A stretch of 32,000 nt of DNA from Desulfotalea psychrophila LSv54 (GTDB taxonomy: Bacteria; Desulfobacterota; Desulfobulbia; Desulfobulbales; Desulfocapsaceae), in NCBI RefSeq assembly GCF_000025945.1, contig NC_006138.1, forward strand, positions 1,650,001 to 1,682,000. Reading direction: 5' to 3'. Position 1 is the first letter of the stretch. The number at the start of each line of letters is the position of its first letter. Positions 1 through 32,000 of this stretch are shown in pieces. The notes beneath the pieces were generated by a model. The model was not told the origin of the DNA and did not search any database. It worked only from the letters and a program-made list of their open reading frames with translations. Both the position numbers and the translations under genes were made by a program.

Positions 1-276
1 AATGTGGCAGAGAACTATTTTGTCTTTCCCAATGGCCGGGTCTATCAGTGTCCTCTCTGTGAGGATTATCCGCTCCACTCTTACTGCATTAAAGATGGTC
101 AGCTGCAGGCGCGGGAGGGTTTGACTGAAAAGAATTTCTTTTCTCTTGATATAGCTGAGGGGTGTGTGATGAATAAACTGCTTCAGCCTGAAAACATCAG
201 CTATCGGGATGGGGTGGTGGAGAACAAGATCTCCTGCTGTATGCTTAAGCAGGAGATGGTTGGTGTAACTCGCTAG
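1..276 (+). CDS. C-terminal fragment of a Cys-rich protein whose 5' end lies outside the window. Function is unassigned; it may be a radical-SAM/SPASM-like accessory domain.
   Basis: The frame is open from base 1 to TAG at 274-276. Several Cys clusters are present (CPLC, YC, GC, SCC). No diagnostic motif was recognised. Confidence 0.4.
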   Translation, partial: NVAENYFVFPNGRVYQCPLCEDYPLHSYCIKDGQLQAREGLTEKNFFSLDIAEGCVMNKLLQPENISYRDGVVENKISCCMLKQEMVGVTR

Positions 277-305
277 AGGTTCTGTCCGGCCGCCAGGTCA
301 TAGGG

Positions 306-1082
306 CTAAGCATCATCCTTCTTGCTTGCCTTAACTCTGTTGAAGAGGGCGCTGAGGAAAATGCCTGATTCGTAGAGGAGGAACAGGGGGCCGGAGAGAA
401 GGGCCGAGGCCATAAGGTCGCCTGCGCAGAGGAGAAAGGAGAGGGTGATGATGGCTATATAGAAGTACATCCTCTTCTGGCGAAAGTAGCGGGCCTGTAC
501 GAGGTTTGCTTTGCCGGCCATCAGCATAAGAAATGGGATCTGGAAGGCAATGCCAAAGGTCAGGATGGTTCGTCCGACAAAGGTCAGGTAGAGTCCGAGC
601 TTGGGTAGTGGCCTCATGGCCTCCGAGGTGTAGCTCATAAAGTAGGAGAGTATTTTGGGCAGTATAATGAAAAAGGCAAAACTCCCCCCGGCCAGAAAGA
701 GCAGGGTTGACCAGAAGACCACTGTTCTGGCGATGCTCCTCTCCTTCTTGGTGAGACCGGGCGCAATAAAGGCCCAACTCTGGTATATGCAGTAGGGCAT
801 GCTGCATATAAGGCCAATGAGGAGGGCAAGCTTGATATAGGCGAGAAAGGCCTCGGGGAGATTGGTGTATACCAATTTGTAGACAAGAGGGCTTGCCTCC
901 TGCAGTGGCGTAATGCATGCCCGGGCAATTTGTTCGGAAAATATATAGGCAACTGCAGAACAGAGAACAATTGCAATGCCGATGCGGATAATCCTTTTGC
1001 GTAGCTCCAGGTGATGCGGGCGAAAGAGGGCAAGGCTACGTTCAAGCATTGGAATTGTCTGTTCGAGATTATAATGCCCCAT
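306..1082 (-). CDS. tatC: Sec-independent (twin-arginine) protein translocase subunit TatC
   Basis: A polytopic membrane protein of about 258 aa with a typical TatC N-terminus (HLxELRKR) and six hydrophobic segments. I chose the ATG at 1082 (MGHYNLEQ) rather than the track start at 1181, which runs through the upstream tat gene. It overlaps that gene's stop by 14 nt. Confidence 0.9.
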   Translation of the reverse strand: MGHYNLEQTIPMLERSLALFRPHHLELRKRIIRIGIAIVLCSAVAYIFSEQIARACITPLQEASPLVYKLVYTNLPEAFLAYIKLALLIGLICSMPYCIYQSWAFIAPGLTKKERSIARTVVFWSTLLFLAGGSFAFFIILPKILSYFMSYTSEAMRPLPKLGLYLTFVGRTILTFGIAFQIPFLMLMAGKANLVQARYFRQKRMYFYIAIITLSFLLCAGDLMASALLSGPLFLLYESGIFLSALFNRVKASKKDDA

Positions 1083-1518
1083 TCTCTTTCTCCTTATGAT
1101 CAGTACCAGGAGAATCTTGCTTTTCTTCTTTCTTATCCGTCTCGCTCTCCGGCTCAATTTCAATGAAGGTGCTGGTGTCAACCGCGTCCACGCTGGTGTT
1201 CTTCATCAGTTCCCGGTAGGCCGCGCCTGCCTCACCCAGATCCGAGGTGTCGGGGAGTTTGTCGAGGCCGTCTTTGAAGTTTGGAGTGGCAAGAAGATTG
1301 CTTTTCAGGGCAGCAGCGGCATCCTCCAACTCTTTTTTTGTTTCGCTGAGAGGGTTACCCTCTTTCTCTATGGATTGTTTGAATCCCTCTGCTGTTTTTT
1401 TCAGCTCCATGGCGCCCTTGGCAATGGAGCGGGCAAGTTCTGGAAGTTTGTCTGGGCCGACAACAATCAGGGCAAGGGCAAGGATGAGAATCATTTCCGG
1501 CAGGCCGATTCCAAACAT
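1069..1518 (-). CDS. tatB: Tat translocase TatA/TatB-family component (TatB-like, 149 aa)
   Basis: MFGIGLPEMILILALALIVVGPDKLPE is the canonical TatA/B N-terminal TM helix plus hinge (GPxKLP), followed by an amphipathic helix and an acidic tail. The ATG at 1518 is preceded by AAGGAA about 7 nt upstream. The gene lies directly upstream of tatC. Confidence 0.8.
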   Translation of the reverse strand: MFGIGLPEMILILALALIVVGPDKLPELARSIAKGAMELKKTAEGFKQSIEKEGNPLSETKKELEDAAAALKSNLLATPNFKDGLDKLPDTSDLGEAGAAYRELMKNTSVDAVDTSTFIEIEPESETDKKEEKQDSPGTDHKEKENGAL

Positions 1519-1712
1519 AGTATTTCCTTTTTCGTTATGGGACAATGTTATTGAGGGATGAGACTGGCAGATTTTACGTCATTTTATCTCTGGTGTCAAT
1601 AACACCCCCTCTGCTCTGTTGCAGTCTCAGTCAGGTTTTTCTTAAGCCTAAGGTCTTGTTTCTTGGGGTTGGGGGGCGGGGTGTAGAGGTTTCTTACTAA
1701 AAATTTCAATGA

Positions 1713-1741
1713 TTGACTTTTGCTCTTGATTTTGCTAAAAT
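1713..1741 (+). promoter_or_regulatory. Sigma70-type promoter candidate upstream of purA
   Basis: TTGACT (1713-1718), a 17-nt spacer, then TAAAAT (1736-1741), about 140 nt upstream of the purA ATG. Confidence 0.5.
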
Positions 1742-1883
1742 ACCCTGTTTTTCTTGCGAGGTTGGCGACTGGGTTCGTAGGCCTCTTCTTTTTTTATGTC
1801 ATGTAACGTTTCGCAAGCAATCGTTATTTTAAATTTTTATGCTGAATCTAGTGACAGTTTCCAATCCTAATAGGAGAGAGTAG

Positions 1884-3197
<1,314 letters not shown>

Positions 3198-3271
3198 CAG
3201 CTCCTTATTGGGGTTGGGATATCTTGCCATGGGTTGCGGCCCATGGCATAAATAGCATAAGAGGTTTTAAT

Positions 3272-3535
3272 ATGGCTAGAATTACTGTTGAAGATTGTCT
3301 GGATCAGGTAGGAAAAGACAATCGTTTTAATTTGATTCACCTTGCTGTAAAACGTATTCATCAGCATCGTCAGGGAGAGCCTTTTCTTGCAGGTGAGAGA
3401 AATAAGGAAGTTGTTAACACCCTACGTGAAATCGCTGCAGGCAAGGTAACCCTTGCAAACATTGATCAACTACCTGATATGGTAGATGGAGTTTTGCCTG
3501 AATCAGGCAAAGCAATGGGCAAATCTGCTGAATAA
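3272..3535 (+). CDS. rpoZ: DNA-directed RNA polymerase omega subunit
   Basis: [10 protein letters not shown]...[15 protein letters not shown] is the classic RpoZ N-terminus. The ATG at 3272 has an AAGAGG RBS at 3259-3264. The track's upstream extension is rejected. Confidence 0.9.
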
Positions 3536-3555
3536 TGTGTAGGTATTAAGATTTC

Positions 3556-4677
3556 ATGACTATTGATTATTACGAAACATTATCTGTTGAACGAGATGCG
3601 GATCAGGGCACTATAAAAAAGGCCTACCGCAAGTTGGCAATGAAGTATCACCCGGATCGCAATCAAGGGGACAAGGAAGCTGAGACTCTTTTTAAAGAGT
3701 GTACTGAGGCCTATGAAGTACTTCGTGATGAAAGTAAACGCCGAATATATGATACCTATGGTCACGAAGGGTTAAAGAATAATGGCCAGCGTGATACGGG
3801 CGGTGCCGGTGATATTTTCTCTCATTTTGGCGATTTATTTGGCTTTGGTGGCGGTGGTGGAAGATCTCAGGCGCGTCGAAATGGGCCGATTGAGGGAAAT
3901 GATCTGCGTTACGATGTCTCTATCTCTTTTATGGAGTCGATACAAGGTGTCTCCAAAGAGGTGAAGCTTTCTCGTCGTGAAACCTGTTGGACCTGCGAGG
4001 GAACAGGAAGTCGGCCGGGCTATCAGCCTCAGACCTGTCCCACCTGTAATGGTCGTGGCCAGGTTCTTCGTTCGCAAGGATTTTTTCAGGTCAGTACAAC
4101 CTGCCCGGAATGTGAGGGCGAGGGCCAGGTGATTAAAGAGCCATGTAATGACTGTCATGGTGAAGGTCTGGTCAAAAAGACTAAGACTGTTGCTATCAAA
4201 ATTCCTGCCGGAGTTGATACGGGCGCTCGTATGCGTTTGCGTGGTGAGGGTGAAGGCGGACGTCGTGGTGGTCCCTCCGGTGATCTCTTCGTCATAGTCC
4301 ATGTATCATCCCATGAATTTTTTGAACGTGATGGTGACACAATTTACTGTCGTTTGCCTGTGTCAATGACCACGGCAGCTCTTGGTGATACGGTTGATGT
4401 TCCCACTGTTCATGGCAAGAAAAATTTGAAAATACCTGCTGGTAGCCAATCCGGAGAGCGATTCACTCTGCGTGGTGAAGGTGTCCCCTCTCTTAGAGGT
4501 CGGGGTAACGGTGATATGGTGGTTGAGCTTCATGTGGAAACCCCCACCGGTCTTTGTGAAGAGCAGAAGAAAATGCTTCGGGATTTTCACTCTTTTTGTG
4601 AGGAACATGGCCAGCACGAAAAAACGAAGGGCTTTTTTGCAAAACTTTTTGATGAAGTTCTTGGAAAAAACAAATAA
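3556..4677 (+). CDS. dnaJ: Molecular chaperone DnaJ (Hsp40)
   Basis: It has a J domain with HPD (KYHPDRN), a G/F-rich linker, four CxxCxGxG zinc-finger repeats and a C-terminal client-binding domain. Length is 373 aa. Confidence 0.95.
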
Positions 4678-4698
4678 TATTGTATCTTTGAGGGGGCT

Positions 4699-5193
4699 AT
4701 GGATTCTGAGACAAAATCACCACTGAGTCATTTTGATGAGAGCGGCAATGCGCATATGGTTGATGTCGGTGCCAAAGGTGAGACAAACCGTAAGGCTTAT
4801 GCCGCAGGATCTATTTCTATGAATCCTGAGGCCTATAGACTTGTTAAGGCGGGTACTATGGCCAAGGGGGATGTGCTTGGTGTTGCGAGAATTGCAGGAC
4901 TTATGGCAGCAAAGAAGGTAGATGAGCTTATTCCTCTTGCTCATCCCCTTTTGATAACTAGCTCAACCATTGATTTTGAACTTATGGATGAGAGCTATAC
5001 GGTGAATATCTTTGCCACGGTTGGCATGACTGGTAAAACTGGTGTCGAGATGGAGGCCCTCACAGCGGTTTCTATATCGGCCCTGACCATTTATGACATG
5101 TGTAAGGCCGTTGACAAATCTATGAAAATTAGTGATATTCGTCTGCTGAAAAAGACAGGCGGAAAAAGTGGTATATTTATTCGTAAAGACTAA
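4699..5193 (+). CDS. moaC: Cyclic pyranopterin monophosphate synthase accessory protein MoaC
   Basis: LSHFDxxGxAHMVDVGxK, [11 protein letters not shown] and IPLAHPL motifs are present. Length is 164 aa. Confidence 0.93.
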
Positions 5194-5232
5194 TTGTTGA
5201 TATTTATAAGATCGTATTGAAGGAGATTGTTA

Positions 5233-5595
5233 ATGGATAAAGATGTGTTGGAACATTTTCGTCAGCAGTTGCTGGATAAGCGTCAAGAAATTCTACAAGA
5301 AGTTGATAAAACCCTCGGTGATATGACCGATCAGACGGCAAATATCCCAGATCCTAATGACAGGGCTACGGTCGAATCTGGCCGAAATTTTGAGTTGCGT
5401 CTTCGTGACCGGGAGCGTAAACTGCTCGGTAAGGTTGATGCGGCTATTGTTAGGCTTGAAGAGGGTGAATTTGGTATCTGTGAGGCCTGTGGGGAAGATA
5501 TTACCCTGAAGCGCCTTGAGGCCAGACCCGTAACAACCCTTTGTATTGACTGTAAAACACTACAAGAAAATGAAGAGAAATCTGTCGCAGAATAG
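5233..5595 (+). CDS. DksA/TraR-family C4-type zinc-finger protein
   Basis: A coiled-coil N-terminal half is followed by CEACGEDI...CIDCK (a CxxC-N17-CxxC finger). The ATG at 5233 is 7 nt after AGGAG (5221-5225). Confidence 0.85.
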   Translation: MDKDVLEHFRQQLLDKRQEILQEVDKTLGDMTDQTANIPDPNDRATVESGRNFELRLRDRERKLLGKVDAAIVRLEEGEFGICEACGEDITLKRLEARPVTTLCIDCKTLQENEEKSVAE

Positions 5596-5700
5596 CTTTT
5601 CCCTTTCTTTTCTTGTAGCTTTGATCCTAACGGGCCAGTAGGCAGATGTGCCTTTTGTTGCTGGTCCTACCCCTTCCACCAGTACTCCTATTGTTACAGC

Positions 5701-6405
5701 ATGAAAGATATACAAAATCAAAGAGATACCCGCCAGGTGGATATTCGCAAGGTTGGGGTGAAAACAGTATCTTACCCAATTGTTGTTTTGGATAAGGCCC
5801 AGAAAAAGCAACATACCATTGCTCAGGTCAATATGTATGTGAATTTGCCGCATCATTTCAAGGGCACTCATATGAGTCGTTTTGTCCAGATTCTTGCCGA
5901 GTGTCATGGTGAGATAGATTTACAAAACTTCATCAAGATTCTTGAAAAAATGAAGGAGAGACTTTCGGCTGCGGCTTCGCATCTGGAAATGTTCTTTCCC
6001 TATTTCCTGCAACGTGATAAGGTTGATGCTACTGCCCTGTTAACAAAGTATAATTGTGGTCTTTGTGGCTCATTGCAAGAAGAGAGCAACCTGCGATTAA
6101 GTCTTGATATTCCTATATACTATTCAATAACCTCAGGGGAAAATAGGACTCGCTGGGGTCATGTCGATCTCTCTTTGCATCTGGAGAAATTTTACTGGAT
6201 TGAGGATATTATTGAGCAGGTTGAGGGGGCTATTGAGGTAAGTCCTATAGGGCATGATTCAGAGGTGGCTACCTCAACAACAGAGCTTGCCCATCGTATT
6301 GGTGGAGCCCTGGCGCTGATAGATGAGGTGGAGAGTTTTTCTTTGACAGTTCACCATCAAAGTGAAAATTTTAGCACCTTTGCTCAGCTTGAGTCTAACC
6401 TATAG
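5701..6405 (+). CDS. FolE2/MptA-like (COG1469, GTP cyclohydrolase IB family) protein with a divergent C-terminal half
   Basis: The N-terminal half matches family hallmarks (MKDIQNxxDxRxxxIxKVGV, KGTHMSRF). The C-terminal half lacks the motifs I recall as catalytic (see findings). There is no clear SD before the ATG at 5701. Confidence 0.7.
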   Translation: MKDIQNQRDTRQVDIRKVGVKTVSYPIVVLDKAQKKQHTIAQVNMYVNLPHHFKGTHMSRFVQILAECHGEIDLQNFIKILEKMKERLSAAASHLEMFFPYFLQRDKVDATALLTKYNCGLCGSLQEESNLRLSLDIPIYYSITSGENRTRWGHVDLSLHLEKFYWIEDIIEQVEGAIEVSPIGHDSEVATSTTELAHRIGGALALIDEVESFSLTVHHQSENFSTFAQLESNL

Positions 6406-6542
6406 TCGCTTTGTTCCTCTGTGTGTCCCGGCTGTGTGCCCCTTATTGGTGGAGAATATTTATATCTTCCTACGGGAATCTTGAAAGCTTCAACTTTTCA
6501 AGTCCCCCTTACCTTTACCTTTACCTTTATTTATTGATAGCT

Positions 6543-8612
6543 ATGCGTGATCTACTATTTGAAATTGGAACCGAGGAATTGCCAGCGGGATTTCAACGCC
6601 CGTCTCTTCAGCAGTTGAAAGAGAAGTTTATCCAAAAGGCTGCAGAGCTTAAGATAGAGCATGGTGCGGTGGTAACTCTTGGTAGTCCACGCCGTTTAAC
6701 CATCATTGTCAAGGATCTTGCCCTAAAGCAGGATGATATCCTTGAGGAACTTCTCGGGCCCTCCAAAAAGGCGGCCTTTGATGGCGATGGTAATCCCACC
6801 AAGGCAGCCCAGGGCTTTGCCCGTTCCAAGGGAGCTTCTGTTGAAGATCTTCAGGTAGTAGAAACGGCAAAGGGCGAGTACCTTATGCTGGTGCGTGAGC
6901 TTAAGGGACAGGAGACTGTAGCTCTTCTGCCAAAGCTTCTTGAAGAACTCATTGGCGAACTCTCTTTTGCAAAATCCATGAGATGGGGAAGTTATACAAC
7001 GACTTTTGCCCGCCCTATTCAGTGGTTGCTGGCTCTTTTTGGTGAGGATGTTGTTGCCCTTAAGCATGGTGATATCGTCTCTGCTCATACCAGTCGTGGC
7101 CATCGCTTTATGGCCAATGTAGATTTTGTGGTGAAAGATGCCGCCTCCTATGAGGAGCTACTTCTTGAGCATAATGTAATTGTTGACCCTGCAAAGCGCC
7201 GGGCCAAGGTTGTGGAGGAGATTCATAGGGCCTTGGCTGAGAGCACTCTTGTCGAGGGTACTCTGGCTGTGGATGAAGAGTTAGTCGATACAGTGACCAA
7301 CCTCGTTGAATATCCATATGGGGTCTGTGGCGTCTTTGCTAAGAGTTTCTTGGATCTGCCCGATGAGGTACTGACAACCTCCATGCGAGTGAACCAAAAA
7401 TACTTTACCATTGTTGATGATGCAGGTGCCTTGGTTAATGGTTTTGTTGCGGTAAATAACACCAAGGTTATTGATAGTGAGGTGACCCGTAAGGGCCATC
7501 AACGAGTTTTACGTGCCCGTCTTGACGATGCGATCTTCTTTTTTGCCGGTGACAAGAAGACAAGCCTGGAAAGTCGGGTAGCCTCTCTTGCCGGCATTGT
7601 CTTTCAGACAAAACTTGGCACCATGGCTGAGAAGACTGAACGAATTGTTAAGTTGACCCGTAGCCTTGCCGAGGTAATTGACCATAGTCTGGTTGCAGAT
7701 GCCTGTCGGGCAGCGACTCTCTGTAAGGCCGATCTTATCACTGACATGGTGGGGGAGTTTACCTCACTTCAAGGTGTTATGGGTGCAGCTTATGCCACCA
7801 ATGATGGCGAAAAAGAGGGTGTGGCTCTGGCTATTAAGGAGCACTATATGCCAAAACGTGCCGGGGCAGAGTTACCTGACACCGATCTTGGCGCCTTAGT
7901 GGGCCTTGCCGATCGTCTTGATACCATTGCCGGTTGTTTTGGTATTGGTCAGATCCCTACGGGTACTGCTGATCCCTTTGGTCTGCGGCGCTTGACCCTG
8001 GCCGTGCTTCATATTATCTCTGAGCGTGGTTATACCATCTCTTTGCATGAAATGGTGGGCAAGGCCCTGGCCCTTTACGGAGATAAGGTCAACGGCGGCA
8101 ACGAAACAGTGGAAAAAATCATTGATTTTATGCGGGGGAGATTGGCTAACGACTGTGTGAGTCGCGGTCAAAATGCCGGAGCTGTTGAAGCTGTTCTTAG
8201 TCTGGGCTTTGATGATTTAGGCGATATCCATGCCCGTATTCAGGCCCTGATGGAGGTACGCAAGGAAGACTCCTTTGCTGTACTTGCCGCCTCCTTTAAG
8301 CGTATTCGTAATATTATTAAGAACAATACTGCGGTAGAGGTTCAAACCGATCTCTTTGAGGAGGATGCAGAGCGTAATCTCTTCTCTCTTTTTCAGCTGG
8401 TGGCCGCAGAGATGCAGGACCTTGTCGCGAAAAAAGAGTATCTTGCTGCCCTGATGGTAATGCTCAAGATGAAAGAGCCTGTGGATGCGTTTTTTGAGAG
8501 TGTTATGGTGATGGCCGAGAACGATGCTGTGCGGCAAAATCGTTTGAACCTGCTCACCGCCCTGGCGGATCTTGTTATGCAGATAGGTGATATCTCGAAG
8601 ATGCAGGACTAG
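6543..8612 (+). CDS. glyS: Glycine--tRNA ligase beta subunit
   Basis: MRDLLFEIGTEELPA is the canonical GlyS start. The protein is 689 aa with conserved FADPFGLRR-like (ADPFGLRR) and anticodon-binding regions. The track's 44-aa N-terminal extension is rejected. Confidence 0.95.
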   Translation: MRDLLFEIGTEELPAGFQRPSLQQLKEKFIQKAAELKIEHGAVVTLGSPRRLTIIVKDLALKQDDILEELLGPSKKAAFDGDGNPTKAAQGFARSKGASVEDLQVVETAKGEYLMLVRELKGQETVALLPKLLEELIGELSFAKSMRWGSYTTTFARPIQWLLALFGEDVVALKHGDIVSAHTSRGHRFMANVDFVVKDAASYEELLLEHNVIVDPAKRRAKVVEEIHRALAESTLVEGTLAVDEELVDTVTNLVEYPYGVCGVFAKSFLDLPDEVLTTSMRVNQKYFTIVDDAGALVNGFVAVNNTKVIDSEVTRKGHQRVLRARLDDAIFFFAGDKKTSLESRVASLAGIVFQTKLGTMAEKTERIVKLTRSLAEVIDHSLVADACRAATLCKADLITDMVGEFTSLQGVMGAAYATNDGEKEGVALAIKEHYMPKRAGAELPDTDLGALVGLADRLDTIAGCFGIGQIPTGTADPFGLRRLTLAVLHIISERGYTISLHEMVGKALALYGDKVNGGNETVEKIIDFMRGRLANDCVSRGQNAGAVEAVLSLGFDDLGDIHARIQALMEVRKEDSFAVLAASFKRIRNIIKNNTAVEVQTDLFEEDAERNLFSLFQLVAAEMQDLVAKKEYLAALMVMLKMKEPVDAFFESVMVMAENDAVRQNRLNLLTALADLVMQIGDISKMQD

Positions 8613-8636
8613 CCAAAGCTGGGATAAAACAAAAAA

Positions 8637-8665
8637 CCTGTGGATAATTCTCCACGGGTTTTTTT
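8637..8665. terminator. Bidirectional intrinsic terminator between convergent glyS and the kinase-like gene
   Basis: CCTGTGGA / TCCACGGG is an 8-bp stem (one G-U on the plus strand) with a 6-nt loop. A T7 run follows and an A-rich run precedes. Confidence 0.75.
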
Positions 8666-8710
8666 ATGCGTATTTCATTTCATAGTTTAGTAACTACAGT
8701 TCCTCTGTGC

Positions 8711-9364
8711 TCAGTCCTTATTAAGCTGGAGGGTGATGCCATTCGGGCTAGGGGTGATTTTTGCTTGCAGGTGTGTAGCCAGTGATGCTATTGCTGCATC
8801 CTTTACGACCTTCTGCCCCTGACTGGCCAGAGTTTTTGCTGCCAATTGCAGAGAATATTGGGGGCCGGATATTTGCCAGGAAAGGACGATCTCTTCGCCC
8901 TCCGAGCATAGCTGATAGCTTTTGTCTAACAATAAGAAAAGAAGGGCTTCCAGGATTGGCAGGGAATGATGAATCTCTACCTGTGCCGGGCATTCCAGGC
9001 GGACGGTAATATTTTTGGCAAGAGCCTTTTTTTCGCTGAGTTCGATGCAGAATCCGATTAACTCTTGCCCGGAGATAGGGCCCCGTCCTCTGTCTGTGCT
9101 ATGGGCAAGCATGTTCATTCTTTGTACAATCTTATTAGATCGTTTTACCTGCTTATGGATACCTGCCGTTGCCTTTTGGACACGGCTGATTTCAATAGTG
9201 CCTTCATCTGCCCCAAGCAGGGCAAAATCTTCCAGTAGACCTGCGTGTTCGTTGATTATGGCCAGAGTGTTTTTGATTTCATGGGAAATCGAAGCGAAAA
9301 CCTCTGAAAATACCTCAAGACAAATCTGATGAGCCTCTTTTTGTTGAACCATGTTTTTCCCCAT
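8711..9364 (-). CDS. Histidine-kinase-like protein with a DHp/H-box but degenerate ATP-binding domain (candidate ChpT/Spo0B-type phosphotransferase)
   Basis: It has the H-box FASISHEIKNTLAII and is 217 aa, with no TM or sensor domain. I could find no N-box Asn and no G1 (DxGxG) or G2 (GxGxGL) motif. It starts 2 nt after the upstream receiver gene. Confidence 0.7.
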   Translation of the reverse strand: MGKNMVQQKEAHQICLEVFSEVFASISHEIKNTLAIINEHAGLLEDFALLGADEGTIEISRVQKATAGIHKQVKRSNKIVQRMNMLAHSTDRGRGPISGQELIGFCIELSEKKALAKNITVRLECPAQVEIHHSLPILEALLFLLLDKSYQLCSEGEEIVLSWQISGPQYSLQLAAKTLASQGQKVVKDAAIASLATHLQAKITPSPNGITLQLNKD

Positions 9365-9366
9365 TT

Positions 9367-9768
9367 TTAGGCTTCTTCTGTTGTTGATTTTGTAAATGCG
9401 CCTTCTATTTTTTCGAGGAGGAGATGGAAGTCAACGGGTTTCATGAGATAGTCAAAGGCACCACGTTTTATTCCTTCACTGCCACTTGCAGAAGAGCCAT
9501 GCCCTGTAAGAATAATGACCTCGGTAGCCAGGCCTTTTCCCTTGATATAGCTGAGCAATTCGAGGCCATTGATATCCGGCATTCTCAGGTCAACGATGAT
9601 GACATCAAAAGAATTCTTTCCGATCAGATCAATGGCGGCTTGACCGGAGCTTGCCATTTCAGCTTTATACTGTCGTAGGTTGAGGCGGGTCATAAGGGTG
9701 TCGGCAAATTCAATTTCATCATCGACAATAAGTACCTTAATTTCTTTTTTATTATTAGTTTTCTTCAT
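9367..9768 (-). CDS. Single-domain response regulator (receiver only, 133 aa)
   Basis: KVLIVDDE, the phospho-acceptor context VIIVDLRMPDINGLE, ILTGHG and a conserved K (YLMKP) are present. The ATG at 9768 overlaps the kinase stop by 14 nt. The track's longer ORF (to 10053) runs inside the kinase gene and is rejected. Confidence 0.9.
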   Translation of the reverse strand: MKKTNNKKEIKVLIVDDEIEFADTLMTRLNLRQYKAEMASSGQAAIDLIGKNSFDVIIVDLRMPDINGLELLSYIKGKGLATEVIILTGHGSSASGSEGIKRGAFDYLMKPVDFHLLLEKIEGAFTKSTTEEA

Positions 9769-11473
9769 TTTTTCCCAGTGCTGGTATGGTGATGGTAAAG
9801 GCTGTACCCCCGCCAATATGGGACTGGACGATGATGTCGCCACCCATTTTTTTAACAAGTCCATAGGTGATTGAGAGGCCAAGCCCTGTGCCTTTGCCTG
9901 TTTCTTTTGTGGTGAAAAATGGTTCAAATATGTGGGGGAGGTACTCCTTTGATATGCCCTCGCCTGTATCCTGAATAATAATTTGTACCTCTTCTGCAAG
10001 CAGATGGGTGGTGATGGTAATATTACCGTCGTCTGGAGTAGCATCAATGGCATTATTTATAATGTTTAGGAAGACCTGTTGGAGTTGTACATTGTTGCCA
10101 TAAACGTCGGGCAAACCTCCTTCAAGTCGGAGAACTAGATTGATTTTACTATACATTATAGAATTTTCTAAGAAAGAAAGTACGTCACGAATGATATCAT
10201 TGATTTGAACCTCCCTGAGCTCAACCTCTCCGCGTCTGGCAAAGCCAAGTAGGCGGTGGGTGATTGTTTTGCATCTCTCTATATTTTGGTCAATTGATTT
10301 CAGGCACTTGCTGATGGCTGCCCTATGTTCAAAGTCTGGGGAGAGGCTCAGTAGATCTTCTGCCAGGCCATTTTTTTGATTAACAATAGCAAGGGGATTG
10401 TTAATTTCATGGCCAACACCTGCGGCCAGCCGACCAATGGAGGCAAGTTTGTCGGTGTGCTCAGCCTCTTGGAGGAGAGCGATTTGGATGTCATCTGTTT
10501 TGCGAATGAGATCTTTTAGGGCGCAGGCAATGGCGTAAACAACCGCAGTGCTGGTCAGGAGGCAAGCACTGAGAATGAGGAAAAGCCTGGTGCAAAAAGA
10601 TGTCCACTGTTTATGGGCAAGGTATTTTTTTTCAATGAGCACCAGAGACCAGGGGCTGTTGATGATTTTGCCTATTGCATAGAGGCTGTGGGCATGTGTT
10701 GCCGAGTTGTTTTTATTGCTAGGGTGCAAGATGTCTGGATCATATTTTGAGAGAGGAGGACCAAAAATAGTTGATGCTGTTTGGATAATATTGTTGTCGT
10801 CAATTAGAAAGAGATCTTCCGAAGCCTTGGTTTTGATGGTTTGCACGATTTTTTCGAGGGAGGTGGCGTTTATGGTCGCCCGTAGTATCCACAGTTTTTG
10901 TCTGATAGGATCATAGCTGCTTACGGCTATGGCGAAGTGGGGCACCTTACGGTGTCCCAGGTAGACCTGGCTGATATAAAGACCTTTCTTCGTTACGATT
11001 TCAAGCCAATCTTCCCGGCTATAATCTTCTCCATAGAGACCATAGGGACCAGAGTAGGCCTGTTGTATTCCTGTGTCATCAATAACGCCAATATCTGCAA
11101 TAAAGTTATACTGTTGTTTAATTAGGGCGAGAAGGCTATCTATATTGCCGTCTTCTGTGAGATCCTGAAAGGTGTCATTTATAGAGATAAAATATACCAC
11201 TGATTTAACATTGTCTATCATGGCCGTAAGTGAGCCAACGGACCCATCAAGCCGCCATTTTATTTGCGCCTGTTCCTCGGTTTGTAACAGGCTGACGTAG
11301 TTTTGGTAGCTCAGTAGGGAGATGAGCAGGGCCGGCCCCCAGGCTATAAGAAGCATGGTGAAAAAGAGGAGTTGGCGGAGCCTGCGATAATCCCTGCCAC
11401 CTGCTTCCTCCCTTGCCTGGGAGCTGAGCAATTTCGGGGTTATTTTTTTTATAAATGTCATGAAAAAATTCAT
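9755..11473 (-). CDS. Sensor histidine kinase with a large periplasmic Cache-like domain
   Basis: Two TM segments flank a domain of about 270 aa that looks extracytoplasmic. These are followed by the H-box GVGHEINNPLA, the N-box NNAIDA, G1 DTGEGI, FTTK and G2 GTGLGLS. Confidence 0.9.
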   Translation of the reverse strand: MNFFMTFIKKITPKLLSSQAREEAGGRDYRRLRQLLFFTMLLIAWGPALLISLLSYQNYVSLLQTEEQAQIKWRLDGSVGSLTAMIDNVKSVVYFISINDTFQDLTEDGNIDSLLALIKQQYNFIADIGVIDDTGIQQAYSGPYGLYGEDYSREDWLEIVTKKGLYISQVYLGHRKVPHFAIAVSSYDPIRQKLWILRATINATSLEKIVQTIKTKASEDLFLIDDNNIIQTASTIFGPPLSKYDPDILHPSNKNNSATHAHSLYAIGKIINSPWSLVLIEKKYLAHKQWTSFCTRLFLILSACLLTSTAVVYAIACALKDLIRKTDDIQIALLQEAEHTDKLASIGRLAAGVGHEINNPLAIVNQKNGLAEDLLSLSPDFEHRAAISKCLKSIDQNIERCKTITHRLLGFARRGEVELREVQINDIIRDVLSFLENSIMYSKINLVLRLEGGLPDVYGNNVQLQQVFLNIINNAIDATPDDGNITITTHLLAEEVQIIIQDTGEGISKEYLPHIFEPFFTTKETGKGTGLGLSITYGLVKKMGGDIIVQSHIGGGTAFTITIPALGKNEEN

Positions 11474-11554
11474 AGGTTGAAGATCTCATTATGAAGATAT
11501 TATTTAGTTTCAGAATAAATGTCGTACCTTCAAAAACTGTTTTTTTATCTGAGA

Positions 11555-11588
11555 GCCACGGAACAGAAATTTTTTTCTGATCCGTGGC
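11555..11588 (-). other. Long stem-loop between the DASS transporter gene and the sensor kinase gene (possible internal attenuator or processing site)
   Basis: GCCACGGA-CAGAAA / TTTCTG-TCCGTGGC arms form about 14 bp with one T-T mismatch. No tight U-tract follows on the minus strand. Confidence 0.4.
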
Positions 11589-11649
11589 CTTTATTATGTT
11601 CCATCCCACTTAACAAAAAAGAGGATGTTACTTTTTATGAAGTCTTCCT

Positions 11650-13170
11650 TTAGATATATATCTTCATACCCATGAGTGGCCAGATAAATTGTACTGAAAT
11701 CCAGACAACAACCATCAAGACTATACTCGCCGGGATGCCATAGAGTACGAATTGTCCTGTGGTGAATTGCTTGGAATTATAAGCAATTGCGTTTGGAGCT
11801 GCTCCCACCAGAAGGAGAAAGGGCATTCCTGCTGTGACCAGTGACGAGAAGAGAATCACCTCTCCGGTAACGCCCAGGTATGGAGCAATAACCAGGGCTA
11901 CGGGCAGTGAGATGGCGATGGCTGCCACATTCATAATGAAGTTGGTCATTATCATGACGAAGAAGGCCATGCCAAGGATGAAGACAATGGCCGGCGCATC
12001 GGTGAAGAGCTGAAGCCAGTTAACGGCAAGCCACTTTGCCGCCCCCGTATCCCAGAGGCAAAAACCAATGGACATGGCACCTGCAAAGAGAAGTATGATG
12101 TTCCAGGGAATCTCTTCAAGGTCATCGATATCTAAAATGTTAAAGATAAAAAAGCAGATGGTGCCTACCAGCATTACCCCCGTTTTGTCAAAATTGGCGA
12201 AAATAGGGACAAAATTTTTCAGGGCAATGACCAGAATAATTAAGAAGACGATCATAAGGGCAATTATTTCGTTTCGGGTCCAGGCCCCGAGTTCTATATA
12301 CATTTTTTTGGATCTTTCCTGGAGGCCCGGGATACTGTCTTTTTCGGGTTTGCAGAATACCATGAAATAGCCCCAGAGCAGGAAGACCATCAGCCAGCCA
12401 ATGGGGAACATGTACATGGTTAATTCGAAAAATGAGATGTCAATATTGGTGATATCTTTGTAGAAACCAAGGGCTACAGCCCCACGTGCGGCCCCCAGCA
12501 GGGTGACAATACTGCCGGCCCCGGCAACGAAGGCCATACCGATAAAGAGTCCTCGACCAAAGCGGGTTTTGTCTCCCTCCTTGTCCACGTAGAGAGCATG
12601 GATGGTCATGAGGAGTGGAAACATTGTTGCTGCCACCGCCGTGTGGGCCATGAGATGGGTAAGGGCTGCCGTCATAACAAAGCAACCGAGATAGATCCTG
12701 CTCGTCTTCTCACCGATTATTGAGAGCATCTTGTAGGCGATTCTTTTGGTCAGGCCTGTCTTGGTAAAGACCATGCCGATGACAATGGAACCAAAGATAA
12801 AGAGCACCGATGGATCCATGAAATCTTTGAAAGCAATCTTGGCTGGTCGAATAAGAAAGAGTGCCTGAGCCGCGCCAATGGCAAGGCTGGTGACGCCAAT
12901 GGGGACAACTTCAAAAACCCACCAGATTGCGGCGAGGCCAAAGAGGGCAAGCGCTCCCTTTGCTTCGTGGCTGAGGGGAAACTCTGTGCCGGCGGGGTCG
13001 ATTGCCGGTGCCCAGTTTGGGGCATAGTAGATTGCCAGGAAAACACCAAGTCCAAGCAGGAGGAAAAAAATTCTTTTTATATCAATTTTCGTTGTTGAGG
13101 GTGTGTCTTTTCCGGAGCTTTCCTTTTGTAGGAGCTGATTATCACTTGCATCTATTTGTGATGCTGGCAT
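11650..13170 (-). CDS. DASS/SLC13-family anion:sodium symporter (divalent anion permease)
   Basis: A 506-aa polytopic membrane protein with internal two-fold architecture. Its C-terminal hairpin motif GAAPNAIAY resembles the DASS (S/A)xPN signature. A GGAGG RBS lies 5 nt before the ATG at 13170. Confidence 0.8.
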   Translation of the reverse strand: MPASQIDASDNQLLQKESSGKDTPSTTKIDIKRIFFLLLGLGVFLAIYYAPNWAPAIDPAGTEFPLSHEAKGALALFGLAAIWWVFEVVPIGVTSLAIGAAQALFLIRPAKIAFKDFMDPSVLFIFGSIVIGMVFTKTGLTKRIAYKMLSIIGEKTSRIYLGCFVMTAALTHLMAHTAVAATMFPLLMTIHALYVDKEGDKTRFGRGLFIGMAFVAGAGSIVTLLGAARGAVALGFYKDITNIDISFFELTMYMFPIGWLMVFLLWGYFMVFCKPEKDSIPGLQERSKKMYIELGAWTRNEIIALMIVFLIILVIALKNFVPIFANFDKTGVMLVGTICFFIFNILDIDDLEEIPWNIILLFAGAMSIGFCLWDTGAAKWLAVNWLQLFTDAPAIVFILGMAFFVMIMTNFIMNVAAIAISLPVALVIAPYLGVTGEVILFSSLVTAGMPFLLLVGAAPNAIAYNSKQFTTGQFVLYGIPASIVLMVVVWISVQFIWPLMGMKIYI

Positions 13171-13278
13171 GGTTGCCTCCAGGGATATAAGTCAGGCACT
13201 AAAGCTTGTCAGGCGCAGAGGGCACACCTCAGCTGTCTGTTTTAGTTGCACCTTTAATTTTTTGTAAGGTCGGGGTTG

Positions 13279-13719
13279 TTACCAGGCCCTGTTCTTTAAG
13301 ATCTCTTTGATCGCTTCTGTGGCTTTTTCTTGTGAGATAAGGATTCTTTTATCTTTTGCCTCACTGATTTTTTCTAGAAGTTTTGGGAGATCCAGAGGTT
13401 TTTCTAAGAAATCTTCAGCACCGAGCTTTATTGCCTCTGTACTTGCCTGTATGGTGCCATGGCCACTGAGCATGATTATTTCAGTGTCCGGTGCCGTTTC
13501 CTTGAGCTTTTTCAAGGTCTCCAGGCCATCCATGCCGGGCATGGTGAGGTCGAGGACAACGACATCAAATTTTTCCTTTTCGATAAGTTTTAAGGCATCC
13601 TGGCCGCAGGTGGATGTGCTGACGGTGAGGCCTCGTATTTGTAGACGATTTGAAAGAGTCTCAATAAAATCCTTTTCATCATCAACCAAAAGTACCCGTG
13701 CTTTTATTGTCTCTGCCAT
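13279..13719 (-). CDS. Single-domain response regulator (receiver only, 146 aa)
   Basis: VLLVDDE, VVVLDLTMPGMDGLE, MLSGHG and LEKP are present. There is a GGAG RBS and no output domain. Confidence 0.9.
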   Translation of the reverse strand: MAETIKARVLLVDDEKDFIETLSNRLQIRGLTVSTSTCGQDALKLIEKEKFDVVVLDLTMPGMDGLETLKKLKETAPDTEIIMLSGHGTIQASTEAIKLGAEDFLEKPLDLPKLLEKISEAKDKRILISQEKATEAIKEILKNRAW

Positions 13720-13730
13720 GGTCTGCTCCT

Positions 13731-14942
13731 CTATGCTGATTTTTGCTGATGGCTTTTATTGGCAGCATTGATGGCTGCAGAAAGTTCCTCTATATCGACG
13801 GGCTTATTCATATAGGCAAATGCCCCAAGGCTCATACACTCCTTCTCATCTTCCAGATCACCATGTCCGGTGAGGATAATGATCTCGATTTCGGGGTATT
13901 GCTTTTTTGTTCTGTGGAGAACCTCTACACCATGCATGCCTGGCATTTTGAGGTCAAGAACCATGACATCGGGCCGGTCCTCTTTGAGAAGTTCCAAGGC
14001 GTCTTCGCCGTTATAGACACCGTAGGTGCCGACATCGCGACTAATAAGACGCTGTGAAACTGTTTGGACAAACTCCTGTTCATCGTCAACAAAGAGTACC
14101 TTGGATGGTAACTCAAATTTTTGTTGGCGGTATATAGAATCCGAATAATCAATCGCCTTGCTTGCCTTTATATCCTTTACTCCGGCAATATCTGAGATGA
14201 GCGATGTGAGATCAGCTGTGAGCTTGTCAAAGTTGAAAACAGTTTTATGAACCTTTAAGTCAACACTCCCTCCCTGGCAGGTAACGGTGAGGGCATGGCC
14301 ATTCTCTAACAATTTTTGCTCAACTTCCGCAGCAGAGAGCATGTCCTTGATTGCCTGGAGGGAATCGGCTGATCGGAGCACTGAAGTTTTTCTATAAAAG
14401 CTGGTTATTTGATTGACAATCTCTTTGAGGTTTTGCCCATTATGTGGAATAATTATATCGTAGAGGGAGGAGTCAAAAGCCTCTTTCTTATAGAGAAAGT
14501 CTGACCAGCTATAGGCTTTACTGTCCTCTTGTCTAATTCTTTTCAGGGCTTCTTTTACAGAAAACCCCTCAGCCTGTGCCTGTTGAACTCTTTCCTCTCT
14601 GTTGCCTGTGACAAGTACGGTGAGGACCTCTGTTATTTTTAGTGGAATAAGCAGGCTGTGGTAGCCAAAAAAGAGATATTTATCGCCGGTACTTAATTTC
14701 TTGACCAAGATCTGGCGGAACATGTTTATGGCTTTCTCTTTTTTCAAGGTGAATTGATTAAAGACTGATGTCTTGTCTGTGAGCAATGTTCTTAGTGGAT
14801 CTTCCTGGCAATGAAAATGGCTGGCAGTTTCTTTAATAAGATCTTCGTCGCCGTATTTCGTTAGCTGGAGCTGTCCGGACAACTCATTAATAATTTCTGT
14901 GCCTTGGCTGAATTCGTATGGGAAAAAAGCAATTGATGACAT
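13731..14942 (-). CDS. Cytidylate-kinase-like (degenerate P-loop) domain protein with a C-terminal receiver domain
   Basis: About 190 aa at the N-terminus resemble the cytidylate-kinase-like family pattern (REERV...EGxSxKEALKRIRQxD...YDIIIP), but the Walker A position reads FSQGT. A middle segment of about 90 aa is unassigned. The C-terminal REC has VLFVDDE, VMVLDLKMPGMHG, ILTGHG and MNKP. The ATG at 14942 follows AGAGGAG; the track's TTG start at 14972 is less likely. Confidence 0.75.
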   Translation of the reverse strand: MSSIAFFPYEFSQGTEIINELSGQLQLTKYGDEDLIKETASHFHCQEDPLRTLLTDKTSVFNQFTLKKEKAINMFRQILVKKLSTGDKYLFFGYHSLLIPLKITEVLTVLVTGNREERVQQAQAEGFSVKEALKRIRQEDSKAYSWSDFLYKKEAFDSSLYDIIIPHNGQNLKEIVNQITSFYRKTSVLRSADSLQAIKDMLSAAEVEQKLLENGHALTVTCQGGSVDLKVHKTVFNFDKLTADLTSLISDIAGVKDIKASKAIDYSDSIYRQQKFELPSKVLFVDDEQEFVQTVSQRLISRDVGTYGVYNGEDALELLKEDRPDVMVLDLKMPGMHGVEVLHRTKKQYPEIEIIILTGHGDLEDEKECMSLGAFAYMNKPVDIEELSAAINAANKSHQQKSA

Positions 14943-15765
14943 AAATTTCTCCTCTATTTTAAATTGGTTCAAATACCGTAATAATTTTTTTTGTAGTCAG
15001 TTAGGGTGATTTGAAAATTTCGCTAGATCTCAGGTAATCACTGATTTTGAGGTATTTATAAAATTATTTTGAATAACCAAGAAATTTTAAGAAAAGGCTA
15101 TTTTTCAAGGTTCCCTTTAGCAATCAGCTATCTATGCATTTGCCGGTTTGTCATAGGTCTTTGCGTATCAATAAAAAATAGTTGCAGATAATCGTCTCTT
15201 TTATAAAGGAGGCAAAATACTTTTTAAGTTGCTACTTAAATAGTATATGAGCAAATTAAAGGTTAATTCAAATAAAAAAAGTGTTTTTCCAGCGGACCAT
15301 TAGTAACGTTTATTGTGACAATACGCTTATTTACGGTATGGTCGTTCTTTGGAGGTCACCTAGACGGTCTCTGGCAGGGCCTAGGCGTGCAGGGGGTACA
15401 AGGTGAATAACGGGTTATGGATTGTCGTTTCGGTTGCGATTTGAGGAAACCAGAGGTGTTTGAGGCGAGGTTGTAAAGTTATTTTTGTGTGAGAAACTTC
15501 TCTTATGTTCTCATTTGGTAAGCTAAATTGAGAGTTCTATTTGTTAAACATAGGTCAGTAGCAGGTTGCATTTTATATTTGATGATATAGGAAATGCTTC
15601 TGAGAGATGGCTGTAACGGTATATTGTAAAATAGTTTAGGAATGATGGTTGTAAGGGGGAAAATTGTGTCAAGGGGACCTTTTTGTGGGAAGGAGAAAAA
15701 AATATATATAGTGACTCCCAATTCGGTTTGAAAAATTGTAATTTCCTTATCTGGTTGGTAGAAGG

Positions 15766-16300
15766 ATGTATGGGGCAGTTTCTAAGAAAACACTTGTTTT
15801 TACTAGCTTTGTGTCTAATGAGGAGGGATTTTTCAAATATTTATGGGCTGTTATTTTTCTTGTCGTTTTGATCTGGTCAGCCATCGAGCCTAAGGACTAT
15901 ATCAGTTGGTTTCTTGAGGTGGCACCGGCCATCATTGGCGCTCTGCTTCTCTTCTGCACCTATAGGAGCTTCAGGCTCACGGGGCTGGGCTATTTTTTTC
16001 AGGGTTTTGTCCCTGCTCTGCTTGCCCGGGAAATTATTATTTGCAGGCAGGTCTTCACCTCTTGTGCCTGGCAGAATTTCTTTATTATTTGTTTCTGCCT
16101 TGCCTTTAGTGCATTTTATGAATTAATAGAGTGGACTGTGGCAATAATTTCAGGTGAATTTGCCGATGCCTTTCTTGGTGGCCAGGGGGCGATGGGATAC
16201 TCAGTTTGATATGGCCTATGCCCTTCTGGGTGCTATTTTGGCTCTGCTCTGCCTCTCCAGATATCATGATAAACAGCTACAAAAGATAAAAGGATCTTAG
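15766..16300 (+). pseudogene. Decayed DUF2238 (YjdF-like) inner-membrane protein gene with a frameshift and probable internal deletion
   Basis: Frame 1 gives ...FYELIEWTVAII...DAFLGGQG and then stops at 16209. Frame 2 continues from about 16190 as RWDTQFDMAYALLGAILALL...RYHDKQL to TAG at 16298-16300. The switch sits at a G5 run (16185-16189). The segment between FRLT and LLAREI appears about 40 aa shorter than I recall for this family. Confidence 0.55.
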
Positions 16301-16303
16301 ATA

Positions 16304-16801
16304 ATGGTAATATTTCGTAGAATAGAAGATGCTGATTGGCCCTATATTGAAAAAATTGAGGAGGAGGTCTATGTCCCCTCTCTAGGTGAGGAGCTTGTTG
16401 TTTTGCAGAGTAAGTACCTTGCCTCCCCGGCCACCTGCCTGGTGGCGGTGGAAGAGAGTGAAGAACTGGCCGGTTACTGTCTTGCCTATCCTCTGGATGC
16501 TTGTACTGTTCCTGCCCTCAATAGCCAAACCAAATTAGGCGGCTCTGTGGAGAGGGGGAATATTTTTATTCATGATCTTGCCATTTCAGCTAAGTATCAG
16601 GGCAGGGGCCTGGGTGCTGAACTCTTTGCTAAGCTCTGTCGATTAATACGGGAGCAGGGCTTTTCTTCTATAACCCTTGTTGCCGTTCAGGAGGGTCCCA
16701 AATTTTGGCATAAACTTGGCTTTACCCCTCATTCAGAATTGGTTGCCGATATTAAGGAGTACGGGGTTGGGGCCCAGTTCATGGTAAGGAATATCGTATA
16801 G
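16304..16801 (+). CDS. GNAT-family N-acetyltransferase
   Basis: A 165-aa protein with acetyl-CoA-binding motif A (AISAKYQGRGLGAELF) in the typical position. Confidence 0.85.
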   Translation: MVIFRRIEDADWPYIEKIEEEVYVPSLGEELVVLQSKYLASPATCLVAVEESEELAGYCLAYPLDACTVPALNSQTKLGGSVERGNIFIHDLAISAKYQGRGLGAELFAKLCRLIREQGFSSITLVAVQEGPKFWHKLGFTPHSELVADIKEYGVGAQFMVRNIV

Positions 16802-16842
16802 CGGGCTGTAGAGGCTGACTGCGGGGATAGTGGCACAAAAAG

Positions 16843-16873
16843 CCCGACAGTCTTTAAAGAGACTGTCGGGTTT
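16843..16873. terminator. Bidirectional terminator between the convergent GNAT and purine permease genes
   Basis: CCCGACAGTCT / AGACTGTCGGG is a perfect 11-bp stem with a 6-nt loop. AAAAAG precedes and TTTAAT follows. Confidence 0.75.
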
Positions 16874-16915
16874 AATGAGAAGAGGGTGGCTGGTGGGGAG
16901 AGCCTTCTGCTGGGA

Positions 16916-18265
16916 TTAAATTGCCCAACCACCGACATAAAATCCTATCAGGCAGAGGGCAATGATAACTACCCCTGGCTTGAGCTTTTTCCACTCTCCA
17001 CTAAAGAGCCGACCAAAGACCAGGGTGGTAAAGCCCAGGGTGATACCTGTGACGATGTTGCAGCTCAGGACAATGAAGATTGCGCAGGTGAGGCCGGAGA
17101 GGGCGTCCACCCTGTCATCCATTTTTAGCTTGGTGGCGTTGCTGAGCATTAACAGACCAACATACATAAGGGCAGGGGCTGTGGCGTACGATGGGACAAG
17201 GTGGCTCAGTGGTGAGAAGAAGAGCATAAAGAGAAAAAGCAGACCCACCACAATTGCGGTGATACCTGTCTTGCCACCAGCGGCGGTGCCGGCAGCCGAT
17301 TCAATGGTCACGGCAGCAGGTGTTCCACCAACAAATCCTGCAAAAATACTGCTGATAGAGTCGACGGTGAGGGCCTTGTCGCCGTCGATGATTTTTCCAC
17401 TGGCATCGAGCAGGTTTGCCTGACCGGCAAGGGCCCGGATGGAGCCCGTTGCATCAAAGATAGCGGTTATTACCAGGGCAAAAACCACGGGTAGCAGGGC
17501 GGGATTGAGGGCTCCCATTAGATCGAATTGACCAATGAGGCTGTCTTTTGCCCCAAAATCAGGCATGGCAGCAATTCCTTGAAAGCTTACCTGAGGATCA
17601 AAGATGAGGCCAAAGGTGGAGAGGAGAATAATAACCAAGAGGATGGCCCCTGGTACCCTTTTACTTTCAAGGCCGATGGTTGCAGCCAGACCAATGATGG
17701 TGGCAATTACCGGGAGGCTGGTGACGTCCCCTAATTTTACTGGTAGGCCGGCACTATTTGCCACAATAAGTTGGACATTATTGGTGGCAATGAGGAGGAG
17801 GAAGAGACCAATACCAATTCCTGTTCCGTGGGCAATACCAAGGGGGAGGTTGTTCAGTATCCACTGCCGAGCTCCTGTGATGGTAACGGCGGTAAAGATA
17901 AGACCCATAAGCAGGATTGCCCCGAGAGCCACGGGAATTGGAATTCCCTGCCCGAGGACAAGGCTATAGGCGGTAAAGGCGGTAAGCGATATTGCACAGC
18001 CGACGGCCATGGGCAGGTTGGCCCATACTCCCATTAGTATTGAGCCAAAGGCTGCAACCAGACATGTCGCAATAAAAATAGCACCGCCGTTAAAGCCTGC
18101 CTGGCCCAGCATATTAGGAATGACCACAACCATATATACCATGGAGAGGAAGGTAGTAAGTCCTGCAACTATCTCTCGGCGTAGGTTACTACCCCGTTCA
18201 GAAATTTTAAAATAACTATCAATGAGGGATAGCCTGGATTTCGGTGACTTGTTTGGAGATATCAT
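16916..18265 (-). CDS. NCS2/AzgA-family purine (adenine/guanine/hypoxanthine) permease
   Basis: The N-terminal [31 protein letters not shown] is diagnostic of AzgA-like permeases. The protein is about 449 aa with many TM segments. I chose the ATG at 18265; the track start at 18328 is a TTG extension. Confidence 0.9.
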
Positions 18266-18504
18266 GTTATTACGTTTTTGAACTCTTATTTTGGAGATGG
18301 ATCTTCTCAGGTGGGCGAAAAATGCCAATATACAGTCTGCTCTGGTCTGTATTGACTAAAAAACAGAAAAACCCGCAATCCCGATGGGGGGTTGTGGGCT
18401 TTTATACTGAGTATAGAGAACAAACAGGGGAAAAAAAATCAACCCATTTATGGTCTCTCTGGCTGGATTGAAGGCTTTTGTCTTTCTGCAAAACAAAAAA
18501 AAAT

Positions 18505-18533
18505 TTGTAAAACGTTTTTGGCCCGCCTATACT
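18505..18533 (+). promoter_or_regulatory. Near-consensus sigma70 promoter candidate driving the short transcript below
   Basis: TTGTAA (18505-18510), an exact 17-nt spacer, then TATACT (18528-18533). Confidence 0.5.
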
Positions 18534-18539
18534 TGTCTT

Positions 18540-18621
18540 AGCATCTAAGTGACCTTTTCGATCACTTATCTCTCTCCTTTCTTAATCCCTAGCTTTCCCC
18601 ACAAAGTTGGGGATTTTTTTT
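18540..18621 (+). ncRNA. Candidate small RNA of about 80 nt (promoter, 5' hairpin, CU-rich single-stranded stretch, intrinsic terminator)
   Basis: The predicted TSS is about 7 nt after the -10. There is a hairpin AAGTGA/TCACTT (18548-18567), a CU-rich tract ATCTCTCTCCTTTCTTAATCCC (18568-18589), and a terminator at 18596-18621. No ORF is present. Confidence 0.4.
18596..18621 (+). terminator. Intrinsic terminator
   Basis: TCCCCA / TGGGGA is a 6-bp GC-rich stem with a 6-nt loop, followed by T8 (18614-18621). Confidence 0.65.
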
Positions 18622-18872
18622 GCCAGAGTCTTTGCGCATGACTTTGATCGTGACCTTGATCGTGAAGTTCTTTACTGGGGCCCTTCCGGGAGGACTTTGT
18701 CCGCTGTGATGATCGGGGTAGATGGGAGGGGCGACGATAAGTTGAAGATCTTTTCTCTTTGGGGTAGAGTTTGGGCCAGTACTATTGTTTGACCGGCATG
18801 ATGCAGGACAGCTGTAGGCAAACTATTCTGAGTTGTATTTATCTAGAAATATTTAAGAAAAAGAGTGAGATA

Positions 18873-19217
18873 ATGGATTTTAGCTTTGAAGAGGCCGCAC
18901 CCATAGAAATTCGTAGGATGGAAGGCATTGAAGATTATTTTCAAGAGAGAGTAAAGGATATGGTTGTTCAGGCCCTTGAAACAGGCAATACGACCTATCA
19001 GTTAGAGGTGGATGATAAAGAGCATCTCCCCTATCTCCGTGAGCAGTTTGAACTTCTGTTCCGTCTCTCTCACTCCATTGACAAGAGGGATGGAAGCATA
19101 GACTCATATAGGGTTTTTGCAGCCAAGCAGGATGAGGATATGGGAGTGTCATTTACCCTGAGTGCCAGATTTATTGCTTTGCTCAAAACAGAGCCAAAGA
19201 TTTTAGACCTGTTCTAG
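18873..19217 (+). CDS. Hypothetical acidic protein (114 aa), no recognisable family
   Basis: An ORF with an ATG at 18873 (MDFSFEEAAP) and a weak purine-rich RBS. It ends just before a strong terminator. No motif was recognised. Confidence 0.5.
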   Translation: MDFSFEEAAPIEIRRMEGIEDYFQERVKDMVVQALETGNTTYQLEVDDKEHLPYLREQFELLFRLSHSIDKRDGSIDSYRVFAAKQDEDMGVSFTLSARFIALLKTEPKILDLF

Positions 19218-19224
19218 AGATTTT

Positions 19225-19259
19225 CCTACTTCGCAGGGGATACACTTCTGCGAAGTAGG
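19225..19259. terminator. Bidirectional terminator between the convergent hypothetical gene and the MarR gene
   Basis: Perfect 12-bp inverted repeat CCTACTTCGCAG / CTGCGAAGTAGG with an 11-nt loop. Confidence 0.75.
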
Positions 19260-19269
19260 GTTGCTAATT

Positions 19270-19683
19270 TTACATTTTGTTGAGCACTGCGCCTAACAGT
19301 CTTGCGAGACTTGCCACCTCCTCTGAGGTGAGTTCTGCACAAATATCTTGGGTAAATGCTTGATGGAACCTATGATGTTCTTTAAACATTGCCTCTCCCC
19401 TTTCTGTTAAAACAATCAACCATGACCGGCGATCCTTTTCATGGGGTTTTCGTTGCACAAGCCCCTGCTTTTCAAGTTTATCTATGCCGACGGTTAGTGT
19501 TCCCGTGGTGATTCCCAATTTTTCTGCAAGTTCCTTCATTCGCATCTCTTGGTTATGACCGATTATTTCAATCGTATGCATCTGGGTGGGAGAGAGACCA
19601 CTTTCTTTGACTACGGAATGTTCCCAGGATGAAATTTTGTCATAAAATTCTACCAACTGATGTGAGAGTTGTTCTACACTCAT
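19270..19683 (-). CDS. MarR-family transcriptional regulator (137 aa)
   Basis: A winged-helix region MKELAEKLGITTGTLTVGIDKLEKQGLVQRKPHEKDRR is present. The ATG at 19683 forms an ATGA overlap with the upstream transporter's stop. The track's 227-aa version is a read-through artefact. Confidence 0.9.
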   Translation of the reverse strand: MSVEQLSHQLVEFYDKISSWEHSVVKESGLSPTQMHTIEIIGHNQEMRMKELAEKLGITTGTLTVGIDKLEKQGLVQRKPHEKDRRSWLIVLTERGEAMFKEHHRFHQAFTQDICAELTSEEVASLARLLGAVLNKM

Positions 19684-20432
19684 ACTGCCCCCCTGTATGT
19701 AGAGGAAATAATTGCCCCATAGAGTCCATATCCAGCAAAAACAATAATTACCAATCCTGACAGCTTCATAATAAAGGGCTCTATCCACTCCTTTTGCAGT
19801 GAATGGGCCATATGTGTTGCCTTGAATATGAGGAAAATAACCAGGCCGACGGCAACTGCTGTTGAAACTGCATAGGTGGCAAAGACAAGGGTTGCCGAGA
19901 GCAAGCTCCCGGAATTTAGGGCATAACCATACATGACCGCCACGGTGGGACATGGAATGATCATATTGATAAAGCCAATGCTAAAAAGGGCATATGGAAG
20001 TATTTTTTTGTTTTTTGTGAATTTCTTAAGCCGGGCCATGATGCCTGGCCGATGATCATGGCAGTCGTGATCATGATGGCAGTCATGATTGTGGTCGTGC
20101 TCGTGATCATGGTTGTGGAGTATATGGGGTTTATAGAGCAGGAGGGCGCCGATGAGCAAAAGGGCTAGCGAGGTGATAACTTCAACCCAGATGCCAACTG
20201 AAGCGGGCAGGGATTGAGATACAGCCCCCAGGCTTGCGCCGAGGGCAATACAGGCAAGCGCCGTTCCAAAGAGGAAGGCGAAGCTTAGCAGGGCGACACG
20301 TTTACCGTTTTTTTCTCCCGTAGTAAATGGGGCGAGAACGAGCCATGAATGTCCACAGGGGTTTATCCCGTGAAGCAGGCCGAGTATAAAGCTCGACTGT
20401 AGTGCTGCAAGCAATAGGGTGTTGAGTTCCAT
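19680..20432 (-). CDS. Putative divalent-metal (Ni/Co/Zn-type) membrane transporter with a His-rich cytoplasmic loop (DsbD_2/UreH-like TM fold)
   Basis: A 250-aa protein with about 6 TM segments and an LLHGINPCGHSW motif in TM1. The central loop is HNHDHEHDHNHDCHHDHDCHDH. An AGGAAA RBS is present. Confidence 0.65.
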   Translation of the reverse strand: MELNTLLLAALQSSFILGLLHGINPCGHSWLVLAPFTTGEKNGKRVALLSFAFLFGTALACIALGASLGAVSQSLPASVGIWVEVITSLALLLIGALLLYKPHILHNHDHEHDHNHDCHHDHDCHDHRPGIMARLKKFTKNKKILPYALFSIGFINMIIPCPTVAVMYGYALNSGSLLSATLVFATYAVSTAVAVGLVIFLIFKATHMAHSLQKEWIEPFIMKLSGLVIIVFAGYGLYGAIISSTYRGAV

Positions 20433-20698
20433 CTTATTTCCTAAACTGAGGGCTTGAGTGCCATAAAAACTATTTTCTAAAAAGTATCAGGAGATATTAT
20501 TACATTTAGTTTGAAAGTCAAGATGTTTGTTCTTCAAGCTATGTGGGCTCAGTTCATGCTGCAAAGGGTAACAGTACCCTTCTGTTTTTTACAAATATTT
20601 CTAATGCTAATATTGATTTTTTTGCTATCCTCTAGTTATCTGTTTTGCATCTCTCTACCGAGGAGAGGTGAAGTTCATCCTATGAAAAGTTAAAAAAT

Positions 20699-21886
20699 AT
20701 GACACGACAACAGAAGAAAGCGCTTTTTATCCTCTGGTTTGGCTATGCCAATTTTTATCTGTTGCGACTCAACTATGGTATAGCTATGCCGGGAATCATG
20801 GCCGAATATGGCTATAGCAGAGGAGAACTTGGCCTGGGGGCAAGTTTCTTTTTTATGCTCTATGCCCTTGGCCTGGTGGTAAGTGGGGTGCTCAGTGACA
20901 GACTAGGACCGAAAAGGATTTTGGTCTTTGGCCTGCTCTGCTCCATTCTTGTTAATCTGGCCTTTCCGTCTATTGCTGGTAGCCTCTTCGGCATTGTTTT
21001 TCTTTGGTCTATAAATGGTTTTTTTCAGGCAATGGGCTGGGCGCCTACGGTGAAGATGACTTCACCGTGGTTTGAGGAGGGGCAGAAGGGTCGGGCCTCG
21101 GCGATTCTTGGTACCTCATATATTATCGGCAGTGCTCTGAGTTGGCTTCTTGCCGGTTATCTGGCCCAAAACTACTCCTGGCGTCTTGTCTTCTATGGCC
21201 CAACCCTCATCGCCGCAGTCATCTTAGCTCTCTACCTGATCTATATAGAGCAATATCCACAGGCCACTACCCCTGCCAGACAGTCTATCTTGAAGACCTT
21301 GGGCGCTGTTTTGGCTGAGAGGGAAATTTGGTATGTGGGTTTTACCCTTTTAGGGCTTAATATCGTGATCTATGGATTTATGACCTGGGCACCCATATAC
21401 TATTTTGAGCAGGGTGGAGATATTCAGGAGGCGACCCATAAGGCCCTCCTTTTTCCCATAGCCGGAGCCCTGGGTAGCCTTTTTATAGGCTGGCTTTGTG
21501 ATAAGTTCTTTGCCAAGAGGCGACTCTTTGTCGGCGTCATGGCCATGGTTGTTCTTCTCTTCTCTGTCCTTCTTTTTCCCTATAGCACCGATCCTCTTGT
21601 CTCGCTGACCTGTCTTGTTTTCGTCGGGGCCACAGCCTATGGTACAGAGGTTCTTCTGGTTTCTCAGTTTCCCATGATATTTGGCAAGCAAAAGAATATG
21701 GCAACCATTGTTGGCGTTATTGATAGTATAGGTTATCTGGGAGCAGCCATAACCAGTGTGACAAGCGGCTTTTTGACTGATATTTGGGGCTGGTCAGCGG
21801 CCTTCTATTTCTGGATAGGAGGTGGCTTGTTCGCTATGATCTTCCTCCTTATCTGTCAGCGACAGCTGGGGCATACCCTTCGGTAA
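20699..21886 (+). CDS. MFS transporter
   Basis: A 395-aa protein with about 12 TM segments and an MFS loop 2-3 motif (SGVLSDRLGPKR). Substrate is not inferable. Confidence 0.85.
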   Translation: MTRQQKKALFILWFGYANFYLLRLNYGIAMPGIMAEYGYSRGELGLGASFFFMLYALGLVVSGVLSDRLGPKRILVFGLLCSILVNLAFPSIAGSLFGIVFLWSINGFFQAMGWAPTVKMTSPWFEEGQKGRASAILGTSYIIGSALSWLLAGYLAQNYSWRLVFYGPTLIAAVILALYLIYIEQYPQATTPARQSILKTLGAVLAEREIWYVGFTLLGLNIVIYGFMTWAPIYYFEQGGDIQEATHKALLFPIAGALGSLFIGWLCDKFFAKRRLFVGVMAMVVLLFSVLLFPYSTDPLVSLTCLVFVGATAYGTEVLLVSQFPMIFGKQKNMATIVGVIDSIGYLGAAITSVTSGFLTDIWGWSAAFYFWIGGGLFAMIFLLICQRQLGHTLR

Positions 21887-21900
21887 ATTTTCTTTAAGGC

Positions 21901-21932
21901 ACCTTGGACAAAACGTTCTGAAAGGTTTTTTT
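21901..21932 (+). terminator. Probable intrinsic terminator after the MFS gene
   Basis: ACCTT...AAGGT forms an imperfect stem with an inner GGAC/GTTC pairing, followed by T7. Confidence 0.4.
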
Positions 21933-21984
21933 GCGAAAATAGAGTTGCGTCTTTTCATTTTTCTAGTGTATATTTAGATGAGTT

Positions 21985-22008
21985 GTGTCGAATGTCGACA
22001 TTTTTTAT
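21985..22008. promoter_or_regulatory. Candidate GntR-type operator (site 1, autoregulatory) about 50 nt upstream of the GntR gene
   Basis: GTGTCGA-ATGTCGACAT. The 10-bp perfect palindrome ATGTCGACAT (21992-22001) recurs at 24113-24122 and 27833-27842. Confidence 0.55.
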
Positions 22009-22053
22009 CAAAAGCGCATAATGCATAAAATAGAATAGGGTTTCATAAACAAT

Positions 22054-22746
22054 ATGGCAGGTATAGTAAAAATTACTTATAGTGGCCAGGTAGTTAAATA
22101 TATTAAAGATATGGTCCTTAAGGGGGAGCTTGCCCCTGGCGATCAGGTTAAAGAAGCAGAAATATCAAAAAAATTAGATATTAGCCGTGCCCCTGTTCGA
22201 GAGGCAATGCAAATACTTATAAACGAAGGTCTGGTTTCTTCTAAGCCTCAAAAGAGAAAATATATAACCGCATTAACCTCGAAAGAAATTATTGATAGTT
22301 ATTTTACGGGCGGTGTTCTTGAGGCAGCAGCGGTTGCCAAGTCCCTGGACGCCTATTTAGCAAAAGATATTGTAAGGCTCGAAAAAATTGTAGAAAAAAT
22401 GCATGATCTCGCTGACTCGGACAGTCGTAGCGAACAGCTTGCCACCCTCGACAATCATTTTCACGACGTGCTGTTTTCCCGTGTTGATAATCAACTATTG
22501 ATTGAGCTTTGTCGGCGATCCTGTCAGGAGATTTCAAAATTTTTGCTATTTCGTTATTGGCGTAATCTGTTTTCAGTGGCAGAGGTCTATTCCCGTCATA
22601 AGGCAATTGTTGATGCTATAAAAAATGGTGACCTCGTGGAATTAGAGAAAGTCATTAGAAAGCATTATAATGATTCAGGACTGAGAATGTCACGCTATGG
22701 TATAGATAAAATTGATTTAACAAATAAAGGAATAAATCAAGACTGA
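22054..22746 (+). CDS. GntR-family transcriptional regulator, FadR/FCD subfamily
   Basis: The N-terminal winged HTH is GELAPGDQVKEAEISKKLDISRAPVREAMQILINEGLV. It is followed by an all-helical domain of about 150 aa with His residues typical of FCD domains. Confidence 0.9.
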   Translation: MAGIVKITYSGQVVKYIKDMVLKGELAPGDQVKEAEISKKLDISRAPVREAMQILINEGLVSSKPQKRKYITALTSKEIIDSYFTGGVLEAAAVAKSLDAYLAKDIVRLEKIVEKMHDLADSDSRSEQLATLDNHFHDVLFSRVDNQLLIELCRRSCQEISKFLLFRYWRNLFSVAEVYSRHKAIVDAIKNGDLVELEKVIRKHYNDSGLRMSRYGIDKIDLTNKGINQD

Positions 22747-22766
22747 TTTAACAGCCGAGGGGGGGG

Positions 22767-22857
22767 CGAGCACACTGTTGGCGTCCCCTAAGCAAAGAAT
22801 ATCTTCGACCTGTAATCATCATTCCAAGTAGCCTCTTAAGTTTATTCCTTTGGCTGG
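22767..22857 (+). repeat. 91-bp direct repeat, copy A (left flank of the IS)
   Basis: It aligns base-for-base, without gaps and with scattered substitutions, to 23909-23999 (CGAGCAYACTGTTGGCGTCCCCTAA...TGTAATCATCATTCCAA...CTTTGGCTGG). Confidence 0.75.
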
Positions 22858-22878
22858 AGCTGGGTGAGTAGAATAAGT

Positions 22879-23909
22879 GGGCGTTGTTGAACAAATCCAA
22901 ACGGCAAGTTTTCAATGCCCCATCGCTGTACTGTTCTAACGACAAACAGCTCCTCTAACGGACATTCCCAAAGCAGTTATCTTGCTTAATGCTTTGACGC
23001 AAGCCGACTTACCACTTGCGCATTGTAATCGCGAAGGCTCAATTTGCCACTGATCAACTGTTTGTAGCGATACATCGCTGTTTCAGCAAGAGACCTTTGA
23101 TGATACCCCTGTGCTTGCTTTCCACTCTTTCAACTCACCTTTTCGCAATGCTCCTATAGCCTCATTTCTTGGATGGCCTTCCTTCCACATAGCAGCATTT
23201 TTCCGTGGTGGATGAGCAGACACCTTTGATTCCAATAATTTCATAGCACTCTTTCGTATCGTATGCACCATTGTCTGATATCTGCTTTATGCGTCGTCGA
23301 AGAGGATTCAGTAGATGCCCTAAAACTTTGGAGTCATGAACGCGCTCTAGCGAGATTTCACCACTTAGGCGATCAGTCTCGGCATCGATTACAAGGTGAA
23401 TCTTACGCTAGGTTTTACGTTTGGAAGCCCCATGTTTTCTGACGCTCCACTCTCCTTCTCCATAGACTTTAAGCCCCGTCGAATCGATATGCTTAATCGG
23501 CCCACGACTTGGCAGCCTATAATTCACCTTAACAGTTTGGGCACGTCTGCTAACAGGTGTATCAGGTGCCTGGAGGTCGATATCTATCAGTTCAAAAAGT
23601 GAATTCAGAAAACCTTCAGTACCTCTGAGAGATAGGCCGTAAATGGTTCCACATTAAACAGGTGGTTATTGCATCATCAGTGTACTTGCGGCTACGGCCA
23701 CGCTGTCCCGATGGTGTCGTGCTGTACCAACTTTCAATTGCTTTCTTGTCCACCCAAAATGTCAACGCCATTGCTTCAGTGTCCTGTTATATTCCGGCCA
23801 ATTTTTGATCTTTCCCCTGCTCTCTCATTGCTCCTCCAATGTTTTCTGTATGTTACAAGAAAACATTGGAGGAGCAATGCTAGCAATTTCTATTTGTGCA
23901 ACAAGGCCC
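22879..23909 (-). mobile_element. IS903-group (IS5-family) insertion sequence, about 1.03 kb, with an inactivated transposase
   Basis: The terminal inverted repeats are GGGCGTTGTTGAACAAAT (22879-22896) and, on the reverse complement at 23892-23909, GGGCCTTGTTGCACAAAT (16/18 identical, close to the IS903 IR GGCTTTGTTGAATAAAT). The internal coding sequence resembles the IS903 transposase. No 9-bp target duplication is present. Confidence 0.8.
22986..23828 (-). pseudogene. IS903-like DDE transposase, broken by several frameshifts and stops
   Basis: Pieces in three frames match the transposase:
- IKNWPEYNRTLKQ
- LTFWVDKKAIESWYSTTPSGQRGRSRKYTDDAITT
- IDSTGLKVYGEGEWSVRKHG
- DNGAYDT
- SAHPPRKNAAMWKEGHPRNEAIGALRK...WK
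- GYHQRSLAETAMYRYKQLISGKLSLRDYNAQVV. Confidence 0.75.
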
Positions 23910-23999
23910 GAGCATACTGTTGGCGTCCCCTAATCAAAGAACACCTTCGCTTTGTAATCATCATTCCAATCAGTCTTTTAAGCTTGTTTCTTTGGCTGG
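23909..23999 (+). repeat. 91-bp direct repeat, copy B (right flank of the IS)
   Basis: See copy A; it has the same orientation. Confidence 0.75.
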
Positions 24000-24105
24000 C
24001 TGCCCCACAAAGATGTTGCCTCAGAGCTCATGAGAAACGTCTAAAAAAGACCAATTTCCCACAATTTAATATCTTGACAAACAAAAAAGGATACGTTAAT
24101 CCTGT

Positions 24106-24129
24106 ATAGCAAATGTCGACATTTGACAT
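24106..24129. promoter_or_regulatory. Candidate GntR-type operator (site 2) upstream of ridA copy 1, downstream of a TTGACA box (24074-24079)
   Basis: ATGTCGACAT (24113-24122) is followed by TTGACAT. The left heptamer is degenerate (ATAGCAA). Confidence 0.55.
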
Positions 24130-24178
24130 TTGGCACAGGTTGTTTAAACGTCTTTCATCAAACTTTGGAGTTATGTAA

Positions 24179-24574
24179 GTGGCAACTATGATTGAAAAAA
24201 AGATTATTGAGACAGAGGCTGCCCCAGCAGCAGTAGCAGCGTATTCACAGGCTGTGCAAGCGGGGAATTTATTATTTACCTCAGGGCAGTTACCCCTTGA
24301 TCCTTCATCGGGAAAAATAGTTACGGGGGATATTGTTGCCCAGGCCCATCAGGCGATAAAAAACCTTATTGCCATCGTTGAGGCTGCGGGAAGTAGCATC
24401 GACGATGTCATAAAAGTAACTGTTTATCTTGCAGACGTTAAAGATTCTGCAGCAGTTAACGAAGTCTATAACCAATATTTTTTTCAGCCCTATCCAGCTC
24501 GTAGTGCCTTTCAAGTAGCGGCACTCCCTCTGGCTGCAGGTTTAGAGATTGAAGCAATAGCAATTGTTAAATAA
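24179..24574 (+). CDS. ridA: RidA-family reactive enamine/imine deaminase (copy 1)
   Basis: YjgF/YER057c/UK114 hallmarks are present: APAAVAAYSQAV, LFTSGQLPLDP, and the conserved Arg in PYPARSAFQVAALP. The GTG at 24179 is 8 nt after GGAG; the ATG at 24188 is an alternative start. Confidence 0.9.
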   Translation: MATMIEKKIIETEAAPAAVAAYSQAVQAGNLLFTSGQLPLDPSSGKIVTGDIVAQAHQAIKNLIAIVEAAGSSIDDVIKVTVYLADVKDSAAVNEVYNQYFFQPYPARSAFQVAALPLAAGLEIEAIAIVK

Positions 24575-24599
24575 ATTTTTCATAAAGGATAAAAAAGTC

Positions 24600-25598
24600 A
24601 TGAATCTCACCCAATTCCCAAGAAGAAATTATCTCCAAGGACCTACTCCTATTGAAGCAGCCCCAAGGTTTTCTAAGGCCCTGGGTGGTAAGGTAAATGT
24701 TTTCATCAAGCGTGATGACCTGTTGCCCGGTTGTGCCGGTGGTAATAAGACCAGAAAATTGGATTTTTGTATTGCTGATGCGATAGAGAAGGGCGCTGAT
24801 ACGATTATTACCTGTGGTCCTGTTCAGTCTAATCACTGTCGTTTGACCCTTTCTTGGGCAGTTAAGGAAGAGATGGATTGTCATCTTATACTTGAAGAGC
24901 GTGTTCCGGGAAGCTATAAAGAAGATGGTTCCGGTAACAACTTCCTTTTCAATCTGATGGGCGTAAAGAGCACTCAGGTTGTTCCTGGTGGTTCCGATAT
25001 GATGGGTGAGATGGAGAAGCTTGCCAAGGAGCTTGAGGCTCAGGGCAAAAAACCTTATATCATTCCAGGCGGTGCCTCTAACGTTCTTGGCGCGACCGGT
25101 TATGTTGCCTGTGCCCAGGAAATTCAACAACAGCTCTTTCAACAAAACATTAATATAACTGATATAGTAGTCCCGAGTGGTAGCGCCGGTACCCATGCAG
25201 GTGTCGCCGTCGGTATGTACGGAATTAATTCCGGTATTAGGGTAAGCGGTATCAATGTAAGTAAGCCTAAGGATGTCCAGGAAGAGAATGTTTATAAGTT
25301 GGCATACGAAACTGCAAAAGCAGTAGGTGTGTGCGGAGAGCTTCCACGCGGTGAGATAACCTGTTTTGATGGCTATGTAGGTGCAGGTTATTCTCTGCCC
25401 ACCGATTCAATGGTTGAGGCAGTAAAGCTTCTTGCTCGAACTGAGGCAATCCTGCTTGATCCTGTTTATTCCGGCAAGGTTATGGCTGGTATGATCGACC
25501 TTATTCGAAACGATTATTTCGCTCCAGGAACAAATGTTTTATTTCTGCATACCGGTGGATCTCCCGCCCTCTATGCATATACCGATACGTTTAAATAG
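24600..25598 (+). CDS. PLP-dependent deaminase/lyase of the D-cysteine desulfhydrase / ACC deaminase / cysteate sulfo-lyase family (copy 1)
   Basis: The PLP-lysine motif GGNKTRKLDF is present, together with a Gly-rich phosphate loop (SGSAGTHAG) and the C-terminal LHTGG. Length is 332 aa from the ATG at 24600. Confidence 0.88.
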   Translation: MNLTQFPRRNYLQGPTPIEAAPRFSKALGGKVNVFIKRDDLLPGCAGGNKTRKLDFCIADAIEKGADTIITCGPVQSNHCRLTLSWAVKEEMDCHLILEERVPGSYKEDGSGNNFLFNLMGVKSTQVVPGGSDMMGEMEKLAKELEAQGKKPYIIPGGASNVLGATGYVACAQEIQQQLFQQNINITDIVVPSGSAGTHAGVAVGMYGINSGIRVSGINVSKPKDVQEENVYKLAYETAKAVGVCGELPRGEITCFDGYVGAGYSLPTDSMVEAVKLLARTEAILLDPVYSGKVMAGMIDLIRNDYFAPGTNVLFLHTGGSPALYAYTDTFK

Positions 25599-25608
25599 CT
25601 AAATTCAT

Positions 25609-25640
25609 GGCACCGTGACCCTTGTCTCGGTGCCTTTTTT
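25609..25640 (+). terminator. Intrinsic terminator after deaminase copy 1
   Basis: GGCACCG / CGGTGCC is a 7-bp stem with a 12-nt loop, followed by T6. Confidence 0.8.
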
Positions 25641-25707
25641 ATATAGTTTAGTTAAAAAGGTAATGACTTCTGTCAAACCTACAGCATAATTATGGAGGAA
25701 TTTTATA

Positions 25708-26976
25708 ATGAAACTGTATCACAAAATAATGATTGGCTTAGTTCTTGGTGTAATTGCCGGTCTGATTCTTGGAGAAAAAGCCGAATACTTAAAGCCTATC
25801 GGTGATATCTTCATTCGTTGCCTTCGTTTAATAGTTGTGCCCCTGATTCTTTCAACTCTTATTACAGGTGTTGTCAGCACTGGAAATATTAAAAATCTAG
25901 GAAAAACAGGAATTAGTACTCTGGTGTACTTCATGGTGACAACCACCTTGGCTGTTTGTATTGGATTACTTATTGCAAATATCTTTCAACCTGGAGCAGG
26001 ACTTTCCCTTGGTGAACTTAAAGTTTTTAAAGTTCCCGATACGCCCGGGCCTGCCCAGATGATCGTCGGCATGTTTCCACTAAACCCGATGGAGGCTCTT
26101 GCAAAAGGCAATGTCCTGCAGATCATAATTTTTGCATTACTCTTTGGAGCCGGACTCTCCATGGCCGGCGACAAAGGTAAACCCATTGCTGATTTTTTCC
26201 AAAGTCTTGCGGAAGTAATGTTCAAAGTTTCTGATCTCGTTATTAGCTTTGCTCCATATGGTGTCTTTGCTCTTATTGCATGGACAACCGGAAAATTCGG
26301 GCTGGATATATTGATGCCAATGGGGAAACTCATTATGTGTACTCTTCTTGCCGCTTTCGTACATATTATTGTATCTTATACCCTAATTGTGGCAACTGTC
26401 GCACGTATTTCTCCTTTAGCTTTCCTGAAAAAGACGATGGAGCCAGCGCTGGTAGGTTTGTCGACCTGTAGTGCCGCCGCCGCGTTCCCGTTTTCCATGC
26501 GTGCACAAAAACAGCTGGGTGTTTCACCAAAAGTCTCAGGGTTTACACTGCCCATGGCGCTTACCATAAATATGGACGGAACAGCCCTGTACCAGGCGGT
26601 TGCAGCTATGTTTATCGCTAATGCTTATGGAATTGATCTGTCATTGACCCAGCAGGGAACAATTGTGGCAACGGCAGTTTTAGCATCGGTTGGAACTGCG
26701 AGTATTCCAGGTGGGGGATTGATTATGCTGACCATGGTGCTCCAGTCGGTTGGTTTACCTCTTGAGGGGATTGCTATTGTTGCCGGAATTGATCGAATTT
26801 TGGATATGTTCCGCACAACAACTAATATCTTCGGTGATAACTCTGCCGGTGTCGTAGTTGCGTCTTTAGTAGGTGAGTTAGATCGTGAAATAGCAAACAC
26901 CCCTCTCGATGAATTGGAGCAAGGCAGTGGCGTTCACCTAGACAGTGACGGTCATATTGTTGACGAATTGGGATAA
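25708..26976 (+). CDS. Dicarboxylate/amino acid:cation symporter (DAACS, GltP/DctA/SstT-like)
   Basis: A 422-aa protein with typical DAACS motifs (SSAAxLP-like STCSAAAAFP, TINMDGTALYQ, DRxxDMxRT as DRILDMFRTTTN). A GGAGGA RBS lies 8 nt upstream. Confidence 0.9.
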   Translation: MKLYHKIMIGLVLGVIAGLILGEKAEYLKPIGDIFIRCLRLIVVPLILSTLITGVVSTGNIKNLGKTGISTLVYFMVTTTLAVCIGLLIANIFQPGAGLSLGELKVFKVPDTPGPAQMIVGMFPLNPMEALAKGNVLQIIIFALLFGAGLSMAGDKGKPIADFFQSLAEVMFKVSDLVISFAPYGVFALIAWTTGKFGLDILMPMGKLIMCTLLAAFVHIIVSYTLIVATVARISPLAFLKKTMEPALVGLSTCSAAAAFPFSMRAQKQLGVSPKVSGFTLPMALTINMDGTALYQAVAAMFIANAYGIDLSLTQQGTIVATAVLASVGTASIPGGGLIMLTMVLQSVGLPLEGIAIVAGIDRILDMFRTTTNIFGDNSAGVVVASLVGELDREIANTPLDELEQGSGVHLDSDGHIVDELG

Positions 26977-27038
26977 CTTTCCTACCTTACCATCATGAAC
27001 AGTTCAAGGTAGGACATTCTTCGTTTTGTATTCTGTAA

Positions 27039-27066
27039 GGCCTCCTAACTTAGGAGGCCTTTTGTT
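27039..27066 (+). terminator. Intrinsic terminator after the DAACS gene
   Basis: GGCCTCC / GGAGGCC is a 7-bp stem with a 7-nt loop, followed by TTTTGTT. Confidence 0.7.
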
Positions 27067-27734
27067 CGTAACGATATATTGCAGTTTCGGCGAGTGAATG
27101 CTGATGATACCCCGGTACTTTGCTTCCAATCCTCTAGCGCCCCTTTTCGAAGAGCTTTCACGGCGTTGTTGCGCGGATGTCCCTCTTTCCAAAATCCAGC
27201 ATTTTCTCGTGGGGGATGGGCCGACACCCTTGTTTGCAATAATCTCATAAGATTTTGTTCTGTTATAAACGACATATGCTTGAATTTGCTTTATTTTTTG
27301 TCGTAACGGATTGACCAAAGCCCCGAGCACTTCAGAATCATGAATCGTATCTAAAGATACTTCCGTGCTGATTATCTGATGCGTTTCAGTATTTACCGTC
27401 ACATGAAGTTTACGTCAAATCCTGTGTTTCTCTGCATCATGTTCTTCACTTGCCCTCGCAAAGACAGACTGAGCACGGATTTTAGCATTAGACTATCGCA
27501 ACAATTATCACTGTCATCTTTCGTTCTCTCCGCCCAGATTGCTCAGCCTTGTATCAACTTTTGGTGACACCCTCTTCTACTCAGAACGTTAACGCTGTTG
27601 CTTCAAAGCTCTGTTGTATTTAGGCTAATTTGTGGTCTTTTTTATGTTCTTCCCTATGCATCTTTCAGTGTTTTCTAAATGTTACAGAAAACACCATTGG
27701 TCAACCTGAGCAAGATATTTGTTTAACAACGCCC
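27067..27734 (-). mobile_element. Truncated, degraded second copy of the IS903-group element (one IR retained)
   Basis: The reverse-complement IR at 27717-27734 reads GGGCGTTGTTAAACAAAT. Transposase fragments include SAHPPRENAGFWKEGHPRNNAVKALRKGALEDWK and GYHQHSLAETAIYRY. The far end is missing and coding stops at about 27067. Confidence 0.7.
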
Positions 27735-27825
27735 TGTTGCACTTATTGTACTAAGCCAGCTCTGAAAAGTGCCATTTTTCATATTTTAATATCTTGACAA
27801 ATAAAAAATAATACGGTAACTCTGT

Positions 27826-27849
27826 ATGTCGAATGTCGACATTTGACAT
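27826..27849. promoter_or_regulatory. Candidate GntR-type operator (site 3, most complete) upstream of ridA copy 2, downstream of a TTGACA box (27794-27799)
   Basis: ATGTCGAATGTCGACATTTGACAT is a 24-bp palindrome, 22/24 self-complementary, centred on ATGTCGACAT (27833-27842). Confidence 0.6.
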
Positions 27850-27891
27850 AGGTTGTTTAAACGTCTTTCATCAAACTTTGGAGTTATGTAA

Positions 27892-28287
27892 GTGGCAACT
27901 ATGATTGAAAAAAAGATTATTGAGACAGAGGCTGCTCCAGCAGCAGTAGCAGCGTATTCACAGGCTGTGCAAGCGGGGAATTTATTATTTACCTCAGGGC
28001 AGTTACCCCTTGATCCTTCATCGGGGAAAATAGTTACCGGGGATATTTTTGCCCAGGCTCATCAGGCGATAAAAAACCTTATTGCCATTGTTGAAGCTGC
28101 AGGAAGTAGCATCAATGATGTCATAAAAGTAACTGTTTATCTTGCAGACATTAAAGATTCTGCAGCAGTGAACGAAGTCTATACCCACTATTTTTTTCAG
28201 CCCTATCCAGCTCGTAGTGCCTTTCAAGTAGCGGCACTCCCTCTGGCTGCAGGTCTGGAGATTGAAGCAATAGTAATTGTTAAATAA
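27892..28287 (+). CDS. ridA: RidA-family reactive enamine/imine deaminase (copy 2)
   Basis: Differs from copy 1 at 6 of 131 residues. The motifs are the same. Confidence 0.9.
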   Translation: MATMIEKKIIETEAAPAAVAAYSQAVQAGNLLFTSGQLPLDPSSGKIVTGDIFAQAHQAIKNLIAIVEAAGSSINDVIKVTVYLADIKDSAAVNEVYTHYFFQPYPARSAFQVAALPLAAGLEIEAIVIVK

Positions 28288-28312
28288 ATTTTTCATAAAG
28301 GATAAAAAAATC

Positions 28313-29311
28313 ATGAATCTCACACAATTCCCAAGAAGAAATTATCTCCAAGGACCTACTCCTATTGAAGCTGCACCAAGGTTTTCTAAGGCCCTGGGTG
28401 GTAAGGTAAATGTTTTTATTAAGCGTGATGATCTGTTGCCTGGTTGTGCTGGTGGTAATAAGACTAGAAAATTAGATTTTTGTATTGCTGATGCGATAGA
28501 GAAGGGCGCTGATACGATTATTACCTGTGGTGCTGTTCAGTCTAATCACTGCCGTTTGACCCTTTCTTGGGCAGTTAAGGAAGAGATGGATTGTCATCTT
28601 ATACTTGAAGAGCGTGTTCCTGGAAGCTATAAAAAAGATGGTTCCGGTAACAACTTTCTTTTCAATCTGATGGGCGTAAAGAGCACTCAGGTTGTTTCTG
28701 GTGGTTCCGATATGATGGGTGAGATGGAAAAGCTTGCCAAGGAGCTTGAGGCTCAGGGCAAAAAACCTTATATCATTCCAGGCGGAGCCTCTAATGCTAT
28801 TGGAGCAACCGGTTATGTTGCCTGTGCCCAGGAAATTCAGCAACAGCTTTTTGAGCAAAACATTAATATAACTGATATAGTTGTCCCGAGTGGTAGTGCC
28901 GGTACCCATGCTGGTGTTGCCGTTGGTATGTACGGAATTAATTCGGGTATTACAGTAAGTGGTATCAATGTAAGTAAGCCTAAGGCTGTCCAGGAAGAGA
29001 ATGTTTATAAATTGGCCAAGGAAACTGCAAAAAGAGTAGGTGTCCGCGGAGAGTTTCCACGCGATGAGATAACCTGTTTTGATGGCTATGTCGGTGCAGG
29101 GTATTCGTTGCCCACCGATTCAATGGTTGAGGCTGTAAAGCTTCTTGCTCGAACTGAGGCAATCCTGCTTGATCCTGTTTATTCCGGCAAGGTTATGGCT
29201 GGTATGATCGACCTTATTCGAAACGATTATTTTGCCCCGGGGGCAAATGTTTTATTTCTGCATACCGGTGGATCTCCCGCCCTCTATGCATATACCGACA
29301 CGTTTAAGTAA
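28313..29311 (+). CDS. PLP-dependent deaminase/lyase of the D-cysteine desulfhydrase / ACC deaminase / cysteate sulfo-lyase family (copy 2)
   Basis: Differs from copy 1 at 14 of 332 residues. The GGNKTRKLDF motif is the same. Confidence 0.88.
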   Translation: MNLTQFPRRNYLQGPTPIEAAPRFSKALGGKVNVFIKRDDLLPGCAGGNKTRKLDFCIADAIEKGADTIITCGAVQSNHCRLTLSWAVKEEMDCHLILEERVPGSYKKDGSGNNFLFNLMGVKSTQVVSGGSDMMGEMEKLAKELEAQGKKPYIIPGGASNAIGATGYVACAQEIQQQLFEQNINITDIVVPSGSAGTHAGVAVGMYGINSGITVSGINVSKPKAVQEENVYKLAKETAKRVGVRGEFPRDEITCFDGYVGAGYSLPTDSMVEAVKLLARTEAILLDPVYSGKVMAGMIDLIRNDYFAPGANVLFLHTGGSPALYAYTDTFK

Positions 29312-29320
29312 GCATAAAAA

Positions 29321-29361
29321 ACCTTCTACTGCTCTAAAAGAGCAGTAGAAGGTTTTTTTTT
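29321..29361 (+). terminator. Strong intrinsic terminator after deaminase copy 2
   Basis: ACCTTCTACTGCTC / GAGCAGTAGAAGGT is a perfect 14-bp stem with a 5-nt loop, followed by T9. Confidence 0.85.
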
Positions 29362-29414
29362 ATTTATGATGGTTGTTGTTAAACCATATACTTCACTAAG
29401 TAGGAGAACAGAGA

Positions 29415-30410
29415 ATGAATTTTTTCAAAAAGCTCGTAGCAACTGCTGTACTTAGTCTATGTTTTGGTGTCACAGGCGCTGTTGCCGGCCCCACGGTTAT
29501 TAAACTCGCGCATCCCAATTTACCCCAGCATCCCATGGGGCAAGCATTCATTAAGTTTAAAGCCCTGGTAGAAGAGAGAACAAACGGTGAGTTTCGAGTA
29601 GATATTTTCGATAGCTCCAAGTTTGGTAATTTCGATAGTGTTGTTCAAGGATTACAGCTTAATATGCTCCAGATGGGGTCAGCTGCAACACCAAATCTTT
29701 CACCTTTTTCCGATGAATTCCTTATCTTTGATCTTCCCTTTCTTTTCCCAAGTTATGAGGCGGCAGATAAGATCACCGATGGCCCCATCGGTATGAATGC
29801 AACCAAGGCGCTGGAACCAAGTGGTATTATCGGTCTTGGCTATATCGAGATTGGTTTTCGTAATCTTTGGAATAACAAGCGTGCTGTGACAACCCTTGAA
29901 GATGCAAAAGGCTTGAAAATTCGCTCTACTCCTTCTAAGGCCCACATCGGGACTCTTAAGGCCCTTGGTATGAATCCAACTCCAATTTCATGGGGTGAGG
30001 TTTATACTGCCCTGCAACAAAAGACTGTTGATGGAATTGATATTGATTTGAACCTTGCGTGGCATAATAACTTCCCAGAAGTTAACAACCATTTGACTAT
30101 CGTGAACAGCCTGTATAGTCCTCATCTCGTGATGATCTCTAAACGCTTTCTTGATAGCTTAAACCCTGAAAACAGAGAGATTATTCTCTCTAGCTTTCAA
30201 GAGGCGAAGTTGTATGAGCGTAAGTTGATTCGTGATGGCGAAGCAGAAATTCTTGCTCAGCTTGAAGGGAAGGGCGTGACCGTAACTACTCTTTCTCCCG
30301 AAGAACGTCAGCGTTGGGCAGAGAAGACTGCAGTTGTTTATGAGCAGTTTCAGGATCGCATTGGTAAAGACCTCATCGAACAGGCAAGAGCCACCATGGC
30401 TGTAAAGTAG
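29415..30410 (+). CDS. TRAP transporter substrate-binding protein (DctP type)
   Basis: It has a signal peptide (ATAVLSLCFGVTGAVAG) and is 331 aa. DctP-family features are present, including the conserved Arg context (GLKIRS). An AGGAGA RBS is present. Confidence 0.9.
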   Translation: MNFFKKLVATAVLSLCFGVTGAVAGPTVIKLAHPNLPQHPMGQAFIKFKALVEERTNGEFRVDIFDSSKFGNFDSVVQGLQLNMLQMGSAATPNLSPFSDEFLIFDLPFLFPSYEAADKITDGPIGMNATKALEPSGIIGLGYIEIGFRNLWNNKRAVTTLEDAKGLKIRSTPSKAHIGTLKALGMNPTPISWGEVYTALQQKTVDGIDIDLNLAWHNNFPEVNNHLTIVNSLYSPHLVMISKRFLDSLNPENREIILSSFQEAKLYERKLIRDGEAEILAQLEGKGVTVTTLSPEERQRWAEKTAVVYEQFQDRIGKDLIEQARATMAVK

Positions 30411-30424
30411 AGGTATTTGAAAAC

Positions 30425-30460
30425 AAATAACCAAACAGATAGGTATTTGTTTGGTTATTT
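30425..30460 (+). other. Intercistronic stem-loop between the TRAP binding-protein and permease genes
   Basis: Perfect 13-bp inverted repeat AAATAACCAAACA / TGTTTGGTTATTT with a 10-nt loop. It is AT-rich with no long U-tract. Confidence 0.5.
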
Positions 30461-30481
30461 TATAGAAGTGGAGATCTTTGT

Positions 30482-30988
30482 ATGGGAATAATACCAAAAT
30501 CCAAAATACCTAATATTGAAATGCTGATTTCTTCTGGTGCTCTGGTGGTAATGACAGTTATTACCGTTGTCCAGGTTTTCAATCGATATGTGTTGCAAAA
30601 TTCACTTGATTGGTCGGAAGAACTTGCTCGTTATCTTTTTATTTGGGCAGTGTATGTTGGTTGTAGTTATGCTGTCTATAAAGATAGGCATCTTGAAGTA
30701 ACGATTCTTCGAACAATTTGTAACGGGAAGTTCGCTCGATCCTTAACACTCCTTTCTCTCACTCTCAATCTATTATTTTGTATCTTTGTTACAGTCGTTG
30801 GAATTAAGTTTGTTTTATTTCTTGCAAGCACAGGACAAAAGACCCCTGCTTTGGAAATTAGCGCTTACTGGGTATATCTTTCCATGCCTTTCGGTTTTGG
30901 TATGATGGGCCTAAGAGTAATTGAGAGAATCTGGTGGATCATGACGGGTAAGATTGATCCTACAGCTGTAGACATAATCAAGGAGTAG
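30482..30988 (+). CDS. TRAP transporter small permease (DctQ type)
   Basis: A 168-aa protein with four TM segments and a WSEELARYLFIW motif typical of DctQ. Confidence 0.85.
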   Translation: MGIIPKSKIPNIEMLISSGALVVMTVITVVQVFNRYVLQNSLDWSEELARYLFIWAVYVGCSYAVYKDRHLEVTILRTICNGKFARSLTLLSLTLNLLFCIFVTVVGIKFVLFLASTGQKTPALEISAYWVYLSMPFGFGMMGLRVIERIWWIMTGKIDPTAVDIIKE

Positions 30989-30994
30989 TTATCC

Positions 30995-32000
30995 ATGGAC
31001 TTCACTATAATATCTATCTTTGTTTCATTAGCAATATTTCTCCTTGCCAGCGTACCCATCGGCATTGCTATTGGTATGAGTGTCATTGTGGGCATGACCT
31101 TTGGCGATATGCTGCCCTATGAATTTTTGATTCAAAAGATGGTGACATCATTAGATGTGTTTCCTCTTATGGCGGTACCTTTTTTCATAATGGCAGGCGA
31201 AGTTATGCAAAAGGGAAGCATGGCGCAACGATTACTGAATGTGTCTCGCGCATTGGTAGGACATTTAACAGGTGGTATGGCTCATATCTCCATACTGACA
31301 AGCATGTTTTACGGTTCTCTTTCTGGATCAGCCCCTGCAACGGTTGCGGCCGTCGGTGGAATTATGATTCCGGCGATGGAAAAGGAGAATTATAGCAAAT
31401 CTTTTGCCACGGCCGTTAATACGGCGGCTGGCTGTTTGGGGGTTATTATTCCTCCAAGTGTGCCACTTATTATTTACGGTACAACAGCAGGTGTTTCTGT
31501 TGGTGATCTTTTTATTGCAGGCGTTATTCCGGGCTTGTTTATTGGTCTTGCCCTGATGCTCTGTAGCTATGTTTTAGCAAAAAAATATGGTTTTACAGGT
31601 TCTGCGCAGCAGGCAACTATTGGTGAGATTTTAACGGCGGTTTTAGCCTCTCTTCCCGCCCTGATGGTTCCTATTATTGTTTTGGGCGGAATTTATGGTG
31701 GTTTTACGACACCTACGGAAGCTGGTGTTATTGCGGTTGTTTACGCACTTGTTGTTGAAGGCCTTTTCCTGCGGACCTTAAGTGTGAGCAAAGTTGTGGA
31801 GGTTTTCAAATCTACGGCGCTGACAACAGCCTCTATTTTTCTTGTTGTTGCAACGGCGACAGCCCTTGGGCAAATTTTACTTTTTTATAACCTTCCTAAC
31901 CAATTAGTAGAAATATTGAGTAATATTTCAGACAATAGATATGTTCTTATTGCGATAATACTCTTGTTTTTGATTGTGATGGGAACCTTTATGGATGCCC
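30995..32000 (+). CDS. TRAP transporter large permease (DctM type), 3' end outside the window
   Basis: It is not in the ORF track because it has no stop inside the window. My translation from the ATG at 30995 reads MDFTIISIFVSLAIFLL...FPLMAVPFFIMAGEVMQKGSMAQRLL...IIPPSVPLIIYG, which is typical DctM. AGGAG lies 9 nt upstream, overlapping the end of dctQ. Confidence 0.9.
   Translation, partial: MDFTIISIFVSLAIFLLASVPIGIAIGMSVIVGMTFGDMLPYEFLIQKMVTSLDVFPLMAVPFFIMAGEVMQKGSMAQRLLNVSRALVGHLTGGMAHISILTSMFYGSLSGSAPATVAAVGGIMIPAMEKENYSKSFATAVNTAAGCLGVIIPPSVPLIIYGTTAGVSVGDLFIAGVIPGLFIGLALMLCSYVLAKKYGFTGSAQQATIGEILTAVLASLPALMVPIIVLGGIYGGFTTPTEAGVIAVVYALVVEGLFLRTLSVSKVVEVFKSTALTTASIFLVVATATALGQILLFYNLPNQLVEILSNISDNRYVLIAIILLFLIVMGTFMDA

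Follow-up and report, generated by a model that had tools for sequence, protein, structure and literature searches.

Gene content and layout of the cluster

The window, i.e., the whole 32-kb stretch of DNA that was analysed, carries six co-directional open reading frames on its minus strand at positions 8711-14942, referred to as G1 to G6 in 5′ to 3′ order. Every open reading frame of the six-gene signalling cluster proposed in the initial annotation was present at its position, and Pfam searches returned the parts named there, i.e., a receiver fusion, a receiver, a DASS permease, a sensor kinase, another receiver, and an H-box protein. The genes, their domains, and the flanking features are as follows:

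14943..15765, minus strand: gene-free region upstream of G1 (823 nt), without the sigma54 promoter TGGCAT-N5-ATGCT
13731..14942, minus strand: G1, 403 aa, kinase-like/receiver fusion (Pfam PF13189 and PF00072; AF2 model)
14388-14942, minus strand: G1 aa 1-185, N-terminal cytidylate-kinase-like domain without a P-loop (Pfam, alignments)
14157-14369, minus strand: G1 aa 192-262, middle alpha-beta-beta-alpha-beta domain
13743-14105, minus strand: G1 aa 280-400, C-terminal receiver with phospho-acceptor Asp330 at 13953-13955
13279..13719, minus strand: G2, stand-alone receiver, 146 aa, Asp57 at 13549-13551 (Pfam Response_reg only)
11650..13170, minus strand: G3, DASS/SLC13 permease, 506 aa, candidate sulfate transporter (PF00939, TIGR00785, VcINDY)
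9755..11473, minus strand: G4, sensor histidine kinase, 572 aa (Pfam dCache_1, HisKA, HATPase_c)
10589-11308, minus strand: G4 aa ~56-295, dCache_1 domain
9367..9768, minus strand: G5, stand-alone receiver, 133 aa, Asp60 at 9589-9591 (Pfam Response_reg only)
8711..9364, minus strand: G6, 217 aa (213 aa from the ATG at 9352), candidate histidine phosphotransfer protein (alignments, AF2, Foldseek)
8640..8655, minus strand: hairpin and T-run resembling an intrinsic terminator, 3′ of G6, which closes the G4-G5-G6 unit

The genes are separated by 11 nt (G1-G2), 108 nt (G2-G3), and 176 nt (G3-G4), and the 14-nt overlap of the G5 start with the G4 end was read directly from the sequence. The 2-nt gap previously given for G5 and G6 holds if translation starts at the ATG at 9364, whereas the database gene call places the start at the ATG at 9352, which leaves a gap of 14 nt; this second ATG has a GGGGA ribosome-binding site and yields the 213-aa product. 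Genes for a CBS-domain protein, a TetR repressor, a WalR-type regulator, or a sigma54 activator were not found within the 32-kb window.

Sensor kinase, receivers, and the candidate His carrier

Pfam models for HisKA and HATPase_c matched G4 at E = 3e-29. Two hydrophobic segments (approximately aa 35-54 and 297-316) flank its dCache_1 domain, which is predicted to be periplasmic, and a HAMP domain is absent. His355 (10409-10411) lies in the helical hairpin, and no element of the catalytic domain is missing: N474, a G1 box at 502 (DTGEGI), the FEPFF motif, and a G2 box at 528 (GTGLGL) are all present. With its H, N, G1, F, and G2 boxes and a transmembrane sensor, G4 is a class I sensor histidine kinase, the core of which belongs to the AtoS/ZraS/NtrB-like group.

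G1, which begins with MSSIAFFPYEFSQGTE, was matched by the Pfam models Cytidylate_kin2 (PF13189; residues 12-165, E = 1.9e-13, 51.4-53.8 bits and hence above the gathering threshold of 28) and Response_reg (residues 282-392, E = 1.3e-27), and its AF2 model reached a pLDDT of 82.9. In alignments of the family, the motif KTSVFNxFTxEKE is invariant and the Walker A motif GxxxxGK[ST] is absent, the family consensus being FPCxxT or SGxFC. Because there is no Walker A motif, enzymatic activity is unlikely for the kinase-like domain named in the initial annotation.

The receiver of G1 is structurally nearest to Spo0F and NtrC-type receivers. By BLAST, the receivers of the module sort into conserved orthology classes, and G2 is the counterpart of the receiver encoded after G6 in SulP-type clusters (class-to-class medians of 134-135 bits). 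The acidic pair, the phospho-accepting Asp, the Thr/Ser, and the Lys are present in the receivers of G1, G2, and G5, and these residues (DD/D/T(S)/K) are kept in every class, i.e., in 61/61, 21/21, and 64-65/65 of the respective orthologues and in 52-54 of the 54 members of the SulP-type class after G6. As the initial annotation had stated, HMM searches of G1, G2, and G5 revealed no helix-turn-helix, AAA+, GGDEF, or other output domain in any receiver (E ≤ 0.01; E ≤ 10 for the sub-domains of G1); at 146 and 133 aa, G2 and G5 have no room for one. Assignments of G1, G2, and G5 as OmpR/WalR, NarL, or NtrC-type regulators were rejected, as the underlying NCBIfam matches cover the receiver part only. 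Helix alpha-1 is similar in all receiver classes of the module, and neither the aromatic switch residue nor the absence of the FATGUY motif separates intermediate from terminal receivers.

The sole Pfam match of G6 was a weak one to HisKA (24.7 bits, just below the cut-off of 26.9), and HATPase_c was not found. Its helical hairpin carries His28 (9281-9283) in the motif SISHEIKN, and His28, E29, and N32 were invariant in 32 sequences and at least 97% conserved in 84. The AF2 model (pLDDT 90.8) consists of two long helices (residues 2-54 and 59-91, pLDDT ~90) and a small alpha/beta domain, and was matched by Foldseek to the kinase cores of HK853, DivL, SrrB, and ZraS at E ~1e-10. When 72 G6 sequences were aligned with the cores of 72 cognate kinases, the N-box Asn and the DxGxG, F, and GxGLGL boxes proved to be lost and about 20 residues of the ATP lid to be deleted, and in a profile search of PDB sequences the match to ZraS ended before the G1 box. 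G6 is thus predicted to be a kinase-core paralogue that has its hairpin and His and would be unable to bind ATP. This agrees with its earlier description as an H-box protein without ATP-binding motifs, and the ChpT/Spo0B-type anatomy suggested for it (a hairpin with an invariant His plus a degenerate catalytic domain) was also recovered. Membership of the ChpT or Spo0B family by descent was rejected: the PDB profile search returned ZraS, ThkA, LvrB, KinB, and HK853, and ChpT and Spo0B were found neither there at E ≤ 0.01 nor among the top 50 Foldseek matches. Since sequence homology to both is lacking, G6 would be an analogue of independent origin. The family comprises 1,122 clusters (E ≤ 1e-30, clustered at 50% identity), nearly all of 200-245 aa, and its members are soluble, with a conserved N-terminal extension of their own.

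Below the His, the helix is near-identical in both families (HEINNPLAIINEKAGL in the kinase family, HEIKNxLAIINENAGL in the G6 family); the hairpins of G6 and G4 are 34% identical (E = 3e-7), with HEIxNxLAIINExAGL common to both families. A common phosphotransfer network would require such a shared docking helix, together with receivers alike in helix alpha-1. The shared motif also makes mixed four-helix bundles conceivable, and the kinase and G6 genes lie together in nearly all loci compared (60/61, see below), so that G6 could instead be a non-catalytic regulator of G4 which, as a heterodimer or by docking to its hairpin, tunes the kinase/phosphatase balance, its His not being a phosphoryl carrier. 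Such a role is quite improbable: an invariant H-box His, Glu, and Asn would be superfluous in an inert scaffold, the solubility and the extension of G6 proteins speak against it, and the known kinase inhibitors Sda and KipI have unrelated folds.

Conservation and transporter context in Desulfobacterota

Gene neighbourhoods were compared across 61 Desulfobacterota loci for which 7.5 kb or more of upstream sequence was available. The same dCache kinase precedes G6 in 60 of them, a cytidylate-kinase-like protein is encoded in 53, a transporter (DASS, SulP, or TauE) in 56, and at least two stand-alone receivers in 57. All six gene families are found together in 21 DASS-type loci and, with SulP, in 32 further loci, which stem from several Desulfobacterota families. 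The module is limited to Desulfobacterota, and the transporters attached to it belong to three families (DASS, SulP+STAS, and TauE). SulP-type loci show the gene order HK > REC > G6 > REC, except for about ten without a G5-class receiver (HK > G6 > REC). The arrangement is far beyond chance, its parts recurring in order in dozens of genomes; a lack of conservation among related genomes, named beforehand as a possible refutation, was not observed, the gene set being strongly conserved. Although the 108-nt and 176-nt gaps on either side of G3 leave room for more than one transcript, the notion that G1-G2-G3 and G4-G5-G6 are two unrelated operons that merely adjoin is already contradicted by the co-occurrence in 21 DASS-type and 32 SulP loci, and can scarcely be upheld.

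The cluster in the window is a stripped-down variant of this conserved signalling module. Of the 61 related loci, 50 encode a transcription factor within the cluster, either a PAS-sigma54 activator or a TetR, and nearly all DASS-type relatives have a conserved sigma54 promoter (TGGCAT-N5-ATGCT) about 75-95 nt 5′ of the G1 orthologue. Judged by its sequence, the window has lost both this promoter and the activator gene. The proposed absence of a DNA-binding output thus holds for the receivers and for the window, but not for the family with its cluster-encoded transcription factors. For the same reason, i.e., the regulators of 50/61 relatives and the sigma54 promoter of nearly all DASS-type ones, a purely post-translational endpoint, as put forward initially, is not implied.

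G3 was matched by Na_sulph_symp (PF00939) at E = 2.6e-43 over residues 66-501 and scored 196.4 bits against the TIGR00785 DASS model, i.e., 2 bits below the cut-off of 198.6. It is 75-80% identical to the DASS proteins of related clusters and has a median identity of 67% to CBS-linked DASS proteins of Desulfobacterales; its best match among solved structures is VcINDY (1e-21). The transporter beside the module is an anion carrier, probably one for sulfate. For G3, orthology with the CBS-linked DASS proteins and published expression data (PMC5840216, PMC11887813) point indirectly to sulfate as the substrate. DASS and SulP families both include dicarboxylate carriers as well, e.g., DauA in the SulP family, and the module might instead sense an organic di- or tricarboxylate and control its uptake, which concerns the signal and not the wiring. 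Pointing in this direction are the dicarboxylate carriers VcINDY and NaDC3 as best structural relatives of G3, the existence of DauA, the presence of DctB among dCache kinases, the name "C4-dicarboxylate-specific histidine kinase" given by JGI to several G6 homologues, and citrate synthase and TRAP transporter genes near some related loci. A carboxylate signal is nevertheless unlikely, considering that the same module is also attached to SulP+STAS and TauE-type permeases, that it is confined to sulfate-reducing or sulfur-cycling Desulfobacterota, and that identity among the DASS orthologues of different orders amounts to 67-80%. Also against it, the clustered DASS and SulP transporters of sulfate reducers are described in published expression and proteome data (PMC11887813; PMC5840216, citing Tarpgaard 2017) as abundant and constitutively produced, with transcripts that respond to sulfate concentration.

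Proposed phosphate flow and known systems

The best-supported reading of the cluster, which is not proven and to which a probability of about 50% is given, is a His-Asp-His-Asp relay via an ATP-blind carrier derived from a kinase. G4 would sense a periplasmic anion, most likely sulfate, and autophosphorylate on His355, from where the phosphoryl group would pass to one of the stand-alone receivers. Its translational coupling to the kinase makes G5 the likeliest first acceptor. Next, His28 of a G6 dimer would take over the phosphoryl group, in a role like that of ChpT and Spo0B, and hand it on to the terminal receivers, i.e., G2 and/or the receiver domain of G1. The gene order of SulP-type loci matches this flow; those loci that have no G5-class receiver imply that the exact four-step order cannot be universal. 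The weakest step is the output, in which phosphorylation of G1 may alter its P-loop-less kinase-like and BON-like domains, and G1 and G2 would then act on the transporter by protein-protein contacts. In relatives, the signal might be directed instead at the PAS-sigma54 activator or TetR of the cluster, and in most DASS-type relatives G1-G2-DASS would be transcribed from the sigma54 promoter; as the window has neither this promoter nor the activator, any transcriptional output there would need a factor encoded elsewhere.

HExxN is the phosphatase motif of HisKA kinases, and since G6 keeps it, a phosphatase role fits equally well. The main rival is therefore a branched one-step scheme, in which G4 phosphorylates all three receivers directly and G6 is a kinase-dead, RedE-like phosphatase or phosphate sink, with no His-Asp-His-Asp flow to an end point. 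The invariant H-E-x-x-N of G6, the near-identical receiver-docking helix of kinase and G6, and the loci of the HK > G6 > REC type without an intermediate receiver are all in keeping with this scheme, and there is a precedent in RedE, which cannot autophosphorylate, takes phosphate from one receiver, and dephosphorylates another output-less receiver (PMC2755868). Two or more stand-alone receivers persist alongside the G1 receiver in 57/61 loci, which, like the conserved HK-REC-G6-REC order, argues against it. So does the His of G6, which is at least 97% conserved in 84 sequences although the phosphatase activity of HisKA kinases often survives loss of this residue; in the pseudokinase DivL, the His is replaced. 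The branched scheme is thus a serious but minority reading. Returning to the relay, its fully specified form, i.e., a dedicated sulfate-sensing phosphorelay on a third independent His-carrier family, with G1 and G2 as an endpoint that gates the sulfate transporter post-translationally and without a promoter, is doubtful when taken as a whole.

Dissimilatory sulfate reduction, which accounts for a major share of carbon mineralisation in marine sediments, begins with sulfate uptake. Being limited to these bacteria, very widespread, and located beside three families of candidate sulfate/oxyanion carriers, the module is an obvious candidate for sulfate sensing and the switching of uptake in sulfate reducers. 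If the phosphorelay is real, this would be the third independent case, after Spo0B and ChpT, in which the core of a histidine kinase has been turned into a phosphotransfer protein, and the module would place the uncharacterised Cytidylate_kin2 fold in a regulatory context. If post-translational gating holds, sulfate reducers would be able to adjust the opening step of dissimilatory sulfate reduction on a time scale of seconds, and the window, without sigma54 activator and promoter, would be a natural "transcription-free" version.

Clusters of DASS/SulP transporters and Cache kinases in Desulfobacteraceae and other sulfate reducers were reported as a putative sulfate-uptake regulon (PMC11887813, Sci Adv 2025), with conserved sensor domains being noted and sulfate proposed as the common effector. 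Like the cluster described here, they combine a DASS/SulP gene with Cache kinases and several response regulators; their CBS proteins and TetR repressor are absent from the window but present in many related loci, which show the same TetR-SulP and CBS-DASS arrangements. The published model is one of conventional two-component control, in which "WalR-type" regulators act on promoters, whereas the receivers of the roughly 60 loci here have no DNA-binding domain; these receivers and the conserved ATP-blind His protein change that simple transcriptional model. A relay, an ATP-blind His protein, or a cytidylate-kinase-like receiver is mentioned neither in PMC11887813 nor in its supplements. Published work thus far covers the cluster in outline only, and the initial view that the system had not been described stands for the relay and the His protein, but not for the pairing of transporter and Cache kinase.

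In DctB-DctD and CitA-CitB, a periplasmic Cache/PDC kinase is likewise encoded beside an anion carrier, and its core is of the same AtoS/ZraS/NtrB-like group as that of G4, but these systems have a single DNA-binding regulator and neither a His carrier nor a kinase-like receiver. The RedCDEF "four-component" system of Myxococcus xanthus, as here, encodes a kinase, a non-autophosphorylating kinase-like protein, and output-less receivers together (PMC2755868); it differs in having another sensor, a dual receiver (RedD), and no link to a transporter, and in that RedE, which still has a HATPase_c-type domain, serves chiefly as a phosphatase. ChpT of the Caulobacter CckA-ChpT-CtrA/CpdR pathway is dimeric, with a His hairpin and an atypical Bergerat fold whose ATP lid is remodelled, does not autophosphorylate, and feeds two branches that end on different receivers, among them the receiver-only protein CpdR (PMC3433190). 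The predicted anatomy of G6 is alike, with sequence homology being undetectable, but the upstream kinase G4 is not a hybrid, the intermediate receiver is a separate protein, and there is no terminal regulator with a DNA-binding domain. In the Bacillus Spo0 relay, Spo0A is a transcription factor and Spo0B is not related to G6 in sequence, and the genes described here cluster with a transporter; its course (Spo0F-Spo0B-Spo0A), from a kinase via a stand-alone receiver and a dimeric hairpin His protein with a degenerate C-terminal domain to a terminal receiver, resembles the phosphate flow proposed here.

Gene content of the cluster

Six open reading frames between positions 8711 and 14942 of the window were found to be co-directional on the minus strand as described in the initial annotation. 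In the order of the coding strand, these are:

13731-14942, minus strand: G1, kinase-like receiver protein; Cytidylate_kin2 at aa 12-165 (E = 1.9e-13) and Response_reg at aa 282-392
13279-13719, minus strand: G2, receiver; Response_reg alone
11650-13170, minus strand: G3, DASS permease; Na_sulph_symp / CitMHS
9755-11473, minus strand: G4, sensor kinase; dCache_1, HisKA and HATPase_c
9367-9768, minus strand: G5, receiver; Response_reg alone
8711-9364, minus strand: G6, histidine protein; weak HisKA only (24.7 bits, cut-off 26.9)

Against the NCBIfam DASS model TIGR00785, G3 scored 196.4 bits (cut-off 198.6). The tight packing claimed for the last three genes was confirmed directly from the sequence for the 14-nt overlap of G4 and G5, and the 2-nt gap between G5 and G6 applies if G6 starts at ATG 9364; the database gene call (213 aa, ATG 9352) has a better ribosome-binding site and widens this gap to 14 nt. 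The other genes are separated by 11, 108, and 176 nt. Downstream of G6 lies a hairpin with a T-run, and the neighbouring genes are unrelated to the cluster (glyS on the opposite strand, a DUF2238 protein, and a GNAT acetyltransferase). No structured RNAs were found in an Rfam search. A perfect 8-bp stem (gccacgga ... tccgtggc, ~11573-11604) was also noted in the 176-nt interval that separates G3 from G4. On the minus strand, the coding strand here, the run after this stem consists of A, not T; the stem may serve in processing or attenuation, or be left over from the region of the lost activator gene.

As a sensor kinase, G4 is complete, and two hydrophobic segments flank its periplasmic dCache domain. 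All three receivers of the window possess the acidic pair, the phospho-accepting Asp, the Thr/Ser, and the Lys. As had been claimed, none carries an output domain: neither Pfam nor NCBIfam shows one, the NCBIfam matches are confined to the receiver portion, and the length of G2 and G5 leaves no room for one.

The AF2 model of G1 (moderately confident, pLDDT 82.9) starts with an alpha/beta domain resembling Cytidylate_kin2 and ends with the receiver; between the two lies a small domain with an alpha-beta-beta-alpha-beta arrangement (aa 192-262). The middle domain has a BON-like topology; this likeness is one of topology only, with no Pfam match to BON even at E <= 10. Throughout the family of the kinase-like domain, a Walker A motif is absent and a KTSVFNxFTxEKE motif is invariant. 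In a Foldseek search with the full model, receiver matches dominated and the N-terminal domains received no informative match, and the N-terminal 275 aa matched PDB sequences at chance level only (viral PB2, E ~0.05; uncharacterised 3FDI, 0.65). The kinase-like domain is best taken to serve ligand binding or interaction rather than catalysis. At residue 9 (14916-14918), the window has Tyr in place of a near-invariant Cys (>90% of the family; FPC in DASS-type, SFC in SulP-type proteins); this lineage may thereby have lost a residue with a redox or ligand role. Stand-alone cytidylate-kinase-like proteins without a receiver (264-274 aa) were observed beside DASS-CBS-REC sub-clusters at the relative loci L012 and L014 (0-3.6 kb) and L064; the domain thus accompanies these transporters repeatedly, whether or not it is fused to a receiver.

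Elsewhere in the window, a RidA gene (L-PSP, 131 aa) paired with a gene for a PLP-dependent enzyme (344 aa) is duplicated (24113-25598 and 27826-29311; 95% identity over the first 300 nt). Each copy of the pair is preceded by a conserved upstream element of ~85 nt (24045-24129 / 27765-27849, 81% identical) with TTGACA and a short palindrome, and the carriers following the copies differ (SDF-family symporter, 25708-26976; TRAP DctP/DctQ, 29415-30988). A GntR/FCD regulator gene (22054-22746) is followed downstream by a 91-nt direct repeat (22767-22857 and 23909-23999; 85% identical, 1,142 nt apart). A folE2-like reading frame (5701-6405, 234 aa) covers positions 1-141 only of the 260-position GCHY-1 profile and may be truncated, fused, or frameshifted.

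Conserved neighbourhood and the missing activator

Relatives of G6, which share 35-43% identity with it, were not detected when genome contigs were scanned with the single sequence, but were found with an alignment. Loci L001-L006 were obtained from look-ups of single G6 homologues, and the alignment-based scan of species-representative genomes yielded at least 409 confirmed relatives, from which 80 loci were retrieved. By label, nearly all of these are Desulfobacterota/deltaproteobacterial (including Desulfofustis, Desulfopila, Desulforhopalus, Desulfoprunum, Desulfobulbus, and many Desulfobacterales); three metagenome bins bear other phylum-level labels. Tagging of the genes with phmmer and hmmsearch resolved three recurrent layouts (CK2, Cytidylate_kin2-like domain; REC, receiver; HK, histidine kinase):

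Type A (DASS): CK2-REC, REC, DASS, PAS-sigma54 activator, dCache HK, REC, G6
Type B (SulP): TetR, SulP+STAS, CK2-REC, dCache HK, (REC), G6, REC
Type C (TauE): TauE, CBS, PAS-sigma54 activator, dCache HK, REC REC REC, (HK, REC), G6, REC

Components were counted in those 61 loci for which 7.5 kb or more of upstream sequence was available. The dCache kinase was present in 60/61, at least two stand-alone receivers in 57/61, a transporter in 56/61, and the kinase-like protein in 53/61. Chance adjacency of two operons was rejected on the basis of this conserved co-occurrence.

The receivers sort into stable orthology classes with active-site residues retained in 61/61, 64-65/65, 52-54/54, and 21/21 sequences. 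The type B counterpart of G2 is the receiver encoded after G6; types A and B are thus built from the same parts, ordered differently. Since about ten type B loci have no G5-class receiver and the G1 receiver occurs in type C as a separate protein, the minimal core comprises the kinase, G6, a G2-type receiver, and a G1-type receiver. The window DASS shares 75-80% identity with type A DASS proteins and a median of 67% with the CBS-linked DASS of Desulfobacterales; the signalling proteins diverge much faster (sensor domain ~49%).

The window corresponds to type A minus the activator gene, as do two Desulforhopalus loci (L019 and L022). In relatives, the activator consists of PAS, AAA+, and HTH_8 without a receiver domain, and nearly all type A loci have a sigma54-type promoter (TGGCA[TC]-N5-[AT]TGC[TA]) ~75-95 nt ahead of the G1 orthologue's start codon. 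The 823 nt upstream of G1 (14943-15765) are gene-free and AT-rich; GG-N10-GC was found neither there nor in the DASS-kinase gap, and matches to the sigma54 consensus across the window occur at chance level, none of them intergenic. Hence the activator gene and its promoter have both been lost in this lineage, with the six signalling and transport genes left intact. The earlier claim of a system without DNA-binding output thus describes the window, which has no cluster-encoded transcription factor, and fails for relatives, 50 of the 61 loci encoding one.

Further variation was seen around these loci. In the DASS-type relatives L007, L008, L010, L013, L015-L019, L022, and L024 (~10.7-13.7 kb in each), G6 is directly followed by a second pair of the classical kind, a 4HB_MCP-type histidine kinase and a REC-sigma54 activator; the window lacks this pair and has a terminator and the convergent glyS instead. 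The TauE-type clusters L005/L056, L027, L029, L079, and L082 have three extra receivers ahead of G6 and a sigma54-type promoter upstream of a receiver gene (~54 nt in L082, ~275-290 nt in the others); in L005, this promoter precedes a 63-aa ORF.

G6 as a candidate phosphotransfer protein

Homologues of G6 form a tight family of 200-245 aa (91 matches in a word-indexed search; 1,122 clusters at 50% identity and E <= 1e-30 in an exhaustive search). One database entry is 100% identical to the window's G6, for which an exact look-up gave no result. Among 32 sequences, A24, H28, E29, N32, A41-L44, D46, Q72, R75, H88, and D91 are invariant, with the signature SASISHEIKNxLAIINENAGLLED; the His, Glu, and Asn are kept at >= 97% in 84 sequences. 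The confident AF2 model (pLDDT 90.8) has two long helices, residues 2-54 and 59-91, and then a compact alpha/beta domain; its Foldseek neighbours at E ~1e-10 are cytoplasmic cores from true histidine kinases and from the pseudokinase DivL. Searched against PDB sequences, the family profile matched ZraS, ThkA, LvrB, and KinB, the alignment stopping just short of the G1 box. When 72 G6 proteins were aligned jointly with the 72 kinases encoded beside them, the hairpins superposed well, while the G6 proteins lack the N-box Asn, DxGxG, FEPFF, and GxGLGL, and ~20 residues are deleted at the ATP lid. Because the hairpins superpose and the catalytic-domain motifs are missing, G6 is a paralogue of an AtoS/ZraS-like kinase core, in which the phosphorylatable hairpin was retained and ATP binding apparently lost. 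Its source was most plausibly its own neighbour kinase; the hairpins of G6 and G4 share 34% identity (E = 3e-7).

The cluster thus combines three phosphorylatable receivers without output domains and an ATP-blind histidine protein in tight, conserved genetic coupling. In a His-Asp-His-Asp relay, His355 of G4 would phosphorylate a stand-alone receiver, for which G5 was picked by position and translational coupling; the phospho-receiver would pass the phosphoryl group to His28 of G6, and from there it would reach G2 and/or G1. The docking helix below the His is near-identical in the kinase and G6 families, and helix alpha-1 is similar across all receiver classes, which is consistent with one shared phosphotransfer network. 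We assign the relay through G6 a probability of about 0.5. The facts in its support fit equally well a phosphatase or phosphate sink resembling RedE (PMC2755868), which is phosphorylated by one receiver and acts on a second as a phosphatase, and the HExxN phosphatase motif is retained in G6; such a role is considered possible, though rather doubtful. That G6 acts as a non-catalytic regulator of the kinase is very improbable. Criteria for intermediate and terminal receivers from PMC9981736 (aromatic switch residue, FATGUY motif) did not discriminate between them; the switch residue is Tyr in 64/65 G5-class receivers and variable in the type B class after G6.

Signal, output, and relation to known systems

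An indirect but coherent link of the module to sulfate follows from its restriction to sulfate-reducing or sulfur-cycling Desulfobacterota, its attachment to three anion-carrier families, the high conservation of the DASS orthologues, and published data, in which clustered DASS and SulP genes react to the sulfate concentration and are abundant and constitutive in proteomes (PMC5840216; PMC11887813). Sensor-domain residues invariant over all three cluster types (including D127, Y151, W156, S168, R175, H179, Q231, and T232) are compatible with a common small ligand; the sensor domain alone, used as query in a homologue search, returned one protein. A carboxylate signal is also possible, because both DASS and SulP include dicarboxylate carriers and the best structural relative of G3 is VcINDY.

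The output is the weakest point of the proposed mechanism. G1 or G2 could control the transporter, the relay could act on the PAS-sigma54 activator or TetR where present, or the target could be a factor encoded elsewhere in the genome. That the window keeps the module although its cluster encodes no transcription factor speaks mildly for a non-transcriptional component.

The initial annotation had not recognised the arrangement as a known one. A 2025 paper (PMC11887813) presented transporter/two-component clusters of this kind, explaining them by a transcriptional model in which the regulators are "WalR-type", so the cluster is not categorically new; a relay, a His-carrier protein, or a cytidylate-kinase-like receiver is not mentioned in that paper or its supplements, and full-text literature searches found no paper on these in such clusters. 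The significance would be greater if post-translational gating proves true. ChpT (PMC3433190) has the same anatomy as G6, and since the searches detected homology in sequence to neither ChpT nor Spo0B, the likeness is attributed to convergence. The cluster is best read as a variation on the phosphorelay theme, set inside a partly described regulon and containing a ChpT-like component of independent origin.

Follow-up and report, generated by a model that had tools for sequence, protein, structure and literature searches.

Three short palindromic sequences lie in the window, the 32,000-nt stretch of the Desulfotalea psychrophila LSv54 genome that was analysed: one upstream of a gntR gene and one upstream of each of two ridA-cuyA operons (Table). 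The locus thus raises the question of whether these sequences are operators of a local regulon, and which protein would read them. The palindrome, AATGTCGACATT, is very probably the operator of the adjacent FCD-type GntR regulator, which is predicted to repress its own gene and both duplicated cysteate operons.

Table. Predicted operators, candidate promoters, genes and terminator-like hairpins in the window
Feature	Positions	Strand	Description
Predicted operator, gntR promoter	21986..22003	.	core 21991-22002; left outer box TGTCGA 21986-21991; 27.0 bits
Candidate gntR promoter	21995..22022	+	TCGACA, 16 nt, CATAAT; 10/12 consensus matches
gntR	22054..22746	+	230-aa FadR-subfamily regulator, GntR wHTH and FCD; orthologue of DVU2644 and Dde_2579
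Candidate ridA1 promoter	24074..24102	+	TTGACA 24074-24079, 17 nt, weak -10 TAATCC 24097-24102
Predicted operator, ridA-cuyA copy 1	24112..24129	.	core 24112-24123; right outer box (T)TGACAT; 28.7 bits
ridA copy 1	24179..24574	+	enamine/imine deaminase; PF01042; TIGR00004 165 bits, cut-off 106
cuyA copy 1	24564..25598	+	predicted D-cysteate sulfo-lyase; NF052482 507 bits, cut-off 450
Terminator-like hairpin and T6, cuyA1 to DAACS gene	25609..25640	+	-18.7 kcal/mol, z-score -5.7
DAACS (sodium:dicarboxylate symporter) family transporter	25708..26976	+	PF00375, 438 bits
Candidate ridA2 promoter	27794..27822	+	TTGACA 27794-27799, 17 nt, weak -10 TAACTC
Predicted operator, ridA-cuyA copy 2	27826..27849	.	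24 nt, 22/24 palindrome, core 27832-27843; both outer boxes
ridA copy 2	27892..28287	+	vs copy 1: dS 0.13, dN 0.02
cuyA copy 2	28277..29311	+	NF052482 515 bits (cut-off 450); vs copy 1: dS 0.21, dN 0.02
Terminator-like hairpin and T-run, cuyA2 to dctP	29316..29358	+	-30.2 kcal/mol, z-score -9
TRAP genes dctP, dctQ, dctM	29415..32000	+	dctM continues beyond the window end

The earlier note on this DNA had described the motif as a 10-bp palindrome, ATGTCGACAT. A motif search found it at all three places named there (21992-22001, 24113-24122 and 27833-27842), with an expectation of 0 in 100 shuffles of the window, but the conserved unit proved to be the 12-bp perfect palindrome AATGTCGACATT. The two differ in rarity. 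In the genome (3.66 Mb) the exact 12-mer has three copies, exclusively at the three window sites, and three more variants with one mismatch, each within a long ORF; the 10-mer has six copies and is unremarkable among palindromes of the same composition. A genome scan with a 26-nt matrix derived from orthologous sites gave 27-34 bits for the three sites, the operator of copy 2 being the top-scoring site of the genome (34.1 bits), and 14 bits for the runner-up, a gap of 13 bits.

Weaker TGTC/GACA boxes lie 7 nt further out on either side of AATGTCGACATT. The extension of site 3 to a 24-nt palindrome, noticed earlier, was reproduced, as was the single flanking heptamer of the other two sites, which is the left one at site 1 and the right one at site 2. 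The central palindrome carries 1.5-2.0 bits per position and the outer boxes about 0.35 bits, the latter frequently on one side only. An operator of the NanR type, with three direct hexamer repeats bound in tandem and cooperatively, was considered and rejected, as the perfect central palindrome dominates and the outer boxes are weak.

Sites 1 and 3 have 18 identical nucleotides in common (TGTCGAATGTCGACATTT) and otherwise unrelated flanks. The promoters of sites 2 and 3 are two copies of the same one, as they belong to a duplicated promoter-ridA-lyase unit (about 24045-25598 and 27765-29311), and the genome thus offers two independent sites rather than three. Moreover, they are situated at the edge of a near-identical tract (one mismatch in about 180 nt), so their identity says little; the tract around the duplicated copies may reflect gene conversion. 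Judged by scores above the NF052482 equivalog cut-off, both lyases are CuyA, the D-cysteate sulfo-lyase, and both operons are therefore predicted to release sulfite from cysteate. The DAACS transporter probably serves cysteate uptake. The earlier note had considered weaker sites at the DAACS and TRAP promoters; the matrix scan found none at either gene start; even the highest-scoring positions in the cuyA-transporter spacers and ahead of the MFS gene have negative scores, with no operator. Control of the transporters would thus depend on read-through of the terminator-like hairpins.

The regulator had been identified as an FCD-type GntR protein, and domain matches agree: the N-terminal wHTH matches PF00392 (54.3 bits, cut-off 27, residues 11-69) and the C-terminal domain matches PF07729 (58.4 bits, cut-off 24.3, residues 88-206). 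In an alignment of seven regulator orthologues, H137, H182 and H204 are invariant, as expected for the metal site of an FCD domain. The recognition helix ISRAP(V/I)REA is also invariant among orthologues, in agreement with the invariant core of the motif. The fit to the operator rule of GntR regulators, NyGT-Nx-ACNy, holds, the site being AAT-GT-CG-AC-ATT with x = 2; the usual spacing in the FadR subfamily is GT-N3-AC, but exceptions exist, GT-N2-AC being less common (PMC4494728).

The pairing of regulator and motif was analysed in 80 loci with regulator orthologues (1.28 Mb), whose hosts are sulfate and sulfite reducers of several orders. These loci contain 51 exact copies of the 12-mer, compared with 2 copies for the top one of 179 control palindromes of the same composition. 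Fifty of the 51 copies of the 12-mer are situated upstream of a ridA, cuyA, transporter (DAACS) or gntR gene, and no copy falls within those genes. Among the 41 loci bearing cuyA, 32 have a site that deviates from the motif at one position or not at all; most of the remaining nine have the 5'-end cut off or contain variant palindromes. Three orthologue-bearing cuyA loci of one genus have no exact motif, two being siteless and one containing AATGTTGACATT. No site, and no TGTCGACA core, was found in the 14 cuyA loci searched from genomes without the regulator. In relatives the gene order is ridA-cuyA-(DAACS or dctPQM)-gntR with TGTCGACA upstream of ridA, and in four of them gntR is located downstream of the transporter genes. 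In lineages where gntR does not adjoin cuyA, the motif is directly upstream of gntR. In a paralogue group of the Desulfuromonadales type the site precedes gntR by 20-35 nt, and the left half of the site forms the -10 hexamer (TTGACT, 17 nt, TAATGT). The candidate local GntR regulon proposed earlier is supported by these data, the motif accompanying the regulator across genomes; for the predicted pairing, this comparative sequence evidence is decisive.

The position of the sites suggests how they would act. The candidate -35 hexamer of gntR, a consensus match only, falls within the operator. In both ridA promoters the -35 block is the same, inside a stretch of 81% identity, and the candidate -10 hexamers are poor matches without the usual final T. 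The operators begin about 9 nt past the presumed -10 boxes in both copies, so that a bound regulator would block RNA polymerase or promoter escape. This geometry fits repression, which is the direction of control that we infer. A regulator dimer would bind the central palindrome, and the outer boxes could provide extra contacts or hold a second dimer. At gntR, the overlap of the operator with the candidate -35 hexamer would result in negative autoregulation. The effector, at a guess D- or L-cysteate or a close derivative, would bind in the metal-containing FCD domain and take the repressor off the DNA. In the derepressed cell CuyA would split cysteate, yielding pyruvate and ammonium together with sulfite for respiration, while RidA would clear the 2-aminoacrylate intermediate. 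Lacking an operator, the DAACS and TRAP genes would be transcribed either by read-through of the hairpins downstream of cuyA or from separate promoters.

It is conceivable, but rather unlikely, that the outer boxes are functional and tune the strength of repression, so that the two paralogous operons respond to different cysteate concentrations. The 24-nt palindrome of the TRAP-linked copy (34 bits) would then bind two dimers cooperatively, with weaker binding at the one-sided operators of the DAACS-linked copy (29 bits) and of gntR (27 bits). If so, duplication of the operator-promoter-enzyme cassette would provide graded, low- and high-affinity uptake and degradation.

Simple repression by the GntR protein has to be weighed against other roles of the palindrome. 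The weak -10 hexamers of the ridA promoters could point to activation, or activation combined with repression, by the same protein, since weak promoters sometimes require an activator; and some FadR-family proteins do activate, for example FadR at fabA. However, in none of the loci inspected is the site upstream of the -35 box, and in all of them it overlaps the -10 box or comes after it. At many loci one of these two hexamers is provided by the operator itself, and FCD regulators dedicated to one catabolic pathway are as a rule repressors which the substrate releases. Together this makes activation quite unlikely. The palindrome might also be bound by a different protein, with the adjacent gntR gene a bystander, as co-localisation of the motif with gntR is in itself a mere correlation. 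On the other hand, the motif accompanies the regulator gene even without cuyA, is absent at cuyA loci without the regulator and conforms to the GntR operator rule, and palindromes of the form xxTGTCGACAxx have been predicted for other FadR-subfamily proteins with the SRAPIREA helix. We consider a bystander role very unlikely.

Even less likely is a function in RNA, as a hairpin of the 5' leader affecting termination, stability or translation. Although site 3 can fold into an 11-bp stem (-12.4 kcal/mol, z-score -3.2) and was called terminator-like by a simple scan, the three sites fold weakly (-7 to -12 kcal/mol) and in differing registers, and one outer arm is missing at site 1 as well as at site 2. 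Among 65 orthologous sites the 12-nt core is near-invariant and the outer boxes are 50-60% conserved, so that an extended stem has not been preserved; at many loci the site falls within the promoter hexamers and would not be transcribed. Finally, the copying of sites 2 and 3 from one sequence and the unremarkable genomic count of the 10-mer would be compatible with a functionless by-product of duplication and chance. The probability of this is next to nil: site 1, in unrelated sequence, matches site 3 over 18 nt, and such an origin is refuted by the excess of exact 12-mers in orthologue loci over the controls (51 against at most 2).

The operator predicted here for the GntR regulator has a counterpart in Desulfovibrio, in the regulog of DVU2644 and Dde_2579, which probably derives from Kazakov et al. 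2013, J Bacteriol 195:29. The same motif was predicted computationally in file S2 of Suvorova, Korostelev and Gelfand 2015, citing RegPrecise, with sites AAAATGTCGACATTTA before DVU2647-2644 and CGAATGTCGACATTTT before Dde_2582-2579 (PMC4494728). The core motif is the same and likewise upstream of the target operon, the ISRAP(V/I)REA helix is common to both, and the DNA-binding domains are orthologous, with identities of 71% to Dde_2579 (E 1e-29) and 55% to DVU2644 (E 1e-25), as compared over the printed 65-aa domain fragments only. The four-gene Desulfovibrio operon ending in the regulator corresponds to the ridA-cuyA-transporter-gntR order of the window's relatives. In the window, in contrast, gntR is not the last gene of an operon but is located upstream of the operons with its own operator and promoter, which is a difference in layout and not in the regulator-operator pair. 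Furthermore, the catabolic unit is duplicated, with one operator per copy, and the host belongs to another order, Desulfobulbales.

As the same regulator-motif pair had already been predicted for Desulfovibrio (PMC4494728), the locus is an ordinary new example, a simple repressor-operator system that is directly testable and changes no concept of gene regulation. It ties a formerly anonymous computational prediction (DVU2644/Dde_2579) to an enzyme function, the CuyA biochemistry behind the cysteate link having been established only in 2024. Since the target genes encode CuyA and RidA, the regulator is likely the cysteate switch of sulfate- and sulfite-reducing bacteria, among them the gut pathobiont Bilophila wadsworthia and Desulfovibrio piger. 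Owing to its high specificity, the 12-bp motif could be used for annotating cysteate regulons in genomes and metagenomes.

The cysteate cluster of B. wadsworthia consists of an SDF transporter, the CuyB racemase, CuyA, RidA and a transcriptional regulator; growth on cysteate strongly induces CuyA, sulfo-lyase activity on D-cysteate was shown for the Bilophila and Ruegeria enzymes, and D. psychrophila LSv54 was listed with two CuyA copies and no CuyB nearby, the regulator and its operator not being analysed (PMC11193023). The B. wadsworthia locus encodes an orthologue of the regulator (about 41% identity), and cuyA is preceded there by an exact AATGTCGACATT at a distance of about 30 nt; the induction of CuyA by cysteate is in line with control by this regulator. 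CuyA, RidA, a DAACS/SDF transporter and an adjacent regulator are present in both clusters, whereas the window has no racemase gene and contains two paralogous operons with transporters of different classes. In Ruegeria pomeroyi, the organism of the first CuyA description, the regulator gene cuyR adjoins cuyA (cuyARZ locus), and its role is therefore analogous to that of the window regulator. CuyR is presumably of the LysR type.

With FadR, PdhR, LldR, DgoR and UxuR/ExuR the window regulator has in common the wHTH and the alpha-helical effector domain. The palindromic T.GT..AC.A operator over or just after the promoter is also shared with the canonical FadR-subfamily repressors, as would be the release by a carboxylate ligand and the frequent autoregulation. 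Additional, weaker half-sites at 7-12 nt from the centre have been described as a general feature (PMC4494728). What distinguishes the window regulator from these repressors is the GT-to-AC spacing of 2 nt instead of the usual 3 and the effector, presumably an amino-sulfonate.

The 10-bp palindrome ATGTCGACAT occurs three times in the window, upstream of gntR (site 1), ridA copy 1 (site 2) and ridA copy 2 (site 3), exactly where the earlier note had placed it. No further copy was found, and none is expected in shuffled versions of the window. Site 3 is a 24-nt palindrome with 22 of 24 positions self-complementary, as the note had read it; one arm is missing at site 1 and one at site 2. What all three sites have in common is the 12-bp perfect palindrome AATGTCGACATT. 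Sites 2 and 3 cannot be counted as independent, since the promoter was duplicated in a single block with ridA and the lyase gene.

All three replicons of the genome (3,523,383, 121,587 and 14,664 bp) were searched. The 12-mer AATGTCGACATT is found at sites 1, 2 and 3 only; its one-mismatch variants occur at three additional positions in the whole genome, each within a long ORF. The 10-mer is found six times, an ordinary number for palindromes of the same composition. With a 26-nt positional weight matrix derived from orthologous sites, sites 3, 2 and 1 reach 34.1, 28.7 and 27.0 bits, and the runner-up in the genome 14.1 bits. The three remaining exact 10-mers have no AA/TT flanks and were not counted as sites. 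The one at C1:2966803 (C1 being a replicon of this genome) scores only about 8 bits, and those at C1:2350206 and C1:2358233 are not among the best 25 matrix matches listed. The latter two are 8 kb apart and have identical 30-40-nt flanks, and thus represent repeated sequence unrelated to the operator. Weaker sites at the TRAP and DAACS promoters, considered in the note, were not observed: the matrix scan found none at the starts of the DAACS, TRAP and MFS genes, where the best scores are negative, and the DAACS and TRAP spacers and the region 5' of the MFS gene yield solely negative scores. Therefore the candidate regulon, comprising gntR and the two ridA operons, is strictly local.

Both duplicated units code for RidA together with a PLP enzyme. 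The PLP enzymes score 507 and 515 bits against the NCBI equivalog model for CuyA, D-cysteate sulfo-lyase, and so pass its cut-off of 450. The CuyA reaction turns cysteate into pyruvate, ammonium and sulfite, the last of which is a respiratory electron acceptor for sulfate and sulfite reducers (PMC11193023, PMC12814064). Two copies of CuyA, with no CuyB nearby, have been described in D. psychrophila LSv54 (PMC11193023). Copy 1 is followed by a gene for a DAACS-family transporter, and copy 2 by the TRAP transporter genes dctPQM. The copies are about 95% identical in the coding part and 81% identical in the 85-nt promoter part. The values of dS (0.13-0.21) and dN (0.02) imply that both copies are under purifying selection and that the duplication is not very recent. 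Two genes of the Asp/Glu-racemase family (PF01177) lie far from the cuyA loci, at C1:2172192-2172845 and C1:765701-766243, with no operator within 1.5 kb of either. One of them could be the gene for a cysteate racemase (CuyB) unlinked to cuyA; if not, the organism may be restricted to D-cysteate.

The 85-nt promoter alignment of the two copies contains 16 mismatches, all outside the -35 and operator blocks. This pattern was not counted as a within-genome footprint of the operator, because the adjoining near-identical tract into ridA may have arisen by gene conversion and the choice of blocks was post hoc. From the operator to approximately codon 60 of ridA (24112-24360 vs 27832-28073) a single substitution and an indel of 7 nt separate the copies, against a dS of 0.13-0.21 elsewhere and 81% identity in the promoter part further upstream; this may reflect gene conversion, or else the leader may be strongly constrained. 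Both cuyA copies are followed by strong terminator-like hairpins (-18.7 and -30.2 kcal/mol, each with a subsequent T-run), and a strong stem-loop, mostly with a T-run, also separates the cuyA stop codon from the transporter gene in several relatives. These structures point to partial termination tuning the enzyme-to-transporter ratio, or to stabilisation of the 3' end. Decayed transposase remnants are present 5' of both ridA copies (22767-23999 and 27004-27402). Insertion sequences may have brought about the duplication, and may also have separated gntR from the operon.

Coordinates of operators and associated features (window positions unless a locus is named; L-numbers are loci fetched from other genomes)
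Feature	Position	Description
Site 1	starts 21992	gTGTCGA-ATGTCGACAT-ttttt
Site 2	starts 24113	tagcaa-ATGTCGACAT-TTGACAT
Site 3	starts 27833	ATGTCGA-ATGTCGACAT-TTGACAT
gntR regulator	22054-22746	GntR wHTH domain and FCD domain
Duplicated block	about 24045-25598 vs 27765-29311	promoter, ridA and lyase gene
Post-cuyA stem-loops	25609-25640 and 29316-29358; L017 11783-11902 (-); L024 5572-5715; L020 5340-5485	
DDE_Tnp_1_5 fragment	23616-23771 (-)	
Similar peptides	23083-23271 and 27045-27275	VSAHPPRxNA..WKEGHPRN
91-nt direct repeats	22767-22857 and 23909-23999	85% identical
-10 overlap, Desulfuromonadales		TTGACT, 17 nt, TAATGT
-10 overlap, Mailhella		TTGACA, 17 nt, AAAAAT
-10 overlap, D. piger		TTGACT, 17 nt, TAGTAT
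Upstream second operators	L033 2024, L035 3636, L039 2849, L041 3237	
Diverged-motif loci	L116 2561; L115, L117, L131; L071 6645	
Paralogue group loci	L075-L094, L099, L102; L022 9954 and 10719	

In a set of 40 relatives, the regulator has orthologues in four genomes of the same family (54-59% identity) and in one of another family (40%), and CuyA is present in exactly the same genomes. In every case the regulator gene lies downstream of ridA-cuyA-(DAACS gene or dctPQM), and ridA is preceded by TGTCGACA, flanked by a TTCGACA box. Scanning a species-dereplicated collection with the orthologue alignment yielded 80 loci (1.28 Mb) from Maridesulfovibrio, Desulfomicrobium, Halodesulfovibrio, Desulfobacula, Desulfotignum, Desulfoluna, Desulfopila, Desulforhopalus, Desulfogranum, Mailhella, Bilophila wadsworthia, Desulfovibrio piger and Desulfuromonadales. 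Of these loci, 42 contain the exact 12-mer, with 51 copies in total, and none of the other 179 palindromes of equal composition is found more than twice. All but one of the 51 copies are at most 700 nt upstream of ridA (24), gntR (13), cuyA (7) or the DAACS gene (6), and none is inside these genes. A site with at most one mismatch is present in 32 of the 41 loci carrying cuyA; most of the remaining nine are truncated at the operon's 5' end or have variants such as ATTGTCGACAAT.

Loci of Desulfopila, Desulforhopalus and Desulfogranum contain a second exact operator, 5' of the ridA-proximal one by about 420-430 nt, which implies another regulated small gene or promoter. In one Desulfovibrionales-type genus with regulators of 41-43% identity the exact motif is missing near cuyA. 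AATGTTGACATT occurs in one locus of this genus and TATGTTGACATT in a Bilophila-like locus; these may be diverged variants of the operator.

Of 401 evenly sampled genomes from the phylum, 20 have CuyA and 10 the regulator, seven having both. The cuyA loci of regulator-bearing genomes have the site in six of nine cases. No site with at most one mismatch, nor even the TGTCGACA core, was found at 14 cuyA loci (one unlinked second copy included) in genomes lacking the regulator. A group of paralogues with 36-40% identity, mostly from Desulfuromonadales, does not adjoin cuyA. The motif is found 20-35 nt 5' of their own start codons, often as the 22-bp palindrome TGTCTAATGTCGACATTAGACA, which covers the -10 box of the regulator gene; the operator is the same and the regulon is different. 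In one locus of this group (L022) a double site lies directly 3' of the regulator gene, and the genes that follow this double site encode an ATP-grasp protein, a radical SAM protein and an M20 peptidase. Every compared regulator has the same recognition helix, ISRAP(V/I)REA. This invariance matches that of the motif core, and because of it no covariation of the helix with motif position 2 (AAT vs ATT variants) was seen. In these comparisons of sequences, the motif follows the regulator and not the enzyme.

When the upstream regions are aligned, nearly every operator is preceded by a TTGAC(A/T) box. Either the operator provides or overlaps the -10 hexamer, or it starts 3-15 nt downstream of it; it is never upstream of the -35 box. 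The ridA operators of the window begin about 9 nt past weak -10 candidates (TTGACA, 17 nt, TAATCC or TAACTC), and the best promoter match at gntR (TCGACA, 16 nt, CATAAT) has its -35 hexamer within the operator. Such an arrangement is that of a repressor. The palindrome might instead function at the RNA level. However, this is unlikely, as the folds of the three sites are weak and differ in register, one arm is absent from site 1 and one from site 2, and the core is conserved as sequence rather than as pairing. Under the preferred reading, that of a DNA operator, the regulator would repress gntR and both ridA operons from sites over or after promoter elements, and the substrate would induce the operons by releasing repression. 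Induction by substrate has indirect support from B. wadsworthia, where CuyA is prominent in cysteate-grown and not in thiosulfate-grown cells (PMC11193023). There the regulator gene adjoins cuyA, and an exact operator lies about 30 nt 5' of cuyA. We infer that cysteate or a derivative would be the effector, and likewise that the outer boxes of the operator may have a role.

The earlier note's observation is correct, and its proposal of an autoregulated GntR repressor controlling both duplicated operons is well supported by the comparative evidence. The motif conforms to the GntR operator rule NyGT-Nx-ACNy, as the note had held, with x=2, whereas the usual spacing in the FadR subfamily is 3 nt (PMC4494728). 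GntR operators in general are described as having weaker extra half-sites at 7-12 nt from the centre (PMC4494728), and thus the flanking heptamers described in the note are not unusual.

File S2 of PMC4494728 lists a FadR-subfamily group named DVU2644, for which the paper refers to RegPrecise. It gives AAAATGTCGACATTTA before DVU2647-2644 for DVU2644 of D. vulgaris, and CGAATGTCGACATTTT before Dde_2582-2579, as well as AAATTGTCGACAATCG, for Dde_2579 of D. alaskensis. The DNA-binding domains printed there for DVU2644 and Dde_2579 are respectively 55% and 71% identical to that of the window's protein. Therefore this regulator-motif pair had already been predicted computationally for Desulfovibrio. 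The prediction of the DVU2644 regulon probably goes back to Kazakov et al. 2013. A literature search retrieved no experimental work on the pair, and a full-text search for DVU2644-2647 and Dde_2579/2581 retrieved no paper. The system of the window is an additional member of this predicted regulog. What is added here is that the target genes of the regulog are identifiable as a cysteate (CuyA/RidA) module, that the regulator-motif pair reaches far beyond Desulfovibrio, and that in this genome the operator-promoter-enzyme cassette has been duplicated beside two different types of transporter, gntR having acquired a separate operator.

Follow-up and report, generated by a model that had tools for sequence, protein, structure and literature searches.

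In a 32,000-nucleotide stretch of the Desulfotalea psychrophila LSv54 genome (hereafter the window), two ridA-cuyA gene pairs lie in tandem, the operons being 3.7 kb apart. They probably belong to two old sister operons for D-cysteate, whose enzyme genes were homogenised by gene conversion and not copied by insertion sequences (IS). According to PMC11193023, Denger et al. 2006 had already recorded two CuyA copies in this strain, without a nearby CuyB; what the present analysis adds is the proposed conversion history, the operator common to both copies and the anatomy of the IS elements.

The two ridA-cuyA copies

Self-blastn of the window aligned 24065-25603 with 27785-29318 as collinear blocks at 93.8% identity (1541 columns, 86 mismatches, 3 gap openings), close to the roughly 95% given in a preliminary description of this DNA made from the sequence alone. 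As that description stated, each block holds ridA and a gene for a PLP enzyme, and the two are joined to transporters of different classes, a DAACS/SDF symporter after copy 1 and a TRAP dctPQM system after copy 2, with a terminator-like hairpin in between in both cases. The features are as follows.

24045..25603, + strand: repeat copy 1, with promoter, operator, ridA and cuyA; DAACS-linked, putative conversion recipient (sequence comparison)
24179..24574, + strand: ridA1, enamine/imine deaminase, 131 aa, GTG start (Pfam Ribonuc_L-PSP, TIGR00004)
24600..25598, + strand: cuyA1, predicted D-cysteate sulfo-lyase, 332 aa (NF052482, database identity, active-site residues)
25609..25634, + strand: hairpin and T-run in the cuyA1-DAACS spacer (dG -22.6, z -5.1)
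25708..26976, + strand: DAACS/SDF-family symporter (Pfam SDF, E 4e-131)
27037..27061, + strand: DAACS-gene terminator, where orthology to DAACS-type operons ends (hairpin/folding prediction)
27765..29318, + strand: repeat copy 2, with promoter, operator, ridA and cuyA; TRAP-linked, putative conversion donor (sequence comparison)
27892..28287, + strand: ridA2, 131 aa (Pfam/TIGRFAM profile search)
28313..29311, + strand: cuyA2, predicted D-cysteate sulfo-lyase, 332 aa (NF052482, 90% cluster)
29316..29358, + strand: strong hairpin, terminator or attenuator, 3' of cuyA2 (20-bp stem; dG -29.4, z -6.7)
29415..30410, + strand: TRAP solute-binding protein DctP (Pfam DctP, E 1e-77; TIGR00787 match)
30482..30988, + strand: TRAP small membrane subunit DctQ (Pfam)
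30995..32000, + strand: large membrane subunit DctM of the TRAP system, cut by the window end (TIGR00786, 314 bits)

A repeat search found weaker similarity reaching back to 24045/27765, the promoter parts 24045-24129 and 27765-27849 being 81% identical and followed just 3' by a 7-nt indel. From 24136 to the cuyA1 stop codon, the copies differ at 79 of 1463 nt with no indel, and the similarity stops at the cuyA stop codons (25598 and 29311), as had been noticed before. The residue changes counted earlier, 6 of 131 in RidA and 14 of 332 in CuyA, were found again, and the mismatches between the ridA genes came to 17 of 396 nt instead of 18. That a single locus was assembled twice is hardly conceivable, given that the copies differ at 86 positions, that their flanks also differ and are orthologous to two distinct operon types of relatives, and that each protein has a database entry of its own, from a 3.52-Mb contig.

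RidA1 matched Pfam Ribonuc_L-PSP (E 9e-41) and TIGR00004 (165 bits for a cut-off of 106), and its best PDB relatives are RidA proteins. The enzyme previously called a PLP deaminase is, going only by profile score and conserved residues, specifically the D-cysteate sulfo-lyase CuyA. Both copies exceed the 450-bit cut-off of the D-cysteate sulfo-lyase profile NF052482 (507 bits for CuyA1, 515 for CuyA2). CuyA1 has the same sequence as D. psychrophila CAG36234.1 / WP_011188746.1 (100% identity), on a 3,523,383-bp contig, while CuyA2 shares a 90% cluster with WP_041278495.1 / CAG36238.1; CAG36234.1 and CAG36238.1, the window genes, are the CuyA homologues that PMC11193023 cites from Denger et al. 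2006. The active-site residues listed for DcyD (Liu et al. 2024, PMC11193023), namely the PLP lysine with its neighbouring Asn, a Ser-Asn pair, the catalytic Tyr and a Thr, are all conserved in CuyA1 by alignment, and the 14 differences between CuyA1 and CuyA2 all lie at other positions.

Two operon types and the origin of the repeat

Among relatives, the order ridA-cuyA-dctPQM-X-gntR was found at nine loci (L001, L002, L006-L009, L011, L079, L081), X being a conserved protein without known family that follows the TRAP system, and the order ridA-cuyA-DAACS-gntR at four (L004, L005, L015, L082). Desulfosediminicola ganghwensis (CP050699; L081, L082), from the same family as D. psychrophila, carries both types in one genome. 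Unlike in the window, its operons point in opposite directions with about 50 kb between them, each retains its own gntR, and its cuyA pair is not homogenised (72.8% identical in DNA, 80% in protein). Complete units of both types occur in relatives without any IS. DAACS-type and TRAP-type cuy operons thus appear to be old paralogs, unrelated to IS elements and widely distributed among related sulfate reducers, an outcome that the preliminary description had named as speaking against its own reading.

The DNA comparison with the DAACS-type operons of Desulfopila and Desulforhopalus (L004 and L005) gave evidence for conversion. Identity to the window is about 55-80% across ridA-cuyA, then jumps from about 70% to 88-89% at the first base 3' of the cuyA1 stop, through a spacer whose hairpin (25609..25634) is orthologous to theirs, and remains at 77-94% over the DAACS gene up to the end of its terminator. 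No such jump was seen at the cuyA stop on the copy-2/TRAP side. Orthology between the 3' flank of copy 1 and the spacer that separates cuyA from DAACS in DAACS-type operons therefore sets in with the first base behind the stop codon, which argues that a cuyA was already present there and was then overwritten. The 5' flank of copy 1 had no match in the DNA of relatives, and only the 3' junction is taken to prove the earlier cuyA at copy 1.

Rates of divergence point in the same direction. Within the DAACS-type operons of relatives, DAACS and CuyA protein identities match (95/95, 86/86 and 85/86), but the window stands at 90/90/88% for DAACS (90% to both L004 and L005) and at only 81/80/79% for CuyA. 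On the TRAP side, DctP (81-83), DctM (81-83) and CuyA (82-83%) are in step. In the protein tree, the window copies form a pair with a bootstrap value of 100%, and only 1% of replicates place this pair within the DAACS-linked clade; support is moderate for that clade (66%) and weak for the TRAP-linked clade (32%). Because the nearest genomes compared have about 83% CuyA identity to the window, timing and direction of the conversion rest on this rate concordance and on one sharp breakpoint.

Non-reciprocal homologous recombination would thus have made the two copies alike from the promoter to the cuyA stop codon. Most likely, the DAACS-linked ridA-cuyA was overwritten by its TRAP-linked counterpart about dS 0.13-0.22 ago, and a later small conversion patch at the ridA 5' end is possible. 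With such a dS, the earlier word "recent" holds as a relative term only. A precedent is found in a Halodesulfovibrio sp. (L014) and a Desulfovibrionaceae genome (L013), where, as in the window, two cuyA genes lie a few kb apart, each behind AATGTCGACATT, the second within a TRAP-type ridA-cuyA-dctPQM-X-gntR operon, and where copies within a genome are closer than orthologues between genomes (they cluster with 99% and 93% bootstrap for L013 and L014). Unlike in the window, the first cuyA there has no ridA, in L013 it is followed by a transporter of the Pfam Na+/H+ antiporter family instead of DAACS, and no IS remnants were seen at either locus.

IS remnants around the copies

The remnants and associated repeats are listed below.

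22767..22857, + strand: 91-nt direct repeat, copy a, left of IS-A (85% identical to 23909-23999)
22858..22879, + strand: 22-nt motif AGCTGGGTGAGTAGAATAAGTG, abutting the IS-A left terminal repeat (inverted partner 27740-27761)
22879..23909, - strand: IS-A, full-length, decayed IS5-family (IS903-group-like) element (terminal repeats, transposase matches)
23909..23999, + strand: 91-nt direct repeat, copy b, beginning at the IS-A right end (repeat search, self-blastn)
27062..27734, - strand: IS-B, truncated IS5/IS903-type remnant (terminal repeat, DDE_Tnp_1)
27740..27761, - strand: inverted partner of AGCTGGGTGAGTAGAATAAGTG, 5 nt beyond the IS-B right terminal repeat (motif search)

IS-A has both terminal repeats (22879-22896 and 23892-23909) and a transposase disrupted by stops and frameshifts, whose stitched protein matches DDE_Tnp_1_5 and DDE_Tnp_1 and is 58% identical to the IS5-like transposases of ISSpu16/ISEc35; no target-site duplication was read around it. 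IS-B has lost its left end and roughly 190 nt internally, keeps the right terminal repeat (27717-27734), and its stitched fragment matches DDE_Tnp_1.

The preliminary description had proposed that the copies arose by IS-mediated or IS-homology-mediated duplication. In such a true segmental duplication, by IS or by illegitimate recombination, a ridA-cuyA unit would have landed 5' of a DAACS gene lacking cuyA. In its favour, the same end of a minus-oriented IS5/IS903-type remnant does lie upstream of both blocks (terminal repeats 23892-23909 and 27717-27734), the missing target-site duplication of IS-A suggests a past IS-associated rearrangement, and the two copies are by far each other's closest relatives. 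It is nevertheless unlikely. Both remnants sit outside the repeat, at 136-156 nt from copy 1 and 31-51 nt from copy 2 (and not 75-155 bp as first given), and are only about 60% identical over their alignable parts, compared with 94% for the blocks; IS-A has no target-site duplication and IS-B lacks one end. Moreover, the repeat is exactly the region homologous between the operon types, from promoter to cuyA stop; an illegitimate join would hardly yield a complete L004/L005-type spacer from the first base after that stop; and the DAACS gene is accompanied by its own ridA-cuyA in all four relatives that have it 3' of cuyA.

Under gene conversion, IS-A and IS-B appear to be unrelated bystanders of different age that did not create the repeat. 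They probably reshaped the operon flanks; for instance, the DAACS operon is likely to have lost a gntR of its own beside the truncated IS-B. The same-orientation IS903-type ends just 5' of both copies are a coincidence outside what gene conversion accounts for, and so is the inverted AGCTGGGTGAGTAGAATAAGTG pair, which brackets IS-A to IS-B with 0 expected by chance.

Regulation, function and selection

Upstream of the genes, the following features were found.

21991..22002, + strand: operator-like palindrome AATGTCGACATT 5' of the regulator gene (exact-copy count)
22054..22746, + strand: GntR/FCD-family regulator (Pfam GntR and FCD domains)
24074..24079, + strand: TTGACA -35 box, copy 1 (read from sequence)
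24112..24123, + strand: putative operator AATGTCGACATT, copy 1 (exact-copy count; relatives)
27794..27799, + strand: TTGACA -35 box, copy 2 (read from sequence)
27832..27843, + strand: putative operator AATGTCGACATT, copy 2 (exact-copy count)

The TTGACA box common to both blocks had been pointed out before. The 12-mer AATGTCGACATT occurs in three exact copies in the window for 0.13 expected by chance, and also upstream of ridA or cuyA in 12 loci of relatives, where a TTGAC box lies at a comparable distance 5' of the operator; the copy at 21991..22002 overlaps a promoter-like site (21995-22022). The regulator is 54-59% identical to the gntR products closing the cuy operons of relatives. By family membership, each operon would have a TTGACA promoter and a AATGTCGACATT operator for this protein, which is likely the repressor of both operons and of its own gene.

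As expected from their families, CuyA would be a PLP-dependent enzyme converting D-cysteate to sulfite, respirable by a sulfate reducer, and 2-aminoacrylate, and RidA would convert 2-aminoacrylate/iminopropanoate to pyruvate and ammonia. The arrangement resembles the CuyA/CuyB/RidA/SDF cluster for cysteate dissimilation of Bilophila wadsworthia (Liu et al. 2024, PMC11193023) in its PLP-dependent D-cysteate sulfo-lyase of the D-cysteine desulfhydrase family, in the adjoining RidA gene and SDF/DAACS-family transporter, and in a sulfite- or sulfate-respiring host. Unlike that cluster, the window has the enzyme pair twice, with the second copy joined to a TRAP system, and its regulator is a GntR/FCD protein with the AATGTCGACATT operator. 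A profile search for the CuyB racemase (PF01177), present in B. wadsworthia, found none among the scanned ORFs of the window. This result speaks against the favoured reading, and so does the failure of D. psychrophila to grow on cysteate, which Liu et al. 2024 (PMC11193023) report from Denger et al. 2006.

Divergence of the copies toward different substrates, as first suggested, found no support. The two copies could be beginning to specialise, each in keeping with its own transporter, for example on D-cysteate for one and on a different amino-sulfonate or D-cysteine for the other, and the different transporter classes, the 14 CuyA and 6 RidA differences and the larger number of derived changes in copy 1 (9 versus 4 in copy 2) would fit, copy 1 including an A-to-P change adjoining the active-site Ser-Asn motif and an I-to-L change at a site invariant in relatives. 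However, this is quite improbable: the 9-versus-4 asymmetry is small and not convincing, the listed catalytic residues are intact, the operator is identical, both copies score as CuyA, and omega is low for both genes (0.16 with dS 0.126 for ridA, 0.10 with dS 0.215 for cuyA). Because omega is 0.10-0.16, purifying selection is indicated to keep both ridA-cuyA copies functional, and two uptake routes feeding one enzyme pair would be the likely benefit of keeping both.

Two D-cysteate sulfo-lyase operons

The repeat reported in the preliminary description is real and its mismatch and residue counts were essentially matched by our recount. In a self-comparison of the window, it is the one long repeat, 24065-25603 aligning with 27785-29318 at 93.8% identity (1541 columns, 86 mismatches, 3 gap openings), and a weaker similarity of 81% extends upstream to 24045/27765. 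From 24136 to the stop codon the two copies are separated by 79 mismatches over 1463 nt and by no indel. A 7-nt indel divides this stretch from the promoter part, which is about 81% identical. It was also right to describe a pair of paralogous catabolic modules that differ in uptake route: a DAACS symporter lies 3' of one copy and a TRAP system 3' of the other.

Features of the region
20699-21886: MFS transporter gene, directly 5' of gntR
22054-22746: gntR, encoding a GntR/FCD protein
22879-23909, minus strand: IS-A, insertion sequence remnant 5' of copy 1; full length, with many stops and frameshifts and no target-site duplication
about 24045-25603: copy 1, ridA1 and cuyA1; next come a T-run hairpin and a DAACS/SDF symporter gene
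27062-27734, minus strand: IS-B, insertion sequence remnant 5' of copy 2; left end absent, internal deletion of about 190 nt
about 27765-29318: copy 2, ridA2 and cuyA2, followed by a terminator with a 20-bp stem and then TRAP dctP, dctQ and dctM

Differences between the two copies
ridA: 131 codons; 17 mismatches; 6 residue changes; dS 0.126; dN 0.020; omega 0.16
cuyA (PLP enzyme): 332 codons; 60 mismatches; 14 residue changes; dS 0.215; dN 0.021; omega 0.10

Judged from sequence, the pair first labelled "PLP deaminase" is two D-cysteate sulfo-lyase operons, whose enzymes are predicted to break D-cysteate down into sulfite, pyruvate and ammonia. CuyA1 and CuyA2 scored 507.4 and 514.8 bits against NCBIfam NF052482 (D-cysteate sulfo-lyase; curated equivalog cut-off 450), and neither window PLP enzyme reached the cut-off of the equivalog model for D-cysteine desulfhydrase or of that for ACC deaminase. 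Their GGNKTRKL, QSNH, PVYSGK and HTGG motifs align with those of S. typhimurium DcyD, and the DcyD-type active site is kept, namely the PLP lysine and neighbouring Asn, the Ser-Asn pair, the catalytic Tyr and the Thr. The list of these residues, including the Tyr for D-stereochemistry, is taken from Liu et al. 2024 (PMC11193023), and none of the 14 residue differences between CuyA1 and CuyA2 falls on it. In both copies ridA lies directly 5' of cuyA, with the SDF/DAACS gene or the TRAP genes 3'. TIGR00004 (Rid family detoxifying hydrolase; curated cut-off 106) gave 165 bits for RidA1 and 163 bits for RidA2, and their PARS motif aligns with the PAR of solved RidA-family proteins, its Arg being presumably the catalytic, imine-binding arginine. 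Both RidA proteins (24179-24574 and 27892-28287) carry AAYSQA, nearly all examined relatives having GPYSQ(A/G) and one locus (L003) GSYSQP. They share only 51-63% identity with those of relatives, most of which share about 57-72% among themselves, and thus form a long branch.

The cysteate racemase CuyB (PF01177) had no match among the scanned window ORFs. It was found nearby for 668 of 1720 CuyA (PMC11193023), and a nearby CuyB is non-obligatory for the family. According to the passages of PMC11193023 that cite Denger et al. 2006, two CuyA copies are present in D. psychrophila LSv54, CuyB is lacking in the cuyA neighbourhood and the organism did not grow on cysteate. On the strength of these passages, the existence of the pair was therefore already known. 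The duplication itself is not new, being recorded both in published work and in current annotation: CAG36234.1 / WP_011188746.1, "D-cysteate sulfo-lyase [Desulfotalea psychrophila]", shows 100% identity to CuyA1, and the copy 2 enzyme is CAG36238.1 / WP_041278495.1. What is new here is the evidence that the copies owe their similarity to gene conversion, the two operon types themselves being old.

Insertion sequence remnants beside the operons

The preliminary description had attributed the repeat to a recent duplication mediated by insertion sequences. The terminal repeats that it placed at 23892-23909 and 27717-27734 were confirmed and a third was found at 22879-22896, so that terminal inverted repeats of about 18 bp are present at both ends of IS-A and at the right end only of IS-B. 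The stitched IS-A product matches DDE_Tnp_1_5 (E 4e-25) and DDE_Tnp_1 (E 7e-16), and is 58% identical to the IS5-like transposases of ISSpu16/ISEc35; the IS-B fragment matches DDE_Tnp_1. Both are IS5-family elements, which we take to belong to the IS903 group. Neither holds an intact transposase frame, IS-A having several stops and frameshifts and IS-B being truncated and internally deleted. No 9-bp target-site duplication was found around IS-A, as its flanks GAATAAGTG and CGAGCATAC differ.

IS-A and IS-B are only about 60% identical over their alignable parts, compared with 94% for the blocks, whose silent-site divergence is about 0.2; the remnants were therefore not copied together with the blocks. 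They would also have been poor substrates for homologous recombination. Since both operon types also occur free of insertion sequences in relatives, the IS-mediated origin is unsupported. A composite transposon running from IS-A to IS-B fits the geometry, namely IS-A, ridA-cuyA-DAACS and IS-B with both outer terminal repeats there, but was rejected given the 60% identity of the elements and the absent target duplication.

Other repeats were observed around the remnants. The 22-nt AGCTGGNTNAGTANAATAAGTG occurs as an inverted pair at 22858-22879 (+) and 27740-27761 (-), with 0 expected by chance, and adjoins the outer side of the IS-A left and IS-B right terminal repeats without a target-site duplication. 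Because it is located outside both outer terminal repeats, the pair brackets IS-A, ridA-cuyA-DAACS and IS-B. The outer flanks of the two remnants are thus an inverted pair and not a direct repeat. In addition, IS-A is flanked by the two copies, 85% identical, of a 91-nt direct repeat, one at 22767-22857, after the gntR stop codon, and one at 23909-23999, beginning at the IS-A right end. Its length is well beyond that of a target duplication, and its core was found in none of 78 relatives' loci. Finally, a near-perfect hairpin lies within IS-A near its right end (23826-23879), 5' of the transposase start, and a similar one in IS-B. The IS-A hairpin gave false sub-threshold Rfam microRNA matches; the scan of 21800-30600 returned only sub-threshold microRNA/sRNA matches on hairpins, and no riboswitch or leader.

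Two old operon types and probable gene conversion

In relatives, two complete types of cuy operon were found.

Operon types in relatives
TRAP type, ridA-cuyA-dctPQM-X-gntR: loci L001, L002, L006-L009, L011, L079, L081
DAACS type, ridA-cuyA-DAACS-gntR: loci L004, L005, L015, L082

Desulfosediminicola ganghwensis carries both (L081 and L082) about 50 kb apart, with two CuyA that share 80% protein and 72.8% DNA identity. Since this genome has both types and relatives carry the complete operons, the TRAP and DAACS types are old paralogs free of insertion sequences. No CuyA closer than 82% was found in a scan of species-representative genomes, and none between 83% and 100% identity in a collection of 5.8 billion proteins. 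The upstream flanks of the window copies (22700-24180 and 26977-27891) had no blastn match in any of the relatives' loci. A different arrangement was observed in a Maridesulfovibrio genome (L012:7957-16175), where a single ridA-cuyA lies between an upstream DAACS gene and a downstream dctPQM-X-gntR, with operators 5' of ridA as well as of the DAACS gene.

Compared at the DNA level with the DAACS-type loci L004 and L005, the window shows about 55-80% identity over ridA-cuyA and about 70% inside the tract. From the first base past the cuyA1 stop, spacer hairpin included, identity rises to 88-89%; over the DAACS gene and its terminator it is 77-94%, and similarity stops where IS-B starts. No comparable step was seen on the copy 2 side against TRAP-type relatives. 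The same pattern appears in the proteins.

Protein identities within and between operon types
DAACS-type relatives among themselves: DAACS 95, 86, 85%; CuyA 95, 86, 86%
Window against DAACS-type relatives: DAACS 90, 90, 88%; CuyA 81, 80, 79%
Window against TRAP-type relatives: DctP 81-83%, DctM 81-83%; CuyA 82-83%

By neighbour joining, the window CuyA copies group as a pair with 100% support, deeper nodes being weakly supported, and the pair fell inside the DAACS-linked clade in 1% of replicates only. At the last two mismatches before the stop (25586 and 25595) copy 1 agrees with L004 and L005, which places the junction in the last 15 or so nt of cuyA. The tract is confined to the shared homology, from the promoter to the cuyA stop, and its flanks are of different ancestry. 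The repeat is thus exactly the homologous span of the two operon types, as expected under conversion; only by luck would a random duplication meet both limits. A reading of the promoter similarity (81%) as merely old, constrained homology was rejected, because the two window copies have promoter sequence in common that is absent from relatives. This identity of the non-coding part fits the same age as the ridA and cuyA dS values.

An account based on conversion is the simplest. A DAACS-type operon with its own ridA-cuyA would have lain next to the resident TRAP-type operon, and TRAP-linked sequence would then have overwritten the homologous part of the DAACS-type operon, from the promoter to the cuyA stop. 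IS-B adjoins the DAACS terminator where relatives have gntR, and we infer that an IS-associated deletion removed the gntR of this operon. Conversion gives no explanation for the presence of an IS903-type end, in the same orientation, just 5' of both operons. A 170-nt stretch at the 5' end holds a single mismatch (P about 0.02, with a window size chosen post hoc); this mismatch clustering is weakly suggestive and the stretch may be a later conversion patch.

Regulation, concerted evolution and protein X

Three sites in the window carry the 12-mer AATGTCGACATT, against 0.13 expected by chance: 21991 (before gntR), 24112 (before ridA1) and 27832 (before ridA2). Among relatives, 12 loci also have it 5' of ridA or cuyA. 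Owing to this distribution, the GntR/FCD protein (22054-22746) is likely to be the common repressor. Its own promoter region (21985-22022) contains the same operator palindrome as that before ridA, and the gene probably regulates itself. In the window gntR lies upstream of the operons, whereas it is downstream in relatives. The adjacent MFS transporter is of the organophosphate:phosphate antiporter type, PgtP/GlpT-like, and scores under the curated cut-offs for such proteins; none of the 12-mer operators in the window belongs to it.

Both copies are clearly maintained (omega 0.10-0.16), and the same TTGACA box and operator are kept in the two, which argues against divergent regulation. The earlier suggestion that the copies are diverging in substrate thus finds no support. 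When CuyA changes were polarised by relatives, 9 were derived in copy 1, 4 in copy 2 and 2 were ambiguous, an asymmetry that is not convincing.

Two Desulfovibrionaceae genomes, one of them (L013:10001-14360) and Halodesulfovibrio sp. (L014:10001-12977), also have cuyA in tandem, with the same operator in front of each copy. In L013 the first cuyA is followed by a transporter matching a Pfam Na+/H+ antiporter family. In these two-cuyA layouts the copies cluster by genome (99% and 93% bootstrap), with CuyA identities of 98% and 95% within a genome and 91-93% between genomes. Copies closer within a genome than orthologues are between genomes point to concerted evolution.

The TRAP-type cuy operons examined also encode, between dctM and gntR, a protein of 407-417 aa here called X.

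Protein X in relatives
L001:14022-15263, TRAP-type locus
L079:5390-6628, TRAP-type locus
L081:14073-15320, D. ganghwensis
L013:17334-18557, Desulfovibrionaceae genome
L014:15923-17170, Halodesulfovibrio sp.

The D. psychrophila homologue is P0182. X has no Pfam or NCBIfam match, and among its homologues (about 409) all named ones are "hypothetical" and come from sulfate reducers. An invariant His/Asp-rich motif marks its N-terminus. The AlphaFold model is confident (pLDDT 90, pTM 0.91) and its best matches among solved structures are weak (uridine phosphorylase, TM 0.23-0.38). X is a candidate for a missing pathway step. A broader proposal, which we consider rather unlikely as a whole, is that cuy loci of sulfate reducers repeatedly hold one ridA-cuyA pair in concerted evolution, attached to DAACS, TRAP or Na+/H+-antiporter-like uptake, and that the TRAP branch may depend on the protein X of about 410 aa; in genomes that lack a nearby CuyB, X could cover the stereochemical or precursor step that is missing.

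D-cysteate sulfo-lyase operons are a route by which sediment sulfate reducers can obtain sulfite from organosulfonates. The high identity of tandem paralogs here dates gene conversion and not the origin of the paralogs, and adjacent insertion sequence remnants can mislead. The shared operator defines a small putative regulon, the DAACS and TRAP transporters are candidates for cysteate uptake, and the conserved X of the TRAP-type operon is a lead of practical interest.
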